Positions 1-64,000 of a stretch of DNA of 64,000 nt are shown one piece after another (positions within the stretch are counted from its first letter, which is position 1; the number at the start of each line of letters is the position of its first letter). Where the stretch lies: positions 12,323,263 through 12,387,262 of the forward strand of contig NC_134028.1 of the NCBI RefSeq assembly GCF_964204645.1. Direction: 5' to 3'. Position numbers and translations under genes: made by a program. This DNA is from Tubulanus polymorphus. Taxonomy: Eukaryota > Animalia > Nemertea. The notes below the pieces were generated by a model. It made no database searches. It was not told the origin of the DNA and saw only the letters and a list, made by a program, of their open reading frames with translations.

Positions 1-910
1 CCGTAGAATATCTGAAAGTGCGATTAGTCGTTCCCGGAAAGTTTTTCAAAGAATCAGATGTTATTATAAATTCTATGCAGAATAGTGCTGATATCTCATT
101 AAACATGAACAACTCAGACAAAGACAGCTACAAACGAAATGTAAGTTATTTATTTTAGCCAATGAATTAACAAAGCGAAGTGTAATATAACAAATCCATT
201 TTTATTTTAGGTCCACGATTCTTTCATCGAGGCTCTCATACAAAATATCAACGAGCGGTTTCCTAACACCGGTGTGATGCAGGCATTTTCAGTTTTTCAA
301 GTTGATGAAACCTTCCCGAAAACGCTAGCCGATGCTGAAATAAATGAACATGGAGTTGACAAAATAGATGTTAGTGAATTAGCATTTTGAGCTACTGCTC
401 ATTTTATAATTATGTTTCATAATCACATTTTGTTCTCATTGCAGATCTTAATTGATCATTATTCTGAAGGTTTGGGTTTGTCCAGGGACCAGACATTAGC
501 CGAATGGTCGTCATGTCGCACTTTCATGATTAGGGAACCCAACAGATACTGTTCAACTGCTGCAACCCTTAAGAATTTTAGTAAATCGAATGCTTATCCT
601 AACCTCGCCAAACTAGCGGGCGCAGGCTTAGTGATTCCTGTTTCAACTGCCAGTAAATATTTTTTGATTAGACCTCGGAATGAATAAATTAACATGTGAA
701 TTTTAAATTATTTTCGTCTCCTTTTAGACTGTGAGCGCGGGTTCAGCAAATTAAACGAATTAAGACAAGATTAAGGAATAGACTGTCCCAAAAAACATTA
801 AACGCTTTAATGATGGCATCTATTGAGGGACCAGATGTTGGGGAATTCCCATATGTTTAGGCAGCAAAACTTTGGAATCAAATCAGAAATCGGAAAATTC
901 AATTAGATTT
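1..910 (+). pseudogene. 3' part of an intron-containing hAT (ZNF862-like) transposase
   Basis: Exons with GT-AG ends at about <1-140, 211-369, 444-652 and 729-905. Splicing joins LVIPVSTA to DCERGFS...RNRLSQKTLNALM, the hAT dimerisation motif. Frameshift in the last exon. Confidence 0.8.
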
Positions 911-1791
911 TGATAAAATACTTACTACATGTACTTCAGTAGATTCAGAATCCACCAGTGAAGATGAAGCTTAAATGACTGTGAAATAATTGAAAGATAT
1001 GTTTGCTCGTTTGACTTAATAAAATCTATGTGACACAAGTTAGACTGGTACCAGTCTCCATCTTGACAGGCAACCAGTCTAGTGACACGGTGTAACCTTT
1101 TCAATAAACGTAAGTTTTTGTTGACTGCTAACCATTGATATTGTGTCATTTATATCTAGTAGGATTTTCTTTGATCTGAGATTTATCAGTAAAGGTAACA
1201 CATCAAAAAAGTGATATGTAGCGATATAGTCAGCCTCAGCGTGAGTGTGATAATGTATTCATATCCCTGGCCAAAAGCCAAGTACCTGGTTTCCTGGAAA
1301 ACTAAAACTAGGCCACGTGTTGAGGCATGTTCTTCACACTACACGCCGCGCTGCCTCGGTGCTGTTGCTTGAAAAGTATGTCCTATTTGATTTCATCAAA
1401 ATAGTTTTTACACTTAGAAATTGTCGCGCTTTTCTTTCTAAAAAATTGCATGTAAGTTTTTGTTCATGCATTCATTCTCTCCGGTGCGTAGGTCGTCGTC
1501 AGTTTCTCTAAAAATAGACAACATCATAGTAACTGAGCCACTCGCCCAGTCTTTCGTCGGTAGATTTATTGTGATATTTTTGGCGTCCAGCATTAAAATC
1601 ATCTGTGACTTTTCACGAAATTCCAGTGTGGTTTTCTGTCTCAGACACTATGAGGGGGCGTTAAATTAAAAAATTTTCTTGGGGGAGGACCCACAAACCC
1701 CCCGCATTGGCTTCGCACCTTCGGTGCTCGCCAGAGAGGATAATATTGAATACTCCCGCCCTGCTATAAATTTTTCCTGTGGAGAACACTG
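1..1791 (+). mobile_element. Right part of a hAT DNA transposon, ending in a TIR
   Basis: Transposase remnant followed by subterminal GGGGGAGGACCC...CCCCCC and the end ...CCTGTGGAGAACACTG (reverse complement CAGTGTTCTCC, a hAT-type terminus) at 1791. Confidence 0.65.
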
Positions 1792-1840
1792 ATGCACGTT
1801 ACACCGTCATACAACTCGGCGATAATTTCGGTCTAACTGT

Positions 1841-2990
1841 AACAAGAGGCCCATAGGCCTTGTACCTTCATGACACAGTGGAAGAAGAATGATTCAGTAT
1901 TCAAAGTTTTACAGAAAGATTTACATCGTAACGATGTAACAAGTTTTAAAATGGTTAAGATGGTATAGGCTATGTGGCGATAATTTTCATTTTCTGTTAA
2001 TATATCCTTACATGAAAAGACAAGCCCATTTTAGCTGCCCTGCAAAGATCACACTACATGAAAAAATGCATCAAGAATTGGTGTAGGTATCGAGCTGAGA
2101 AGAAATCCAAGATGGATGGCAATCCTGGTGGCCATACTTGAACTCAATTTTCAATAAGGGATGAGACATTTCAACTACCAAAATTCTTACTCCTAGTATC
2201 ATGAAAATGCATCAAGAATTGCAGGCTGTTTTGTGCTAGAAATTCGAGATGGCTAACCTGGCAGCCATATTTTAAAGCGGATGACCTCCATATACAAAAG
2301 GCATGGACAGCTTACCTACCCTGATCCTCACACCAAATTTTGTCGAAATCCATCAAGAATTGCGGGCTGCAATCATGCAAACAAGAAATTCGAGATGACC
2401 ACCCAAATGCCAGCCATATTTGATCACCAATGACATTTTCTACAATAGGGGTGGACATCTCGCCAGACCCAATCTTCAAGCTTATTTTTAATAAGATTCA
2501 TCGCAAATTACAGGCGAATTACTGTGTCGAATTCAATTCAATTCCAGAGGGCCTGGCTTAGGCCTATGCAATTTACACGACTAAATGCCGACATGCTGGT
2601 TATAGCTCTCTCATGTCATAGGACGGCCATCTTGAATCAAATCGACCCACTTTTTCTCATGTTGATGGGCCATTGGTAGATTCAAATATAAACTAAAGAT
2701 CAAGGTAATTGATCAGTGTCTTTTGAAAATTTCCTCGAAAACTTCGAAAATGCATAAAAAGTGCTGATTTTGGCGAACAACAATGGCTGCCAGTCGGCCA
2801 TCTTGATTCTGATAGGACCACTTTTTGGGCTGAAGATGTGTCTAGGGTAGATACATGTATAAACCAAATATCAAGACATTACCTTGAAGCATCTTCAAAA
2901 CTTCCCAAAATAACTGGATTCCGTCTACGGACGGACAGACGAAAAGTGAACGCAATAGCCCGCTGGGACTAAAGTCCCAAGTGGGCTAAA
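1841..2990 (+). mobile_element. Non-autonomous Helentron/HINE-like repeat
   Basis: Starts AACAAGAG, has internal AAGATGGC..GCCAT repeats, a GGAC/AGAC microsatellite and a 3' hairpin AGCCCGCTGGGACT-AA-AGTCCCAAGTGGGCT. Its 3' part recurs at ~9760-10050. Confidence 0.55.
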
Positions 2991-5900
2991 AATACTATGA
3001 GCAGTACCAAGTAAAAAACAACTAGGAGTCCAGGGACACCTTGCCCACGTGGTTTCAAATGCTCAACAATCTCACAATTTCAATATTCAACGCCCTCTGG
3101 TGACCATATACAAAAACCAATGACCTTGTAACTCAATACAATCATAAAACATGTCAGCAGCTACGATTTTGTAATTGATTGTGATAACAAAAATTGTCTC
3201 GTTACCAATTTAATATGGAAATACTAAGTTATTGCTAAGCCCCCTGGTGACCATATTCAAAACCCAACGACCTTTTTACTCACCATATTCACAGAACATG
3301 TCTTGAACTACAACTTTGCAATTGATCATGGTAACAAAATATGCCTAGGTACCAATATAATAAGGAAATACCAGGTTATTCTACTCAGACCTGCCTACCC
3401 AGAATTTTTGCTGCCAGTAGTTTCAGTAGTAATAGGGCCAGTCAGAGAGTAGTTTTTTGCCATTTTTCCTAGATCGTATTCAGACTCTTCTAAGAGTAAT
3501 TTTGACTTCTGCTTTTCTGTCAAAATCGTAGTTTTCACTTCCTCAGAGTACTTTTAAAATGTCTACATTGTCACAGAATAATAAATGAAGTAAAACAATC
3601 TTCTAATCATAAGTTTTTCTTTTATTCTAATCTAAACTGTTATGAAGTGATCATATAAATGCAAAAATAAGGAACACATTTTTTCATTAAACTAAACTAA
3701 CCAGAATCTTATTGAGATTGACACCAACAGTTATCTCTAATGTAGTTAATTTTTCAAAGAATGAGAGTATGCATGCTTTAATTCATCAAGATGACTATCT
3801 GTGCAAGCAATTTCACTTGGATTGGATTTCAACACTAACAATGCTTCAAGCATTTTGTCTTCCAAACAAAATCTCTGATCAGTACGATTTTTTCTCACAC
3901 ATGAGAAAATCTGTTCACAATGTGCACTTGAATGAGGTATGCTCAGAATGCTGCACATTACAGAACTCAAATTCTTGAATAAGCCCTATCAAACTCTTCA
4001 ACTGCGCCAATTTGTGACCACACACTATCTAATCTCGGCTTTCTAGATACATTTATCGTCGCAATAAGCTCACCATCATGAACATATTCATTAAATTGTT
4101 TAGTGACTTAGTCTTTCAGTCTATCATTACAAACAATTTCATACATTTCAAGGTAAGAAAACAAGTCTTCTGATTTCACCGACTTTCTGAAGGGCTGGAT
4201 TTTTGGCATACAGTTGAAGCATGCATGTTGCTAGTTCTGAATAAATGTCATCTTCATATAATCCAACCTTTTGCCACACTTTCTCAATTCTAGAATTGGT
4301 CAATTCTTTTGTAAGATGGCGGAAATCAGTTACTTGGTACAAACAAAATTCCTCCAGAATAGTTTCTTTGGCAACACCATGTGGTATGATACACGGAAAC
4401 CTATCTATAAAGAATTCAAGATGACTTTGAGGAACACTTTCTTCCAACGATATGTCAGCAACCTCACAGCAGTGAAGCAACTTATCAGATACAGGGAGTT
4501 TATCCAACATATAGTCCAGCAGACTTGTATAGTATTTGACTATGTTGGCGTAGAACTCCGTGATCCTTGTGTCCTTCAAATAGTTTTTGTCTTTATCTTT
4601 GATAAATGACTGTGCATCATCACCTATCATGATCAAATGATTTGGCTTTCTGTTGTAATTCAACTTATACTGAACCTTATCAAAAGTAAATCCTACCAGT
4701 GCAGACGGTTTTAAAAATCGTTGTTGGATTTTTCCAATTAAGGCTTTGATAGACCTCCCTCAAGAGATGAATTTTTGGTTCCTGGGACTTCAAATTTAGT
4801 AGTATGTCATCAAAGACATGTACTGCGTAATTAAGAAAAAGGCAATACAACTTATTAGTAGGCGACCTGAAGAATTCACAGAGTGATTGGCTCTTTGCTT
4901 TAGCATAAGCTTGGTTACGTCTATTATCAACAGCTTTTGAAGCTTTTTCTTGGTTGAAAAACTTTTTCAAAGGTTCCCAATTGTAAATCAACCTTTCAAT
5001 GCACCTGAAAAGTATATGTAACACATAACGATTATCTTTAAATATTGAATTACAACTTTTTACCTAGAAATAGATAAATCTTAATTTACCATTTAAACTA
5101 ACAGTTATATATATAGTTACATAATCACTTTCCAATGCTTAGCCACCTTGTTTGACCATGTTCAAGAACAGGTTTTGGTGCAAGTCCACATTCTGTAGTA
5201 AGAGATGCAAGTTCCGACTGCCTTTTATCACTCTTTTTCAAATAATTAAAGACATCAACTAATATATCATCAATACCAGGTAGGTGTGCATTAGCAGCTT
5301 TCCGTGCTGCAATATGGACCAAATGCAACACACAGCCTGACAGGTAAATATCAGGATTTTTCTTCTTGGCTAAAGCAAACCAAACCATTCTTATCGCCCA
5401 CATTCACATTCGTATTGTCTAATCCCAATGCAAGACAGTTTTCCCACTTAATGTTGTTTCTACTGAGCTCACTGTCTAAAAGTTTAAAAATATTTTCACC
5501 TGAAATTAAACCGAAAGTAAGTATATAGTTAGGTTAGTTTAACATCTATTTCATGAAGATGAATCAATGTATTTCCCTATTCAAAACAAATTCAGAAACA
5601 AAACTTACCAGTTGATCTGCCATCAATAGTTGGTACAGATGGGAGCTCCGAATCCACATTCTTCGTTATACCATTAAACAGCCTAACAACAATGGGTTAC
5701 TGCTTTCCATGGTTGTCATCATTGCTACCATCAGTTGATAGTGTAAATGGTTGTGTTCTTAGTCGTCTGATAATTGACTGCTGAACTACTATTGCTGATT
5801 TTTTCATGACGACCGTGTTTTTACTACGTCCACAGCTGTAACCTGAAATGGGTAATCTTATAATTGAAATAACAAATAAATTCGAAAGTGGAATAAAAAT

Positions 5901-6284
5901 TGAGTGGAAGACCAGTGTAAAATAGAATGTCAACTCCCACACCCTCCCAGTGTGACATAAGGCCAAAAAAAAATATAAGAACCTTCACCAACAAGTAAAT
6001 AAATTGCCCATGGGCAAAGTGTGGTTTACCTTGAAAGCTAGAGGTTGTTTGGAGTAAGGGCATTGCTTGAAAAATCTTTTTAATTCGTGACTTCAAAGAT
6101 CCACAGTTTATATTGTATTTTATCTTTCCTAAAGAATTATTTTGTAGTCAAATAAGACCAAAGATATACATTTGTTTGCGGTCCACGTCTAAAAGTTTGT
6201 AGGGTACAGGTAGGCACGGCAGGGAAACTATTTTATATTTTCAAAAAAATATGTTTAATATGATATGAAAAAATATTCAAATAA

Positions 6285-6852
6285 GGCCATCCCAAAATAA
6301 TTGTCTGTTTGCTGCAACACCGACTCAACTTTTCAGGATGAGTCGGTAGGTAGGTAGAATTTTTTTTTTGCAAAATTTTTGGGCAAAAAAAAAACAAATT
6401 TTTCACCTTTGGGCTTTTTTACATGGAAACAATATCGCAAAAAATCATCTACGTTGCGCACAGGAAATTTGTCTAATAGCGTAGATTTCAAGAATTATTC
6501 TAAAATTATAACTTCGTCCAGAGCGTCATCTCTGTCTTAAAAATGAAACGGTACATTGAATATGTGCGCGCTTTCACGTTACCAGCTATTCAGTCACTTT
6601 AGTCACTATTAGAATGAATGGCAGCTTATTGGAACACTGCCAGTTTCCTGGAAACTTAAACTAGGCCACATGTCAAGGCATGTTTTCACACCATGCACAC
6701 TAGAATTCAAACATACGTAGCTCATAGTCGGTCGGCTGTTTTTATCAAAAATAAAATTTATTTCAATGAATCCTAGAAAAAAGTTTTCACTCGGTACCTC
6801 TGAAGTCAGGTTGGTCGGGTTACGGCAAACAGACCATTATTTTGGGATGGCC
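6285..6852. mobile_element. MITE (Zator/Harbinger-like) nested in the previous element
   Basis: Imperfect ~45-bp TIRs GGCCATCCCAAAATAA.TGTCTGTTTGC and GCAAACAGACCATTATTTTGGGATGGCC, with TAA target duplication. Confidence 0.75.
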
Positions 6853-7177
6853 TAAAATTCATCACATATCAGAGGGTGGCTGAATATTGGGTCTTGGAAA
6901 CCTCTTCCAATGTTGGCCACGGAAGCTAAAATATCGGTGGTACAGAAGAAATCGGCTATTAGATCGTTTTAAGTCCTGGAATTTACCACTACAATATTCA
7001 GACCTCGACAGACCTTTTAGTTTGCTGCTTAGTATTTTCAGGTCACAAGAAATTACAATTTATTACAAATTCTATCGAACAGAAAACACAGCGCTCATCT
7101 TCTGCTATGATTATTCAGCCTATTTTCATATCAAACGTTCACGCGTTACAGCATCACCGTAGTGTACTGTACGAGCT

Positions 7178-7201
7178 TGTGTGTGTGTGTGTGTGTGTGT
7201 G
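7178..7201. repeat. (GT)n microsatellite
   Basis: Seen directly. Confidence 0.95.
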
Positions 7202-10200
7202 GTGTAGCACTCCGCGTGCATGTGGAGGCCTCGTGTAAGTGAATATTCGCTTACACCTCAATGTCAATCAAAACAATCACCGGGTATTAAAATGAAACAA
7301 TACCTATGGCAGATGAGTGAAATAATTACATCCTCACCAGCAATGAGCATTTGAAATCGGCACGTATACGGCACCTAGTCCAATGAAACGTACACATTCT
7401 ATGGCTTTCCCATAATTTTAGTAGCGCCGGAATTCCCCGTATATCCAAAAAACAATCCCATTTGTTCGTAGAGACAACGCCCCCCCAATCGAGGTCATTG
7501 CAATTTTATACGCGAGAGCTAAGAATTTTCCCGCCAAAAACAGTTTTTCGTAGAATTTTAACTCAGTTGACCATGTCATCGACGGAGGTTCGCCATGTCT
7601 TCAATCGCATCGATTATACGTCTTTTAAGCCAAGAACCAATGAAACAAATGCTCACATAAAAAAACGTACCGCGATTTTACATGAATTGGCTCAATGCCA
7701 ACATCATATCGCTGACAAAGGTAAACCAAAAACATACATATTAATTCAAGAATTTTTTGATGCGTTACTTGGTAATTATAAATCATCATAACCCTTGTTT
7801 CCCTCTCATCAGTATCAAAATTTTGAAGCTGAAGAAATGTGTAAAACTATGATGTATCATACCTAGGTCTCCAAATGTTTACAAAAAAATATCTTAGTTA
7901 TCAATAGGACTATTTATTGCCTGTTGAATCAGAGACTCCAACACTGTAAAAAATATGTCTTATTACAATTCAACAGAGACTAGACAACAGACATGTCCAA
8001 TGATTTATGATAGCATTTGGAGTGAAATTTTGCAACAGGTTCAATTTATGTTCGATAGATGGCGCTAGTAGTAGCTCAACTGTCAAATACAGTCATGTTA
8101 ACTCACATGGCAGTCACATTCCGATAATAATCCCTAAATTTCAAGACATAAAGATTGCAATCCAAACTTCTAAAGGCAATCTTCATGTTAAATATCGATT
8201 TTGGAAAAGTTTTATCGATGACTTTTATATGTTTTGCGCATTTTCCGGATGTTAGAACATGAAAAACGGTTACTCCAAAATTTTTGATGACGAAGTCACT
8301 AAAATAAAATGACTCGGCGGTAATTTATTTGAATCGGTCGGGAGACCGTAACCACACATATATTTTGTTTTGGCCTAATATTACGTACAATCCTTTTAAT
8401 TTATTATCATGTTGTTTATCATTGAATAGTAAGTATGCCTACCATACCAAAACATCTTGTTTTTCTGGCACTTACCTTGTGCAATCTTTGAATCAGGGAA
8501 AATCTCTTTGAAGTGCTTGGTTAATCGTGTTGCAGTATTCAACGGCAAGTTCAACTCGGCGATTAGCTCAGATGTTTTTGCTTCAGCTTTAGTAATATTT
8601 CGTTTTAAAGCAATTTCAGATGTTTCTTTCGTTTCAGTAAACAATGTTTGGATTGAAGGTGTTTTTGACAGTGCTTTCGTCAAATCCTTGTCTCCTTGTG
8701 TTTCTATGTGCCTACGACAATTCGACTGCCCGCCATGAGAGAACGATATATTAATATTGCACGTCGAACAGTATGCGAAACATTCTCCCTTTACAGACGG
8801 TTTTAAACAAGGCCACTTTTCAGAATAGAAGTCGATAAACCGTTGATTCGATTTCTTTGTAGCGGGCGATGAATCGACGTCATTATCATTACCCGCGCTG
8901 ACACGCTTAGGCATTTTTATTCCCGCCCACACTGCGAACAGAACAATGGCTGCAGCGCAAAGGACTGTGGGTGAACTTAGTCTCGGCAATGTTTGCGTTC
9001 GAATCCCACACAAAAGTTTTATCGCATGACATAAAAATTAATTTTTACCCATGCTTATTTTGTCTACTAGGCCCCTATAGCAATTATTTTTTTCTCCCTG
9101 ATTTATCGGGTTATTTAATCACCCGATGCCTCCACATTTGTATAGCGTACGGCCACGCCGCCAACAAGTAGGCCTAACAGCGCGCAGCATTGCAACGCTT
9201 TATGTACTAGTATATTCCAGCTCTGTAATCAGTGCCGCGCGTAGGAGTGTACTCGAGACTAATACATAGAAGAGGCGCGCTAATCGATAAAGTCAAACTA
9301 CTACATCGCTGTAAAAGCCTTTAATGTATTGGCCGTAAAATACAATGATTTTTCGCATCGGAATCGTAATTTTCTTTTAGAGAGATCATCGCTCGTATTA
9401 TGGCTACCAGAAATCACCGATCATTGTATTTTTAGATGATAGTGATGAAAATCGTATTTTCCAAAGTCAGGTCGTAGCGTCGTAATGAGGCATGAATTAC
9501 CAAAGAAACTACGGCGATATCGTAGGGGTAGGCAGGTCTGTACTTTTCAACGCCCCCTGGTGACCATATAGAATGTCCTTAAAACTAATGTCCTTAAAAC
9601 TCACCACAATCATAGATGATGTCATGAGCTACAACTTTGCAATTGATTGTGGTAACAAAATATGTATTGGTACAAATATAATATAGAAAACCAGTAGGAA
9701 GCTACAGGACCTAGAATTCCGGCCAAAATTGACATTTTTGGAGACTAAAAAGGTCATATGACGGCCATCTTGAGTCAGATGGACCCAATTTTTCTTATGC
9801 TGATGGGCCCTTGGTAGATTCAAATATAATCGAAAGATCAAGGTAATTGATCAAAGCGTCTTCAAAATTTCCCTCGTAAACTTCGAAAATGTGTAAAAAG
9901 TGCTGATTTTAGCGAACAACAATGGCTGCCAGTCGGCCATCTTGATTCTGACAGGGCCAGTTTTTGGGCTGAAGATGTGTCTGAACGGATGGACGACGGA
10001 TGAAAAGTGAACGCAATAGCCCGCTGGGACTAAAGTCCCAAGTGGGCTTAAAAGGATAAAAATATCAATAAATGATCTTTTATCTTTTTTTCAGTAATAT
10101 GGATACTGGCCATGCTTTGAAGATTCTTGGCAAAATCAACACTACACTACTATTCATTCAGAACATGATTCCATTGCTAACCTGTGTTCAACCAAGAGTT

Positions 10201-10319
10201 TAAAATCGCCATTCGTAGACTAATAAAATCAAACAGTGACAGAGCAAAAAGTTTACATCGCATCGGAAATCAATTAGAATACGAAGACTGGTTAGAAAAA
10301 GAATTCAAACTTCCACCAC

Positions 10320-11672
10320 TAAAATTCATTAAGCAAATAATATATATAATTGGTACATTTAAATCAATTTGCAATAGGAGCCTATAGACCTGACTGACAG
10401 GCCTTGACAATCATGTCTGATTCATTTCAAAAATTATGTAGTGAAAAAAATAATTTCATCTGAAATCATATCAATATTTCTCAATATTTGAGTGATGCGC
10501 GTTTTTACTACGCGTTTTGACATCGCGTAGTAAAATCATTCATAAAACCTGTCTATCAATGCAAATGAGCTAAAATCTTTTTGAATCAACCAATAAGATC
10601 GATCTTTATCACTTGGGGGTTGGTTTAGTGTTTTAATCCGCATTTTAGTCGAAGAAAATAGAAATCGAAATATACCCTTTTTCAAGAGCAAAATTCGTCA
10701 GCTTAGGACCCAGAATAAGCGAGGAATCAAGAATCGGAAGGTTTAGGATCTTGAATTTCAAATACTGAAGACCGCATGATTTTATTTCGTGTCGGGGCTG
10801 AGCGATCGCTGCCGGAACAGTCGATTTCTAAGTTTTACGTTGCAGCAAGCGATACAAAATGGCGGCCGGCACTTGTTATTGAATGTCGACGCGCCGCGCT
10901 GCTCGTGATGAGATCAATATTCAACAATTATTCATCGGTCTAGTGGTGAATTATTGTATTTATTTTCCGATTCATAATTATTCATCACTATATTTCTGAA
11001 TATCAGGACAGATTTAGCGAAATGATCGGCAATCAATTTTTTTTGCTCCCGGATCGCCTCTACGCTCCCGTCGGTAAAGCGGCTGTTGAAAATTCAATCG
11101 CCGGAGATGCGTTTTGGGGCCATTTCACGGTCTCATTCACAGAAGCATGAGAAGCCGTGAGCCAACCACCTAGTACAGAGAATATTGATCAGGGAGGCGT
11201 CTAATGGGATGAATTGAGGCTTGTGACGGGCAAAAATAGAGGCACGTGATGGGACAGTGAGGCTCCCGAGGGGATTTTCCAAAAGCAGCAAAATTGAAAT
11301 ATATATAAAATATTGTTGAAGTTTAGCTCAAAACAAAACAAATGGATTATTATTTAGGCCTACTTATTATTAGTAGTATTATTACTATTGCTTGGTTTAT
11401 GTTTCTAAACTGATTGATTTTATTGTGATATCATGAATATATTTCAAATTTCAGCGTTTTGAGCTAGGCCAAGCCTAATTTTCTGCTTTTCTTAACTAAA
11501 ATTCATTTAGCAAATAATATATAAAATGGGTATATTTAAATCAATTTGCAATAGGAGCCTATGGCTACAGACCTAACTGACAGGCCTTGATTATCATGTC
11601 TGATTCATTTCAAAAATTATGTAGTGAAAAAAATAATTTCATCTGAAATCATATCAATATTTCTCAATATTT
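10320..11672. repeat. ~170-bp direct repeat pair (10320-10489 and 11497-11672)
   Basis: Near-identical AAAATTCATT...GCAATAGGAGCCTAT...CAATATTTCTCAATATTT at both positions. Confidence 0.85.
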
Positions 11673-12016
11673 CACATTTTTTCTTGCCGTTACCATGGAA
11701 ACCTAATCATAATAATCTATATAATAATAGATATTCCTAGATAAACTTAGGGCAAACATAAACTATTGATAACTAGTTATTCTATCCCCTTTCTACATCA
11801 TAACTTTTGATCTAACATCGATATTTTCATTATTTTACCATTTTTCGGCTGGTTTCCATGGAAACCATAGGCATTTGGAATCAGATAAAAATTTTGGGTC
11901 TTCTTCTTCTTCTTCCGATATCTGTCAACATCAACTGGTTGATGAAACACAGTGTATAGGTGTGCGCAAATAAATATATAGGCCTACAGACATTACTAAT
12001 AAATTTAGTATTAATA

Positions 12017-12022
12017 TAGGCC

Positions 12023-12061
<39 letters not shown>

Positions 12062-13894
12062 GAGTTTTTAAGCTAAGCGGTGTGGGAGAGAAGAGTCTTA
12101 AAGGCTTCGATACTCTACGCTGACACAGTATCTGCAGGTAGAGCGTTCCAATCCCTGACTGTTCTGGTATAGAAGGATTGTCGTTTGATTTCAGTACGGG
12201 AGAACTTGACTTGGAAAGCTTTCGAGTGCGATTCTCTAGTTTTACGGACAGGTGGAACCAGGCGTGTGCTCGTATCAACCAAAGTTTGTTCGTTGGCGAG
12301 TTTATAGGCCTACAATAGTGTGAGTCTGGCCTATCTTCTTCTTTCCTGTAGTGACTGCCACTGTAGGTGGGACAACATATCTGTTACACTGGATCTATTG
12401 TGGTGACGATTTGTGACATATCTTGCAGCTCGATGTTGGATCATCTCCAATCGGTGTATGTCAGTCTGGAGATATGGGTCCCAGACACTACTCGCATATT
12501 CTACTATGGGTCTGACCAGTGATCTGTAAGCTGTGTCCTTCACATGTATCGAGTTTATGTTAACATTCCTTTTCAGAAATCCAATCGTTCGATTTGCCTT
12601 TTTGCAAAGTTCTTCAATATGAGGTTTCCATTTTAAATTGTTGGTGATGGTTACACCTGGGTACTTTGCTGTCTGTACATGTGATAGGATATGACCTCGG
12701 AGCTTATAGGTGTATTTGTAGGGACGTCCTCTTGTGATACTGAGGACATGGCACTTGTCTGTGTTGAATTCCATGTTCCATTTAGTTTCCCATTCAGTGA
12801 GGAGATCGAGGTCGTGTTGCAGCACTTCTGCGTGTTTCTGTGAAGAGACAACTAGGTAGGCAATGGTGTCATCAACAAAAAGTCGTATTTTAGATGTTAT
12901 ATTCAGCGGTATGTCATTTATGTAGAAGAGGAATAGACTTGGGCCTAAAACCGATCCTTGTGGAACTCCTGATTCAACATCCACTGTTTCAGATGACTCT
13001 CCTTCAATAACGACTGCCTGTTTTCTTCCTGAAAGGAATGCCTCAATCCATGCATTTGTTTTGCCGGAGACCCCATAGTGGTCATGTTTGTGTACGAGTA
13101 GCTGGTGGCTGACTTTATCGAAGGCTTTACTGAAATCCATCACAATGCAGTCCGTTTGTTTTCTGTTGTCTATGTTGGATGTTACATCATCAATAAATTC
13201 TGCCAGTTGTGTTTCACAGGAGAGGCCTCTACGAAAACCATGTTGAAGTGGGTAGAGGATTCCTTGTCGCTCTCCGTGGTTCATGATGTTAGAGGTGATG
13301 ATATGTTCCATCATTTTACAACAGACACATGTTAATGATATCGGGCGATAGTTGATTGCATTAAATTTATCACCTTTTTTATAAACTGGGGTGACATTTG
13401 CATTCCGCCAGTCCTCCAGTACTTCCGAGTTATTGTAGGATCTTTGATATATTAATGTGAGAATGGGGGCTACATCTGTGGCAAGTTCTTTCAGGATCCG
13501 AGGTTTGATGTTATCTGGTCCAGCTGCTTTCCCTGGTTTTAAATTTTTTAACAACTGCTCCACTCCTCGAGTTTGTATGTTTATATCCCCCATTTTTGGA
13601 TAGATTCCATCCATTTTAACTTTGGCTTGGATTTCCTCTTTAGTCATGCAACTCTGTTTTGTGAAGGCAGACTTGAATTGTTGGTTGAGGATGTTGGCTT
13701 TATCCTTGGCTGTGTTGTACAGATTGCCATTATTTCTAAGTGGGGGAATGTTTCCCGTTGACCTGCAGTGTTTGACATAGGTCCAAATGCGTTTAAGTCC
13801 TCCAATTTTCCGTGGGGTCTGTTTTACAAAATTTGGTTGGATGTCAATTTCGCAGAACACAACATCATGGTCCGAGATTCCAGGTAGGCCTAAT
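12017..13894 (-). mobile_element. 5'-truncated non-LTR retrotransposon (CR1/L2-like LINE)
   Basis: RT ORF, (ATT)n 3' tail at ~12024-12061, and 10-bp direct repeat TAGGCCTAAT at 12017 and 13885 as probable TSD. Confidence 0.85.
12331..13860 (-). pseudogene. LINE ORF2 reverse transcriptase remnant
   Basis: NYRPISLT, QHGFR, DFSKAFDKV, GVPQGSVLGP, LFVDD (FADD variant). Endonuclease tail PGISDHDVV lies just upstream, followed by an apparent internal deletion. Premature stop at the C-terminus. Confidence 0.9.
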
Positions 13895-15170
13895 GTTTTG
13901 GTTCTCAGAAAGAGAAAGTGCTATGAGTGTATGGCTCTTTAAACTTCTAGTCTATCTCTTTTAGTTAAAGAGATATTGAAGTTTGTTTACATGAAATATT
14001 GCCTTCTTAGATCACAGTTTTTGTATATTGAAACATGAAGACACTTTTCGCTCAAATTTTCAAACTTCAATTCGCGATATCTCGAAAACTACTGAAGATA
14101 ATTCAAAAATTTAAAAAGCATAGGCCTATTGTTATTTGAGCCCTCACCATTCCGACAAGCTTTCTTTCAGTAAGATTGGAGCTATTTGAATTTTTTATGG
14201 ATATAGCTAGGCCTATATAAGCCCATCCGATTATAAAAAGCTTACCACCAACGATTAGGTAACTAACTAGCCTAATGTTAGTTTTTTCACAAAGGAGGCT
14301 ATCCCCCTTCAAAATAGCCTACCTTTTTAATATGATATATTACATAGGCCATATACAGCTTCATAACCCTTCAACATCGAACCAAAATAGGTTTTGGCAG
14401 AATGATTGCGTTGTCATGGATACTTCAACAATCCGTAACTTGTTAACCTACACACCGATTTTAAAAATTTGTTCTGTTCTCAATTATTTAGGCCTAGGTA
14501 TTTTCATTTAGGCCTATCTTTCATTTGATATGCAAACTTGCCATAGCTGGGAAGAATATTTAAAATAAGGAGGTTTCTATTCCTATATTCAGATATATAG
14601 GCCTACCACACGTCTCCTACCTTTCTCACTTTCAATTTCAACACTAAACATTTGATTTAAGACATCGCTTCGTACCGAGGAAAATATATGAAACAGGTTA
14701 AACCGCAGCTATGCAGCATGTCCCGTGAGAGGACCTGGGGCCTGTGACGGGACATCCTTGTCCCGTCACAGGTCCCGATGGAAAATGAAAACTTTGCATT
14801 TCATAGACGAAATGTCGAAAGAAACTGCACTAGATCGGTTACTATATACACTCAAAACAATGTTAACAACATGTTAATAATCGAAATTTGTTCGTAATTT
14901 TATTATTTCAGATCAATGATTTCATCAAATCGAAACATTAAATGTAATAATGAAGATCGGATCAAGAGAAGACAGAACCACAGCTATCGAAATTTCAATT
15001 TTTAGTGCATAGACTGACTCATACTATCGAAAATAAAGTGAATGTATCTTGACAATTTTGGTGCCAATGGTGTTAGTAACCGTTTGTTAAGCGTTACACT
15101 GCAAACAAAAGTAAAAGTGGAGGGGGCAACTTAATGGCCCTAGATCACTCGAGAGAGAGAGAGAATTCAA

Positions 15171-16790
15171 AGTGAGAGGACCCGATTCAACACACTGTCC
15201 CGTGAGAAGACCCGATTTTGAATACTGTCCCGAGAGAGGACTCGATTCAACACACTGCCCCGTGAGAAGACCCGATTATACATACCCTGTCCCGTGAGAA
15301 GACCCGATTTTAAATACTGTCACGTGAGAGGACCCGATTTTCAATACTGTCCCGTGAGAGGACCCGATTCAACACACTGTCCCGTGAGAAGACGTGATTA
15401 TACATACCCTGTCCCGTGAGAGGACCCGATTTTAAATACTGTCCCGTGAGAGGACCCGATTTTGAATACTGTCCCGTGAGAGGGCCCGGTTTCAAATAAT
15501 GTCCCGTGAGAGGGCCCGATTCAACACACTGTCCCGTGAGAGGACCCGATTCAACTTGCTGTCCCGTGAGAGGGCCCGGTTTCAAATAATGTCCCGAGAG
15601 AGGGACCTATTCAACACACTGTCCCGTGAGAGGACCCGATTTTAAATACCGTCCCGTGAGAAGACCCGAATCAACTTGCTGTCCCGTGAGGGGGCCCGGT
15701 TTCAAATAATGTCCCGTGAGAGGGCCCGATTCAACACACTATCCCGTGAGAGGACCCGATTTTTAATACTGTCCCGTGAGAGGACCCGGTTCAACCACTG
15801 TCCCGTGAGAGGACCCGATTTTTAATACTGTCCCGTTAGAGGACCCGAATCAACTTGCTGTCCCGTGAGAGGACCCGATTTTAAATACTGTCCCGTGAGA
15901 GGAACCGATTCAACACACTGTCCCGTGAGAGGACCCGATTCAACACACTGTCCCGTGAAAGGACCCGATTTTAAATACTGTCCCGTGAGAGGGACCGATT
16001 TTGAATACTGTCCCGTGAGAGGGCCCGGTTTCAAATAATGTCACGAGAGAGGGACCTATTCAACACACTGTCCCGTGAGAGGACCCGATTTTAAATACCG
16101 TCCCGTGAGAAGACCCGAATCAACTTGCTGTCCCGTGAGAGGGCCCGGTTTCAAATAATGTCCCGTGAGAGGGCCCGATTCAACACACTATCCCGTGAGA
16201 GGACCCGATTTTTAATACTGTCCCGTGAGAGGACCCGGTTCAACCACTGTCCCGTGAGAGGACCCGATTTTTAATACTGTCCCGTTAGAGGACCCGAATC
16301 AACTTGCTGTCCCGTGAGAGGACCCGATTTTAAATACTGTCCCGTGAGAGGAACCGATTCAACACACTGTCCCGTGAGAGGACCCGATTCAACACACTGT
16401 CCCGTGAAAGGACCCGATTTTAAATACTGTCCCGTGAGAGGGACCGATTTTGAATACTGTCCCGTGAGAGGGCCCGGTTTCAAATAATGTCCCATGAGAG
16501 GACCCGATTTTAAATAATATCCCGTGAGAGGACCCGATTCAATACACTGTCCCGTGAAAGGACCCGATTTTAAATACTGTCCCGTGAGAGGGACCGATTT
16601 TGAATACTGTCCCGTGAGAGGGCCCGGTTTCAAATAATGTCCCATGAGAGGGCCCGATTCAACACACTGTCCCGTGAGAGGACCCGATTTTAAATACTGT
16701 CCCGTGAGAGGACCCGAATCAACTTACTGTTCCGTGAAGGAACCCGATTTTAAATATTGCCCCGTGAGAGGACCCACTTTTAAATACTGC
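15171..16790. repeat. 30-bp minisatellite, about 54 units
   Basis: Consensus CTGTCCCGTGAGAGGACCCGATT(TTAAATA/CAACACA). Contains a 449-bp higher-order duplication. Confidence 0.95.
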
Positions 16791-17422
16791 TATCCTTTTA
16801 TACAATGTGATTGCATTCTTTTTATATCGGTACCTAAACGATTCATTAAGAGTCAGGTATGGAATCCGATACATAATGCATACGAAACTCTTGCCATTTT
16901 CCACTAGAAAACAATGAATCAAATGTTTTTCTTTTCGCAGCTTGGCGCGGTTGAATATCACGTCTCTCGTAATAATTAATGCCGAGATAAAAGACAAGAG
17001 GTAAATATTGTACCTTAGTAGAAATCTCGCCAGTTTGTTGAATTTTTCAAACTTTTGTTGATAATATACAATCTTTGGTTTCAGAAGGCCGGAATTCAGG
17101 AGACATTTGGACTTGATTAACAAAGACCATGAAAGAGAACTGGAGCGAAAAAGAACTGAAAGGATATGGCTATGGGCTTTTAACTGATGAGGTAAGCATT
17201 GATAAAAGAAAATATGGAATGCGTACAAATAAATGAGCTTTCTTTCGATCATCGTAATATTCAATATTTTAAAGGGCCATGAATATCTCTACGGTGTAAT
17301 GAAATCATACGTCAGCCCTACCTTTGCGGACAAATCGTAAGTATATACATGAATCAGACGTGAAGTTTTTTTTACTATATTTCGAAATGATAATCAAATC
17401 ATTTCAATTACAGGAAACCATT

Positions 17423-17506
17423 AGTAATAGGGAAAGTGGGCTTTCATACCAGAGGTCGAAGGTCGAGACACCACTCATCACCACAAGTAATTTTTTCCCC
17501 TTATAA
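17423..17506 (+). repeat. Left TIR of copy 1
   Basis: 5'-AGT end. Matches the termini at 34908 and, in reverse complement, those at 34666 and 51803. Confidence 0.85.
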
Positions 17507-20500
17507 ATGGGGGAGAATGAACACCAGCCAGAAAATAATAATGTTAATATTATCAAAAAAATATTATTGCCCATATTGTAAAAAAATACATCGATAAATC
17601 CCAAAAATCACGACATGAAAAATCTGCAAATCATATAAAAAATGTTATAGATTTTGAAACTCCAGAAAATTCCAATGAAAGAAAAGAACGATTAGAAAAT
17701 ATGAATGTGGATGAAATAAAATGTGAAGTTTGTAATGAATTTATAGTAAAAAGGAATTATAATAGACACCTCGAATCACAAAAATACCGTCAAAATTTGA
17801 GTAATAATGTTTTAGGAAAAGATTATTTTGATGATAAACCTCAACAAGTAAAAAAACCAACTTCAAAAACTAAATCCATTTCAAATAAACCTTTCATGGA
17901 AAATGTTAGAAATTATATTGATTCACTAGAAATAAAAGATACAATTGAAATATTAGAAACATTACGTAGTAAAATTGGTCCTGCAGCTATTATATTTAGA
18001 TTTTTTAAAGGTACAACAATAGAAGATTATAGTACATTTAATGAAATAATAGAAAAAATACTAGATTTGATAACAGATGTTGAATATCCAAAAATTAGTA
18101 TCTCTGGGAAAGTAAGTTTTATAAAGTCAAAAGAAAAAATGGATTATGATATTCAAACACTCTCTGAAGAAATAATTTCAAAAACACAAATAAAAGAGAA
18201 ATTAGAAAAAATATTTAATGAATTTAAACGTCATATTGAAGAAAGATATTTTGAGGGTTCTGGCTTAACATTGAATGAAATTATATATCTAGATTTAAAT
18301 GTTTATAATACAAAAAGAAGTAAAACATCAAAAAGTAATAAAATGTTCAAAAATGATTCAAACTTTACAACAGAAAAGGATATTAAAGCATCATCTTATA
18401 TTAAATTACCATTTACATCAAAAGCAGTAATAAATGTTCAAAATGAAGATAATAAATGTTTTCTATGGTCAATTATTAGTTGCTTACACCCAACAGAAGA
18501 TATTACACATAGTTTTTAGAAAAACAGATTACCGGAAATATGAAACATTATATAAAATTGATCAATATCCGGTAACTATAAAAATGATTCCTAAAATAGA
18601 AAAAGTTAATAATTTAAAAATAAATGTATTCGAATTAATGCAATTACCAAAGACAAAAGGTGAAAATATTAAAGATTATACATTGGAAGCTTTATATTTA
18701 ACAGAATATAATGATGATGAAAATGCTATAGATTTGTTATATTACAAAAAAGATGAAAATGAACATTATATGTGGTTAAAACAAATTGATTTATTCTTTA
18801 GAACAGAAAGTGATCATCATCATAAAATTTATCTATGTAGAAAATGTTAATCTAAATTTATGACTGAGAATACATTATTAAAACATAAAGAATTATGTGA
18901 TAATAAAGATTTTTGTAAATTAATAATGCCAACAGAAAAAGATTATGAATTGAAATTTACTAATCATATATTTAAGAATATTGTTCCATTTGTAATTTAT
19001 GGGGATTTTGAATCGTTGAATAAAGAATTAACCGATAAAGATAGAAAAGAAATATATAACAAAAAGCAATTATTGAAATCAATGGATAAAGGAAATGAAT
19101 TAAATGAAGACACAACACAAGACCCGCCAATTATAAATACAATAAAAAAAGTTCATCAAAGAGCTGCTGCTTATGGAATTTATATAAAGAATCAAATTAT
19201 CCTGAATTATATGAAAGTCAATATATTTCTTTTAGAGGTGAAGATGTAGTTAATGATTTTTGTAACAAAATGATTGAATTAGAAAGTGATTTTGCAAAAT
19301 TATTAAACAAAAATAAAAGAATAGTTATGACAAAAGAAGATGAAATTCACTTTAATTATGCAACTCATTGTTGTTATTGTGAAAAACGTTTTTATTCATT
19401 TGATAAAAAAGTTAGAGATCATGATCATTTAAATTCAAAATATCGTGGAGCTGCTCATGAAGATTGTAATTTACAAGCTAAGAAAGTTAATTTCGTACCA
19501 ATATTATTTCATAATTTATCAGGCTATGATACCCATCTATTTATAAAACAATTATCGGGAAAATTGGGCGCAATTAATCAAGAAATAGAAGAATATAATG
19601 CTATGAATGGTGTAAATGTAAGAAAATATGATTTTAAACTATTAGCTAAGACATCTGAAAATTATATTTCATTTCAATTTGGTTGCATTAGATTTTTAGA
19701 TTCTTATAGATTTCTAGCAAGTTCATTAGATAATTTATCAAAAAGTTTAGTTGATAATGATTTTATAGTAACTCGATATTATTATCCAAATGAACAAGAT
19801 TTTAAATTATTGAGATATAAAGATGCAATTCCTTACTCATTTTATAAAACACACAATGATTTTAATGTAACAGAATTATTAAAAGATCAATTTTATGATC
19901 AATTAAAAGAGGAGTATTTGAAAGATGAAGTGTTTAATAGAACATTAAATATTTGGAACCATTTTAAGATGAAAAATCATGGTGAATTAGTTGATTTATA
20001 TTTAAAATCAGATGTTATGATATTGGCTGACATATTTGAAAAATTTAGAGAAGTTAATTTGAATCATTTTAATGTTGATCCTTGTTATTGCTACTCTAGT
20101 CCTGGTTTAACTTGGCAATGTGGTTTAAAATACACAAATGTAGAATTAGATTTATTAAAAGAACCAGATATGGTTTTATTATTTGAAATTATTTGAAAAA
20201 TCAATTAGAGGTGGAATTAGTGGTGTTATGGGAGATAGATATTTTAAAGCAAATGATGAATATAAATTATTATATATTGACGCCAATAATTTATATGGTT
20301 GGGCAATGATGCAACCTCAACCATATAAAAATTTTATATTAACAGAAGTTGAAAATGGTGATAGAACTGATTGGGAAAGCGCAATTGCGAGTTTAAAAGA
20401 TGAAGCACCAATTGGTTATTTCTTTGTAGTTGATTTAGAATATCCTGAAAATATAAAGTTTAAAACCAGAAACTTACCTTATTGCCCAGAACATTTAGTC

Positions 20501-22600
20501 GTAGATGATAGTTATTCAAGTGAATACCAGAAGAAAATAAAACCGAAAGATCATGTTTTTACAGAAAAATTAATACTTACTCAAAATAATAAATACAGTT
20601 ATATTGTTCATTATAGAATGTTAAAATGTAATCTAAAACAAGGAATGAAATTAAAGAAAGTACATAGATATATTGAATTTAATCAATCGAAGTGGTTAGA
20701 AAAATATATAGATTTCAATACTCAACAGAGAACAATATCTAAAACAGATTTTGAAAAAGATTCTTCAAATTAATGAATAATAGTTTTTATGGTAAAACAT
20801 GTGAAAATATTAGAAATAGAAATGATATTGAATTAGTAAATAATTCTGAAAGATTAAGACATTTACAATCAAGTCCTAGACATTTAGGAAATAAAAGATT
20901 TGAAGATTATTTAACAGCAGTTAAATTAAAAAGGACGTCAATGAAATTTAATAAACCTATATTCATTGGTTCAACTGTTTTAGAAGTATTAAAATTATTA
21001 ATGTATGATTTTTATTATAATGTTTTACAACCACTTTTTGGGGAAAAGCATATTGAAATATTATATTTTGATTCTGTAACAGCTGACACCCCAATATTAT
21101 TAAAATGTAATGATAAAATATTGATAAGAAGAATTTCAGAAATAATTCCAAAACAAAATGAATGTTATATTTCATATGGTGAAAAAGAATTAATACAAAT
21201 AAATGGTTTAATGGATGTTTGGACAAGAAATGGATGGAAAAAATTAAAAAATATTATTAGACATAAAACAAATAAGAAAATCTATAGAGTTAGAACTACA
21301 TTAGGGTTTGTAGATGTTACAGAAGATCATAGTTTAATTAAACGAAATGGCGATGAAATAAAACCAACTGATATAAAAATTGGAGATGAATTATTACATA
21401 AAGGATTTTTCCAAAGAATGAATCATATGTCATTCGACGAAATTATTGATAATATTTATAATATAGAACCTGAAACATTAGAAGAAAAAGAATATTTTAT
21501 CAAAGGACTTTTCATGGGTGATGGTTCAGCAGGTGTGTATAATTATGTTTGGGGTAATAAATATTGTTGGTATTTATTATTTATGCAATCAAGACTTAAA
21601 ATTATTAGAAAGAATTAAGAAATTCTGTGAAGAAGTTTATTCACATAAAACATTTAGAATCATGGATGTTATGAAATCATCAGCAGTTTATAGAATACTT
21701 GTAAATAATCCTAAAGATTTTGCTCTAAAATATAATGATGAATTCTATATTCATGCAATAGTGAAAAGTAATACTTCAACAAAAGAAAAGATAGTTCCAG
21801 ATTATGTATTAAATGCAAAAAATAATTTAAGAAAATGGTTCTTCATTGGATTCTACGCAGCAGATGGTGCTGTAAAATTTACGAGTTCCCCAGCAATATC
21901 TTTAGCTCAAAAAGGAAAAGTTGCTATATCAGGGTTAAATATATTATGTAATTCATTAGGCTTCAATATGAATATTGGATTGATTAAATCTAAACCAAAT
22001 TGTTTTAATTTAAGCCACACAGAAAAAGATTTAACTGAAGAAGTTAAAGATTTATTTGAAATATATAACCCAACAGATTATGTTTATGATTTATCAACTG
22101 AAGATGGCACATTCAACTGTGGATTTCCATTAATTTGCTTCAATACGGATGCGTACATACTAAAAATAAAGACAAATGACATAACAAAAGACTTTAAAAC
22201 ATTAAAACATCATTTTGATTTTAGCAATTATCCTAAAGATCATGAACTATTTAGCAATGATAATAAAAAGATTCCTGGTAAATTTAAAGATGAATTAGGG
22301 GGTGATGAAATGATTAAATTTGTCGGGATAAGAAGTAAAATGTAGAGTTATAGAACAAAAGATCATGAAGCTAAAAAGTTAAAAGGAATAACAAAACATG
22401 TGGTTGATAAACATATAGCATTTCAAGATTATATAAAGTGTTAATATAACTCAATTGTAATGAAACACAAAATGAATTGTTTAAGATCAGAAGATCACGA
22501 GATGTACATTAATGAAGTTGAAAAAACTACCTTGAATCCATTTGATGATAAAAGGCATATATTAGATGATGGTATAAAAACATTACCTTATGGTTATTAA
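17507..22600 (+). pseudogene. polB: Protein-primed family B DNA polymerase with intein (copy 1, many frameshifts and stops)
   Basis: YGDFES, FHNLSGYD, YLKSDV, YIDANNLYG, MNNSFYGK and split YFD/TDA motifs spread over several ORF fragments. Confidence 0.92.
21073..22144 (+). mobile_element. Intein with LAGLIDADG homing endonuclease in polB (copy 1; 7-bp duplication frameshift near 21575)
   Basis: YFD|SVTADTP ... VTEDHSL ... GLFMGDGS ... GFYAADG ... VYDLST...LICFN|TDA. Confidence 0.9.
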
Positions 22601-23830
22601 AACATAAAATCAATATCATCAAACTCGAAATCACTAGTGGTTTCTTCTTTTTCATTTAATTGTTCTTGTATAATTTGCTTAGGTTCTTCCATTTCATTTT
22701 TCTCATTTAAATAAAGTTCTATCTTGTACCACATTTCATCTCGCTCTCTTTGTTTCTTTTTGTTTTCTCTTTGTTAATTCATCAAATGGAATTATAATAT
22801 CGATGTTTAAATAATTTACAATCTTATTTAAAAAGAATTCATAATTAATTGAATCTGTTATTCTATTTTCCAAATGATACATTAATATTTGTTTGAATGT
22901 TTTTTTATATTTTCCATATCTTCTTCTGTTAATTTAGGTTTTTCATAATAATCGTTAAATAATAAATATAAATACAAGCCATTGCATATATTCTGGTGTA
23001 TGATCTTCCATAGAAAATATCTTAAATATTTCATCAAGATAATTTAATTTTGGTTCTATAAGAATATTTCTAGTTTTTTCATCACCCCATAAATTCTTTT
23101 GCCATCCACATTGATTACAAAATATCACAGGACCTTCTTGTCTTAAGTACTCATAAATACATTGTGGGCATTTTTTTCTATCATAGCTAAGTAATAGATC
23201 TTCATTAAGCTCTTGGTATTTTTTTACGTTTTCTTTATGTTTTATTGTTCTATTATGTAGATTTGAATTACTTGTTGTAATAATCAATTTACAATATTTA
23301 CAATAATATGTTTTTCTTGTTAATTCATTATATTGTTTTTCTAACTTTTCAACTGTTTCTTTATTATCTGGTAACGTTTTCTCATATTTTATTTTTTCTA
23401 ATAAACTATTTTTTCTTTCATTGAATTCAGTTTCAAATTTATTAGAAATTTTATCTATATGTACTTTACGAAATTGATGATTCTCCCAATCTTCTATATT
23501 TTCAGGACTAAATTTCATTCGACAAGGCTCGCAGAAATGATCTTTTATATTATCCTTGTCATAGAATAAGAAAGGTCTTTTCCAAATAATTTCAGGTTCA
23601 ACTTCAACAGAATTACTATTACTTTCGTTACTATCAACATTAGCCGTTGCGCCATTAATTTTACACTTCTCTGAATGTTTTTTAACATAATTTCTTGAGA
23701 ATAATTTATTACATTTTGGGCAGTTTAGTTTAGGGGGTTTATAATTTTCATCATGTTTTTTCATATGTCGAGCCATATTACTTTTTCTTAGAAGTTCACC
23801 ACAAATTTCGCATGGTATCTTCTCATCCAT
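22597..23830 (-). pseudogene. Zinc-finger/VLTF3-like transcription factor (copy 1, internal deletion)
   Basis: Homolog of 45004-46302. Confidence 0.7.
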
Positions 23831-23885
23831 TTATTAGGGGAAAAAATTACTAGTGGTGATGAGGTAATTTTTTATGTTATAAATA
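23831..23885. promoter_or_regulatory. Divergent promoter between the VLTF3-like and penton genes, containing the TIR promoter motif
   Basis: Reverse complement reads CTCATCACCACTAGTAATTTTTTCCCCTAATAAATG, nearly identical to the sequence before the ATGs at 17507 and 35024. Confidence 0.65.
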
Positions 23886-24662
23886 ATGGTAGAATTAAAA
23901 GAATACAGAATATTTGTTGATTCTAGAAAACTTACAAATTAAAAATCACATAATTTATTAGTTCAATTAGATAGAGAATTTAAGAATTGTGTTGATTTAA
24001 AATTAGTAAATATAAGTTTATGTAATTCTTTTTATAATATAACGAATAAAACTATTGAACATAGAGCCTTTTTAATTTTTGATAAAGGTAAAAATGAATG
24101 GTCCTATATATATTTAAAACCGGGGTTATATAATTTAGATACATTAGCACAAGAAATTAATAGAAAAGCCTGGCACAAATTAGGTAGTAGTTCTGGGTTT
24201 AGTATTAGATTTTTAAAAAGTGATAGTTCTGATAGAATAAAGATAAGGTTGTCTAATAGTGAAAAACATGCATTTATGGTAAAAAAACCTATAGCTAAAC
24301 TGTTAGGAATTCTTCCCGATAGATCTTTTAAAAATATTGATGCTGTTACACCAAACTTAATACCTTACACACATTTTTATATTAATTTAATCGATCCTAC
24401 AAAAACATTCGAAGTTACTAAAGATATAACTTGTAATTCTGGTTTACTAAACATTTTACCATTGAAGAATGTTAAAGAATTTGGAACGCAAATAAATTAT
24501 AATTTAACAGAATGTGATTTCAAACTATGCATTCCTCGTTTTAATAATTTTAGATTAGAAATTAGAGATCACAATGGTTACTTAATTGATTTAAATAATT
24601 TCCCTGTAATTTATGAATTAGTTATAAGATGTAGACAGTATTTTTTTTCACTATATAAATGA
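23886..24662 (+). pseudogene. Minor capsid (penton) candidate, copy 1
   Basis: Homolog of 44177-44935 with an early TAA near 23940. Confidence 0.7.
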
Positions 24663-26115
24663 ATATAACAGTTGGACCGAGTATATGTTTTGGGTTTGAT
24701 TTTAAACATGGTAAAGAAATGAGAATTAAACTAAATGATGTAATTACTGATATAAAAAGTAAATCATTTAACAATGCATCAATGATTAATAAAGAAAATT
24801 ATAATATAGAAAAAGTAATTGATTTAATTAAATCACCTTTAGAATATTATGAATTAAATGAAGATGGAATTATTGATGATATTAAAAACATATTAACCAA
24901 AATATATGATAATCATAAAAGTAGTAATGAAGTAAATGTTGAATTAATCATCACTAAATATTTTGAAGATAGTAATTTTTTGGATAAATAAATGAGTGAT
25001 AATAAGTGGATAATAACTGGATTATATAATGGAGCATTACTATCAGTTGGAACTGTTGGTTATTCAATGGTATTAAAAAAATTATTCAAAATGGGAAGTG
25101 TTAATGTTGATAGATTTGATATAAATGATATCTTAAAATTAACATTTGCAGTTACTTTATCTAATTTAACCATTGATTATTTCGAAAAACAAAAATATAT
25201 TCCTCCCATATAAATGCGTTATTATTTTACTAAATAAATGGCTTCTGCAATCATAACTATTATAGGATCGGCAATTGTTAACGCTTTAGCATTTACTGGT
25301 GGAGGTTATTTATTTAAGCATATTGATAAAAATAGTTCATTAGGAAAACAAAGAAGACATAATTTAGCATTAGAGAAATATAATAAAGCAGCAGAAGAAT
25401 ACAGAGAAAAACGACAAAACTATATGGATTATATTAACAAGGAATTATATGATCAGAAGATTTCACATAGAGATTTTCAATCAGTTGATGATGCAATGAG
25501 TTTATATAACGCAGTAACCAATAAAGAAAAATTACATCTATACAAACCTAAATTATCAGATTATTATACCCCAAGTAAAGAACAACAGAAATATGAAATA
25601 ATTTGGATTTTAGGTGGAACAGTTATTGTTATATTTGTAGCATATAAATTTACTAATTAGTAATTTTTTTTTCTAAATAAATGGAAGATAAAGTTGATAG
25701 TATTGATATTATTCCTCATGATATAAATAAAACTAAATTAAAAATATATTTAGAAAAACAAATATTAGAATTTGAAAGTGACTTAAAGATAAAAAAGAAA
25801 AAATATTTAAAAAGTAAAATTATATATTATCTAATTATTAGTGGTTCGGATACAATTAGTTCTGTAATAACATTTCTAGCAATATTCAGTCCATTAACAC
25901 CTTTAGCTATATCAATTGGTGTATTAGGATTAAGTTCAAGTGTATTAACTGGTATAAGTTCAAAATTAAATATAAAAAGTAATAAAGAAAAAATTAAAAC
26001 TAATATAAAAGAAATTAATAAATTGAAGAATACACTAGATTATATAATAAGTTTAAATGGTCATATAACAGTTGAAGAACAAGATAGATTATTTAAAGAA
26101 TTAATAAATTATTAA
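24659..26115 (+). CDS. Four small ORFs of copy 1 (24659-24991, 24992-25213, 25238-25660, 25681-26115); the last three have hydrophobic segments
   Basis: Each starts at TAAATG and has an intact homolog in copy 2. Confidence 0.8.
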
Positions 26116-26131
26116 TTTTTTAATTAAATAA

Positions 26132-27518
26132 ATGGTAGATGGTTTTCCAAAAGCTTTCCAATATAATAAATCAATTAAATATAATATTCCTGCAATAGAT
26201 TTTAATAAAGATATTACATATAGAAATGAAGTTTTAGATTCATTAACTAATTTAGAAATTTATGTTACTGAAACTAATAATTTTAATGCAAAGATGGAAA
26301 ATATATTTCATGTATATTTAATTAATTTTAAAAAATTGAAAGATGAAAAACAATGGTTATTAAAATCTAATATGAAGTATTGGCAGAACCAATTAAATCT
26401 TGCTGTTTATTGTGCAACAACAGGATGTGGAATTAGTTGGAATGATCATTTGAATAATTCTGAATATAAATTAATTCAAAGTTTATTTAGATTTCATACA
26501 TACTTTCAAATCAGAATAATATTAAATGAATTAGAGTGCGCTTTACCAGGATCTAGGTATTTTAAAGAATTAGATAATAATATTAATTTATCAAAGTTAA
26601 TAAAATTTGTAATGAATTTAATATAGATATAAATAATTCTGATTTTAGAACAAAAATTGGAACAATAAGATCACTTCCTTGCCCTAAAAAGATTGCAGAA
26701 TATTGTGCACTTCCCATACCATCTAATAGTTTATATAACATCTATAGTAATAAATTAGGTTATGGTAAAATAGAAACTAAGGATTTAGAAACATTAAATT
26801 TCAATAAATTACCGACATTTAATGATAATTTAAAACAAGAAAACAATTATGGTTGGGTTTATTTCATTTTAGAAAATAATGAAGGTTTTACAAAATCAGG
26901 TATACAAAGAATAAATCAATCTATTAGAAATTATTTGATATGTATTTTAGGTGCGCAAGTTGAAACAAGATCCCCAATAATTGGAAATTTAAATACATGA
27001 TTTGATACACAGAAACAATTCAAAGTATTATTTGAAGATTCTATTCATAATGATAAAAATAGATCGATTCCAGAAAACATTGTAAGATATCAAAATTATT
27101 TAGATAAATCACATATTAGACTAAATTATTGTATAGGCCCTAATCTATTTATTATTTCTAATGATTTAGTATTAAAGATTGGAAACATAATTGGTTATAA
27201 TAATCTAATTAAAACTGCAACAATAAATAATTCATTTGGATTAAATGATATAAATAAAAAGATTATTACTGCTCCAAAATTAATGGAAGGTGGAAAAAAT
27301 AAAAACACATTCAATCAACCGAAACTAAAACTAAAAATATGAAATTGCATAATGATTCTAAAATAAAAGATTACAATACATCAGAAAATATAAAAACTGA
27401 TAATATTCAACATGATATAATTAAAACTGATAATGATAATAAATCCCATGAAAATACTAAATTAGCTTTAACTTGTATAGGAATTGTTATAGGAGGAATA
27501 TTATATTTTAAATTTTAA
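26132..27518 (+). pseudogene. Unknown protein with C-terminal TM helix, copy 1
   Basis: Frameshifted homolog of 41289-42677. Confidence 0.8.
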
Positions 27519-27534
27519 TTTTTTTATTATATAA

Positions 27535-29007
27535 ATGGATGTAGAAGGTGGAGAAGATTATGAAATGGAAAACATGGGAAATAATAATGATGCCAATACT
27601 AACGATGATGATTATATGACTGCTGATACTAATATTGATAATGATGGTAATGAATCATCATATAATTCTAATTTAGCAGAAAGTGGTTCTAAAGCCCCAT
27701 CAACAGATGAATTTGATAGAAGAACTAAATCGAGAATACCTCCTGAAAATTTAAATCAAGGTTTAGAAAGAGCAAATTTTGAAAATTATGAATTTATGTA
27801 TGATTTTCAACGTGTATTTAAAGATTCTGGATATAATATAAATAATAGAGGCGCCAGACTTTTAGTACAAGAATTAAAGTTTTTAGATGGTAAATATTAT
27901 TATCATGTGAAAGATAAATCGGATTATTATATTAATATCTCTAATAAAAATCAAGACAAAATAATAGCAAAATCAACTTTGCTTAAGTCTGACTCATTAC
28001 TATCTAGAATTAAGAGAATAAGAAATAGTAATGAAATAGAAGATGTAACGCAAGAAGAAATAAATCAAAATAAAAGAGTATTTAAACTAAGAATTAATAA
28101 ATTATTTGAAACAATCAAAGATAATCCAGAAACAGAAACAACTTCTGAACAGAATATAAATTCCAAAACTAGTAAACTTAAATCAAATAAAGTTCCAATT
28201 GAAAAACTTTTACCGAATGGATTAATTGATGCAACAGATCAACAATTAGAAGATTTAAATAATATATTTTCTGATAAAGCAATTAGAGAGATTATTAGTA
28301 TAAGAAATGAAGCTGATAAAATTGCGCATGATAAAAGTATAAGAAATTTAAAAATTAGAACTTTAGAAAAAGAATTAACTGATAAAAATAAAGAAATAGA
28401 ACAATTAAAATTAGATAGAGATAATAAAGTTAATGAGGAAATTGAATTTAAAAAAAGAAATGCATATTTAGAAAAAGAAATTGATGATTTAGAATATAAC
28501 ATAGAATTACAAAAAGAAGAAATTAAATTATTGTTAAAATCATATGATTATAATATAGATAGATTAAAAGTTATTTTTAAAGATTTGTTGATAAAACCAA
28601 ATTCTGAAATATCATTGAAAGATAGAATAAAGTTATTATTTAAATTAGAAGGAATAACAATTCTTTCAATTCTAACAGCTGTAACTATGTTATTTACAAC
28701 AATTGGTTTAGCAATATCAAATGCTTTAAAATCTACTCCTACTCCAAATAAACCGGATAAAACCCGAGGTAATAATTCTATACAAGATAAAGTTAAAGAT
28801 GGTTTAAAGAAATTAGCAAAATATTTATGGGAACTATCTAAAAAATCTGCTGCAGCTTTACCAGGAATTATTGCATCAATTGTTGGTTTTATATTGAAAT
28901 CTGCTGGGAATATTCTTAACTTTGCTGCTGAACATATTATTTTATTTTTAATTACAGTTGTAAGTGCTATTATTTTTGGGTTAGTGAATATGATTAAAAA
29001 TAAATAA
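27535..29007 (+). CDS. Acidic/coiled-coil protein with C-terminal TM helices (490 aa), copy 1
   Basis: Intact ORF, homolog of 39830-41272. Confidence 0.8.
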   Translation: MDVEGGEDYEMENMGNNNDANTNDDDYMTADTNIDNDGNESSYNSNLAESGSKAPSTDEFDRRTKSRIPPENLNQGLERANFENYEFMYDFQRVFKDSGYNINNRGARLLVQELKFLDGKYYYHVKDKSDYYINISNKNQDKIIAKSTLLKSDSLLSRIKRIRNSNEIEDVTQEEINQNKRVFKLRINKLFETIKDNPETETTSEQNINSKTSKLKSNKVPIEKLLPNGLIDATDQQLEDLNNIFSDKAIREIISIRNEADKIAHDKSIRNLKIRTLEKELTDKNKEIEQLKLDRDNKVNEEIEFKKRNAYLEKEIDDLEYNIELQKEEIKLLLKSYDYNIDRLKVIFKDLLIKPNSEISLKDRIKLLFKLEGITILSILTAVTMLFTTIGLAISNALKSTPTPNKPDKTRGNNSIQDKVKDGLKKLAKYLWELSKKSAAALPGIIASIVGFILKSAGNILNFAAEHIILFLITVVSAIIFGLVNMIKNK

Positions 29008-29027
29008 TTAATTTTTTTGTTAAATAA

Positions 29028-30272
29028 AAGAGTGGGAGTTATATAAGTCCTTCTAAGATTTCTAGAATATCTAATGCTATTAAAGCAGAAAGATCACATC
29101 ATATAATTACTTAAAAATCCTTCAAATATTAATCCCGATGAAACTTTATATGTTAGAATTCCTAGATTAACACAAAATACTTTTTATGTTCCAAATAGTA
29201 TTTATTTATCAGCTGATATAAAAGTAACTGGTCATGATAATAATTATGTTGTTGATAATGTTGGGAGATATTTGATTAAAAAATTAACTATAAAGATTGG
29301 TCCAGAAACAGTTTTCTCATTAGATGATTATAATTTATTTATGCATTATAAAGATTTATGGTTAACTAAAGAAAATAGAAATAATATGATATTTCAGGGT
29401 ATTCAATCGGAAAACCATAATAAATTAAGATCAGGAGCTAATGACGCAATAGTAACTCGTGCCACAGATAATTTGATTAAAAAGATTTATGGAAGCAAAT
29501 GTAAAATTCCATTAGACTTTGAATTGATAAATAATAATGCACATTTATATAAATACGCAATTCAAGAAGATATTATATTTGAGATAACATTTGCTCCTGT
29601 AAATGAAATTGTATTATCTAGCGTTGTTAAAGATATGGGTTATAAATTATCGAATATATGTTTAGAATATGACACAGTAACTAATGAAAATATTGCTAGC
29701 ACAATTCAAACTCAATACAATCAAGGATTTTCATTATTATATGATTATATTGATAAATTTAAAACTGTAACTATTAATGCAAATGATGAAATAATTAATG
29801 AGAATATTAACTTCCCAAGAAGATCTATTAAAGGTATATTGATATTTTTTACCATTGCAACATATTCTAATGGTGCAATAAAGGTAGATAATTATTATAA
29901 TCCTGAAATAACAAAAGTAGAAATAAATATCGAAGGAATAGCAAATAAAATATTTTGTCAAGGAATGAGAATGATAGATCAGTGGCCAGAAATTAGAAAA
30001 CATTTTATGAATGAAAAAGTAAAATCATTTGAAAATTGTAATATTAATCAAATTGATTATTATACCGGCAATAAATATGCATTATGGTTAGATTTTAGAA
30101 CAACAGAGGATAATTCATTACATGGTTCTGGGAAAAAACTACAAAATACTAAAGATGGAATACAATTATTCATGGCGATGAAAAGAGGAGAAATTTCAAA
30201 ATGCCCATTTATATTATATCTGACGCACAATTAAATATTGTAAATTCACAATTAGATAGTATTCAATATTAG
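29028..30272 (+). pseudogene. Major capsid protein candidate, copy 1
   Basis: Homolog of 38515-39762. ATG mutated to AAG, plus frameshifts. Confidence 0.7.
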
Positions 30273-30302
30273 AAATATAAAGTTAAAATTAACGATATAT
30301 AA

Positions 30303-31440
30303 ATGGGTGGTAAATAAAAAACTAAAAACTCCTAATACTAAAGAACAATATTCAAGAAATTTATATTACAACCCTGAGAGTTCGGTTGCTTATTCTTCTA
30401 CTAAAAATATATGGCGTCAAGTAAAACAAGATAAATTAGATAAGATAATCCCACAAAATTTAGTTAAATATAAAGATATAAATGAATTTATGTTAGAACA
30501 ACCAACATACACAACACATAAAAAAATTGTTAGAAAATATAAAACTCGTAAAACTATGGTAAGTTATGTAGATCAACAGTGGCAAGGAGATTTAATTGAT
30601 ATGAAAAATGTTAAGAAAGATAATAATGACTATTGGTGGTTATTGAATATAATTGATTTTTTTAGTCGTTATGTATGGAGTTTCCCACTTTATAGAAAAG
30701 ATGCTGTACAAACATCAAATGTTTTAAGAAAATTTCTTTCGGATGATAAACTAAAACCAGAAAAAATACAATTTGATGATGGAAAAGAGTTTGATAATTC
30801 ACTTGTTCATGAACTCTTAGATAATCATAATATTAAATATTTTTCAACAAAATCGGATAAAAAAGCAGCAGTTGTTGAACGATTTAATAGAACATTAAGA
30901 ACAAGAATGTGGAAATATTTTATAGCAAATAATACTTTTAAATGGATTGATGTTTTACCAAAATTGATAGAAGGATATAATAATTCTTATCATTCTTCTA
31001 TTGGAATGAAAGCTATTGATGCTAGAAAACCTGAAAATGCTGAAATTGTTTGGAATAATTTATATGGAGCATTTCTTGTAGATGATTTTGGTGAACCTAA
31101 ATTTAAAGTTGGTCAAAATGTTAGAATTTCTAAGTATAAAAAGATATTTGACAAAGGATACGATCGAAATTTTACTAGGTAAATATATAAAATACAAAAG
31201 GTAATAACAACAAAACCATATGTCTATAAATTAGAAGATTTAGATGGTGAAGAAGTTGATGGCTACTTTTACGAAGAAGAATTAAGTTTAACTACTGAAA
31301 ATCTAGAACAAGAATATAAAATTGAAAAAGTATTAAAAACAAAAACTATTAAAAGAAAAAAATATTCTTTAGTAAAATGGGTAGAATGGCCAGATAAATT
31401 TAATGAATGGATATTATCAAGTAAAATTAAAAATATATAA
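30303..31440 (+). pseudogene. RVE integrase with chromodomain, copy 1
   Basis: DDE motifs as in copy 2. Disrupted near the start and at ~31180. Confidence 0.9.
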
Positions 31441-32041
31441 ATGAATAAGGAATTATTTATATTTGAGCCTCATAATATGTTAATTTCTGGTGTAACAAAT
31501 TGTGGAAAAACTTATTTTATATTAAATTTATTAGAAACTGTTTATGAAAACTATTTTGATAATATAGTATTATTTTGTCCAACATATGAATTTAATCTAA
31601 CTTATGATAGAAATATTACTAGAAATAATAAATTTATTATATTAGATCCTAAAACAGTAAAAGAAAATTTAGATAATTGTATAAAAATAGCAATTGATAT
31701 TTATAAAGGATCAAATACATTATTTATCATAGATGATTGCGCAAATTTACATGATTCAAAAGTTAGAGAAAGTGAGTTATGCTATTTAGCTTTTTCTGGC
31801 AGACATTTTGGGATAACAACTTGGGTTTTAAATCAAAAATATAATTCAATTGTTAAAGACTTTAGAGAAAACATTAGATTTATTCTACAATAAAGATAGA
31901 AAATCGATGAAAAATGCACTTGAGGAAAATGATATTATTCCACATGATTTACATAATGAATATATGGATAAGTTGAAAAATATTAAAAGATCAAAATTAC
32001 TATTTAGATTACAACACCCATTTAAATATGAATTTATTTAA
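31441..32041 (+). pseudogene. A32-like packaging ATPase, copy 1
   Basis: GVTNCGKT, FIIDD, GRH..I. An 8-bp deletion causes a frameshift near 31880. Confidence 0.88.
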
Positions 32042-32042
32042 A

Positions 32043-32315
32043 TTCAACTAGCTTGTTAATCTAGTTGAATTCTAGTTACATTCTAGTTGAATTCTAGTTA
32101 TTGGTAGTTGTAACAAAAATCAACTAGATTTAACAATATTTTAACTAGCTTGTTAATCTAGTTTAATTCTAGTTACATTCTAGTTGAATTCTAGTTGTTA
32201 GTAGTTGAAACAAAAATCAACTAGATTTAACAAGAAATAAACAAAAACAACAATATTTCAACTAGCTTGTTAATCTAGTTGAATTCTAGTTAAATTCTAG
32301 TTGAATTCTAGTTGC
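32043..32315. repeat. CTAG-rich intergenic repeat with nested inverted repeats (copy 1)
   Basis: Units TCAACTAGCTTGTTAATCTAGTTGAATTCTAGTT. Equivalent blocks at ~36485-36745 and ~55615-55790. Confidence 0.85.
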
Positions 32316-32345
32316 AACATCACAACTAATTTTTTTGTTATATAA

Positions 32346-33228
32346 ATGGTAGGTGAAAAGAAAATAAAATCTAAAAATGGTGATGTTCCAATTGAAAAAA
32401 CTTTAGATGATTTAGGAATAACAGAAAACAAATAAATTCCAGATGATGGTGCTTTAAATAATGTTACAACAAATAATAATTATGAATATTATCTTTACTG
32501 TAAACATCAATTAGAAATATTAATAGCATCTGGAAAATGTAAAAATTTTGTCGGTAAAAATTTAACTTATAATGAATTAGATACAGTGAAATCAGATGAA
32601 ATTATTAGATTATTTAAGATTTATGAAGCCGCGAGAACAGCTAGAATCAATGACGCGATATCAGAAAATGTAGTAAAAGGTTATAGTAAATTATGTAATT
32701 ATATACTACCAATTGAAGATGAAAATAGATTATATTCCGATTTAAAAAATGATTATTTAGTTATGACTGAATTAAATGAATGGATTGGATATTTATCATT
32801 TCAATTAGGTGGATTTATGACATTATTATCAACTGGGATTATAACATTTTCAAATATTGAAAGTAAAAAATGTTCTATAATAAATGAGCGAGGTGGAAGA
32901 AGTGAAGGAATTAACTGTGAAGAAAAAACCGAGATCACAGAAACAAATTGAATGGTCTCGGCAATTAGGAATTAAATCACAAGAATATAAAAAAGCTGTA
33001 AAAGAAAAAATACGTAATAAAAATGTTAATAAAAATGGTGAAAATATTGTTATTTCTAATCCTTCTAATGATAGAATATGTGATAAATGTCTATATTTTA
33101 CAGTTGGATTTGTAATTGTATTCATTTTGATTGGGTGTAATTGGTATAAGAAATCAAATAAAATTCATGATATTAATAATTCTGAAACAACTGCTATCAA
33201 AAATGAAATTCTGAAATTCCATAATTGA
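32346..33228 (+). pseudogene. Two overlapping membrane-protein genes of copy 1 (32346-32951 with a stop; 32884-33228)
   Basis: Homologs of 35849-36454 and 35545-35916. Confidence 0.75.
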
Positions 33229-33401
33229 CAATAAAAAAAATGGATTAATATTTTAGAAAAAAAGCAAAAAAATAATTTTTTTAATTAATTGAATATTAAT
33301 TGAATATCTTTTGTCTATCTATGCGGAGAAATTAAATTGACCAGATAAGTCATTTCGGATTCTAGATAATCATTATTTTTATTAATTTATTTTTTTTAAA
33401 T

Positions 33402-33727
33402 TTAATCAACAATTTCTAAATCATGATGGCCATCTTCATTTTTTCCATGATAGATTATTTTAAATCCTTCTAAATCTTTTAATTCCTCTATACTCAATGA
33501 AACCCATTTATTAGGTAAAAATACTTTAAATTCTCGTGATGTACTAACATTACAGTAGCTTAAATTAGCTGATACTTTCTCTCCATATTTAGTTTTTATC
33601 TTTTCTAATTTCAATATTTTATGTTCAATTTCTTTTGTAACATCAACTAACTTTTTTATTTCAAATTGTTTTTTGCTGGTTTTATTCTGTTATTTATTGT
33701 TGCTAAGAATGCTTTTCTATCTCCCAT
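33402..33727 (-). pseudogene. TIR-adjacent small protein, copy 1 (1-bp deletion)
   Basis: Homolog of 35024-35350. Confidence 0.75.
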
Positions 33728-34026
33728 TTATAAGGAAAACAAATTACTTGTGGTGATGAGTGGGGATTACTTCGCCTTGTATATAACAAACACGCTATTA
33801 ACCGTTCTCACCCAAGCCTCACAGCATCTATTTATCCGAGCACAGTTGACACGCGATCACTGTACTACAGTAATAGCACACGCGTTAATAACCGTTCTCA
33901 GTAGAGACTCACTGTATCGATCTATCCACGCGCAGCTGTTGTTACGCGCACTCACTGTATATGTGTATCACAGAGCAATCGTCCGTTCTCACTAGAGCCT
34001 AGCTGTGATGAGTGGTGTCTCGTACT

Positions 34027-34666
34027 GGGTTGAATTATTATTTTGAGTTATGATATTTTGAATTAAGATGGTGGGATTTATTGCTTAAAGTATGATATTT
34101 TCCACAATCACACAACACTTTTTCATTAGGTTCATATTTAGGCGTAACAATTTCATTATCTAAGTTACATTGAACTGCAACATCTTTGAATGATTTTTCA
34201 TTATCTAATTCACATTGAATACCAATATTTGATAAACTTTCATTATAGATAATTTGTTTATCATCAAAATAATCTTTTCCTAAAATATTATTACTCAAAT
34301 TTTGATGGTGTTTTTGTGATTCGAGATGTCTTTTATAATTCCTTTTTACTATAAATTCATTACAAACTTCACATTTTATTTCATCCACATTCATATTTTC
34401 TAATCGTTCCTTTCTTTCATTGGATTTCTGGAGTTTCAAAATCTATTACATTTTTTATATGATTTGCAGATTTTTCATGATGAGATTTATTAGATTTATT
34501 AATGTATTTTTTACAATATGGACAATGATATTGATTTTCATTAACATTAATGTTTTCTGGCTGGTGTTCATTCTCCCCCATTTATTAGGAAAAAAAATCA
34601 CTTGTGGTGATGAGTGGTGTCTAGTACTCTAGTACTCTGGTATGAAAACGCCATCTTCTAATTACT
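34027..34666 (-). mobile_element. Terminal remnant of a variant element carrying a short zinc-finger gene (~34580-34038)
   Basis: TIR ends ...CTTCTAATTACT at 34666. The ORF shares the polB N-terminal zinc fingers (MGENEHQPE..., CEVCNEF) and then diverges. Confidence 0.7.
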
Positions 34667-34907
34667 TATATCTATGTACTTTCTTTAATTTCATTCCTTG
34701 TTTTAGATACAATTTTAACATTCTATAATCAACAATATAATTGTATTTATTATTTTGATTAAGTATTAATTTTTCTGTAAAAACATGATCTTTCGGTTTT
34801 ATTTTCTTCTGATATTCACTTAAATAACTATCATCTACGGTTCAATGTTCTGGGCAATAAGGTAAGTTTCTTGTTTTAAACTTTATATTTTCAGTATATT
34901 CTAAATC
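34667..34907 (-). pseudogene. polB: 241-bp internal polB fragment between two element termini
   Basis: Matches ~48221-48461 (DLEY.ENIKFKTRNLPYCPEH...KKVHRYI). Confidence 0.88.
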
Positions 34908-35023
34908 AGTAATTAGAATATGTGGGTTTCATACCAGAGGACGAGAGGACGAGACACCACTCATCACCACAAGTAATTTTTTTCCTAACACTCATCACCA
35001 CAAGTAATTTTTTTTCCTAATAA

Positions 35024-35350
35024 ATGGGAGATAGAAAAGCATTCTTCGCAACAATAAATAACAGAATAAAACCAGCAAAAAAACAATTTGAAATAAAAAA
35101 GTTAGTTGATGTTACAAAAGAAATTGAACATAAAATATTGAAATTAGAAAAGATAAAAACTAAATATGGAGAGAAAGTATCAGCTAATTTAAGCTACTGT
35201 AATGTTAGTACATCGCGAGAATTTAAAGTGTTTTTACCCGATAAATGGGTTTCATTGAGTACGGAGGAATTGAAAGATTTAGTAGGATTTAAAATAATAT
35301 ATCATGGGAAAAATGAAGACGGTCATCATGATTTAGAAATTGTTGATTAA
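35024..35350 (+). CDS. 108-aa TIR-adjacent protein, possible OB-fold ssDNA-binding protein
   Basis: Intact ORF at TAAATG. Beta-strand-rich pattern with TKYG, FKVFLP and IIYHG. The fold is a guess. Confidence 0.55.
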   Translation: MGDRKAFFATINNRIKPAKKQFEIKKLVDVTKEIEHKILKLEKIKTKYGEKVSANLSYCNVSTSREFKVFLPDKWVSLSTEELKDLVGFKIIYHGKNEDGHHDLEIVD

Positions 35351-35544
35351 ATTTAAAAAAAAATAGATTAATAAAAATAATGAATATCTAGAATCCGAAA
35401 TGACTTATCTGGACAATTTAATTGCTCCACATAGATGGTGCCATAAACAACACCCACACAGTGATAGACAAAAGTAGTGAGATGGTGCCGTACGGCACCC
35501 ACATGGTGATATTCAATTATTTTTTTTGCTTTTTTTCTAAAATA

Positions 35545-35916
35545 TTAATCCATTTTTTTTATTATCAATTTTGGAATTTCAGAAGTACTTTCATTTTTGA
35601 TAGCAGTTGGTTCAGAATTACTACTAATATCATGAATTTTATTTGATTTCTTATACCAATTATACCCAATCAAAATGAATACAATTACAAATCCAACTGT
35701 AAAATATAAATATTTATCAAATATTCTACTATCAGAAGGAGTAGAAATAACAATATTTTCACCATTTTTATTAACATTTTTATTACTTATTTTTTCTTTT
35801 ACAGCTTTTTTATATTCTTGTGATTTAATTCCTAATTGTCGAGACCATTCAATTTGTTTCTGAGTTCTCGGTTTTTTCTTCACAGTTAATTCCTTCACTT
35901 CTTTCACCTCGCTCAT
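35545..35916 (-). CDS. Basic protein with a single TM helix (123 aa)
   Basis: KKPRTQKQIEW N-terminus and hydrophobic YLYFTVGFVIVFILIGY. Present in 3 copies. Confidence 0.75.
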   Translation of the reverse strand: MSEVKEVKELTVKKKPRTQKQIEWSRQLGIKSQEYKKAVKEKISNKNVNKNGENIVISTPSDSRIFDKYLYFTVGFVIVFILIGYNWYKKSNKIHDISSNSEPTAIKNESTSEIPKLIIKKMD

Positions 35917-36454
35917 TTATTATAGAAATATTTTTACTTTCAATATTTGAAAATGTTATAACCCCGGTTGATAATAATGTCATAAATCCACCTAATTGAA
36001 ATGATAAATATCCAATCCATTTATTTAATTCAGTCATAACTAAATAATCATTTTTTAAATCGGAATATAATCTATTTTCATCTTCAATTGGTAGTATATA
36101 ATTACATAATTTACTATAACCTTTTACTACATTTTCTGATATCGCGTCATTAATTTTAGCTGTTCTCGCGGCTTCATAAATCTTAAATAATCTAATAATT
36201 TCAACTGATTTCATTGTATCTAATTCATTATAAGTTAAATTTTTATCAACAAATTTTTTACATTTTCCAGATGCTATTAATATTTCTAATTGATGTTTGC
36301 AATAAAGATAATATTCATAATTATTATTTGTTGTAACATTATTTAAGGCACCATCATCTGGAATTAATTTTGTTTCTGTTATTCCTAAATCATCTAAAGT
36401 TTTTTCAATTGGAACATCACCATTTTTAGATTTTATTTTCTTTTCACCTCCCAT
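35849..36454 (-). CDS. Unknown protein (~201 aa, starts MGGEKK) with hydrophobic C-terminal segment
   Basis: Present in 3 copies. Start chosen by comparison with the TAAATG starts in copies 1 and 3. Confidence 0.75.
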   Translation of the reverse strand: MGGEKKIKSKNGDVPIEKTLDDLGITETKLIPDDGALNNVTTNNNYEYYLYCKHQLEILIASGKCKKFVDKNLTYNELDTMKSVEIIRLFKIYEAARTAKINDAISENVVKGYSKLCNYILPIEDENRLYSDLKNDYLVMTELNKWIGYLSFQLGGFMTLLSTGVITFSNIESKNISIINERGERSEGINCEEKTENSETN

Positions 36455-36747
36455 TTTTATAATAAAAAAATTAGTTGTGATGTTGCAACTAGAATTTAAC
36501 AAGAATGTAACTAGAATTCAACTAGATTAACAAGCTAGTTGAAATATTGTTGTTTTTGTTTATTTCTTGTTAAATCTAGTTGATTTTTGTTTCAACTACT
36601 AACAACTAGAATTCAACTAGAATGTAACTAGAATTAAAATAGATTAACAAGCTAGTTAAAATATTGTTAAATCTATTTGATTTTTGTTACAACTACTAAT
36701 AACTAGAATTCAACTAGAATTCAACTAGATTAACAAACTAATTGAAT

Positions 36748-37356
36748 TTAAATAAATTCATATCTAAATGGGTGTTGTAATCTAAATAGTAATTTTGATA
36801 TTTTAATATTTTTCAACTTATCCATATATTCATTATGTAAATCATGTGGAATAATATCATTTTCCTCAAGTGCATTTTTCATCGATTTTCTATCTTTATT
36901 GTAGAATAAAACTAGAAATCTAATGTTTTCTCTAAAGTCTTTAACAATTGAATTATATTTTTGATTTAAAACCCAAGTTGTTATCCCAAAATGTCTCCCA
37001 GAGAAAGCTAAATAGCATAACTCACTTTCTCTAATTTTTGAATCATGTAAATTTGCACAATCATCTATGATAAATAATGTATTTGATCCTTTATAAATAT
37101 CAATTGCTATTTTTATACAATCATCTAAATTTTCTTTTACTGTTTTAGGATCTAATATAATAAATTTATTATTCCTAGTAATATTTCTATCATAAGTTTG
37201 ATTAAATTCATATGTTGGACAAAATAATACTATATTATCAAAATAGTTTTTGTAAACAGTTTCTAATAAATTTAATATAAAATAAATTTTTCCACAATTT
37301 GTTACACCAGAAATTAACATATTATGAGGCTCAAATATAAATAATTCTTTATTCAT
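36748..37356 (-). CDS. A32/FtsK-like genome packaging ATPase
   Basis: Walker A GVTNCGK(I), Walker B LFIIDD, arginine-finger GRHFGI and LNQ motif. Confidence 0.9.
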   Translation of the reverse strand: MNKELFIFEPHNMLISGVTNCGKIYFILNLLETVYKNYFDNIVLFCPTYEFNQTYDRNITRNNKFIILDPKTVKENLDDCIKIAIDIYKGSNTLFIIDDCANLHDSKIRESELCYLAFSGRHFGITTWVLNQKYNSIVKDFRENIRFLVLFYNKDRKSMKNALEENDIIPHDLHNEYMDKLKNIKISKLLFRLQHPFRYEFI

Positions 37357-38484
37357 TTATATATTTTTAATTTTACTTGATAATATCCATTCATTGAATT
37401 TATCTGGCCATCCAACCCATTTTACTAAAGAATATTTTTTTCTTTTAATAGTTTTTGTTTTTAATACTTTTTCAATTTTATATTCTTGTTCTAGATTTTC
37501 AGTAGTTAAACTTAATTCTTCTTCATAAAAGTAACCATCAACTTCTTCACCATCTAAATCTTCTAATTTATAGACATATGGTTTTGTTGTTATTACCTTT
37601 TTTATTTTATATATTTCTCTAGTAAAATTTCGATCGTATCCTTTGTCAAATATCTTTTTATACTTAGAAATTCTAACATTTTGACCAACTTTAAATTTAG
37701 GTTCACCAAAATCATCTACAAGAAATGCTCCATATAAATTATTCCAAACAATTTCAGCATTTTCAGGTTTTCTAGCATCAATAGGTTTCATTCCAATAGA
37801 AGAATGATAAGAATTATTATATCCTTCTATCAATTTTGGTAAAACATCAATCCATTTAAAAGTATTATTTGCTGTAAAATATTTCCACATTCTTGTTCTT
37901 AATGTTCTATTAAATCGTTCAACAACTGCTGCTTTTTTATCTGATTTTGTTGAAAAATATTTAATATTATGATTATCTAAGAGTTCATGAACAAGTGAAT
38001 TATCAAACTCTTTTCCATCATCAAATTGTATTTTTTCTGGATTTAGTTTATCATCCGAAAGAAATTTTCTTAAAACATTTGATGTTTGTACAGCATCTTT
38101 TCTATAAAGTGGGAAACTCCATACATAACGACTAAAAATATCAATTATATTCAATAACCACCAATAATCATCATTATCTTTCTTAACATTTTTCATATCA
38201 ATTAAATCTCCTTGCCACTGTTGATCTACATAACTTACCATAGTTTTACGAGTTTTATATTTTCTAACAATTTTTTTATGTGTTGTATATGTTGGTTGTT
38301 CTAACATAAATTCATTTATATCTTTATATTTAACTAAATTTTGTGGGATTATCTTATCTAATTTATCTTGTTTTACTTTACACCATATATTTTTAGTAGA
38401 AGAATAAGCAACCGAACTCTCAGGGTTGTAATATAAATTTCTTAAATATTGTTCTTTAGTATTAGGAGTTTTTTTACCACTCAT
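37357..38484 (-). CDS. Retroviral-like (RVE) integrase with C-terminal chromodomain
   Basis: WQGDLIDM (D), IQFDDGKEF (D), VVERFNRTL (E), and chromodomain YKIEKVL...LVKWVGWPDKFNEWI. Confidence 0.95.
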   Translation of the reverse strand: MSGKKTPNTKEQYLRNLYYNPESSVAYSSTKNIWCKVKQDKLDKIIPQNLVKYKDINEFMLEQPTYTTHKKIVRKYKTRKTMVSYVDQQWQGDLIDMKNVKKDNDDYWWLLNIIDIFSRYVWSFPLYRKDAVQTSNVLRKFLSDDKLNPEKIQFDDGKEFDNSLVHELLDNHNIKYFSTKSDKKAAVVERFNRTLRTRMWKYFTANNTFKWIDVLPKLIEGYNNSYHSSIGMKPIDARKPENAEIVWNNLYGAFLVDDFGEPKFKVGQNVRISKYKKIFDKGYDRNFTREIYKIKKVITTKPYVYKLEDLDGEEVDGYFYEEELSLTTENLEQEYKIEKVLKTKTIKRKKYSLVKWVGWPDKFNEWILSSKIKNI

Positions 38485-38514
38485 TTATATATCCTTAATT
38501 TTAACTTTATATTT

Positions 38515-39762
38515 CTAATATTGAATACTATCTAATTGTGAATTTACAATATTTAATTGCGCGTCAGATATAATATAAATGTGCATTTTAAAATTTTTGA
38601 TTCCTTTATTCTTTTTCATGAATAATTGTATTCCATCTTTAGTGTTCTGTAGTTTTTTTCCAGAACCATGTAATGAATTATCTTCAGTTGTTCTAAAATC
38701 TAACCATAATGCATATTTATTACCGGTATAATAATCAATTTGATTAATGTTACAATTTTCAGATGATTTCACTTTTTCATTCATAAAATGTTTTCTAATT
38801 TCTGGCCATTGATCAATCATTCTCATTCCTTGACAAAATATTTTATTTGCTATACCTTCGATAGTTATTTCTACTTTTGTTATTTCAGGATTATAATAAT
38901 TGTCAACATTTATTGCACCATTAGTATACGTTCCAATGGTAAAAAATATTAATATACCTTTAATAGATCTTCTAGGAAAGTTAATATTCTCATTAATTAT
39001 TTCATCATTTGCATTAATAGTTACAGTTTTAAATTTATCAATATAATCATATAATAATGAAAACCCTTGATTGTATTGAGTTTGAATTATACTTGAAATA
39101 TTTTCATCAGTTACTGTATCATATTCTAAACATATATTCGATAATTTATAACTCATATCTTTAACAACGCTAGATAATACAATTTCATTTACAGGAGCAA
39201 ATGTTATTTCAAATATATCGTCTTCTTGAATTGCGTATTTATATAAAGGTGCATTATTATTTATCAATTCAAAGTCTAATGGAATTTTATATTTACTTCC
39301 ATATATACTTTTTATCAATTTATCTACATCATTAGTTAATATTGCGCTATTAGCTTCTGATCTTAATTTATTTTGGTTTTCTGATTGAATTCCTTGAAAT
39401 ATCATATTATTTCTATTTTCTTTAGTTAACCATAAATCTTTATAATGCATAAATAAATTATAATCATCTAATGAGAAAACTGTTTCTGGACCAATCTTTA
39501 TTGTTAACTTTTTAATCAAATATCTTCCAACATTATCAACGACATAATCATTATTATTACCGATTACTTTTATATCAGCTGATAAATAAATACTGTTTGG
39601 AACATAAAAAGTATTTTGTGTTAATCTAGGAATTCTAACATATAAAGTTTCATCGGGATTAATATTTGAAGGGTTATGAGTAATTATATGATGTGATCTT
39701 TCTGCTTTAATAGCATTAGATATTCTAGAAATCTTAGAAGGACTTATATAACTCCCACTCAT
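38515..39762 (-). CDS. Major capsid protein candidate (double jelly-roll), 415 aa
   Basis: Size, beta-rich pattern, high conservation among copies and position next to integrase and ATPase. N-terminal NPSNI...LYVRIP and LIKKLTIKIG segments resemble Polinton-like virus MCPs. Confidence 0.7.
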   Translation of the reverse strand: MSGSYISPSKISRISNAIKAERSHHIITHNPSNINPDETLYVRIPRLTQNTFYVPNSIYLSADIKVIGNNNDYVVDNVGRYLIKKLTIKIGPETVFSLDDYNLFMHYKDLWLTKENRNNMIFQGIQSENQNKLRSEANSAILTNDVDKLIKSIYGSKYKIPLDFELINNNAPLYKYAIQEDDIFEITFAPVNEIVLSSVVKDMSYKLSNICLEYDTVTDENISSIIQTQYNQGFSLLYDYIDKFKTVTINANDEIINENINFPRRSIKGILIFFTIGTYTNGAINVDNYYNPEITKVEITIEGIANKIFCQGMRMIDQWPEIRKHFMNEKVKSSENCNINQIDYYTGNKYALWLDFRTTEDNSLHGSGKKLQNTKDGIQLFMKKNKGIKNFKMHIYIISDAQLNIVNSQLDSIQY

Positions 39763-39829
39763 TTATTTAACAAAAAAATCAATTATTTATTTTTTATTAT
39801 GGTTTACTTGATATTTTTTGATATCATGT

Positions 39830-41272
39830 TTACTTGATATTTTTTGATATCATATTCACTAACCCAAAAATAATAGCACTTACAACTGTAATTAAAAATA
39901 AAATAATATGTTCAGCAGCAAAGTTAAGAATATTCCCAGCAGATTTCAATATAAAACCAACAATTGATGCAATAACTCCTGGCAATGCTGCAGCAGATTT
40001 TTTAGATAGTTCCCATAAATATTTTGCTAATTTCTTTAAACCATCCTTAACTTTATCTTGTATAGAATTATTGCCTGGAGGTTTATCTGGTCTATTGGGA
40101 GTGGGAGTAGGAGTAGATTTTAAAGCATTTGATATAGCTAAACCAATTGTTGTAAATAACATAGTTACAGCTGTTAGAATTGAAAGAATTGTTATTCCTT
40201 CTAATTTAAATAATAATCTTATTCTGTCTTTTAGTGATATTTCAGAATTTGGTTTAATCAACAAATCTTTAAAAATAACTTTTAATCTATTAATATTATA
40301 ATCATATGATTTTAACAATAATTTAATTTCTTCTTTTTGTAATTCTATGTTATATTCTAAATCATCTTTTTCTTTTTCTAAACGTAATTCTTTTTGCCTA
40401 TATTCTATTTCATCAATTACTTGATGATCTAAATCAGACTTTAATTGTTCTATTTCTTTATTTTTATCAGTTAATTCTTTTTCTAAAGTTCTAATTTTAA
40501 AATCTCTTATACTTTTATTATGTGCAATTTTATCAGATGCAAGTCTTATACTAATAATTTCTCTAATTGCTTTATCAGAAAATATATCTAAATCTTCTAA
40601 TTCTTGATCTGTTGCATCAATTAATCCATTCGGTAAAAGTTTTTCAATTGGAACTTTATTTGATTTAAGTTTACTATTTTTGGAAGTTATATTCTGTTCA
40701 GAAGTTGTTTCTGTTTCTGATTTCTTTTTGATTATTTCAAATAATTCATTAATTCTTTGTTTAAATACATCTATATTATCATCTATTTCTTTTTGTGTAA
40801 CATCAGTTATTTCATTACTATTACTTATTATTTTAATTCTATCTGGTTTTAATTTTTCTAAAGTTGATTCTGATAATATTTTATTTTTATTATTTTTATA
40901 AGTGATATCAATATAATAATCACCTTTCAAACGATAATAACATTTACCATTATCTAAAAATTTTAATTGATCTGCTAAAAGTCCAACGTCTTCATCATTT
41001 ATGTTAAAATTAGATTTTTCAATTAAATCTTCTAATTTAGGTATTTTGTTTAAATTATCTAAATCTTGTTTTACTAAATCTGGGTCTAAATTTTCAGGAT
41101 TTAATTGTGATTCAGCATTTTTAATATAATCAGGCATATTTAAATTATTATTATATTCTGGTTCATTACCATCATTAAAACTTGTTTCATCAAAATCAGG
41201 TGGTTGTTCATCAGTTATGTTAGGTTCATCAAAAGGATCCATTCCAATATCTTCTCCACCTTCTACATCCAT
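39830..41272 (-). CDS. Acidic N-terminus, coiled coil and multiple C-terminal TM helices (480 aa)
   Basis: Intact ORF with hydrophobic stretches GITILSILTAVTMLFTTIGLAI, LPGVIASIVGFIL and IILFLITVVSAIIFGLV. Confidence 0.8.
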   Translation of the reverse strand: MDVEGGEDIGMDPFDEPNITDEQPPDFDETSFNDGNEPEYNNNLNMPDYIKNAESQLNPENLDPDLVKQDLDNLNKIPKLEDLIEKSNFNINDEDVGLLADQLKFLDNGKCYYRLKGDYYIDITYKNNKNKILSESTLEKLKPDRIKIISNSNEITDVTQKEIDDNIDVFKQRINELFEIIKKKSETETTSEQNITSKNSKLKSNKVPIEKLLPNGLIDATDQELEDLDIFSDKAIREIISIRLASDKIAHNKSIRDFKIRTLEKELTDKNKEIEQLKSDLDHQVIDEIEYRQKELRLEKEKDDLEYNIELQKEEIKLLLKSYDYNINRLKVIFKDLLIKPNSEISLKDRIRLLFKLEGITILSILTAVTMLFTTIGLAISNALKSTPTPTPNRPDKPPGNNSIQDKVKDGLKKLAKYLWELSKKSAAALPGVIASIVGFILKSAGNILNFAAEHIILFLITVVSAIIFGLVNMISKNIK

Positions 41273-41288
41273 TTATATAATAAAAAAA

Positions 41289-42677
41289 TTAAAATTTAAA
41301 ATATAATATTCCTCCTATAACAATTCCTATACAAGTTATAGCTAATTTAGTATTTTCATGGGATTTATTATCATCATTTAGTTTAATTATATCATGTTGA
41401 ATTTTATCAGTTTTTATATCTTCTGATGTATTATAATCTTTTATTTTAGAATCATTATCCAATTTAATATTCTTAGTTTTAGTTTCAGTTGATTGAATAT
41501 GTTTTTTATTTTTTTCACCTTCCATTAATTTTGGAGCAGTAATAATCTTTTTATTTATATCATTTAATCCAAATGAATTATTTATTGTTGCAGTTTTAAT
41601 TAGATTATTATAACCAATTATATTTCCCATCTTCAATACTAAATCATTAGAAATAATTAATAGATTAGGGCCTATACAATAATTAAGTCTTACATGAGAT
41701 TTATCTAAATAATTTTGATATCTTATAATGTTTTCTGGAATCGATCTATTTTTATCATTATGTATGGAATCTTCAAATAAAACATTAAATTGTTTTTGTG
41801 TATCGAATGATGTATTCAAATTTCCAATTATCGGTGATCTTGTTTCAACTTGCGCACCTAAAATACAAATTAAATAAGTTCTAATAGATTGATTTATTCT
41901 TTCTATACCTGATTTAGTAAAACCTTCACTATTCTCTAAAATAAAATATACCCAACCATTATTGTTTTCTTGTTTTAAATTATCATAAAATTTCGGTAAT
42001 TTATTGAAATTTAATGTTTCTAAATCCTTTGTTTCTATTTTACCATAACCTAATTTATTATTATAGATATTATAAAAACTATTAGATGGTATGGGAAGTG
42101 CACAATATTCTGCAATCTTTCTAGGGCAAGGAAGTGATCTTATTGTTCCAATTTTTGTTCTAAAATCAGAATTATTTATATCTATATTAAATTCATTGCA
42201 AATTTTATAAAACTTTGATAAATTAATATTATTATCTAATTCTTTGAAATATCTAGATCCTGGTAAAGCGCACTCTAATTCATTTAATATTATTCTGATT
42301 TGAAAGTATGTATGAAATCTAAATAAACTTTGAATTAATTTATATTTAGAATTATTCAAATGATCATTCCAACTAATTCCACAACCTGTTGTTGCACAAT
42401 AAACAGCAAAATTTAATTGGTTCTGCCAATACTTCATATTAGATTTTAATAACCATTGTTTTTCATCTTTCAATTTTTTTAAATTAATTAAATATACATG
42501 AAATATATTTTCCATCTTTGCATTAAAATTATTAGTTTCAGTAACATAAATATATAAATCAATTAATGAATCTAAAACTTCATTTCTATATGTAATATCT
42601 TTATTAAAATCTATTGCTGGAATATTATATTTAATTGATTTATTATATTGGAAAGCTTTTGGAAAACTATCTACCAT
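41289..42677 (-). CDS. Unknown protein with C-terminal membrane anchor (462 aa)
   Basis: Intact ORF with conserved YWQNQLNFAVYCATTGCGIS and terminal LAITCIGIVIGGILYF. Confidence 0.8.
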   Translation of the reverse strand: MVDSFPKAFQYNKSIKYNIPAIDFNKDITYRNEVLDSLIDLYIYVTETNNFNAKMENIFHVYLINLKKLKDEKQWLLKSNMKYWQNQLNFAVYCATTGCGISWNDHLNNSKYKLIQSLFRFHTYFQIRIILNELECALPGSRYFKELDNNINLSKFYKICNEFNIDINNSDFRTKIGTIRSLPCPRKIAEYCALPIPSNSFYNIYNNKLGYGKIETKDLETLNFNKLPKFYDNLKQENNNGWVYFILENSEGFTKSGIERINQSIRTYLICILGAQVETRSPIIGNLNTSFDTQKQFNVLFEDSIHNDKNRSIPENIIRYQNYLDKSHVRLNYCIGPNLLIISNDLVLKMGNIIGYNNLIKTATINNSFGLNDINKKIITAPKLMEGEKNKKHIQSTETKTKNIKLDNDSKIKDYNTSEDIKTDKIQHDIIKLNDDNKSHENTKLAITCIGIVIGGILYFKF

Positions 42678-42694
42678 TTATATAATTAAAAAAA

Positions 42695-43129
42695 TTAATA
42701 ATTTATTAATTCTTTTAATAATTTATCTTGTTCTTCAACTGTTATATGACCATTTAAACTTATTATATAATCTAGTGTGTTCTTTAATTTATTAATTTCT
42801 TTTATATTAGATTTTATTTTTTCTTTATTACTTTTTATATTTAATTTTGAACTTATACCAGTTAAAACACTTGAACTTAATCCTAACACACCAATTGATA
42901 TAGCTAAAGGTGTTAATGGACTGAATATTGCTAGAAATGTTATTACAGAACTAATTGTAACCGAACCACTGATAATAAGATAATATATAATTTTACTTTT
43001 TAAATATTTTTTCTTTTTTATCTTTAAGTCACTTTCAAATTCTAATATTTGTTTTTCTAAATATATTTTTAATTTAGTTTTATTTATATCATGATGAATA
43101 ATATCAATATTATCAACTTTATCTTCCAT
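42695..43129 (-). CDS. Two-TM small protein (144 aa)
   Basis: Two adjacent hydrophobic helices. Present in 3 copies. Confidence 0.78.
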   Translation of the reverse strand: MEDKVDNIDIIHHDINKTKLKIYLEKQILEFESDLKIKKKKYLKSKIIYYLIISGSVTISSVITFLAIFSPLTPLAISIGVLGLSSSVLTGISSKLNIKSNKEKIKSNIKEINKLKNTLDYIISLNGHITVEEQDKLLKELINY

Positions 43130-43148
43130 TTATTTAGAATAAAAATTA

Positions 43149-43571
43149 CTAATTAGTAAACTTATAAGCAACAAATATAACAATAACAGTTCCACCTAAA
43201 ATCCATATTATTTCATATTTCTGTTGTTCTTTACTCGGGGTATAATAATCTGATAATTTAGGTTTGTATAGATGTAATTTTTCTTTATTTGTTACTGCGT
43301 TATATAAACTCATTGCATCATCAACTGATTGAAAATCTCTATGTGAAATCTTCTGATCATATAATTCTTTGTTAATATAATCCATATAGTTTTGTCGTTT
43401 TTCTCTATATTCTTCCGCAGCTTTATTGTATTTCTCTAACGCTAAGTTATGTCTTCTTTGTTCTCCTAATGAACTATTTTTATCAATATGTTTAAATAAA
43501 TAACCACCACCAGTAAATGCTAAAGCGTTAACAATTGCCGGTCCTATAATAGTTATAATTGCAGAAGCCAT
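43149..43571 (-). CDS. Small protein with N- and C-terminal hydrophobic segments (140 aa)
   Basis: IVNALAFTGGGYLF, short coiled coil and terminal TM. Present in 3 copies. Confidence 0.78.
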   Translation of the reverse strand: MASAIITIIGPAIVNALAFTGGGYLFKHIDKNSSLGEQRRHNLALEKYNKAAEEYREKRQNYMDYINKELYDQKISHRDFQSVDDAMSLYNAVTNKEKLHLYKPKLSDYYTPSKEQQKYEIIWILGGTVIVIFVAYKFTN

Positions 43572-43596
43572 TTATTTAGCAAAAAAAATTATGCAT

Positions 43597-43818
43597 TTAT
43601 ATGGGAGGAATATATTTTTGTTTTTCCAAATAATCAATAGTTAAATTAGATAAAGTAACTGCTAATGTTAACTTTAAAATATCATTTATATCAAATCTAT
43701 CAACATTAACACTTCCCATTTTGAATACTTTTTTTAATACCATTGAATAACCAACCGTTCCAACTGATAGTAATGCACCATTATATAATCCAGTTATTAT
43801 CCACTTATTATCACTCAT
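43597..43818 (-). CDS. 73-aa hydrophobic protein
   Basis: Present in 4 copies, TAAATG start. Confidence 0.78.
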   Translation of the reverse strand: MSDNKWIITGLYNGALLSVGTVGYSMVLKKVFKMGSVNVDRFDINDILKLTLAVTLSNLTIDYLEKQKYIPPI

Positions 43819-44160
43819 TTATTTATCAAAAAAATTACTATCATCAAAATATTTAGTTAACTTATTTATGATTAATTCAACATTTATTTCATTACTAGTT
43901 TTATGATTATCATATATTTTGGATAATATGTTTTTGATATCTTCAATAATTCCATCTTCATTTAATTCATAATATTCTAAAGGTGATTTAATTAAATCAA
44001 TTACTTTTTCTATATTATACTTTTCTTTATCAATCATTGACGCATTGTTAAATGATTTACTTTTTATATCAGTAATTACATCATTTAGTTTAATTCTCAT
44101 TTCTTTACCATGTTTAAAATCAAACCCAAAACATATACTCGGTCCAACAGTTATATTCAT
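43819..44160 (-). CDS. Unknown 113-aa protein
   Basis: Present in 4 copies, TAAATG start. Confidence 0.72.
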   Translation of the reverse strand: MNITVGPSICFGFDFKHGKEMRIKLNDVITDIKSKSFNNASMIDKEKYNIEKVIDLIKSPLEYYELNEDGIIEDIKNILSKIYDNHKTSNEINVELIINKLTKYFDDSNFFDK

Positions 44161-44176
44161 TTATATAATGAAAAAA

Positions 44177-44935
44177 TTACTCTTTACATCTTATAACTAA
44201 TTCATAAATTACAGGGAAATTATTTAAATCAATTAAGTATCCATTATGATTTCTAATTTCTAATCTAAAATTATTAAAACGAGGAATGCATGGTTTGAAA
44301 TCACATTCTGTTAAATTATAATTTATTTGCGTTCCAAATTGTTTAACATTCTTCAATGGTAAAATGTTTAGTAAACCAGAATTACATGTTGTATCTTTAG
44401 TTGCTTCAAATGTTTTTGTAGGATCGATTAAATTGCAATAAATATAAAAATGTGTAAAAGGTATTATATTTGAATTACCGTCTACGTTTCCTGTAACAAT
44501 TTGTGGTTTAATTCCTAACAGTTTAGCTAAAGGTTTCCTTACCATAAATGCATGTTTGCTTTCATCATCTAACTTTATTTTAATTTTATCAGAACTATCA
44601 CTTTTTATAAATCTAATTGAAAATTTATATTCACTTCCAAGTTTTAAACGAGCTCTTTTATTAATTTCTTGGGCTAATGTTTCTAAATTATATAACCCTG
44701 GTTTTAACATTAGATAAAACCATTTATTTTTATTTTTCATATGAATTGCAAAACCTCTATGTTCGAAAGTTTTATCCGATATATTATAAAAAGAATTACA
44801 TAAACTTATATTTACTAATTTTAAATCAACGCAATTCTTAAATTCTCTATCTAATTGTACTAATAAATTATGAGATTTATAATTTGTAAGTTTTCTAGAA
44901 TCAACAAATATTCTGTATTCTTTTAATTCTACCAT
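44177..44935 (-). CDS. Minor capsid protein (penton, single jelly-roll) candidate
   Basis: IFVDSR, LCNSFYNI, PGLYN, FYIYCNLI and LEIRNHNGYLIDLNN..VIYELVI, the pattern typical of virophage/PLV pentons. Confidence 0.78.
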   Translation of the reverse strand: MVELKEYRIFVDSRKLTNYKSHNLLVQLDREFKNCVDLKLVNISLCNSFYNISDKTFEHRGFAIHMKNKNKWFYLMLKPGLYNLETLAQEINKRARLKLGSEYKFSIRFIKSDSSDKIKIKLDDESKHAFMVRKPLAKLLGIKPQIVTGNVDGNSNIIPFTHFYIYCNLIDPTKTFEATKDTTCNSGLLNILPLKNVKQFGTQINYNLTECDFKPCIPRFNNFRLEIRNHNGYLIDLNNFPVIYELVIRCKE

Positions 44936-45003
44936 TATTTATAACATAAAAAAATTACCGCTCATCACTAAAAATTAATTTTAATAAAATTTTTCCTTAA
45001 TAA

Positions 45004-46302
45004 ATGGATGAGAAGATAGCATGCGAAATTTGTGGTGAACTTCTAAGAAAAAGTAATAAGGCTCGACATATGAAAAAACATGATGAAAATTATAAACCCC
45101 CTAAAATAAACTGTCCAAAATGTAATAAATTATTCTCAAGAAATTATGTTAAAAAACATTCAGAGAAGTGTAGAATTAATGGCGCAACGGCTAATGTTGA
45201 TAGTAATTCTGCTGAAGTTGAACCTGAAGTTATTTGGAAAAGACCTTTCTTATTCTATGATAAGGATAATATAAAAGATCATTTCTGTGAGCCTTGTCAA
45301 GTAAAATATAGCCCTGAAAATATAGAAGATTGGGAGAATCATCAATTTCGTAAAGCACATATAGATAAAATTTCTAATAAATTTGAAACTGAATTCAATG
45401 AAAGAAAAAATAATTTATTAGAAAAAATAAAATATGAGAAAACGTTACCAGATAATAAAGAAACAGTTGAAAAGTTAGAAAAACAATATAATGAATTAAC
45501 AAGAAAAACATATTATTGTAAATATTGTAAATTGATTATTACAACAAGTAATTCAAATCTACATAATAGAACAATAAAACATAAAGAAAACGTAAGAAAA
45601 TACCAAGAGCTTAATGAAGATCTATTACCAAGAAATTATAAACAAAAATGCCCACAATGTAGTTATGCGACCTTAAGGCAAGAAGGTACTGTGTTATTTT
45701 GTGTTGAATGTGGATGGCAAAAGAATTTATGGGGTGAAGAAAAAACTAGAGATTTTCTCATAGAACCAAAATTAAATTATCTAGATGAAATTTTTAAAAT
45801 ATTTTCTATAGAAGATCATACACCAGAATATATGCAATGGCTTGAAAAAATGAAAATAATAGAAAATAAAAATGGTGAAATAACTAAAAAAGATATTATA
45901 AAAACAATTATTCCACCAACATTTAACACAAAACAAAAGAAAATGTATTTATATTTATTATTTAACGATTATTATGAAAAACCTAAATTAACAGAAGAAG
46001 ATATGGAAAATATAAAAAAAATATTTAAACAAATATTAATGTATTATTTGGAAAATAGAATAACAGATTCAATAAATTATGAATTCTTTTTAAATAAGAT
46101 TGTAAATTATTTAAACCTAGATATTATAATTCCATTTGATGAATTAACAAACAAAAAGAAACAAAGAGAGCGAGATGAAATGTGGAACAAGATAGAACTT
46201 TATTTAAATGAGAAAAATGGAATGGAAGAAGAACCTGAACAATTAAATGAAAATGAAGAAGCCAATAGTGATTTCGAGTTTGATGATATAGATCCATTTT
46301 AA
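45004..46302 (+). CDS. C2H2 zinc fingers fused to a poxvirus/NCLDV VLTF3(A2)-like late transcription factor domain
   Basis: Four N-terminal zinc-finger-like units, zinc ribbon CPQC...CVECG, and C-terminal PKLTEED..IKKIFKQI...INYEFFLNKI...RDEMWNKI. Confidence 0.7.
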   Translation: MDEKIACEICGELLRKSNKARHMKKHDENYKPPKINCPKCNKLFSRNYVKKHSEKCRINGATANVDSNSAEVEPEVIWKRPFLFYDKDNIKDHFCEPCQVKYSPENIEDWENHQFRKAHIDKISNKFETEFNERKNNLLEKIKYEKTLPDNKETVEKLEKQYNELTRKTYYCKYCKLIITTSNSNLHNRTIKHKENVRKYQELNEDLLPRNYKQKCPQCSYATLRQEGTVLFCVECGWQKNLWGEEKTRDFLIEPKLNYLDEIFKIFSIEDHTPEYMQWLEKMKIIENKNGEITKKDIIKTIIPPTFNTKQKKMYLYLLFNDYYEKPKLTEEDMENIKKIFKQILMYYLENRITDSINYEFFLNKIVNYLNLDIIIPFDELTNKKKQRERDEMWNKIELYLNEKNGMEEEPEQLNENEEANSDFEFDDIDPF

Positions 46303-49300
46303 TAACCATAAGGTAATGTTTTTATACCATCATCTGAAATATGCCTTTTATCATCAAATGGATTTAAACTAGTTTTTTCAACTTCATTAATGTACATCTC
46401 ATGATCTTCTGATCTTAAACAATTCATCTTGTGTTTCATTACAATTGATTTATATAAACACTTTATATAATCTTGAAATTCTATATGTTTATCAACCACA
46501 TGTTTTGTTATTCCTTTTAACTTTTTAGCTTCATGATCTTTTGTTCTGTAACTATACATTTTACTTCTTATCCCAACAAATTCAATCATTTCATCACCTC
46601 CTAATTCATCTTTAAATTTACCAGGAATCTTTTTATTATCATTGCTAAATAGTTCATGATCTTTAGGATAATTGCTAAAATCAAAATGATGTTTTAATGT
46701 TTTTAAGTCTTTTGTTATGTCATTTGTCTTGATTTTTAGTATGTAGGCGTCAGTATTGACCGCTATTAATGGAAATCCACAGTTAAATGTACCATCTTCA
46801 GTTGATAAATCATAAACATAATCTGTTGGGTTATATATTTCAAATAAATCTTTAACTTCTTCAGTTAACTCATTTTCTACATGGCTTAAATTAAAGCAAT
46901 TTGGTTTAGATTTAATCAATCCAATATTCATATTGAAGCCTAATGAATTACATAATATATTTAATCCTGATATAGCAACTTTTCCTTTTTGAGCAAAGGA
47001 TATTGTTTTGCGGTTTTGGAAACTTTTTGAACCATCTGCTGCATAGAATCCAATGAAGAACCATTTTCTTAAATTATTTTTTGCATTTAATACATAATCT
47101 GGAACTATCTTTTCTTTTGTCGAAGTATTACTTTTCACTATTGCATGAATATAGAATTCATCATTATATTCTATAGCAAAATCTTTAGGATTATTTACAA
47201 GTATTCTATAAACTGCTGATGATTTCATAACATCTATGATTTTGAATGTTTTATTTGGATAAACTTCTTCACAGAATTTCTTAAATCTTTCTAATAATTT
47301 TAAGTCTTGATTGCATAAATACCAACAATATTTAGTTCCACTAACATAATTATACACACCTGCTGAACCATCACCCATGAAAAATCCTTTGATAAAATAT
47401 TCTTTTTCTTCTAATGTTTCGGGTTCTATATTATAAATATTATCAATTATTTCATCAAATGACATATGATTCATTCTTGGGTAAAATCTCTTATGTAATA
47501 ATTCATCTCCAATTTTTATATCAATTGGTTTTATTTTATCACCATTTCGTTTAATTAAACTATGATCTTCTGTAACATCTACAAACCCTAATTTAGTTCT
47601 AACTCTATAGATTTTCTTATTTGTTTTATGCCTAATAATATTCTTTAATTTTTTCCATCCATTTCTTGTCCAAACATCCATTAAACCATTTATTTGTATT
47701 AATTCTTTTTCTCCATATGAAATATAACATTCATTTTGTTTTGGAATTATTTCTGAAATTCTTCTTACCAATATTTTATTATTACATTTTAATAATATTG
47801 GGGTGTCGGCCGTTACAGAATCGAAGTACAGAATTTCTATATGTTTTTCCCCAAACAATGGTTGTAAAACATTATAATAAAAATTATACATTAGTAATTT
47901 TGATATTTCCAAAACAGTTGAACCTATAAATATAGGTTTATTAAATTTTAATGATGTTCTTTTTAATTTTACTGCTGTTAAATAATCTTCAAACCTTTTA
48001 TTTCCTAAATGTCTAGGACTTGATTGTAAATGTCTTAATCTTTCAGAATTATTTACTAATTCAATATCATTTCTATTTCTAATATTTTCACATGTTTTAC
48101 CATAAAAACTATTATTCATTAATTTAAAGAAATCTTTTTCAAAATCTGTTTTTGATATGGTTCTCTGTTGAGTATTGAAATCTATATATTTTTCTAACCA
48201 CTTCGATTGATTAAATTCAATATATCTATGTACTTTCTTTAATTTCATTCCTTGTTTTAGATAAAATTTTAACATTCTATAATGAACAATATAATTGTAT
48301 TTATTATTTTGAGTAAGTATGAATTTTTCTGTAAAAACATGATCTTTCGGTTTTATTTTCTTCTGGTATTCACTTAAATAACTATCATCTACAGTTAAAT
48401 GTTCTGGGCAATAAGGTAAGTTTCTTGTTTTAAACTTTATATTTTCAGGATATTCTAAATCAACTACAAAGAAATAACCAATTGGTGCTTCATCTTTTAA
48501 ACTAATAATTGCGCTTTCCCAATCAGTTTTATCACCATTTTCAACTTCTGTTAATATAAAATTTTTATATGGTTGAGGTTGCATCATTGCCCAACCATAT
48601 AAATTATTGGCGTCAATATATAATAATTTATATTCATCATTTGCTTTAAAATACCTATCTCCCATAACACCACTAATTCCACCTCTAATTGATTTTTCAA
48701 ATAATAAAACCATATCTGGTTCTTTTAATAAATCTAATTCTACATTTGTATATTTTAAACCACATTGCCAGGTTAAACCAGGACTAGAGTAGCAATAACA
48801 AGGATCAACATTAAAATGATTCAAATTAACTTCTCTAAATTTTTCAAATATGTCAGCCAATATCATAACATCTGATTTCAAGTATAAATCTACTAATTCA
48901 CCCTGATTTTCTACCTTAAAATGATTCCAAATATTCAATGTTCTATTAAAAACTTCATCTTTCACATACTCCTCTTTTAATTGATCATAAAATTGTTCTT
49001 TTAATAATTCTGTTACATTAAAATCATCATGTGTTTTATAAAATGAATAAGGAATTGCGCCTTTATATCTCAATAATTTAAAATCTTGTTCATTTGGATA
49101 ATAATGTCGAGTTATTAAATCATTATCAACTATACTTTTTGCTAAATTATCTAATGAACTTGCTTAAAATCTATAAGAATCTAAAAATCTAATGCAACCA
49201 AATTGAAATGAAATATTATTTTCAGATGTCTTAGCTAATAGTTTAAAATCATATTTTCTTACATTTGCACCATTCATAGCATTATATTCTTCTATTTCTT

Positions 49301-51464
49301 GATTAATTGCGCCCAATTTTCCTGATAATTTTTTTATAAATAGATGGGTATCATAGCCCGATAGATTATGAAAAAATATTTTGTTACGAAATTAACTTTC
49401 TTAGCTTGTAAATTACAATCTTCATGAGCAGCTCCGCGGTATTTTCAATTTAAATGATCATGATCTCTAACTTTTTTATCAAATGAATATAAACGTTTTT
49501 CACAATAACAACAATGAGTTGCATAATTAAAATCAATTTCATCTTCTTTTGTCATAACTATTCTTTTATTTTTGTTTAATGATTTTGCAAAATCACTTTC
49601 TATTTCAATTATTTTGTTACAAAAATCATTCACTACATCTTCACCTCTAAGAGAAATATATTGACTTTCGTATAATTCAGGATAATTTGATTTTATGTAA
49701 ATTCCATAAGCAGCAGCTCTTTGATGAACTTTTTTAATTGTGTTTATCATTGGTGGATCTTGATTTATGTCTTCATTTAATTCATTTCCTTTATCCATTG
49801 ATTTTAGAAATTGCTTTTTATTGTATATTTCTTTTCTATCTTGATCAGTTAATTCTTTATTCAACGATTCAAAATCCCCATAAATAACAAATGGAACAAC
49901 ATTTTTAAATTTGTGATTAGTAAATTTCAACTTACAATCTTTTTTTGTTGGCATTATTAATTTTCAAAAATCTTTATTATCACATAATTCTTTATGTTTT
50001 ATTAATGTATTCTCAGCCGTGAATTTAGATAAACATTTTCTACATAGATAAAATTCAAAAATCTTTATTATCACATAATTCTTTATGTTTTAATAATGTA
50101 TTCTCAGCCATGAATTTAGATAAACATTTTCTACATAGATAAATTTTATGATGATGATCACTTTCTGTTCTAAAGAATAAATCAATTTGTTTTAACCACA
50201 TATAATGTTCATTTTCATCTTTTTTGTAATATAACAAATATAATAATTAATAGCATTTTCATCATCATAATATTCTGTTAAATATAAAGCTTCTAATGTA
50301 TAATCTTTAATATTTTCACCTTTTGTCGTTGGTAATTGCATTAATTCGAATACATTTATTTTTAAATTATTAACTTTTTCTATTTTAGGAATCATTTTTA
50401 TAGTTACTGGATATTGATCAATTTTATATAATGTTTCATATTTCCGGTAATCTGTTATTCTAAAACTATGCGTAATATCTTCTGTTGGGTGTAAGCAACT
50501 AATAATTGACCATAGAAAACATTTATTATCTTCATTTTGAACATTTATTACTGCTTTTGTTGTAAATGGTAATTTGATATAACTTGATGCTTTAATATCC
50601 TTTTCTGTTGTAAAGTTTGAATCATTTTTAAACATTGTTTTACTTTTTGATGTTTTATTCATTTTTGTATTATAAACATTTAAATCTAAAAATATGATTT
50701 CATTCAATGTTAAACCAGAACCCTCAAAATATCTTTCATCAATATGACGTTTAAATTCATTAAATATTTTTTCTAACTTCTCTTTTATTTGTGTTTTTGA
50801 AATTATTTCTTCAGAGAGTGTTTGAATATCATAATCCATTTTATCTTTTGACTTTAAAAAACTTACTTTCCCAGAGATACAAATTTTTGGATATTCAACA
50901 TCCGTTATCAAATCTAGTATTTTTTCTGCTATTTCATTAAATTCACAATAATCTTCTATTGCTGTACCTTTAAAAAATCTAAATATAATAGCTGCAGGAC
51001 CAATTTTACTATGTAATGTTTCTAAAATTTCAATTGTATCTTTTATTTCTAGTGAATCGATATAATTTCTAACATTTTCCATGTAAGGTTTATTTGAAAT
51101 GGATTTAGTTTTTGAAGTTGGTTTTTTTTACTTGTTGAGGTTTATCATCGAAATAATCTATTCCTAAAACATTATTACTCAAATTTTGATGGTGTTTTTG
51201 TGATTCGAGATGTCTTTTATAATTCCTATTACTATAAATTCATTACAAACTTCACATTTTATTTCATCCACATTCATATCATCTTATCGTTCTTTTCTTT
51301 CATTGGAATTTTCTGGAGTTTCATAATCTATTACATTTTTTATGAATTTATGATTTGCAGATTTTTCATGACGCGATTTTTGAGATTTATCAATGTATTT
51401 TTTACAATATTGACAATAATATTGATTTTCATTAACATCAATCAATTGTCTTATTCTCTCCCAA
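46299..51464 (-). pseudogene. polB: Protein-primed PolB with intein, copy 2 (C-terminal 924 codons open, N-terminal part frameshifted, start mutated)
   Basis: Exonuclease and polymerase motifs as in copy 1. ~91-bp tandem duplication at ~49964-50145. TAAATG changed to TAATTG. Confidence 0.93.
46755..47819 (-). mobile_element. Intact 355-aa intein with LAGLIDADG homing endonuclease
   Basis: In-frame insertion YFD|S...N|TDA. Block A SVTADTPILL, block B VDVTEDHSL, blocks C/E FIKGFFMGDGS and FFIGFYAADGS, block F YVYDLST, block G LIAVN/T. Confidence 0.93.
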
Positions 51465-51469
51465 TTATA

Positions 51470-51803
51470 AGGAAAAAAAATTACTTGTGGTGATGAGTGG
51501 GGATTACTTCCCCTTGTATATAACAAGCACGCAATCGTCCGTTCTCATCCAAGCCTCACAGCATCTATTTATCCGAGCACAGCTGACGCGCAATCACTGT
51601 ACTACAGTAATAGCACGCGTGTTAATAACCGTTCTCGGTAGCACCTCGCTGTATCGATCTATCCACGCGCAGCTGTTGTTGCGCAATCACTGTACTACAG
51701 TAATAGCAAACGCGCTAATAACCGTTCTCGCTAGTGCCTAGCTGTGATGAGAGGTGTCTCGACCTCACGACCTCTGGTATGAAAGCCTACTTTTCCCATT
51801 ACT
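51470..51803 (-). repeat. Right TIR of copy 2 including a ~250-bp GC-richer insert
   Basis: TIR core flanks a block that also occurs at ~33765-34005. Confidence 0.8.
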
Positions 51804-52785
51804 TATATTTTTGTTTTTCTAAATAATCAATTGTTAAATTAGATAAAGTAACTGCTAACGTTAATTTTAAAATATCATTGATATCAAATCTATCAACATT
51901 AACACTTTCCATTTTAGATACTTTTTTTAAAAATACCATTGAATAACCAACAGTTCCAACTGATAGTAAGGCACCATTATATAATCCAGTTATTATCCAC
52001 TTATTATCACTCATTTATTAATAAAAAAAAATTACTATCTTCAAAATATTTAGTTATCTTACTTATGATTATTTCAACATTTATAATATTATTAGTTTCA
52101 TTTTCATATATTTCAGTTATTATTTCTTTAATATCATTAATAATAAAATCTTCACCTAATTCATAAAATCTTAAAGACTCTCTAAATAAATCGGTAATCT
52201 TTTCTACATTAAAAGTTTCTTTATCTATTGTTTTTTCAAAATCAAATGTTGTTTCATTGGAAAATGCAATATTTTTAATATGTGTATACAATTTATATCA
52301 TTAATATCAAATTTCATTTCTTTCTCACGTTTAAAATCAAATCCAAAACATATACTCGGTCCTACTGGAATATTCATTTATATAATGAAAAAATTACTCT
52401 CTTCATCTTATAACTAATTCATAAATTACAGGAAAGTTATTCAAATCAATTAAATAACCATTATGATTTCTTATTTCTAATTTGAAATTATTGAAATGTG
52501 GAATACAAGGTTTAAAATCACATTCAGCTAAATTATAATTTATTTGCGTTCCAAGTTGTTTAACATTTTTTAATGGTAAAGTATTTAATATACTAGAATT
52601 ACAAATTGTATCTTTAGTTGCTTCAAATGTTTTTGTAGGATCAATTAAATTGCAATAAATATAAAAGTGTGTAAAAGTCATTAAATTTGTATAAGTTTCA
52701 ATACTTGAATAATCTCTATCTGGAAGAATTCCACACAGTTTAGCTAAAGGTTTTTTTACTAGAAATCTGTGTTGTTCATTAGTTA
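51804..52785 (-). mobile_element. Fragment of another copy (73-aa gene, 113-aa gene, 3' half of penton) into which copy 2's terminus is inserted
   Basis: The 73-aa gene is cut at ...EKQKY| by the TIR. The penton sequence is of the copy-3 type (LTNEQHRFLV). Confidence 0.85.
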
Positions 52786-54342
52786 GAGTTTTCTGACTTT
52801 CGTCGAAAACCCCCTTGTAATTCTGTTGATTATTATTATTATTTACATATTCGAATACTGGTGAAACCATGCATTCAGGCAGGACACATATCAGTACAGT
52901 GGCGGCGCGCAACAATTGTTTTATTAATGAAACAACATGGTGGATGGTTGAAATCATTTTCGGCTTAAATTTATCGCGAGTTTTAGGACCTTAATGAATT
53001 TCACGAAACCGTGATTTCTAAAATGACTCAAATAATTAATTCTATCCGTAAATCAATTTACGTTGGCTACATTTCCTGAAGATTTCGGGCTCAAATCAAC
53101 GTGATATGGACAGAAATTGTAGGAATTTTTCACACGTAATTTTACTTCCGCGTTCAGTTGACGACTCGGATCGATGACAACGACAGCGGAGTTAATGTAT
53201 TTGAAGGTGAGAATCCGTTAACCAGGGAATGTATTAAATGATTTCTTTAATAATATGAGTATGGTAGCAAATGAGTACTCGGTGAAGCAATGATCATTGT
53301 TGGCTACGTACTTAATGCCTAGCTTTTTGGGGGAATGCGCCTAGAATAGATTTAGGCCCTAAATATAGTGGGTAGACCCAGTCAGTGGAATGCCTTAATA
53401 GCAGCTAGTTATGGCCTGGTTTACACTGAATGTGCACGACAATATATTTTGATTACGTTCTTTCCAGCTATTATTCGTGGAATGAACTGGTCACTACGGT
53501 CTTCAATTCCTTTGCGGATTCTTGCAGGAATATATTCAAACCACAGTGCGGAAATGCATGTTTCAAATTAGGCTTTTTCGACATTGACAGCCAAAGACAT
53601 AACTTAACGCTCTAACTGAAGCACAACTGTGTTAGACGCTGTAAGTACTTGACGTTTTGCGTAATTGTTTTTTTTTTCTAATTCAATATTTGGATTAGTA
53701 ATCAGTCGTGCTAACATACATGCAGAATTGGATTCATTGTTATTATGGGATGATAATTCATGGGCGTCAAGTGTCGACATACCCTTGATATGAAGCTTTA
53801 CCAATGCCACGTGGCTTGGTGTCTATGCTCTACGAGACTGTAGTAATAGATTTTCACTACAAATTCATGATTTAAATTAGTCTCCTAAGATATTATATTT
53901 TATTTCGCTCCTCAACTAAGTAATTCTTACATTTGATTGCTAAATTACAGATTGAAAGAGGTCAGATGGCATGAAAATCGACTGTGGCTGACTAATTGGC
54001 GCGAGTAATCAAAATGCTTCAATCATCAGGGGTAGACAAATTAGCCGAAGATGAATGAAAACTTCACCATGATGATCATCAGTTGATTTTGCTGTAATTA
54101 TTTGCCTGGATATATCCTTCATTTCAAAATCTGTCTTCAGTAGAATTTTTTTCATTTAAATATAAATTTATTTGACTAATTTTTATGTATTGAAGATTGA
54201 ATTTGAATTGATCTTAAAACCAGAGAAAGCATTCAGAAATTTAGAAAATCCTTGACTCATAATCAAATTCTGTGAAGTCAGTTAAGGTCTTTTTGCTCGA
54301 ATCAAGCCGAGGGCTCAGGTAGCTAAAACTCAATTCCTCACT
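52786..54342. repeat. Non-Polinton insert, probably a Helentron/HINE-like element
   Basis: Abrupt rise in GC. Begins with hairpin GTTTTCTGAC-TTTC-GTCGAAAAC plus (ATT)n and ends ...AAAACTC...CACTAGT. No credible ORF. Confidence 0.4.
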
Positions 54343-54437
54343 AGTAATAGGAAAATGGCGCTTTCAGATCAGGAGGTCGGAGGTCGAGCTCACTAAACCT
54401 CTCTCCCTCTAAAATGAAGCCTAAATTCCCTATTACT
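54343..54437. mobile_element. 95-bp miniature element with two Polinton-type termini
   Basis: AGTAATAGGAAAATGGCGCTTTCA ... TGAAGCCTAAATTCCCTATTACT. Confidence 0.6.
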
Positions 54438-54728
54438 CTTAATAATTTCATATAAATGAACATTATTTACATGAATTTCACTTATTTTAAAAACATTTAT
54501 ATGTTAATTACAAAAGTGTGAGTAAATTGTGAGAAATAATTCATATTTTAACAGATTTCGAATAAAAATATAAGTAAAATAAATGGATAATTAAAAGAAT
54601 ATAAAAGTGTGAGTAAAGTGTGAGTGAAATAACTCATTTCATACCAGAGTACGAGACACCCGTCACAACTTTCATGGTGATATTCAATTAATTAAAATTA
54701 AATTATTTTTTGCTTTTTTTCTAAAATA

Positions 54729-55584
54729 TTAATCCATTTTTCTTATGTCAATTTTGGAATTTCAGAAGTATTTTCATTTTTGATATGAATTTTATTTGAT
54801 TTCTTATACCAACTACACCCAATCAAAATACAATTACAAATCCAGCTGTAAAATATAGATATTTATCAAATATTCTATTATAAGAAGGAGTAGAAATAAC
54901 AATATTTTCACCATTTTTATTACTTATTTTTTCTTTTACAGCTTTTTTATATTCTTGTGATTTAATTCCTAATTCCTAATTGCCGAGACCATTCAATTTG
55001 TTTCGGAGTTCTCGGTTTTTTCTTCACTTCTTCCACCTTGTTCATTTATTATAGAAATATTTTTACTTTCAATATTTGAAAATGTTATAACTCCAGTTGA
55101 TAATAATGTCATAAATCCACCTAATTGAAATGATAAATATCCAATCCATTTATTTAATTCAGTCATAACTAAATAATCATTATTTAAATCAGCATATAAT
55201 CTATTTTCATCTTGAATTGGCAGCATATAATTACATAATTTACTATAACCTTTTACTACATTTTCTGATATCGCATCATTAATTCTAGCTGTTCTCACGG
55301 TTTCATAAATCTTAAATAATCTAATGATTTCATCTGATTTCATTGTATTTAATTCATTATAAGTTAAATTTTTACCGATAAAATTTTTACATTTTCCTGG
55401 CGCTAATAATATTTCTAATTGATGTTTGCAATAAAGATAATATTCATAATTATTATTTGTTGTAACATTTATTTAAAGCACCATCATCTGGAGTTAATTT
55501 TGTTTCTGTTATTCCTAAATCATCTAAAGTTTTTTCAATTGGAACATCACCATTTTTAGATCTTATTTTCTTTTCACCTCCCAT
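54729..55584 (-). pseudogene. Two membrane-protein genes of copy 3
   Basis: Disrupted homologs of 35545-35916 and 35849-36454. Confidence 0.7.
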
Positions 55585-55791
55585 TTATATAACAAACAAA
55601 TTAGTTGTGTTGTTGCAACTAGAATTCCACTAGAATGTAACTAGAATTCAACTAGATTAACAAGCTAGTTGAAATATTGTTGTTTTTATTTATTTCTTGT
55701 TAAATCTAGTTGATTTTTGTTTCAACTACTAACAACTAGAATTCAACTAGAATGTAACTAGAATTCAACTAGATTAACAAGCTAGTTGAGT

Positions 55792-56400
55792 TTAAATAAA
55801 TTCATATTTAAATGGGTGTTGTAATCTAAATAGTAATTTTGATCTTTTATTATTTTTTAATTTATCCATATATTCATTATGTAAATCATGTGGAATAATA
55901 TCATTTTCCTCAAGCGCATTTTTCATCGATTTTCTATCTTTGTTATAAAATAAAACTAGAAATCTTATTTTCTCCCAAAAATCTTTAACAATTGAATTAT
56001 ATTTTTGATTTAAAACCCATGTTGTCATCCCAAAATGTCTCCCAGAGAAAGCTAAATAACATAACTCACTCTCTCTAATTTTTGAATCATGTAGATTAGC
56101 ACAATCATCTATAATGAATAATGTATTTGATCCTTTATAAATATCAATTGCTATTTCAATACAATTATCTAAATTTTCTATAACTGTTTTAGGATCTAAT
56201 ATAATAAATTTATTATTTCTAGTAATATTTCTATCATAAGTTTGATAAAATTCATATGTTGGACAAAATAATACTTTATTATCAAAATAGTTTTTATAAA
56301 TAATTTCTAATAAATTTAATATAAAATAAGTTTTTCCACAATTTGTTACGCCAGAAATTAACATATTATGAGGTTCAAATATAAATAATTCCTTATTCAT
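55792..56400 (-). CDS. Packaging ATPase, copy 3
   Basis: Full-length ORF with GVTNCGKT and FIIDD. Confidence 0.88.
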   Translation of the reverse strand: MNKELFIFEPHNMLISGVTNCGKTYFILNLLEIIYKNYFDNKVLFCPTYEFYQTYDRNITRNNKFIILDPKTVIENLDNCIEIAIDIYKGSNTLFIIDDCANLHDSKIRESELCYLAFSGRHFGMTTWVLNQKYNSIVKDFWEKIRFLVLFYNKDRKSMKNALEENDIIPHDLHNEYMDKLKNNKRSKLLFRLQHPFKYEFI

Positions 56401-56410
56401 TTATATATTT

Positions 56411-56842
56411 TTAATTTTTTCTTGATAATATCCATTCATTACATTTATCTGGCCATCCAACCCATTTTACTAAAGAATATTTTTTTCTTTTAACAGTTTT
56501 TGTTTTTAATACTTTTTCAATTTTATATTCTTGTTCTGGATTTTCAGTAGTTAAACTCAATTCTTCTTCATAAAAATACCCATCAACTTCTTCACCATCT
56601 AAATCTTCTAATTTATAGACATATGGTTTTGTTGTTATTACCTTTTTTATTTCCCTAGTAAAATTTCGATCGTATCGTTTATCAAATATCTTTTTATATT
56701 TAGAAATTCTCTTATCTAATTTATCTTGTTTTACTTGGTGCCATATATTTTTTACAGAAGAATAAGCAACCGAACTCTCAGGGTTGTAACATAGATCTCT
56801 TAAATATTGTTCTTTAGTATTAGGAGTTTTTTTATCCCCCAT
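56411..56842 (-). pseudogene. Integrase with the catalytic core deleted in frame, chromodomain retained
   Basis: KQDKLDK is joined directly to RISKYKK. Confidence 0.85.
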
Positions 56843-56872
56843 TTATATATCGTTAATTTTAACTTTATATTT

Positions 56873-58178
56873 CTAATATTGAATACTTTCTAATTAATAT
56901 TTCTAATATTGAATACTATCTAATTGAGAATTTACAATATTTAATTGCGCGTCAGATATAATATAAATGTGCATTTTGAAATTTAAATTTAATTTAAATT
57001 AAAAATTTAAATTTAATTTAAACTTTTCTTTTTCATGAATAATTGTATTCCATCTTTAGTGTTCTGTAGTTTTTCCCCAGAACCATGTTATAAATTATCT
57101 TCAGTTGTTCTGAAATCTAACCATAATGCATATTTATTGCCGGTATAATAATCACTTTGATTAATATTACAATTTTCAGATGATTTTACTTTTTCATTCA
57201 TAAAATGTTTTCTAATTTCTGGCCATTGATCTATCTTCTCATTCCTTGACAAAATATTTTATTTGCTTTTCCTTCGATAGTTATTTCTACTTTTCATATT
57301 TCAGGATTATAATAATTATCAACATTTATTGCGCCATTAGAATATGTTGCAATGGTAAAAAAATATTAATACGCCTTTAATAGATCTTCTTGGGAAGTTA
57401 ATATTCTCATTAATTATTTCATCATTTGCATTAATAGTTACAGTTTTAAATTTATCAATATAATCATATAATAATGAAAATCCTTGATTGTATTGAGTTT
57501 GAATTGAGTTAGCAATATTTTCATCAGTTACTGTATCATATTCTAAACATATATTCGATAATTTATAACCCATATCTTTAACAACGCTAGATAATACAAT
57601 TTCATTTACAGGAGCGAATGTTATTTCGAATATAACATCTTCTTGAATTGCGTATTTATATAAAGGTGCATTATTATTTATCAATTCAAAATCTAATGGA
57701 ATTTTATATTTGCTTCCATAAATCTTTTTAATCAAATTATCTTCGTCATTAGTTACTACTGCATTTATGGCTTCAGATCTTAATTTATTTTGGTTTCTGA
57801 TTGGATGCCTTGAAATATCATATTATTTCTATTTTCTTTAGTTAACCATAAATCTTTATAATGCGTAAATAAATTATAATCATCTAATGAGAAAAATGTT
57901 TCTGGACCAATCTTTATAGTTAATTTTTTAATCAAATATCTTCCAACATTATCATCAACATAATTATTATTATTACCAGTTACTTTTATATCAGCTGATA
58001 AATAGATACTATTTGGAATATAAAAAGTATTTTGTGTTAATCTAGGGATTCTAACATATAAAGTTTCATCGGGATTAATATTAGAAGGATTATGAGTAAT
58101 TATATGATGTGATCTTTCTGCTTTAATAGCATTAGATATTCTAGAATTCTTAGAAGGACTTATATAACTCCCACTCAT
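56873..58178 (-). pseudogene. Major capsid protein candidate, copy 3
   Basis: Frameshifted homolog of 38515-39762. Confidence 0.7.
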
Positions 58179-61100
58179 TTATTTAACAAAAAATTAATTA
58201 TTTGTTTTTTTATCAAATTCACTAACCCAAAAATAATTGCACTTACAACTGTAATTAAAAATAAAATAATATGTTCAGCAGCAAAGTTAAGAATATTCCC
58301 AGCAGATTTCAATATAAAACCAACAATTGATGCAATAACTCCGGGTAATGCTGCAGCAGATTTTTTAGATAGTTCCCATAAATATTTTGCTAATTTTTTT
58401 AAACCATCCTTAACTTTATCTTGTATAGAATTATTATCATTCGGGGGTTTATCTGGTTTATTTGGAGTAGGAGTAGATTTTAATGAATTTGATATGGCTA
58501 AACCAATTGTTGTAAATACCATAGTTACAGCTGTTAGAATTGAAAGAATTGTTATACCTTCTAACTTAAATAATAATTTTATTCTATCAAGTAACCCATT
58601 TTGTAAAAGTTTTTCAGTTTGAACTTCGGTTGATTTAAGTTTACTAGTTTTGGAATTAATAACTTCTTTAGGAATTGTTTCTGGTTCTAAATTTTCATTA
58701 ATTGTCTTCAAAAAATCATCATTTCTTCATTTAAATTCTATTCTATCTAGAGTTATCTCTTCTTCTGTAACATCAGTTATAACATAATTATTGATTTTCT
58801 TAATTCTAGATTGTTCTAATTTAATTAAAGTTGATTTTGTTATTATTTTATCAAGACTTTTATTAGAAGATATCTTAGAATAATAATCATCTTTCAAATG
58901 CCAATAATAATCACCATTTAAATATTTCAAATCTTTCACTAAATAATTCATACCTTAATTTGTTATACTGAAACCAGATTTTTTTAATGTTGGTTTAAAT
59001 TTATCAGTTAATTCTTCATATTCTAATTCTTTTTTTAATAACCCTGGATTTTCATTTTCAATATCCAATCTTGAACGTGCTTTATTAACATATTCATTAG
59101 TATCAGGTCTTACTAAATTAGAATTATGTGCTGTTTCATTATCGTTACTAAAACTTGTTTCATCAAAATCAGGTGGTTGTTCATCACTTATACCAGGAGC
59201 GTCATCTAAAGGATCCAATGGAATATCTACTTTTGCCATTTATATAATAAAAAAATTTAAAATATAATATTCCTCCGATTACAATTCCTATACAAGTTAT
59301 AGCTAATTTAGCATTTTCATGGGATTTATCATCATCATTTAGTTTAATTATTTCACCGTGTGGGTGCCATATCACCATTATCATGTTGAATATTGTGCCG
59401 TACGGCACCATCTTCTGATGTATTATAATCTTTTATTTTAGAATCATTATTTAATTTAATATTCTTAGTTTTAGTTTCTGTTGATTGAATATGTTTTTTA
59501 TTTTTTTAACCTTCCATTAATTTTGGAGCAGTAATAATCTTTTTATTTATATCATTCAATCTTAATTAGATTATTATAACCAATTATATTTTTCCATCGT
59601 TAATACAAAATCATTAGAAATAATTAATAGATTAGGGCCTATACAATAATTTAATCTTATATGTGATTTATCTAAATAATTTTGATATCTTACAATGTTT
59701 TCTGGAATCGATCTATTTTTATCATTATGAATTGAATCTTCAAATAATAGTTTGAATTGTTTCTGTGTATCAAATGATGTATTTAAATTTCCAATTATTG
59801 GGGATCTTGTTTCAACTTGTGCACCTAAAATACATATCAAATAAGTTCTAATAGATTGATTTATTCTCTGTATTCCAGCTTTAGTAAAACCTTCACTATT
59901 TTCTAAAATGAAATTAATCCAACCATTATTATTATCAATTTTATAATTATGATAAGCTATAATCAATATGCATATAATCAATTATTTTTATTTCATACTG
60001 TTCACCAATACCTTGCAATTTACCATGAGCTCTAAAATCGGATTTAATATTCATATTAAATTCATTACATATTTTATAAAACTTAGATAGATTAATATTA
60101 TTGTTTAATTCTTTAAAATATTTAGATCCAGGCAAAGGACATTCTAATTCATTTAATATAATTCTAATTTGAAAATATGTGTGAAATCTAAATATTGTGT
60201 GAATTAATTTTAATTCAGAATAATTTAAATTTTTATCTAAGTTATTTAAATGATCATTCCAACTTATACCACAACCAGTTGTTGCACAATAAACAGCAAA
60301 ATTTAGTTGATTCTGCCAATATTTCATATATGATTTTACATTATATATATGATATTCATCTCGAGTAAAAGTAACTTCATATGTATTAAATATATTTTCC
60401 ATTTTAGAAATAAAGAACTAAAGAACTGTGATTCAGTAACATAAATTTCTAAATCAGTTAATGAATTTAAAACAAAATTTTTATATGTAATATTTTTGTT
60501 AAAATCTATTGCAGGAATATTATATTTAATTGATTTATTATATTGGAAAGCTTTTGGAAACCCCATTTATATAATAAAAAAATTAATAATCAATTAATTC
60601 TTTTAATAATTTATCTTGTTCTTCAACTGTTATATGGCCATTTAAACTTATTATATAATCTAGTGTATTTTTCAATGTATTAATTTCTTTTATATTAGTT
60701 TTAATTTTTTCTTTATTACTTTTTATATTTAATTTTTAACTTATACCAGTTAAAACACTTGACCTTAAACCTAACACGCCAATTGATATAGCTAAAGGTG
60801 TTAATGGACTGAATATTGCTAGAAATGTTATTACAGAACTAAATGTAATTGAACCACTAATAATAAAATAATATATAATTTTAATTTTTAAATATTTTTC
60901 TTTTTTATCTTTAAATCACTTTCGAATTCTAATATTTGTTTTTCCAAATATATTTTTAATTTAGAATTATTTATATTCTGAGGAATAATACCAATATAAT
61001 CAACTTTATCATCCATTTATTTAGCAAAAAAATTACTAATTAGTAAATTTATATGCTACAAATATAACAATAACTGTTCCATTTAAAATCGGAATTATTT

Positions 61101-62066
61101 CATATTTCTGTTGTTCTTTACTTGGGGTATAATAATCTGATAATCTAGGTTTGTATAGATGTAATTTTTCTTTATTGGTTACCGCGTTATATAAACTCAT
61201 TGCATCATCAACTGATTGAAAAACTCTATGTGAAATCTTCTGATCATATAATATCATATAATTCCTTGTTAATATAATCCATATAGTTTTGTCTTTTTTC
61301 TCTATATTCTTCTGCAGCTTTATTATATTTTTCTAATGCTAAGTTATGTCTTTTTTTGTTCTGATAATGAACTATTTTTATCAATATGCTTAAACAAATA
61401 ACCACCACCAGTCAATGCTAAAGCGTTAACAATTGCCGATCCTATAATAGTTATAATTGCACAAGCCATTTATTTAGCAAAAAAATTATGCACTTCTTAT
61501 ATGGGAGGAATATATTTTTGTTTTTCCAAATAATCAATAGTTAAATTAGATAAAGTAACTGCTAATGTTAATTTTAAAATATCATTTATATCAAATCTAT
61601 CAACATTAACACTTCCAATTTTAAATACTTTTTTTAATACCATTGTATAACCAACAGTTATATAATCATTATATAATCCAGTTATTATCCACTTATTATC
61701 ACTCATTTATTAATTTAAAAAAATTACCATCTTCAAAATATTTAGTTATCTTAGTGATGATTATTTCAACATTTATTTCATTACTAGTTTCATTTGTATA
61801 TATTTCAATTATTATTTTTTTAATATCATCGATAATAAAATCTTCATCTAATTCATAAAATCTTAAAGATTCTCTTATTAATATTAGTAATCTTTCCTAC
61901 ATTTAAAGTTCCTTTATCTATTGTTTTTTTCATACTCAAATGTTGTTTCATTAGAAAATACAATATTTTTAATATGTGTAATTACATCAGTAATGTTAAA
62001 TTTCATTTCTTTCTCACGTTTAAAATCAAATCAAAAACATATGCTCGGCCCAACAGTTATATTCAT
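58175..62066 (-). pseudogene. Copy 3 homologs of the 480-, 462-, 144-, 140-, 73- and 113-aa genes, mostly disrupted
   Basis: ORF fragments collinear with copy 2 (starts near 59239, 60566, 61016, 61469, 61706 and 62066). Confidence 0.8.
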
Positions 62067-62082
62067 TTATATATCAAAAAAA

Positions 62083-62838
62083 TTACTCTTTACATCTTAT
62101 AACTAATTCATAAATTACAGGAAAGTTATTCAAATCAATTAAGTATCCATTGTGATTTCTTACTTCTAATTTGAAATTATTGAAATGTGGAATACAAGGT
62201 TTAAAATCACATTCAGCTAAATTATAATTTATTTGAGTTCCAAATTGTTTAACATTCTTCAATGGTAAAATATTTAATATACTAGAATTACAAATTGTAT
62301 CTTTAGTTGCTTCAAATGTTTTTGTAGGATCAATTAAATTACAATAAATATAAAAGTGTGTAAAAGTCATTAAATTTGTATAAGTTTCGATACTTGAATA
62401 ATCTCTATCTGGAAGAATTCCAGACAGTTTAGCTAAGGGTTTTCTTACTAGAAATCTATGTTGTTCATTAGTTAACTTTATTCTTACTTTATTCGAACTA
62501 TTACTTTTAATAAATTTAATTTCAAATCTAGCAGCTGCACCCATTTTTAAACGAGCTCTTCTATTAATTTCTTGCGCTAATGTTTTTAAATTATATAATC
62601 CTGGTTTTAGATGAGGATGAACCCATTTATTCAAATTTCTAACATGAATTTTAAAAGCTAAATGATCAAGAATTTTATTCGATATATTATGAAAAGAATT
62701 ACATAAACTTACATAAACTAATTTCAAATCTACATAATTCTTAAATTCTCTATTTATTTGTATTAGTAAATTATGTGATTTGTAATTTGTAAGTTTTCTA
62801 GAATCAACAAATATTCTGTATTCTTTTAATTCTACCAT
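62083..62838 (-). CDS. Minor capsid (penton) candidate, copy 3
   Basis: Intact 251-aa homolog of 44177-44935. Confidence 0.78.
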   Translation of the reverse strand: MVELKEYRIFVDSRKLTNYKSHNLLIQINREFKNYVDLKLVYVSLCNSFHNISNKILDHLAFKIHVRNLNKWVHPHLKPGLYNLKTLAQEINRRARLKMGAAARFEIKFIKSNSSNKVRIKLTNEQHRFLVRKPLAKLSGILPDRDYSSIETYTNLMTFTHFYIYCNLIDPTKTFEATKDTICNSSILNILPLKNVKQFGTQINYNLAECDFKPCIPHFNNFKLEVRNHNGYLIDLNNFPVIYELVIRCKE

Positions 62839-62906
62839 TATTTATAACATAAAAAAATTACCGCTCATCACTAAAAATTAATTTTGATAACATTTTTCCT
62901 AAATAA

Positions 62907-64000
62907 ATGGATGAGAAGATTTTGTGGTGAACTTCAAAGAAAAAGTAATATGGCTCGACATATGAAAAAACATGATGAAAATTATAAACCCCCTAAAATA
63001 AACTGCCCAAATTGTAATAAATTATTCTCAAGAAATTATGTTAAACAACATTCAGAGAAGTGTAAAATTAATGACACAACGGTTAATGTTGATAGTAACG
63101 AAATGAAACGAAAGTAATAGTGATTCTGTTGAAGTTGAACCTGAAATTATTTGGAAAAGACCTTTCTTATTCTATGATAAGGATAATATAAAAGATCATT
63201 TCTGTGAGCCTTGTCGAATAAAATATAACCCTGAAAATATAGAGGATTGGGAGAATCATCAATTTCGTTAAGTACATATAGATAAAATTTCTAATAAATT
63301 TGAAACAGAATTCAATGAAAGAAAAAATAGTTTATTAGAAAAGATAAAATATGAGAAAACGTTACCAGATAATAAAGAAACAGTTGAAAAGTTAGAAAAA
63401 CAATATAATGAATTAGTAAGAAAAACATATTATTGTAAATATTGTAAATTGATTATTACAACAAGTAATTTAAATCTACATAATAGAACAATAAAACATA
63501 AAGAAAACGTAAATAAATACCAAGAGCTAAATGAAGATCTATTACCAAGAATTGATAGAAAAAATGCCCACAATGTATTTATGAGTACTTTAGACAAGAA
63601 GGTCCTGTGATATTTTGTAATGAATGTGGATGGCAAAAGAATTTATGGGGTATTGAAAAAACTAGAGATATTCTTATAGAACCAAAATCAAAATATCTAG
63701 ATGAAATTTTCAAGATATTTTCTATGGAAGATCATACACCAGAATATAAGCAATGGCTTGAAAAAAAAGGAAAATGATAGAAAATAAAAATGGTGAAATA
63801 ACTAAGAAAGATATAATAAAAACAATTATTCCATCAACATGTAACACAAAAGAAAAGAAAATGTATTTATATTTATTATTTAACGATTATTATAAAAAAA
63901 CCTAAATTAACAGAAGAAGATATGGAAAATATAAAAGAAACATTCAAAAAAATATTAAGAAATTATGTGGATAATAAAATAACAGATTCAATTAATTATG
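62907..64000 (+). pseudogene. Zinc-finger/VLTF3-like gene, copy 3 (frameshifted, cut by the window end)
   Basis: Homolog of 45004-46302. Confidence 0.7.

Follow-up and report, generated by a model that had tools for sequence, protein, structure and literature searches.

Mavericks or Polintons (Polintoviricetes, 'adintoviruses') are characterized by genes for a protein-primed polymerase B (pPolB), an rve integrase, an A32 ATPase and capsid proteins, by terminal inverted repeats, a length of 17 kb and many copies, and their target-site duplication is 6 bp long. Mavirus and the EMALEs of Cafeteria are likewise small integrating dsDNA viruses with an rve integrase and a polymerase B, present in dozens of chromosomal copies, and their genes bear the late promoter motif of a large virus. 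This motif predicts reactivation, as described in passages of PMC10945749 and PMC8547959: only those endogenous virophages that carried the CroV late motif were reactivated by CroV. The Gezel-14T (PgVV) virophage, a Polinton-like virus of an algal system, also shares a promoter motif with its helper, in that case a mimivirus-type early motif on 5 genes (excerpts of 10.1101/2022.07.28.501842). In animals, four Polinton-like viruses associated with entomopoxviruses have been proposed as hyperparasites of poxviruses; they encode an adenovirus-type protease, and their link to poxviruses is occlusion-body DNA (PMC11296320). The words promoter, motif, TAAA, VLTF and intein are all absent from that paper's main text.

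In this report, we analyzed a 64-kb stretch of DNA (the window) and found in it three decayed copies of a Polinton-type element of about 17 kb, whose host is likely an invertebrate. Our literature search found no paper describing this element. Our main finding is that nearly all of its genes, and most of those of a single clade of relatives, start at a motif of the poxvirus late type. We consider that the element is an integrated Polinton-type virus and likely a virophage, the genes of which would probably be transcribed by a co-infecting poxvirus or a close relative.

Copies and gene content of the element

The copies, and a fragment of another one, are arranged as follows.

17423..34666, plus strand: copy 1, inverted relative to copy 2, with a rearranged terminal fragment at its end
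34908..51803, minus strand: copy 2, the best kept, with 14 non-polymerase ORFs open and the polymerase gene in pieces
51804..52787, minus strand: fragment of a further copy's penton region, containing TAAATG starts at 52014 and 52377 as well
54343..64000, minus strand: copy 3, more decayed, continuing past the window end

The element has a GC content of 24% and is present in many copies in the genome. Copies 1 and 2 are about 92-94% identical in long alignments, and several copy 1 genes have frame breaks; broken genes occur in all three copies of the window. Copy 2 ends in imperfect terminal inverted repeats, with AGT at its start and ACT at its end. The sequences flanking copies 1 and 2 show no match of the kind a target-site duplication would leave, but three of these four flanks are fragments of other elements. 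The features of copy 2 are listed below; genes start at TAAATG unless stated otherwise.

35002..35026, plus strand: example of the promoter-like motif (TAA, T-run, short spacer, TAAATG), in the terminal repeat with no gene upstream
35024..35350, plus strand: 108-aa ORF of no family, with a homologue in locus L003
35545..35916, minus strand: 123-aa ORF with a hydrophobic stretch and an A-rich upstream core
35849..36454, minus strand: 201-aa conserved ORF; start motif degraded here, intact in copies 1 and 3
36748..37356, minus strand: A32-like packaging ATPase (Pox_A32, E 9.8e-12); the TAA of its start is the integrase stop
37357..38484, minus strand: retrovirus-type integrase (rve, E 4.2e-10) with a C-terminal chromodomain (Chromo, E 8e-4)
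38515..39762, minus strand: major capsid protein, predicted double jelly-roll, from a weak Capsid_N match and Atlas look-alikes
39830..41272, minus strand: 480-aa coiled-coil protein, conserved family-wide, whose C-terminus has hydrophobic segments
41289..42677, minus strand: 462-aa protein, conserved family-wide, without Pfam match
42695..43129, minus strand: 144-aa two-helix membrane protein; weak SLATT-like match, below cut-off
43149..43571, minus strand: 140-aa conserved small membrane-type protein
43597..43818, minus strand: 73-aa conserved small protein; the TAA of its start is the upstream stop
43819..44160, minus strand: 113-aa ORF
44177..44935, minus strand: 252-aa putative minor capsid protein (penton), a label from the preliminary description; without match in the Pfam scan; start TAAATAATG
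45004..46302, plus strand: late transcription factor domain of the VLTF3 type (poxvirus A2-like), joined to zinc fingers; gene divergent from the penton gene
46299..51480, minus strand: protein-primed DNA polymerase B gene, in several ORFs, start lost
46755..47819, minus strand: 355-aa intein with a LAGLIDADG endonuclease, in the polymerase YxD/TD motif

The polymerase is 41-44% identical to the DNA_pol_B_2 proteins of loci L027 and L041. A weak Capsid_N match was found in 18 of the 44 members of the capsid family, none of the 44 matches the DJR-like Pfam family at E 0.05, and PDB sequence and fold searches with the capsid gave no clear match; Preplasmiviricota capsid clusters are among its Atlas look-alikes (0.97-0.98). 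No Ulp1/adenain cysteine protease was found among the copy 2 ORFs, several of which have no family, in a Pfam scan at E 0.01, and no ORF of the element has a Pfam match to a virophage-type capsid or protease.

The element differs from Mavericks in its capsid, in the cysteine protease that was not found, and in the poxvirus-type starts across its clade; a target-site duplication was not seen at the flanks described above. Its place may be among the animal elements of the Polinton-3_NV type, which have PLV-like capsids (PMC11296320; 10.64898/2026.06.19.733378). Compared with mavirus and the EMALEs, it has a capsid of another lineage, TAAATG rather than TCTA, a VLTF3 of its own, no detected protease and a host that is likely an animal. 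Unlike the entomopoxvirus-associated viruses, it is multi-copy in the genome, and its poxvirus link is regulatory.

TAAATG at gene starts

All 15 starts that the preliminary description had assigned to TAAATG are correct, each coordinate marking the first base of an ATG that directly follows TAA on the strand given. Its extension to most equivalent starts of the other copies also holds (12/14 in copy 2 and, in copy 3, 12 of the 13 starts it covers); copy 1 has the motif on 12 of its 14 non-polymerase starts, and on the polymerase as follows.

17504..17509, plus strand: TAAATG of the copy 1 polymerase start (17507), inside the terminal repeat

In copy 2 the corresponding start, near 51464, is lost. 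Each of the three copies has TAAATAATG at the start of the putative penton gene, the sequence given for it in the preliminary description, and the motif is otherwise degraded at the capsid start of copy 1 (29028) and at 36454 in copy 2. Enrichment is strong: TAAATG occurs at 12 of 14 starts of copy 2, but at just 20 of the 211 sense ATGs that are out of frame (p = 6.6e-10 by Fisher's test), at 51 of all 677 ATGs, and at 87 of 1881 first-ATG ORFs from 100 shuffles of this copy.

Among related loci the motif was present at 55 of 65 ORFs (16 loci, GC 20-44%), versus 2 of 346 ORFs in 66 other loci. Loci bearing it form one capsid clade (15 rows, SH-aLRT 98 in a quick tree; the clade list was made after the motif counts were known, and the tree check came later). 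The clade loci carry seven assembly prefixes, L001 and L002 being near-identical. Since the tree shows a single origin of the motif, these loci, although many, amount to one evolutionary event. Searches of viral_contigs with the capsid, ATPase and VLTF3 ORFs returned nothing related.

The motif is bipartite, with a T-run peak about 10 bases upstream of TAAAT. The preliminary description had noticed such T-runs, and they set starts apart from other TAAATG: in copy 2, 11 of the 12 start motifs have T at -13, compared with 12 of the 39 TAAATG away from starts, and in relatives the figures are 42/54 against 26/80, with 48/54 against 23/80 for T at -12. In the window, an additional TAA precedes the T-run, at -19 to -17. 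At -3, T is found in 56 of 65 clade starts and A in 183 of 346 starts of the other loci.

In vaccinia late promoters, a conserved T lies ten bases upstream of TAAAT (PMC11980589, in part), and passages of this paper and of PMC5294985 describe the same arrangement as here, that is, TAAAT followed by G over the start codon and a T-run centred ten bases upstream. The extra TAA is not described in these passages. The element differs from vaccinia further in having no RNA polymerase and in bearing the motif on about 85% of its genes, polymerase and integrase included. The proposal that the motif is of the poxvirus late type is therefore supported, the match being to the published vaccinia consensus, which may not be that of the helper. 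An entomopoxvirus-type control had TAAATG at 13 of 36 starts and no T peak at -13; the upstream match is thus to vaccinia as published and not to the virus type nearest the element's VLTF3. Scanning viral_contigs with the extended motif returned 15 loci, none related to the element and none motif-enriched.

The VLTF3 homologue and the intein

The VLTF3-like gene of the preliminary description is real. ORF 45004 is a VLTF3 homologue, and its sole annotated VLTF3 match among 1.84 billion representatives is of the entomopoxvirus type. It matches P0124 (phmmer E 3.4e-5), which comprises Pox_VLTF3 and an A2L zinc ribbon and is 63% identical to an entomopoxvirus-type gene; four invariant Cys (C4 zinc ribbon) and a C-terminal helical domain are aligned. 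A folded model of the ORF, built from an alignment that included P0124, gave poxvirus VLTF3 at ranks 1, 3 and 5 in Foldseek (E 2.7e-6), with non-pox VLTF3 matches close behind (E 3.5e-5 to 1.5e-4); the single-sequence fold was uninformative (pLDDT 41). ORF 45004 has no direct match to Pfam PF04947, a word-based protein search with it found nothing at E 0.001, and PDB sequence and fold searches with VLTF3 gave no clear match. Within the clade the VLTF3 was found only as an N-terminal half, in L003, and no VLTF3 domain was found in the other loci, those of 12-14 kb included. Vaccinia A2 works with the partners A1 and G8 and with the viral polymerase; A1, G8 and a viral RNA polymerase were not detected in a Pfam scan of copy 2 ORFs. 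VLTF3 has been reported in coral polintoviruses, whose promoters are not described in the sections of PMC11131425 consulted.

The intein, first taken as a sign of the helper, begins with Ser and ends with Asn followed by Thr. We rejected it as a helper marker: its best matches lie in other Polinton-type polymerases, at the same insertion, and one motif-bearing relative has none. The view that the element is driven by a helper thus retains the motif type, the clade restriction and the VLTF3, and loses the intein.

Transcription of the element

The poxvirus-style starts together with the poxvirus-like factor gene make it likely that the element stays silent until a poxvirus-type virus infects the cell, and then acts as a parasite of that virus. 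Integrated copies would be silent in uninfected cells; upon infection, late transcription factors and polymerase of the helper would initiate within TAAAT and, by slippage, give the transcripts a 5' poly(A) leader in place of the T at -3, a base that is unfavourable to host ribosomes at this position. The element's VLTF3, with its extra zinc fingers, may help recruit the helper late machinery to the TAAATG promoters. Every gene, polymerase and integrase included, would be turned on in the helper late phase, as in mavirus, and the element would then be copied by protein priming, packaged by its own ATPase and capsid, and re-integrated. On the side of cell compartments, the integrase needs the nucleus, and a helper polymerase of the cytoplasm would have to reach integrated copies, a point against the virophage reading. 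One presumed RNA run aligned in just two pieces of 21-30 bases and does not bear on expression.

It is unlikely that the element is instead an autonomous nuclear virus, combining a captured VLTF3 with the host's RNA polymerase II at an initiator of its own, similar to the poxvirus one in appearance only, with no need of a helper. Integration in the nucleus, the presence of the same motif before the element's own VLTF3 and the extra TAA would all fit such a virus, but the partners A1 and G8 and the viral polymerase were not detected, and a factor driven by its own promoter requires an outside trigger. Moreover, initiation at the ATG would leave no leader and T at -3, presumably a bad context for host translation if slippage did not supply A's. 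Counts of AATAAA in coding strands stay close to those expected from synonymous shuffles, with ratios of 0.90-1.12 across all groups, and so do not separate nuclear from cytoplasmic transcription. The early terminator TTTTTNT is depleted, but the same holds for every long run of T or A; T5-non-T-T compares with other T5 endings as 0.59 vs 0.63 in the window and 0.33 vs 0.69 in relatives.

We give a similarly low chance to dependence on a different large DNA virus whose late initiator is TAAAT-like, or to an ancestral link of which the present copies are inert passengers that affect no virus. Asfarviruses also have bipartite A/T-rich late promoters, according to passages of PMC5294985, but the late motifs quoted for ASFV (TATATA) and CroV (TCTA) are unlike TAAATG at the start codon. 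The absence of the word 'promoter' from the egovirus preprint and the control's missing T peak leave room for such a helper, while the nearest annotated VLTF3 is of the poxvirus type. Inert passengers would agree with the gene breakage in the window, but metagenome relatives have mostly whole ORFs and keep the motif although their capsids are only 50-55% identical.

Last, it is highly improbable that TAAATG is no promoter and reflects AT composition, stop-start coupling, an upstream AATAAA, a trans-splice acceptor or translation context, despite the low GC content of the element and the many starts reading AATAAATG: the motif persists in relatives at 40-44% GC and in matched GC classes (45/53 in the clade vs 1/25 in other, AT-rich loci; 10/12 vs 0/57); the TAA is the upstream stop, as had been proposed for some genes, at two of 11 consecutive minus-strand pairs of copy 2, a minor contribution, and in relatives at one of 38 motif starts in tandem, while 11 of 12 divergent (head-to-head) starts have the motif; relatives have TTTAAATG, CATAAATG or TCTAAATG, which means that AATAAA is no constant part of it; and AG lies within -6 to -1 at only 2 of 65 starts, which argues against a splice acceptor. 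Neither AT content, nor stop-start coupling, nor ordinary translation context accounts for the TAAATG starts.

More tentatively, and with the odds somewhat against it, the aquatic-invertebrate Polinton clade as a whole could consist of germline-inherited provirophages of undiscovered poxviruses, an animal counterpart of the mavirus-CroV defence in which a captured poxvirus VLTF3 would redirect the helper polymerase. The clade-wide promoter names a likely helper class for animal Polintons and makes helper dependence testable. If this reading is true, the motif would point to unknown poxviruses in invertebrates, hosts without known ones, and inherited virophage defence would reach from protists to animal germlines.

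Three element copies and their start signal

Self-comparison of the window revealed three copies of one Polinton-type element (24% GC, against about 38% in the flank); they are listed here with two features of the host sequence:

12331-13647, minus strand: LINE-type reverse transcriptase ORF, host flank
15172-16789: 30-base satellite (about 54 units), shortly before copy 1
about 17423-34666, plus strand: copy 1
34908-51803, minus strand: copy 2
about 54343 to the window end, minus strand as copy 2: copy 3

The Atlas clusters nearest the flank reverse transcriptase are eukaryotic; few of their members are labelled, and of those, flatworms and arthropods are the most frequent, which makes an invertebrate host likely. 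A whole-genome run from 2026 bearing the same species label covers the element at 210-880 reads per base (85% likeness) and the quietest flank bins at 6-18 (97% likeness); these depths therefore point to tens of element copies in the genome, a rough figure given the differing thresholds.

Imperfect inverted repeats bound the element. At the ends of copies 1 and 2 no target-site duplication was observed, because these copies adjoin fragments of others (34038-34908 and 51804-52787). Such fragments suggest nested insertion or rearrangement in the cluster beside the satellite. One terminal-repeat arm holds an internally repeated, more GC-rich array of about 270 bases (33756-34022 and 51493-51761), which may be an origin or a protein-binding array; it is flanked by a ACTCATCAC-type box, and boxes of this type also precede the terminal promoters.

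Copy 2, the best kept, has 14 open non-polymerase ORFs, including an A32 ATPase, an rve integrase with chromodomain and a 415-aa capsid protein. Its polymerase gene is in pieces, and the C-terminal part shares 41-44% identity with DNA_pol_B_2 proteins of related loci. The 15 coordinates at which the preliminary description placed TAAATG over a start codon are all correct, and its proposed enrichment holds: in copy 2 the motif marks 12 of 14 starts but only 20 of the 211 internal ATGs that are out of frame (p=6.6e-10); among first-ATG ORFs of shuffled copy 2 it marks 87 of 1881. The putative penton start reads TAAATAATG in all three copies. Since the polymerase start of copy 1 bears TAAATG, replication and integration genes share the motif with structural genes. 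TAAATG at starts is thus a genuine feature of the element.

Restriction of the motif to one capsid clade

Capsid alignment yielded 83 loci, 80 of them kept from 169 confirmed in metagenome contigs, plus three. In the 16 loci whose capsids are at least about 50% identical, TAAATG stands at 55 of 65 ORFs of at least 100 aa, versus 2 of 346 ORFs in the remaining 66 loci that have an ORF to count. The split is kept at matched composition (45/53 versus 1/25 ORFs at up to 32% GC; 10/12 versus 0/57 at 33-45% GC). A capsid tree, built by a quick method from 69 of 84 rows and excluding capsid ORFs under 300 aa (L026 and L075 among them), unites the window element and 14 motif-bearing loci in one clade (SH-aLRT 98). 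The clade list was drawn after the motif counts were known and was confirmed by the tree afterwards; its loci come from seven assembly prefixes and include some near-duplicates. The motif arose once.

Several loci are of interest in themselves. In L022 (9967-13596), outside the clade, a helicase-type replication gene replaces the protein-primed polymerase beside the same capsid module. L081-L083 are capsid relatives whose short contigs were assigned to bacterial and archaeal genome assemblies, mis-binning being the probable cause. Two clade members encode a deoxynucleoside kinase (L003, 10340-10981, with a TAAATG start; L007, 2895-3380), an enzyme that would be of use in replicating within a cytoplasmic factory.

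Likeness to poxvirus late transcription

TAAATG at starts differs from internal TAAATG in its upstream bases. The T-run reported ahead of the motif is present in copy 2 as a T at -13 relative to the ATG (11/12 start versus 12/39 internal motifs). In 14 related loci, T occurs at -13 in 42/54 versus 26/80, T at -12 in 48/54 versus 23/80, and A at -18 in 41/54 versus 17/80. Vaccinia late promoters are described as having TAAAT, with G as the next base, at the start codon and a conserved T ten bases ahead of TAAAT, that is, at -13 in our numbering (PMC11980589); a T-containing core 5-7 bases ahead of TAAAT is also described (PMC5294985). Two entomopoxvirus-type stretches carry TAAATG at 13 of 36 starts but without the T peak of the element, which speaks against an over-specific reading of the match.

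Three minus-strand genes, the 123-aa gene (35916), ATPase (37356) and integrase (38484), have an A-rich core rather than a T-run, a pattern reminiscent of the intermediate/late division of poxviruses. The core at the ATPase start recurs in L001, L003 and L004, but overlaps integrase coding sequence.

The VLTF3-like gene (45004-46302, plus strand, in copy 2) proved correctly named, on the strength of a sequence match and of structural matches to poxvirus VLTF3. Its C-terminal 260 residues have four matches among 1.84 billion representatives, two of which reach into the zinc-finger region as the window ORF does; P0121 matches the start of the L003 ORF nearly letter for letter. The fourth, P0124 (E 3.4e-5), combines Pox_VLTF3 with an A2L zinc ribbon, and shares 63% identity with a gene of a viral contig of 232,392 bases that bears MSV199 genes and an NAD-dependent ligase. 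With the model of the ORF (pLDDT 70.5), cowpox and two entomopoxvirus VLTF3 rank 1, 3 and 5, other large-virus VLTF3 following close behind; because the folding alignment included P0124, this ranking may lean towards poxviruses. The VLTF3 domain profile has no match in the 83 loci, most of them partial; VLTF3 is already reported in a subgroup of polintoviruses (PMC11131425).

The longest contig is 12,994 for both P0123, a VLTF3-like protein, and P0022, a clade-level capsid, so the two may belong to a single element. C2H2/U1-type zinc fingers stand at the beginning of both the polymerase N-terminus (17507-17900) and the VLTF3 ORF (45004-45600); in L001, L004, L008, L011 and L026, similar slots are filled by unrelated ORFs with zinc fingers.

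The polymerase C-terminal part holds a 355-aa LAGLIDADG intein, which had been read as a sign of the helper. We reject it as such a marker: its best matches lie at the same site in other Polinton-type polymerases (41-48%), and the site is empty in motif-bearing L008, as it is in seven loci outside the clade. The matches that follow are to RNA-primed family B polymerases (about 36-40%), of large-virus, phage and Pol delta types as judged by eye and Pfam. Intein and homing endonuclease insertions in polinton polymerases have been noted (PMC11161782). The intein (46755-47819) ends in Val-Asn, its closest homologues in His-Asn.

Probable transcription by a co-infecting virus

The element has no RNA polymerase, yet nearly all its genes bear the late signal of a cytoplasmic virus. 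No poxvirus polymerase subunit was found in the window or in 17 clade ORFs without a family, a weak Rpb1-domain match (E 0.086) being discounted. CroV, the helper giant virus of the virophage mavirus, is reported to reactivate only endogenous mavirus copies with the CroV late motif (PMC10945749, PMC8547959), a tested precedent. We consider it probable that the element is transcribed by a co-infecting poxvirus or a close relative. An autonomous nuclear cycle would draw on the VLTF3 that the element does encode; we hold this cycle unlikely. Another helper, or a dead link, seems to us just as unlikely.

That the motif is not a promoter is hardly credible: its TAA can double as the upstream stop, as had been described, but among 38 tandem motif starts it does so once, the motif is present at 11 of 12 head-to-head starts, AATAAA is not the invariant part, an AG acceptor at only 2 of 65 starts argues against a splice acceptor, and the clade stays apart from other loci after GC matching. 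The usual animal translation context has a purine at -3. Clade starts have T there (56/65; A in 183/346 starts of other loci), and so give up a good translation context, a cost that could be explained if, as in poxviruses, a poly(A) leader is added by slippage at TAAAT.

A full-text literature search, covering few subscription papers and judging most by title and abstract start, found none in which Polintons are connected with TAAATG or with the late promoters of poxviruses. Barth et al. link protease-bearing elements to entomopoxviruses (PMC11296320); by contrast, a family scan of the copy 2 ORFs found no protease family. A term search found no promoter analysis in their main text, and the supplements could bear on the point; the word 'promoter' is likewise absent from two preprints of 2026 on the diversity of Polinton-like viruses, supplements aside.

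If a poxvirus or close relative does transcribe the element, slippage at TAAAT would accompany expression, the copies would be silent absent that helper, whose identity we infer, and they may have an antiviral effect.

Follow-up and report, generated by a model that had tools for sequence, protein, structure and literature searches.

Organization of the element

From ~17.4 kb to its end, the window (the whole stretch of Tubulanus polymorphus DNA analysed here, 64,000 nucleotides) is occupied by three decayed copies (A, B and C) of one low-GC element, with 21–31% GC in the copies versus 35–43% in the flank. Copy A is inverted relative to copy B, and copy C is truncated at the window end. Pieces of additional element copies were seen between the main ones, at 34040–34650 and 51800–52900, and the flank carries a long 30-nt tandem array (15172–17000) and a reverse-transcriptase ORF (12331–13647).

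Copy B spans 34925–51792 (ends approximate, ~17 kb, 22–27% GC versus the 35–43% of the flank) and ends in inverted terminal sequence, the inverted terminal matches being accompanied by reads that join 34977 and 51760 on opposite strands. Its minus strand encodes an A32-like packaging ATPase (36748–37356; Pfam Pox_A32, 45.3 bits against a cut-off of 22.8), a retroviral-type integrase (37357–38484; Pfam rve, 40.2 against 32.6 bits, with a weak chromodomain match), a likely major capsid protein (38515–39762; weak Capsid_N match, E = 0.0035, under the cut-off), for which 926 homologues were found, nearly all without a name, and a family B DNA polymerase gene (polB) in three ORF pieces (46299–51082), named from family B motifs read in the translation, since Pfam gave no polymerase match. 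Outside polB and the VLTF3 gene, copy B has thirteen ORFs, those of the ATPase, integrase and likely capsid protein among them, on mixed strands at 35024–44935, and 11 of the 13 start in TAAATG, mostly with a T-run ~10 nt upstream. With an rve integrase, an A32-like ATPase and terminal inverted repeats, together with a likely capsid protein and a putative family B polymerase, copy B is assigned as a Polinton. Since an adenovirus-type cysteine protease was not found by Pfam in the 17 ORFs of copy B, and a weak SLATT match was (E = 0.0055, which fits a group 2-like element and is no proof of one), the element is probably group 2-like in the grouping described in passages of 10.64898/2026.06.19.733378. 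Pfam likewise returned no RNA polymerase subunit in the 17 ORFs, a search that also missed the full-length VLTF3 protein.

A 355-aa intein with a LAGLIDADG domain (46755–47819, minus strand) sits within polB motif C; its first residue is Ser, it ends in Val-Asn, and Thr follows it. Homing-endonuclease and intein insertions in Polinton polymerases are mentioned in passages of PMC11161782. No close relative of this intein was found in IMG/VR or the phage set apart from one 27% match in a phage record without annotation, and the intein is therefore uninformative about a helper. IMG/VR scans with the VLTF3 protein, the capsid protein, the capsid alignment and the intein confirmed nothing. The 108-aa protein encoded at 35024–35350 (plus strand) has Atlas relatives without a name, in clusters that are mostly arthropod (weak evidence), and the nearest named cluster, a phi29-type single-strand DNA binding family (0.88), is a lead only. 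One cluster of capsid homologues (P0054, 53% identical) is assigned to several Bartonella sp. assemblies, in which it lies on short contigs, and is probably contamination.

Layout and copies of the VLTF3 gene

The VLTF3/A2-like gene of copy B (45004–46302, plus strand) is intact and encodes 432 aa. Four N-terminal zinc fingers (aa 7–193; 45022–45582) comprise a C2H2 finger at aa 7–26, a C2HC finger at aa 37–56, and two fingers with longer H–H spacing at aa 95–119 and 172–193, the fourth being of U1/matrin type and above the Pfam zf-U1 cut-off (28.9 against 22 bits). They are followed by a C4 zinc ribbon, CxxC-x14-CxxC (aa 216–236; 45649–45711), all four cysteines of which align with the entomopoxvirus A2-type ribbon, including that of P0005, and by a helical VLTF3 domain (~aa 253–404; 45760–46215) with a Pfam PF04947 match at aa 325–401 and the motifs PKLTEED, IFKQI, INYEFFLNKI and DEMWNKI at residues 327, 340, 357 and 391. 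The arrangement of four fingers, C4 ribbon and helical C-terminal motifs given in the preliminary description was thus recovered at the same places. An upstream signal at 44961–45006 (plus strand) consists of a CTCATCAC box, a T-run and TAAATG at the start codon.

As had been claimed, the gene is transcribed opposite to the structural block (35545–44935), and it overlaps the convergent polB ORF by 4 nt (46299–46302). The overlap was rejected as meaningful, since convergent ORFs of the related loci L001 and L003 overlap likewise. The gene had also been described as present in all three copies, which holds for homologous DNA and not for an intact reading frame. The homologue in copy A (22609–23830, approximate, minus strand, 95% identical DNA) has an internal deletion and frameshifts from ~codon 280, in its 3' third, and that in copy C (~62907–64000, plus strand, 94% identical DNA) is frameshifted from codon 5 and then cut by the window end. 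The only intact VLTF3 gene is therefore in copy B, whose own polB is in pieces. Zinc fingers at the polB 5' ends (51320–51451, 34320–34575 and 17710–18231) resemble those fused to VLTF3 (E ~1e-4), a likeness which suggests that the finger partner of the fusion may have been derived from within the element.

Between copies, pN/pS for the VLTF3 gene was 0.61 and 0.79 versus 0.21–0.24 for the capsid gene and 0.21–0.34 for capsid and integrase together, a comparison based on few differences (13–15 synonymous). Read depth, taken from one DNA run with the same species label (1934 Mb of reads, copy number uncalibrated), was 211–254 over the VLTF3 gene versus 566–779 over the capsid gene (~1/3), and was similar to that over polB. 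A depth of this order from 1934 Mb means that many copies of the VLTF3 gene exist, in a number that is uncalibrated.

Family assignment

The preliminary description placed the protein in the VLTF3/A2 family, and this was supported by Pfam on the isolated domain, by the ESM Atlas and by fold searches. The full-length protein gave no VLTF3 match in Pfam at E ≤ 1; residues 205–410 in isolation exceeded the PF04947 (Pox_VLTF3) cut-off (28.0 against 25 bits, E = 2.1e-6, profile positions 83–164 of 168). The same residues did not match PF08792, the A2L-type zinc ribbon profile, though their four cysteines align with P0005. In the ESM Atlas, 27 of 30 matches carried PF04947 (top score 0.96).

Structure prediction gave models with pLDDT 64.9 for the full-length protein and 80.6 for the domain alone, both built from alignments containing poxvirus-type rows, and these models matched viral VLTF3 models. 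With the domain model, ranks 2–4 in BFVD were cowpox and two entomopoxvirus VLTF3s (E from 1.4e-6 to 6.3e-6), rank 1 being without a name, and most named rows among the best 30 were VLTF3; the cowpox fold match (E = 1.4e-6, TM 0.62) sets one predicted model against another. When the full-length model was used, the best match was a Megaviridae VLTF3. Against solved structures, the best PDB match of the domain was TFIIB (7o4i_M, Z 6.7, rmsd 3.5, 93 aligned), tied with cyclins at Z ~6–7, so that a weakly cyclin/TFIIB-like fold, with a ribbon and one cyclin-like box, is a lead only, and one drawn from predicted models. Foldseek with the full model gave no PDB match at E ≤ 0.001, and its weak Rap94 and TFIIB rows were not relied on. 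By sequence, PDB returned zinc-finger matches only for the window protein and nothing significant for P0005.

A word-indexed homologue search with aa 205–410 retained none of 992 candidates at E ≤ 0.001. A phmmer search of the domain against 1.84 billion representatives gave four matches: P0002 (50% identity) and P0003 (39%), both full-length with the same finger–ribbon–helix layout; P0004, a divergent 281-aa form; and P0005 (E = 6.4e-4), a compact A2-like protein that was the sole match with Pfam VLTF3 domains and is 63% identical to the entomopoxvirus VLTF-3 of locus L042. The N-terminus of P0002 matches an ORF at the end of Polinton locus L003. Judged from these sequence and model comparisons, the gene is a genuine homologue of VLTF3, and homologues of this kind have been reported from Polintons before.

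Comparison with poxvirus and giant-virus proteins

The protein was compared with 82 others, 5 of entomopoxvirus type and 77 of giant-virus type, the latter from 120 loci picked by one motif, which the L016 protein discussed below resembles, after 43 proteins shorter than 200 aa were dropped; chordopox-, asfar-, irido-, marseille- and egoviruses lay outside this comparison, and composition differs between the groups. With the window domain as query, the five entomopoxvirus-type proteins ranked 1–5 of 82, at affinity scores of 21–36 bits and with both sets rich in N, K, I and Y. A Polinton-only profile mixed both sets, with a giant-virus protein third of 82. BLASTP against the VLTF-3 of AMEV (P0130) gave 36% over 74 aa (pairwise E = 1e-9), and a later profile search returned named entomopoxvirus VLTF-3s, a result that is partly circular, P0005 being in the profile.

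A tree with 23 giant-virus representatives resolved only three groups and was set aside as uninformative on the donor. A second tree, with 12 of these 23 plus the L016 protein, split the window-type Polinton proteins and 6 entomopoxvirus-type proteins from the 12 giant-virus proteins and L016 (96/90); long branches meet in both trees. A single clade of all five Polinton proteins, including L016, was rejected (p-AU 0.027), the group having been named after the tree was seen. Taken together, these comparisons point to a weak poxvirus affinity of the window VLTF3, which we rate as probable.

The L016 protein (L016:5082–5579, plus strand) is a second VLTF3-like protein, without ribbon, in a Polinton of 47% GC. 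It matched the VLTF3 profile under the cut-off (E = 3.6e-5, 24 bits) and scored higher against giant-virus than against entomopoxvirus or window-type proteins. Our own profiles, run over 41 related loci (L001–L041), found only this protein (E = 0.0015 for the mixed profile and 0.47 for that of Polinton plus entomopoxvirus proteins). With L003, recognized by its finger region, VLTF3 homologues were seen in 2 of the 41 loci, most of which are short fragments. In L003, a close relative, a deoxynucleoside kinase gene (L003:10340–10981, minus strand; PF01712, 110 bits) lies head-to-head with the VLTF3 gene.

Start signals of the element and its relatives

TAAATG was found at 12 of the 14 non-polymerase gene starts of copy B versus 39 of 657 other ATGs (5.9%; P = 1.6e-13), the count leaving out three ORFs that belong to neighbouring fragments and the three pieces of polB, in which the first ATG lies internally. 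For one of the two starts without TAAATG, the homologous starts of copies A and C do have it; at the other, TAAAT is displaced upstream by two bases in every copy. TAAATG occurs as well at the 5' ends of polB near 17507 and 34581. TTT at −14 to −12 accompanied 9 of 12 TAAATG starts versus 2 of 39 non-start TAAATG (P = 3e-6).

The 41 related loci were found with the capsid alignment, and in 34 of them starts were verified by N-terminal homology. TAAATG was present at 68 of 88 verified starts in these 34 loci, including loci of 36–44% GC, although the loci include near-duplicates and the 88 starts are not independent tests. T frequency at the related starts was 0.88, 0.76 and 0.72 at −12, −13 and −14. 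Many gene pairs are head-to-head with TAAATG on both strands. In L020–L034 the capsid gene and its head-to-head neighbour were seen as compact bidirectional units, with TAAATG on both strands 14–37 nt apart, and ATPase/neighbour pairs there have starts overlapping by 22 nt. In control loci, TAAATG was found at 13 of 124 giant-virus ORFs (4 of 40 in low-GC loci) and at 6 of 13 entomopoxvirus ORFs, both VLTF-3 genes among them.

The vaccinia late promoter, as described in passages of PMC11980589, is TAAAT followed by G, overlaps the start codon and has a conserved T at the tenth position upstream. Compared by sequence, the TAAATG and T-peak of the element match this late consensus, and the spacing of the T-peak matches closely. 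The poxvirus early terminator TTTTTNT occurred 8 times inside the 17 ORFs (~17 expected) and was not used as evidence. The CTCATCAC box was observed at 17474, 23863, 33760, 34614, 34991, 44961, 51497, 51751 and 62864; the termini contain it as well. The distance from box to start is 33 nt for polB, the 35024 gene and the VLTF3 gene of copy A, and 43 nt for the VLTF3 genes of copies B and C, and the box may mark a second promoter class.

In L014, L016 and L017, TAAATG was absent (0 of 11 starts; L016, 0 of 5), and TATA-like words were found at variable short distances. Since L016 has a VLTF3-like ORF yet no such start among five, VLTF3 is not tied to TAAATG and, on the evidence of this locus, does not imply it. 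VLTF3 type and promoter type may nevertheless go together, with one example of each. The capsid tree showed no clean promoter clade, the 4 non-TAAATG capsid starts being scattered among its 26 rows.

These data bear on the explanation that VLTF3 is cargo which the element could do without, or a relic of its ancestry, with TAAATG an unrelated feature of translation or composition, arising from stop–start coupling or an AT-rich start context. The low GC of the element (22–27%), the high pN/pS among copies, a VLTF3 depth below that of the capsid gene, the absence of TAAATG beside VLTF3 in L016 and its presence in many loci where no VLTF3 was seen would all fit. Against it, the TAAATG background is just 5.9%, or 10% in low-GC giant-virus loci; the motif persists at 36–44% GC and is carried by head-to-head pairs; stop–start coupling was rejected, as TAA is the stop of the upstream gene in just 3 of the 68; and fingers, ribbon and core are all retained in the full-length homologues of 50% and 39% identity. 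We regard this explanation as rather improbable.

A possible satellite of a poxvirus-type helper

A late transcription factor and a poxvirus-late-type start signal on most genes lead us to read the element as an integrated satellite dependent on a poxvirus-type helper, the polymerase of which is probably steered by VLTF3, and we give this reading a probability of about one half. The preliminary description had proposed that the element supplies or hijacks part of a large-DNA-virus transcription apparatus, and this idea gains independent support from the start signals. Members of the VLTF3/A2 family are expected to be needed together with A1, G8 and the viral RNA polymerase for late transcription. 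The integrated copy would be silent until a compatible helper infects the cell and element DNA reaches the cytoplasmic factory of the helper. There, the element VLTF3, with its predicted TFIIB-like ribbon-plus-cyclin layout, would associate with the helper polymerase and the remaining late factors, and the zinc fingers added to it would favour initiation at element promoters. Transcripts would start inside TAAAT, and their translation would need the helper's 5' poly(A) leader. Counting against the helper reading are the pN/pS of 0.61–0.79, the depth of ~1/3 of that of the capsid gene, the occurrence of VLTF3 in 2 of 41 related loci, and the lack of TAAATG in L016.

The same protein and starts could instead serve an element that is autonomous in the nucleus, VLTF3 being a private TFIIB-like factor that brings host RNA polymerase II to TAAATG and the T-run with no helper. 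TFIIB is the best PDB match of the domain (7o4i_M, Z 6.7), although it is tied with cyclins, and a Z below 8 for a helical domain may reflect a common arrangement. The integrase implies a nuclear phase, and the CTCATCAC box 33 nt before polB, the 35024 gene and the copy A VLTF3 gene could be a host-type early signal. However, initiation inside TAAATG leaves almost no 5' UTR unless there is a poxvirus-type poly(A) leader, the T at −3 of element starts is opposite to the purine usual in eukaryotic start contexts, and the T-peak spacing is close to that of vaccinia. Such autonomy appears unlikely.

A further alternative keeps the helper and changes the role of the protein: the promoters alone would exploit the helper machinery, and VLTF3 would be a decoy that competes with the helper factor and reduces late expression of the helper, so that the host is protected or resources are freed. 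The helper would already supply its own A2, which leaves a second copy to be explained; the element protein is far diverged, with added fingers and an acidic tail; and virophages can inhibit their helper, according to passages of PMC6428243. The protein has, however, kept its helical core and all four cysteines of the ribbon, and a block of late transcription would also hit the element's own late-type promoters, so that we consider a decoy rather improbable.

Extended beyond this element, the satellite reading would make a broad Polinton branch (capsids 30 to 76% identical) integrated virophages of poxvirus-type viruses, with repeated VLTF3 capture, on each occasion from the helper lineage with the promoter code that is used: poxvirus-type with TAAATG here, and giant-virus-type with short TATA-like starts in L016. 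This extension is offered tentatively, and we doubt it more than we trust it.

Relation to known systems

The window protein shares with the VLTF3/A2 family (PF04947 with PF08792; nearest sampled, entomopoxvirus VLTF-3, e.g. P0130 of AMEV) a C4 ribbon followed by a helical domain and a matching predicted fold, and with entomopoxvirus VLTF-3 a short gap, as compared with the giant-virus set, immediately ahead of the conserved tyrosine motif. It differs in ~200 extra N-terminal residues with four fingers, an acidic tail, 24–25% identity over the domain, the lack of a PF08792 match, and its place in a Polinton without detected RNA polymerase, A1 or G8. A2L is listed as a vaccinia late factor in passages of PMC11980589.

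VLTF3 in a subgroup of polintoviruses, with coral polintoviruses reported, is stated in passages of PMC11131425, citing Krupovic and Koonin 2016, so the surprise expressed in the preliminary description at finding it outside the canonical Maverick set was overstated. A VLTF homologue also appears in a figure key of PMC8502044, in a section on non-animal hosts, and passages of 10.64898/2026.06.19.733378 give VLTF3 in ~30% of two PLV clusters. The window element resembles these in combining a Polinton-type genome with a VLTF3 homologue, and differs from them in that those passages describe neither a poxvirus affinity nor a fusion to fingers, nor do they analyse promoters; the word 'promoter' has 0 occurrences in 10.64898/2026.06.19.733378.

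In the virophages mavirus and Sputnik, genes share the late promoter of the helper, as described in passages of PMC6428243. Like the window element, these are small capsid-encoding elements with no RNA polymerase and a helper-type late promoter, and mavirus also has an rve integrase; unlike it, their helpers are mimivirids of protists, whereas here the signal is poxvirus-type, the capsid is of the Polinton group, and helper dependence is inferred only. PLVs that occur in entomopoxvirus occlusion bodies have been proposed, in the text of PMC11296320, as hyperparasites of entomopoxviruses. They are likewise Polinton-related with a proposed poxvirus link, two being divergent members of the mavpol2 capsid clade; in contrast to the window element they are ~12 kb and have a cysteine protease, with tyrosine recombinases in two and no detectable integrase in the other two. 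In the main text of PMC11296320 promoter, VLTF and transcription each have 0 occurrences, as do VLTF and promoter in term counts on PMC4028283 and PMC4642659. No literature linking Polintons to TAAATG or poxvirus promoters was found, in a scope without supplements and subscription papers.

Implications

VLTF3 in a Polinton is by itself not new, being already in print; what is added here, from sequence comparison, is a finger-fused VLTF3 of probable poxvirus type, accompanied by a promoter code that matches it and recurs in a broad set of relatives. Passages of PMC11253617 call VLTF3 diagnostic of Nucleocytoviricota, with VLTF2/3 not detected outside that group; the present case is a warning against such use, VLTF3 not being confined to Nucleocytoviricota. 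With its promoter code and its transcription factor alike pointing to poxvirus-type machinery, the element makes Polinton expression testable, and bears on how Polintons are expressed and why their particles have not been seen. Should the satellite reading be correct, poxvirus satellites in a dormant state would make up many of the integrated Polintons, perhaps serving as a heritable defence against viruses, and Polinton promoters would reveal unseen helper viruses.

Follow-up and report, generated by a model that had tools for sequence, protein, structure and literature searches.

A predicted homing intein in the catalytic motif of a Polinton-type DNA polymerase in a probably animal genome

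Could a true intein reside in an animal genome, and how would it have come to occupy the active site of a polymerase carried by a virus-like mobile element? The question is raised by a window of 64,000 nucleotides (the whole stretch of DNA that was analysed), which contains three copies of a ~17-kb element. Copy 1 lies on the plus strand at 17423..34666, with its left end at the junction with host-type DNA, copy 2 lies on the minus strand at 34908..51803 between terminal repeats beginning AGTAAT, and a third, decayed copy occupies 54637..64000 on the minus strand, where the window ends before its polymerase. The Polinton hallmarks PF03175 (protein-primed DNA polymerase, pPolB), PF00665 (integrase) and PF04665 (ATPase) are all above their cut-offs, and the element termini are inverted repeats starting with AG. 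Copy 2 encodes, all on the minus strand, an A32-type packaging ATPase at 36748..37356 (Pox_A32, E 9.8e-12), a retroviral-type integrase at 37357..38484 (rve, E 4.2e-10, with a weak chromodomain match, Chromo, E 8e-4) and a probable double-jelly-roll major capsid protein at 38515..39762 (Capsid_N, E 0.0035, below cut-off). The capsid candidate scores 0.97-0.98 to viral clusters in the Atlas, with capsid families on 10-24% of the members and recognition below threshold. No adenain-type protease or minor capsid protein was recognised among the 24 ORFs by the Pfam scan. The hexamers flanking copies 1 and 2, at which a 6-bp target-site duplication was looked for, do not match; the two copies abut and are rearranged. 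They are arranged as mirror images, and a 242-bp polymerase fragment at 34667-34908 separates the right terminal repeat of copy 1 from its left counterpart in copy 2.

The polymerase gene of copy 2 is interrupted within its motif C. The host ORF, 46299-49163 on the minus strand, is a 954-codon open stretch reading ILYFD, insert, TDAY, in which the N-extein ending in YFD takes up 47820..49163 (PF03175, E 3.9e-15; an open stretch only), the insert 46755..47819 and the C-extein, from Thr+1 (TDAY) on, 46299..46754. Its translation confirms the sequence-only reading, which had claimed an in-frame insertion of 355 codons that splits motif C into YFD and TDA. Against the intein-free polymerase P0207 the two flanks are 72% and, for the C-terminus, 75% identical and meet on a single YFDTD motif, the insert being unmatched. 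The strand, which had not been given before, is minus: translated from 47819 to 46755 the insert yields 355 stop-free residues from Ser1 (SVTADTP) to a terminal AVN, and the plus strand across the same interval has many stops. Every motif reported earlier is present in the translation, i.e. the Ser start, TEDH, GFFMGDG, GFYAADG, VYDL, the terminal Asn and Thr+1.

These residues are those of a class-1 intein with a LAGLIDADG endonuclease. We found in the sequence a Ser nucleophile, a block-B TxxH (T83/H86 in TEDH), a block-F Asp (Asp337), a terminal Val354-Asn355 and a Thr+1, together with two LAGLIDADG helices carrying the catalytic Asp150 and Asp262 and a block-D Lys (Lys237). The N-terminal Hint (splicing) region spans 47481..47819 (roughly residues 1-113, modelled entirely as beta structure), the two-motif LAGLIDADG endonuclease region 46881..47459 (about residues 121-313) and the C-terminal Hint region 46755..46860 (VYDL to FNCGFPLIAVN), all on the minus strand. 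Profile searches for the Hint and LAGLIDADG parts, which the sequence-only reading had proposed, place TIGR01445 (intein_Nterm) on residues 2-88 with 32.5 bits against a curated cut-off of 24.5, and LAGLIDADG_3 (PF14528) on residues 252-299 with 30.5 bits against 22.5. Pfam Intein_splicing stays under its cut-off of 35.8 (30.4 bits, E 3.9e-7), and no intein C-terminal model matched the 355-residue insert. The penultimate residue is Val in copy 2 and Phe in copy 1, not the usual His. A penultimate His is usual in class-1 inteins and not universal; among 255 related complete inteins the position is His in 122, Lys in 96, Phe in 9 and Val in 4, and 133 of the 255 are without His.

We predicted the 3D structure of the copy-2 intein from an alignment of 37 rows, one of them a mis-bounded archaeal row (L125), and obtained a model with pLDDT 89 and pTM 0.90; the single-sequence prediction gave pLDDT 38. 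The Hint fold is modelled as being formed by both ends of the intein. The best PDB fold matches, namely TliVMA (E 4e-19), PI-PkoII, PhoVMA, PI-PfuI and PI-SceI, are endonuclease-bearing inteins, with TMq values of 0.56-0.67 for the top five in Foldseek comparisons against the whole inteins. The endonuclease region has I-DmoI and PI-type fold matches, and the top viral fold matches of the model are phycodnavirus, pandoravirus and marseillevirus polymerases. Ser1, the block-B His, the block-F Asp, the terminal Asn and both LAGLIDADG Asp residues are kept in all 21 pPolB inteins that were checked, down to ~44% identity. Our analysis of the sequence confirms the insert at 46755..47819 as a full-length Hint+LAGLIDADG intein in a Polinton-type pPolB, with splicing predicted. 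A Hedgehog-type Hint domain is rejected since both splice junctions and an endonuclease are present, and these features together with the empty alleles described below mark the insert as a true intein.

The same insertion occurs in copy 1, as had been claimed. It lies on the plus strand at 21073..22144, is 1072 nt long, ends in CFN before TDA and is 94.4% identical to copy 2 across an alignment of 1063 nt; near 21571 its frame is shifted by 7 additional nt. Near 21869-21892 the alignment of the two copies has two 2-nt gaps, which compensate each other. These gaps fall in the loop after the second LAGLIDADG helix (21869-21892 versus 47009-47030), where they alter ~8 residues in what is likely a DNA-contact region. 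The dN/dS ratio between copies 1 and 2 is 0.32 for the intein and 0.16 and 0.09 for the exteins. By the junctions the copies differ at 17 of 75 nt, mostly silently, versus a background of ~4.8% (binomial p 8e-8), the windows having been chosen after inspection (47805-47849 and 46740-46769 versus 21043-21087 and 22130-22159). This excess of mismatches could possibly reflect recoding of the homing target, or else separate homing or invasion events. The polymerase genes of both copies are broken outside the intein and are pseudogenes, and hence these two copies cannot show function. The gene of copy 2 has, upstream of the open stretch, a stop at 49164-49166, then a frameshift near 49375 and additional stops as far as ~51400. 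It also contains a 93-bp tandem duplication at 49963-50146.

Alleles with and without the intein coexist in the species. The read set X5, a whole-genome run from a different study with the same species label, of which ~12% was read, covers both the flank and the element. At the left end of the element (17423) 798 of its reads extend beyond the element into dissimilar sequences (agreement 0.34), the pattern that many insertion sites would produce. At 85% likeness the depth is 156-250 over the intein versus 322-437 over the N-extein, and at least 63 reads span an empty site, 23 of them with a skip of exactly 1072 nt and two further sets, of 11 and 29, with variant junctions; both alleles are therefore present. 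Very roughly, filled and empty alleles are half and half among related subfamilies. The depth over the flank, which may itself be repetitive, is 30-41. The search for intein-free alleles that had been suggested is thus answered both by the X5 reads and by the polymerases of relatives. An assembly artefact is rejected in view of two diverged copies, independent reads and relatives from several sources.

The closest relatives of the intein are inserted at the same site of other protein-primed polymerases. P0002 is 63% identical, the other complete ones are 40-51% identical and fragments reach 66-74%; the short filled fragments P0122, P0123 and P0202 were assigned to pPolB by flanking motifs only. 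The next-best matches are RNA-primed PolBs at YGD/TDS with at most 42% identity, and the nearest named relatives outside Polintons are GVMAG intein loci at 42%. All 26 complete pPolB inteins lie at the same motif-C site, and the best matches outside pPolB are mostly YGD/TDS inteins, likewise inserted between the motif C Asp residues (D/TD). A word-free search of 1.84 billion representatives gave 280 matches at 1e-30, and among the 150 matches listed from it none of the 138 new proteins has a pPolB-like extein. No Polinton-like locus near the query identity was found in viral (37 loci), metagenome (80 of 130) or prokaryote-genome (11) contigs, where the best full-length match is 42%; the prokaryote-genome matches are weak (best E 4e-18, 24% identity). 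The same intein family is also found in topoisomerase II-like proteins (at two sites) and in an ADP-ribosylglycohydrolase-domain protein, mostly at D/TD-like or GD/SA motifs (P0008, P0112, P0118, P0041, P0361, P0458). P0116, named Pol delta of the green alga Chloropicon primus, is a relative at YGD/TDS, and P0009, an RNA-primed PolB, has two related inteins nearly back to back in motif C, one after YGD and one after the following TD.

The occupancy of the site is patchy among the related polymerases. Among the best 120 pPolB matches, 109 are empty at the site, 4 are filled and 7 are unscored, and the nearest ones (72-73%) are empty. A 90%-identity cluster has 136 members on contigs of up to 1.0 Mb, and of the 15 listed members 7 are filled, 6 empty and 2 uninformative. 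A second cluster has one filled and one empty member on almost identical exteins, and P0178 and P0181 are filled and empty alleles on near-identical exteins with branch lengths of 0-0.002. Many empty pPolB alleles (P0220-P0321) read D-C-D, not D-T-D, and a Cys+1 is in no filled allele seen.

The pPolB inteins group together among inteins of giant-virus-type polymerases. On a FastTree tree of 137 rows, from which 10 near-duplicate or short rows had been dropped beforehand, 17 of 17 pPolB inteins are on one side of a branch, and in two IQ-TREE subsets they form one clade (12 of 12 and 10 of 10) with support 100/100. These intein trees are unrooted, 10 of their rows are labelled giant-virus MAGs and archaeal Pol-c inteins are not among the rows. 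The clade falls among giant-virus-type PolB inteins with a sister-group support of only 61/88, the other IQ-TREE subset likewise giving no supported sister group. A C-terminal signature is present in 26 of 26 complete pPolB inteins versus 20 of 229 others, and the clade of these 20 includes the GVMAG loci L001, L002 and L007.

The intein is old in this polymerase lineage, as its identities correlate with those of the N-extein (Mantel r 0.95, Spearman 0.70, p 0.0001, n=10). A recent transfer into this element is rejected since the intein and its host polymerases co-diverged. On a quick extein tree, for which 72 rows were selected (every one of the 24 filled and 48 of the 116 empty), the filled or empty state requires 13 changes, at least 9 of them being forced by starred branches; such parsimony counts cannot orient gain versus loss, and the patchiness also fits one gain with many precise losses. 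The intein of P0006 is 42-51% identical and its N-extein does not align with that of the window polymerase (E 2.9 or worse), suggesting a lateral move between polymerase classes. Its place in the tree is not forced, a position outside the other pPolB inteins being not rejected by the AU test (p 0.185). From these sequences we infer at least one move of the intein between two unrelated polymerase classes.

The sequence-only reading had called for an intein phylogeny and had envisaged a crossing from an NCLDV-type PolB into a pPolB, with co-infection of one cell. The single clade at 100/100 among giant-virus-type PolB inteins and the 42% identity of the nearest named relatives outside Polintons agree with such a crossing, but the event is old, concerns several lineages and leaves its donor lineage at 61/88 only. 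The idea of a feature peculiar to this family, or of a recent jump, does not hold, as several Polinton polymerase lineages carry the intein and have largely co-diverged with it. For the same reason any co-infection would be ancient and would lie in the deep past, possibly in another host.

We consider the insert to be a homing intein in the catalytic motif of the pPolB, which is predicted to self-splice and was likely captured once, long ago, from a giant-virus-type PolB and maintained since then by homing into copies that lacked it, with a probability of about 0.75. In class-1 chemistry an N-terminal acyl shift is followed by transfer to the +1 residue and by cyclisation of the terminal Asn. 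Here Ser1 would undergo the acyl shift, aided by Thr83/His86 and Asp337, Thr+1 would take the N-extein, and Asn355 would cyclise, so that YFD is rejoined to TDA and both motif C aspartates are reunited. As splicing restores motif C, the polymerase would work only after splicing, and this dependence would protect the insert from imprecise loss. The endonuclease might cut motif C in other element copies whose site is empty, and repair of the break would copy the intein into them; a multicopy family of which one species has both filled and empty alleles would offer a supply of such targets. The history may be one of a single entry into protein-primed polymerases, a long co-divergence and repeated loss or regain.

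An alternative hypothesis could be that the intein is real and old and has now become passive, having entered once and been inherited vertically, with the empty alleles arising by precise loss or never having been invaded and with no homing in this animal. We regard this as unlikely, yet it deserves more weight than the other alternatives. The strong intein-extein co-divergence is what passive inheritance would give, the polymerase copies in the window are dead, the parsimony counts leave the direction of change open, and only 4 of the best 120 pPolB matches are filled against 109 empty and 7 unscored. But unused homing endonucleases usually decay, and the catalytic residues of this one are kept in 21 of 21 checked pPolB inteins; filled and empty alleles sit on the near-identical exteins of P0178 and P0181; and the mismatches between copies cluster at both junctions, in windows picked after looking. 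It could also be that the donor was a cellular Pol delta or another protist mobile element, or that the Polinton clade itself was the source, the transfer having taken place in a protist host and the animals having been reached with the Polinton. The Chloropicon primus relative P0116 at the same site, the 61/88 support in a tree whose root was not inferred and the presence of the family in topoisomerase II and ADP-ribosylglycohydrolase-domain proteins lend this some room. We give it little credence since P0116, at 32% identity, stands far from the pPolB clade, the clade indicated by the shared C-terminal signature is the one with the GVMAG loci and the prokaryote-genome matches are weak; the protist-host part of it is compatible with our main reading.

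The window itself is probably animal, as judged from the flanks. The GC content drops from ~38% to 23% near 17.4 kb, and the host-type flank at 8396..13920 contains a hAT/FAM200-like (FAM200/ZBED5-like) transposase fragment (8396..9037, minus strand) and a LINE-like reverse transcriptase (12331..13920, minus strand; RVT_1, E 4e-31). The look-alike Atlas clusters of the flank ORFs are 94-100% Eukaryota, the commonest being Arthropoda, with a recognition score below threshold. Just before the element the host flank also has a long 30-bp tandem repeat (15172-16800). If the window were instead from a protist, a symbiont or a contaminant, the intein would be one of a microbial eukaryote and the absence of inteins from metazoans would be untouched. 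The low recognition score of the flank ORFs, and the fact that the relatives of the intein are mostly ENA/JGI proteins, would suit such an origin, which we nevertheless hold to be very improbable: the LINE-like and FAM200/ZBED5-like pieces with their eukaryotic clusters speak against it, and so does the separate whole-genome run with the same species label, which covers flank and element and has many insertion sites. The filled relative P0011, filed under a symbiont MAG of the clam Ctena on a 2.5-kb contig, may be host DNA and counts on the same side. P0011 (Thiodiazotropha ex Ctena) and P0213 (Sulfurimonas) are both Polinton-type polymerases under bacterial MAG names, possibly host DNA binned with symbionts.

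What we see is a known intein allele (Pol-c) in a new class of host protein; its copies are numerous in a genome that is probably animal, and several Polinton lineages have it in common. We speculate further, at somewhat less than even odds, that animal genomes harbour working inteins, i.e. that a giant-virus-derived homing intein is in an ongoing cycle of invasion and loss among the Polinton copies of several animal lineages, as a natural gene drive within a transposon family, which selects for silent recoding of the active-site DNA and can pass from one polymerase class to another, unrelated one by way of the conserved motif-C target. Many integrated copies with an intein that looks intact would break the rule of intein-free Metazoa, although the intein is housed in a resident virus-like element rather than in a host gene; the absence of inteins from metazoans has also been used as a premise for the safety of intein inhibitors. 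The range of the Pol-c allele is widened from RNA-primed to protein-primed polymerases. The data provide sequence evidence for DNA exchange between giant viruses and Polintons, which is relevant to the question of whether Polintons encountered giant viruses or were parasites of them. Since one species has both filled and empty alleles, homing and target-site escape become directly measurable in an animal genome.

True inteins had been said to be essentially unreported in Metazoa, and this agrees with the counts of Green et al. 2018 (PMC5784728), which give 0 inteins, 522 Hedgehog and 660 Hint proteins for Metazoa, and with PMC8529194, in which metazoans lack inteins. The viral polymerase inteins listed by Green et al. 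2018 come from families of Nucleocytoviricota and from unclassified viruses. PMC12220804, PMC3671162 and PMC5718144 mention inteins in general terms. The animal Hedgehog/Hint proteins (PMC5784728) share with our insert the Hint fold and the TxxH chemistry, whereas the present case has in addition an endonuclease, a splice junction at each end and alleles that lack the insert. Nor had a Maverick family with an intein been known to the sequence-only reading, and we likewise found no description of an intein in a Polinton polymerase in the open-access literature, covered mostly by its main texts.

The element resembles the Polintons/Mavericks (adintoviruses) of Starrett et al. 2021 (PMC8502044) in having a pPolB, an rve integrase, an A32/FtsK ATPase, a probable capsid protein, terminal inverted repeats and many genomic copies. 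It differs in its intein and in that a maturation protease is not recognised here; the word intein is absent from the main texts of Starrett 2021, Kazlauskas 2020 and the stony-coral polintovirus paper. Nuclease domains inserted in Polinton pPolBs are known from the HNH and VSR cases of Jeong et al. 2023 (PMC10748475), whose main text does not contain intein, LAGLIDADG or Hint. That work is cited by Krupovic et al. 2024 (PMC11161782), who propose in a single sentence that the endonuclease domains of pPolB result from intein invasions, a speculation to which our data give substance. The HNH/VSR domains are without described splicing parts, whereas the insert in our element is a complete intein and splits the catalytic motif.

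Viral DNA-polymerase inteins brought into nuclear genomes by viral integration were reported by Gallot-Lavallee et al. 2023 (PMC10710043) from nuclear scaffolds of the algae Klebsormidium and Tetrabaena and the labyrinthulid Hondaea, which makes them similar to the present case. Unlike here, the hosts are algae and a labyrinthulid with Nucleocytoviricota-like polymerases, and two supplement files of that paper do not mention polinton, maverick or metazoa. The YxD/TD position, which had been identified as the Pol-c site, matches the pol-c definition (YGD/TDS) of Ogata et al. 2005 (PMC549080), who described a 351-aa intein in the Mimivirus PolB. Our insert is like these Mimivirus-type Pol-c inteins in its motif C site, Ser1, terminal Asn, Thr+1, TxxH, LAGLIDADG motifs and similar length, the Mimivirus sequence being compared by its description only. 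It is unlike the giant-virus Pol-c inteins in that its host is the protein-primed polymerase of an integrating Polinton-type element and in that it belongs to a clade of its own.
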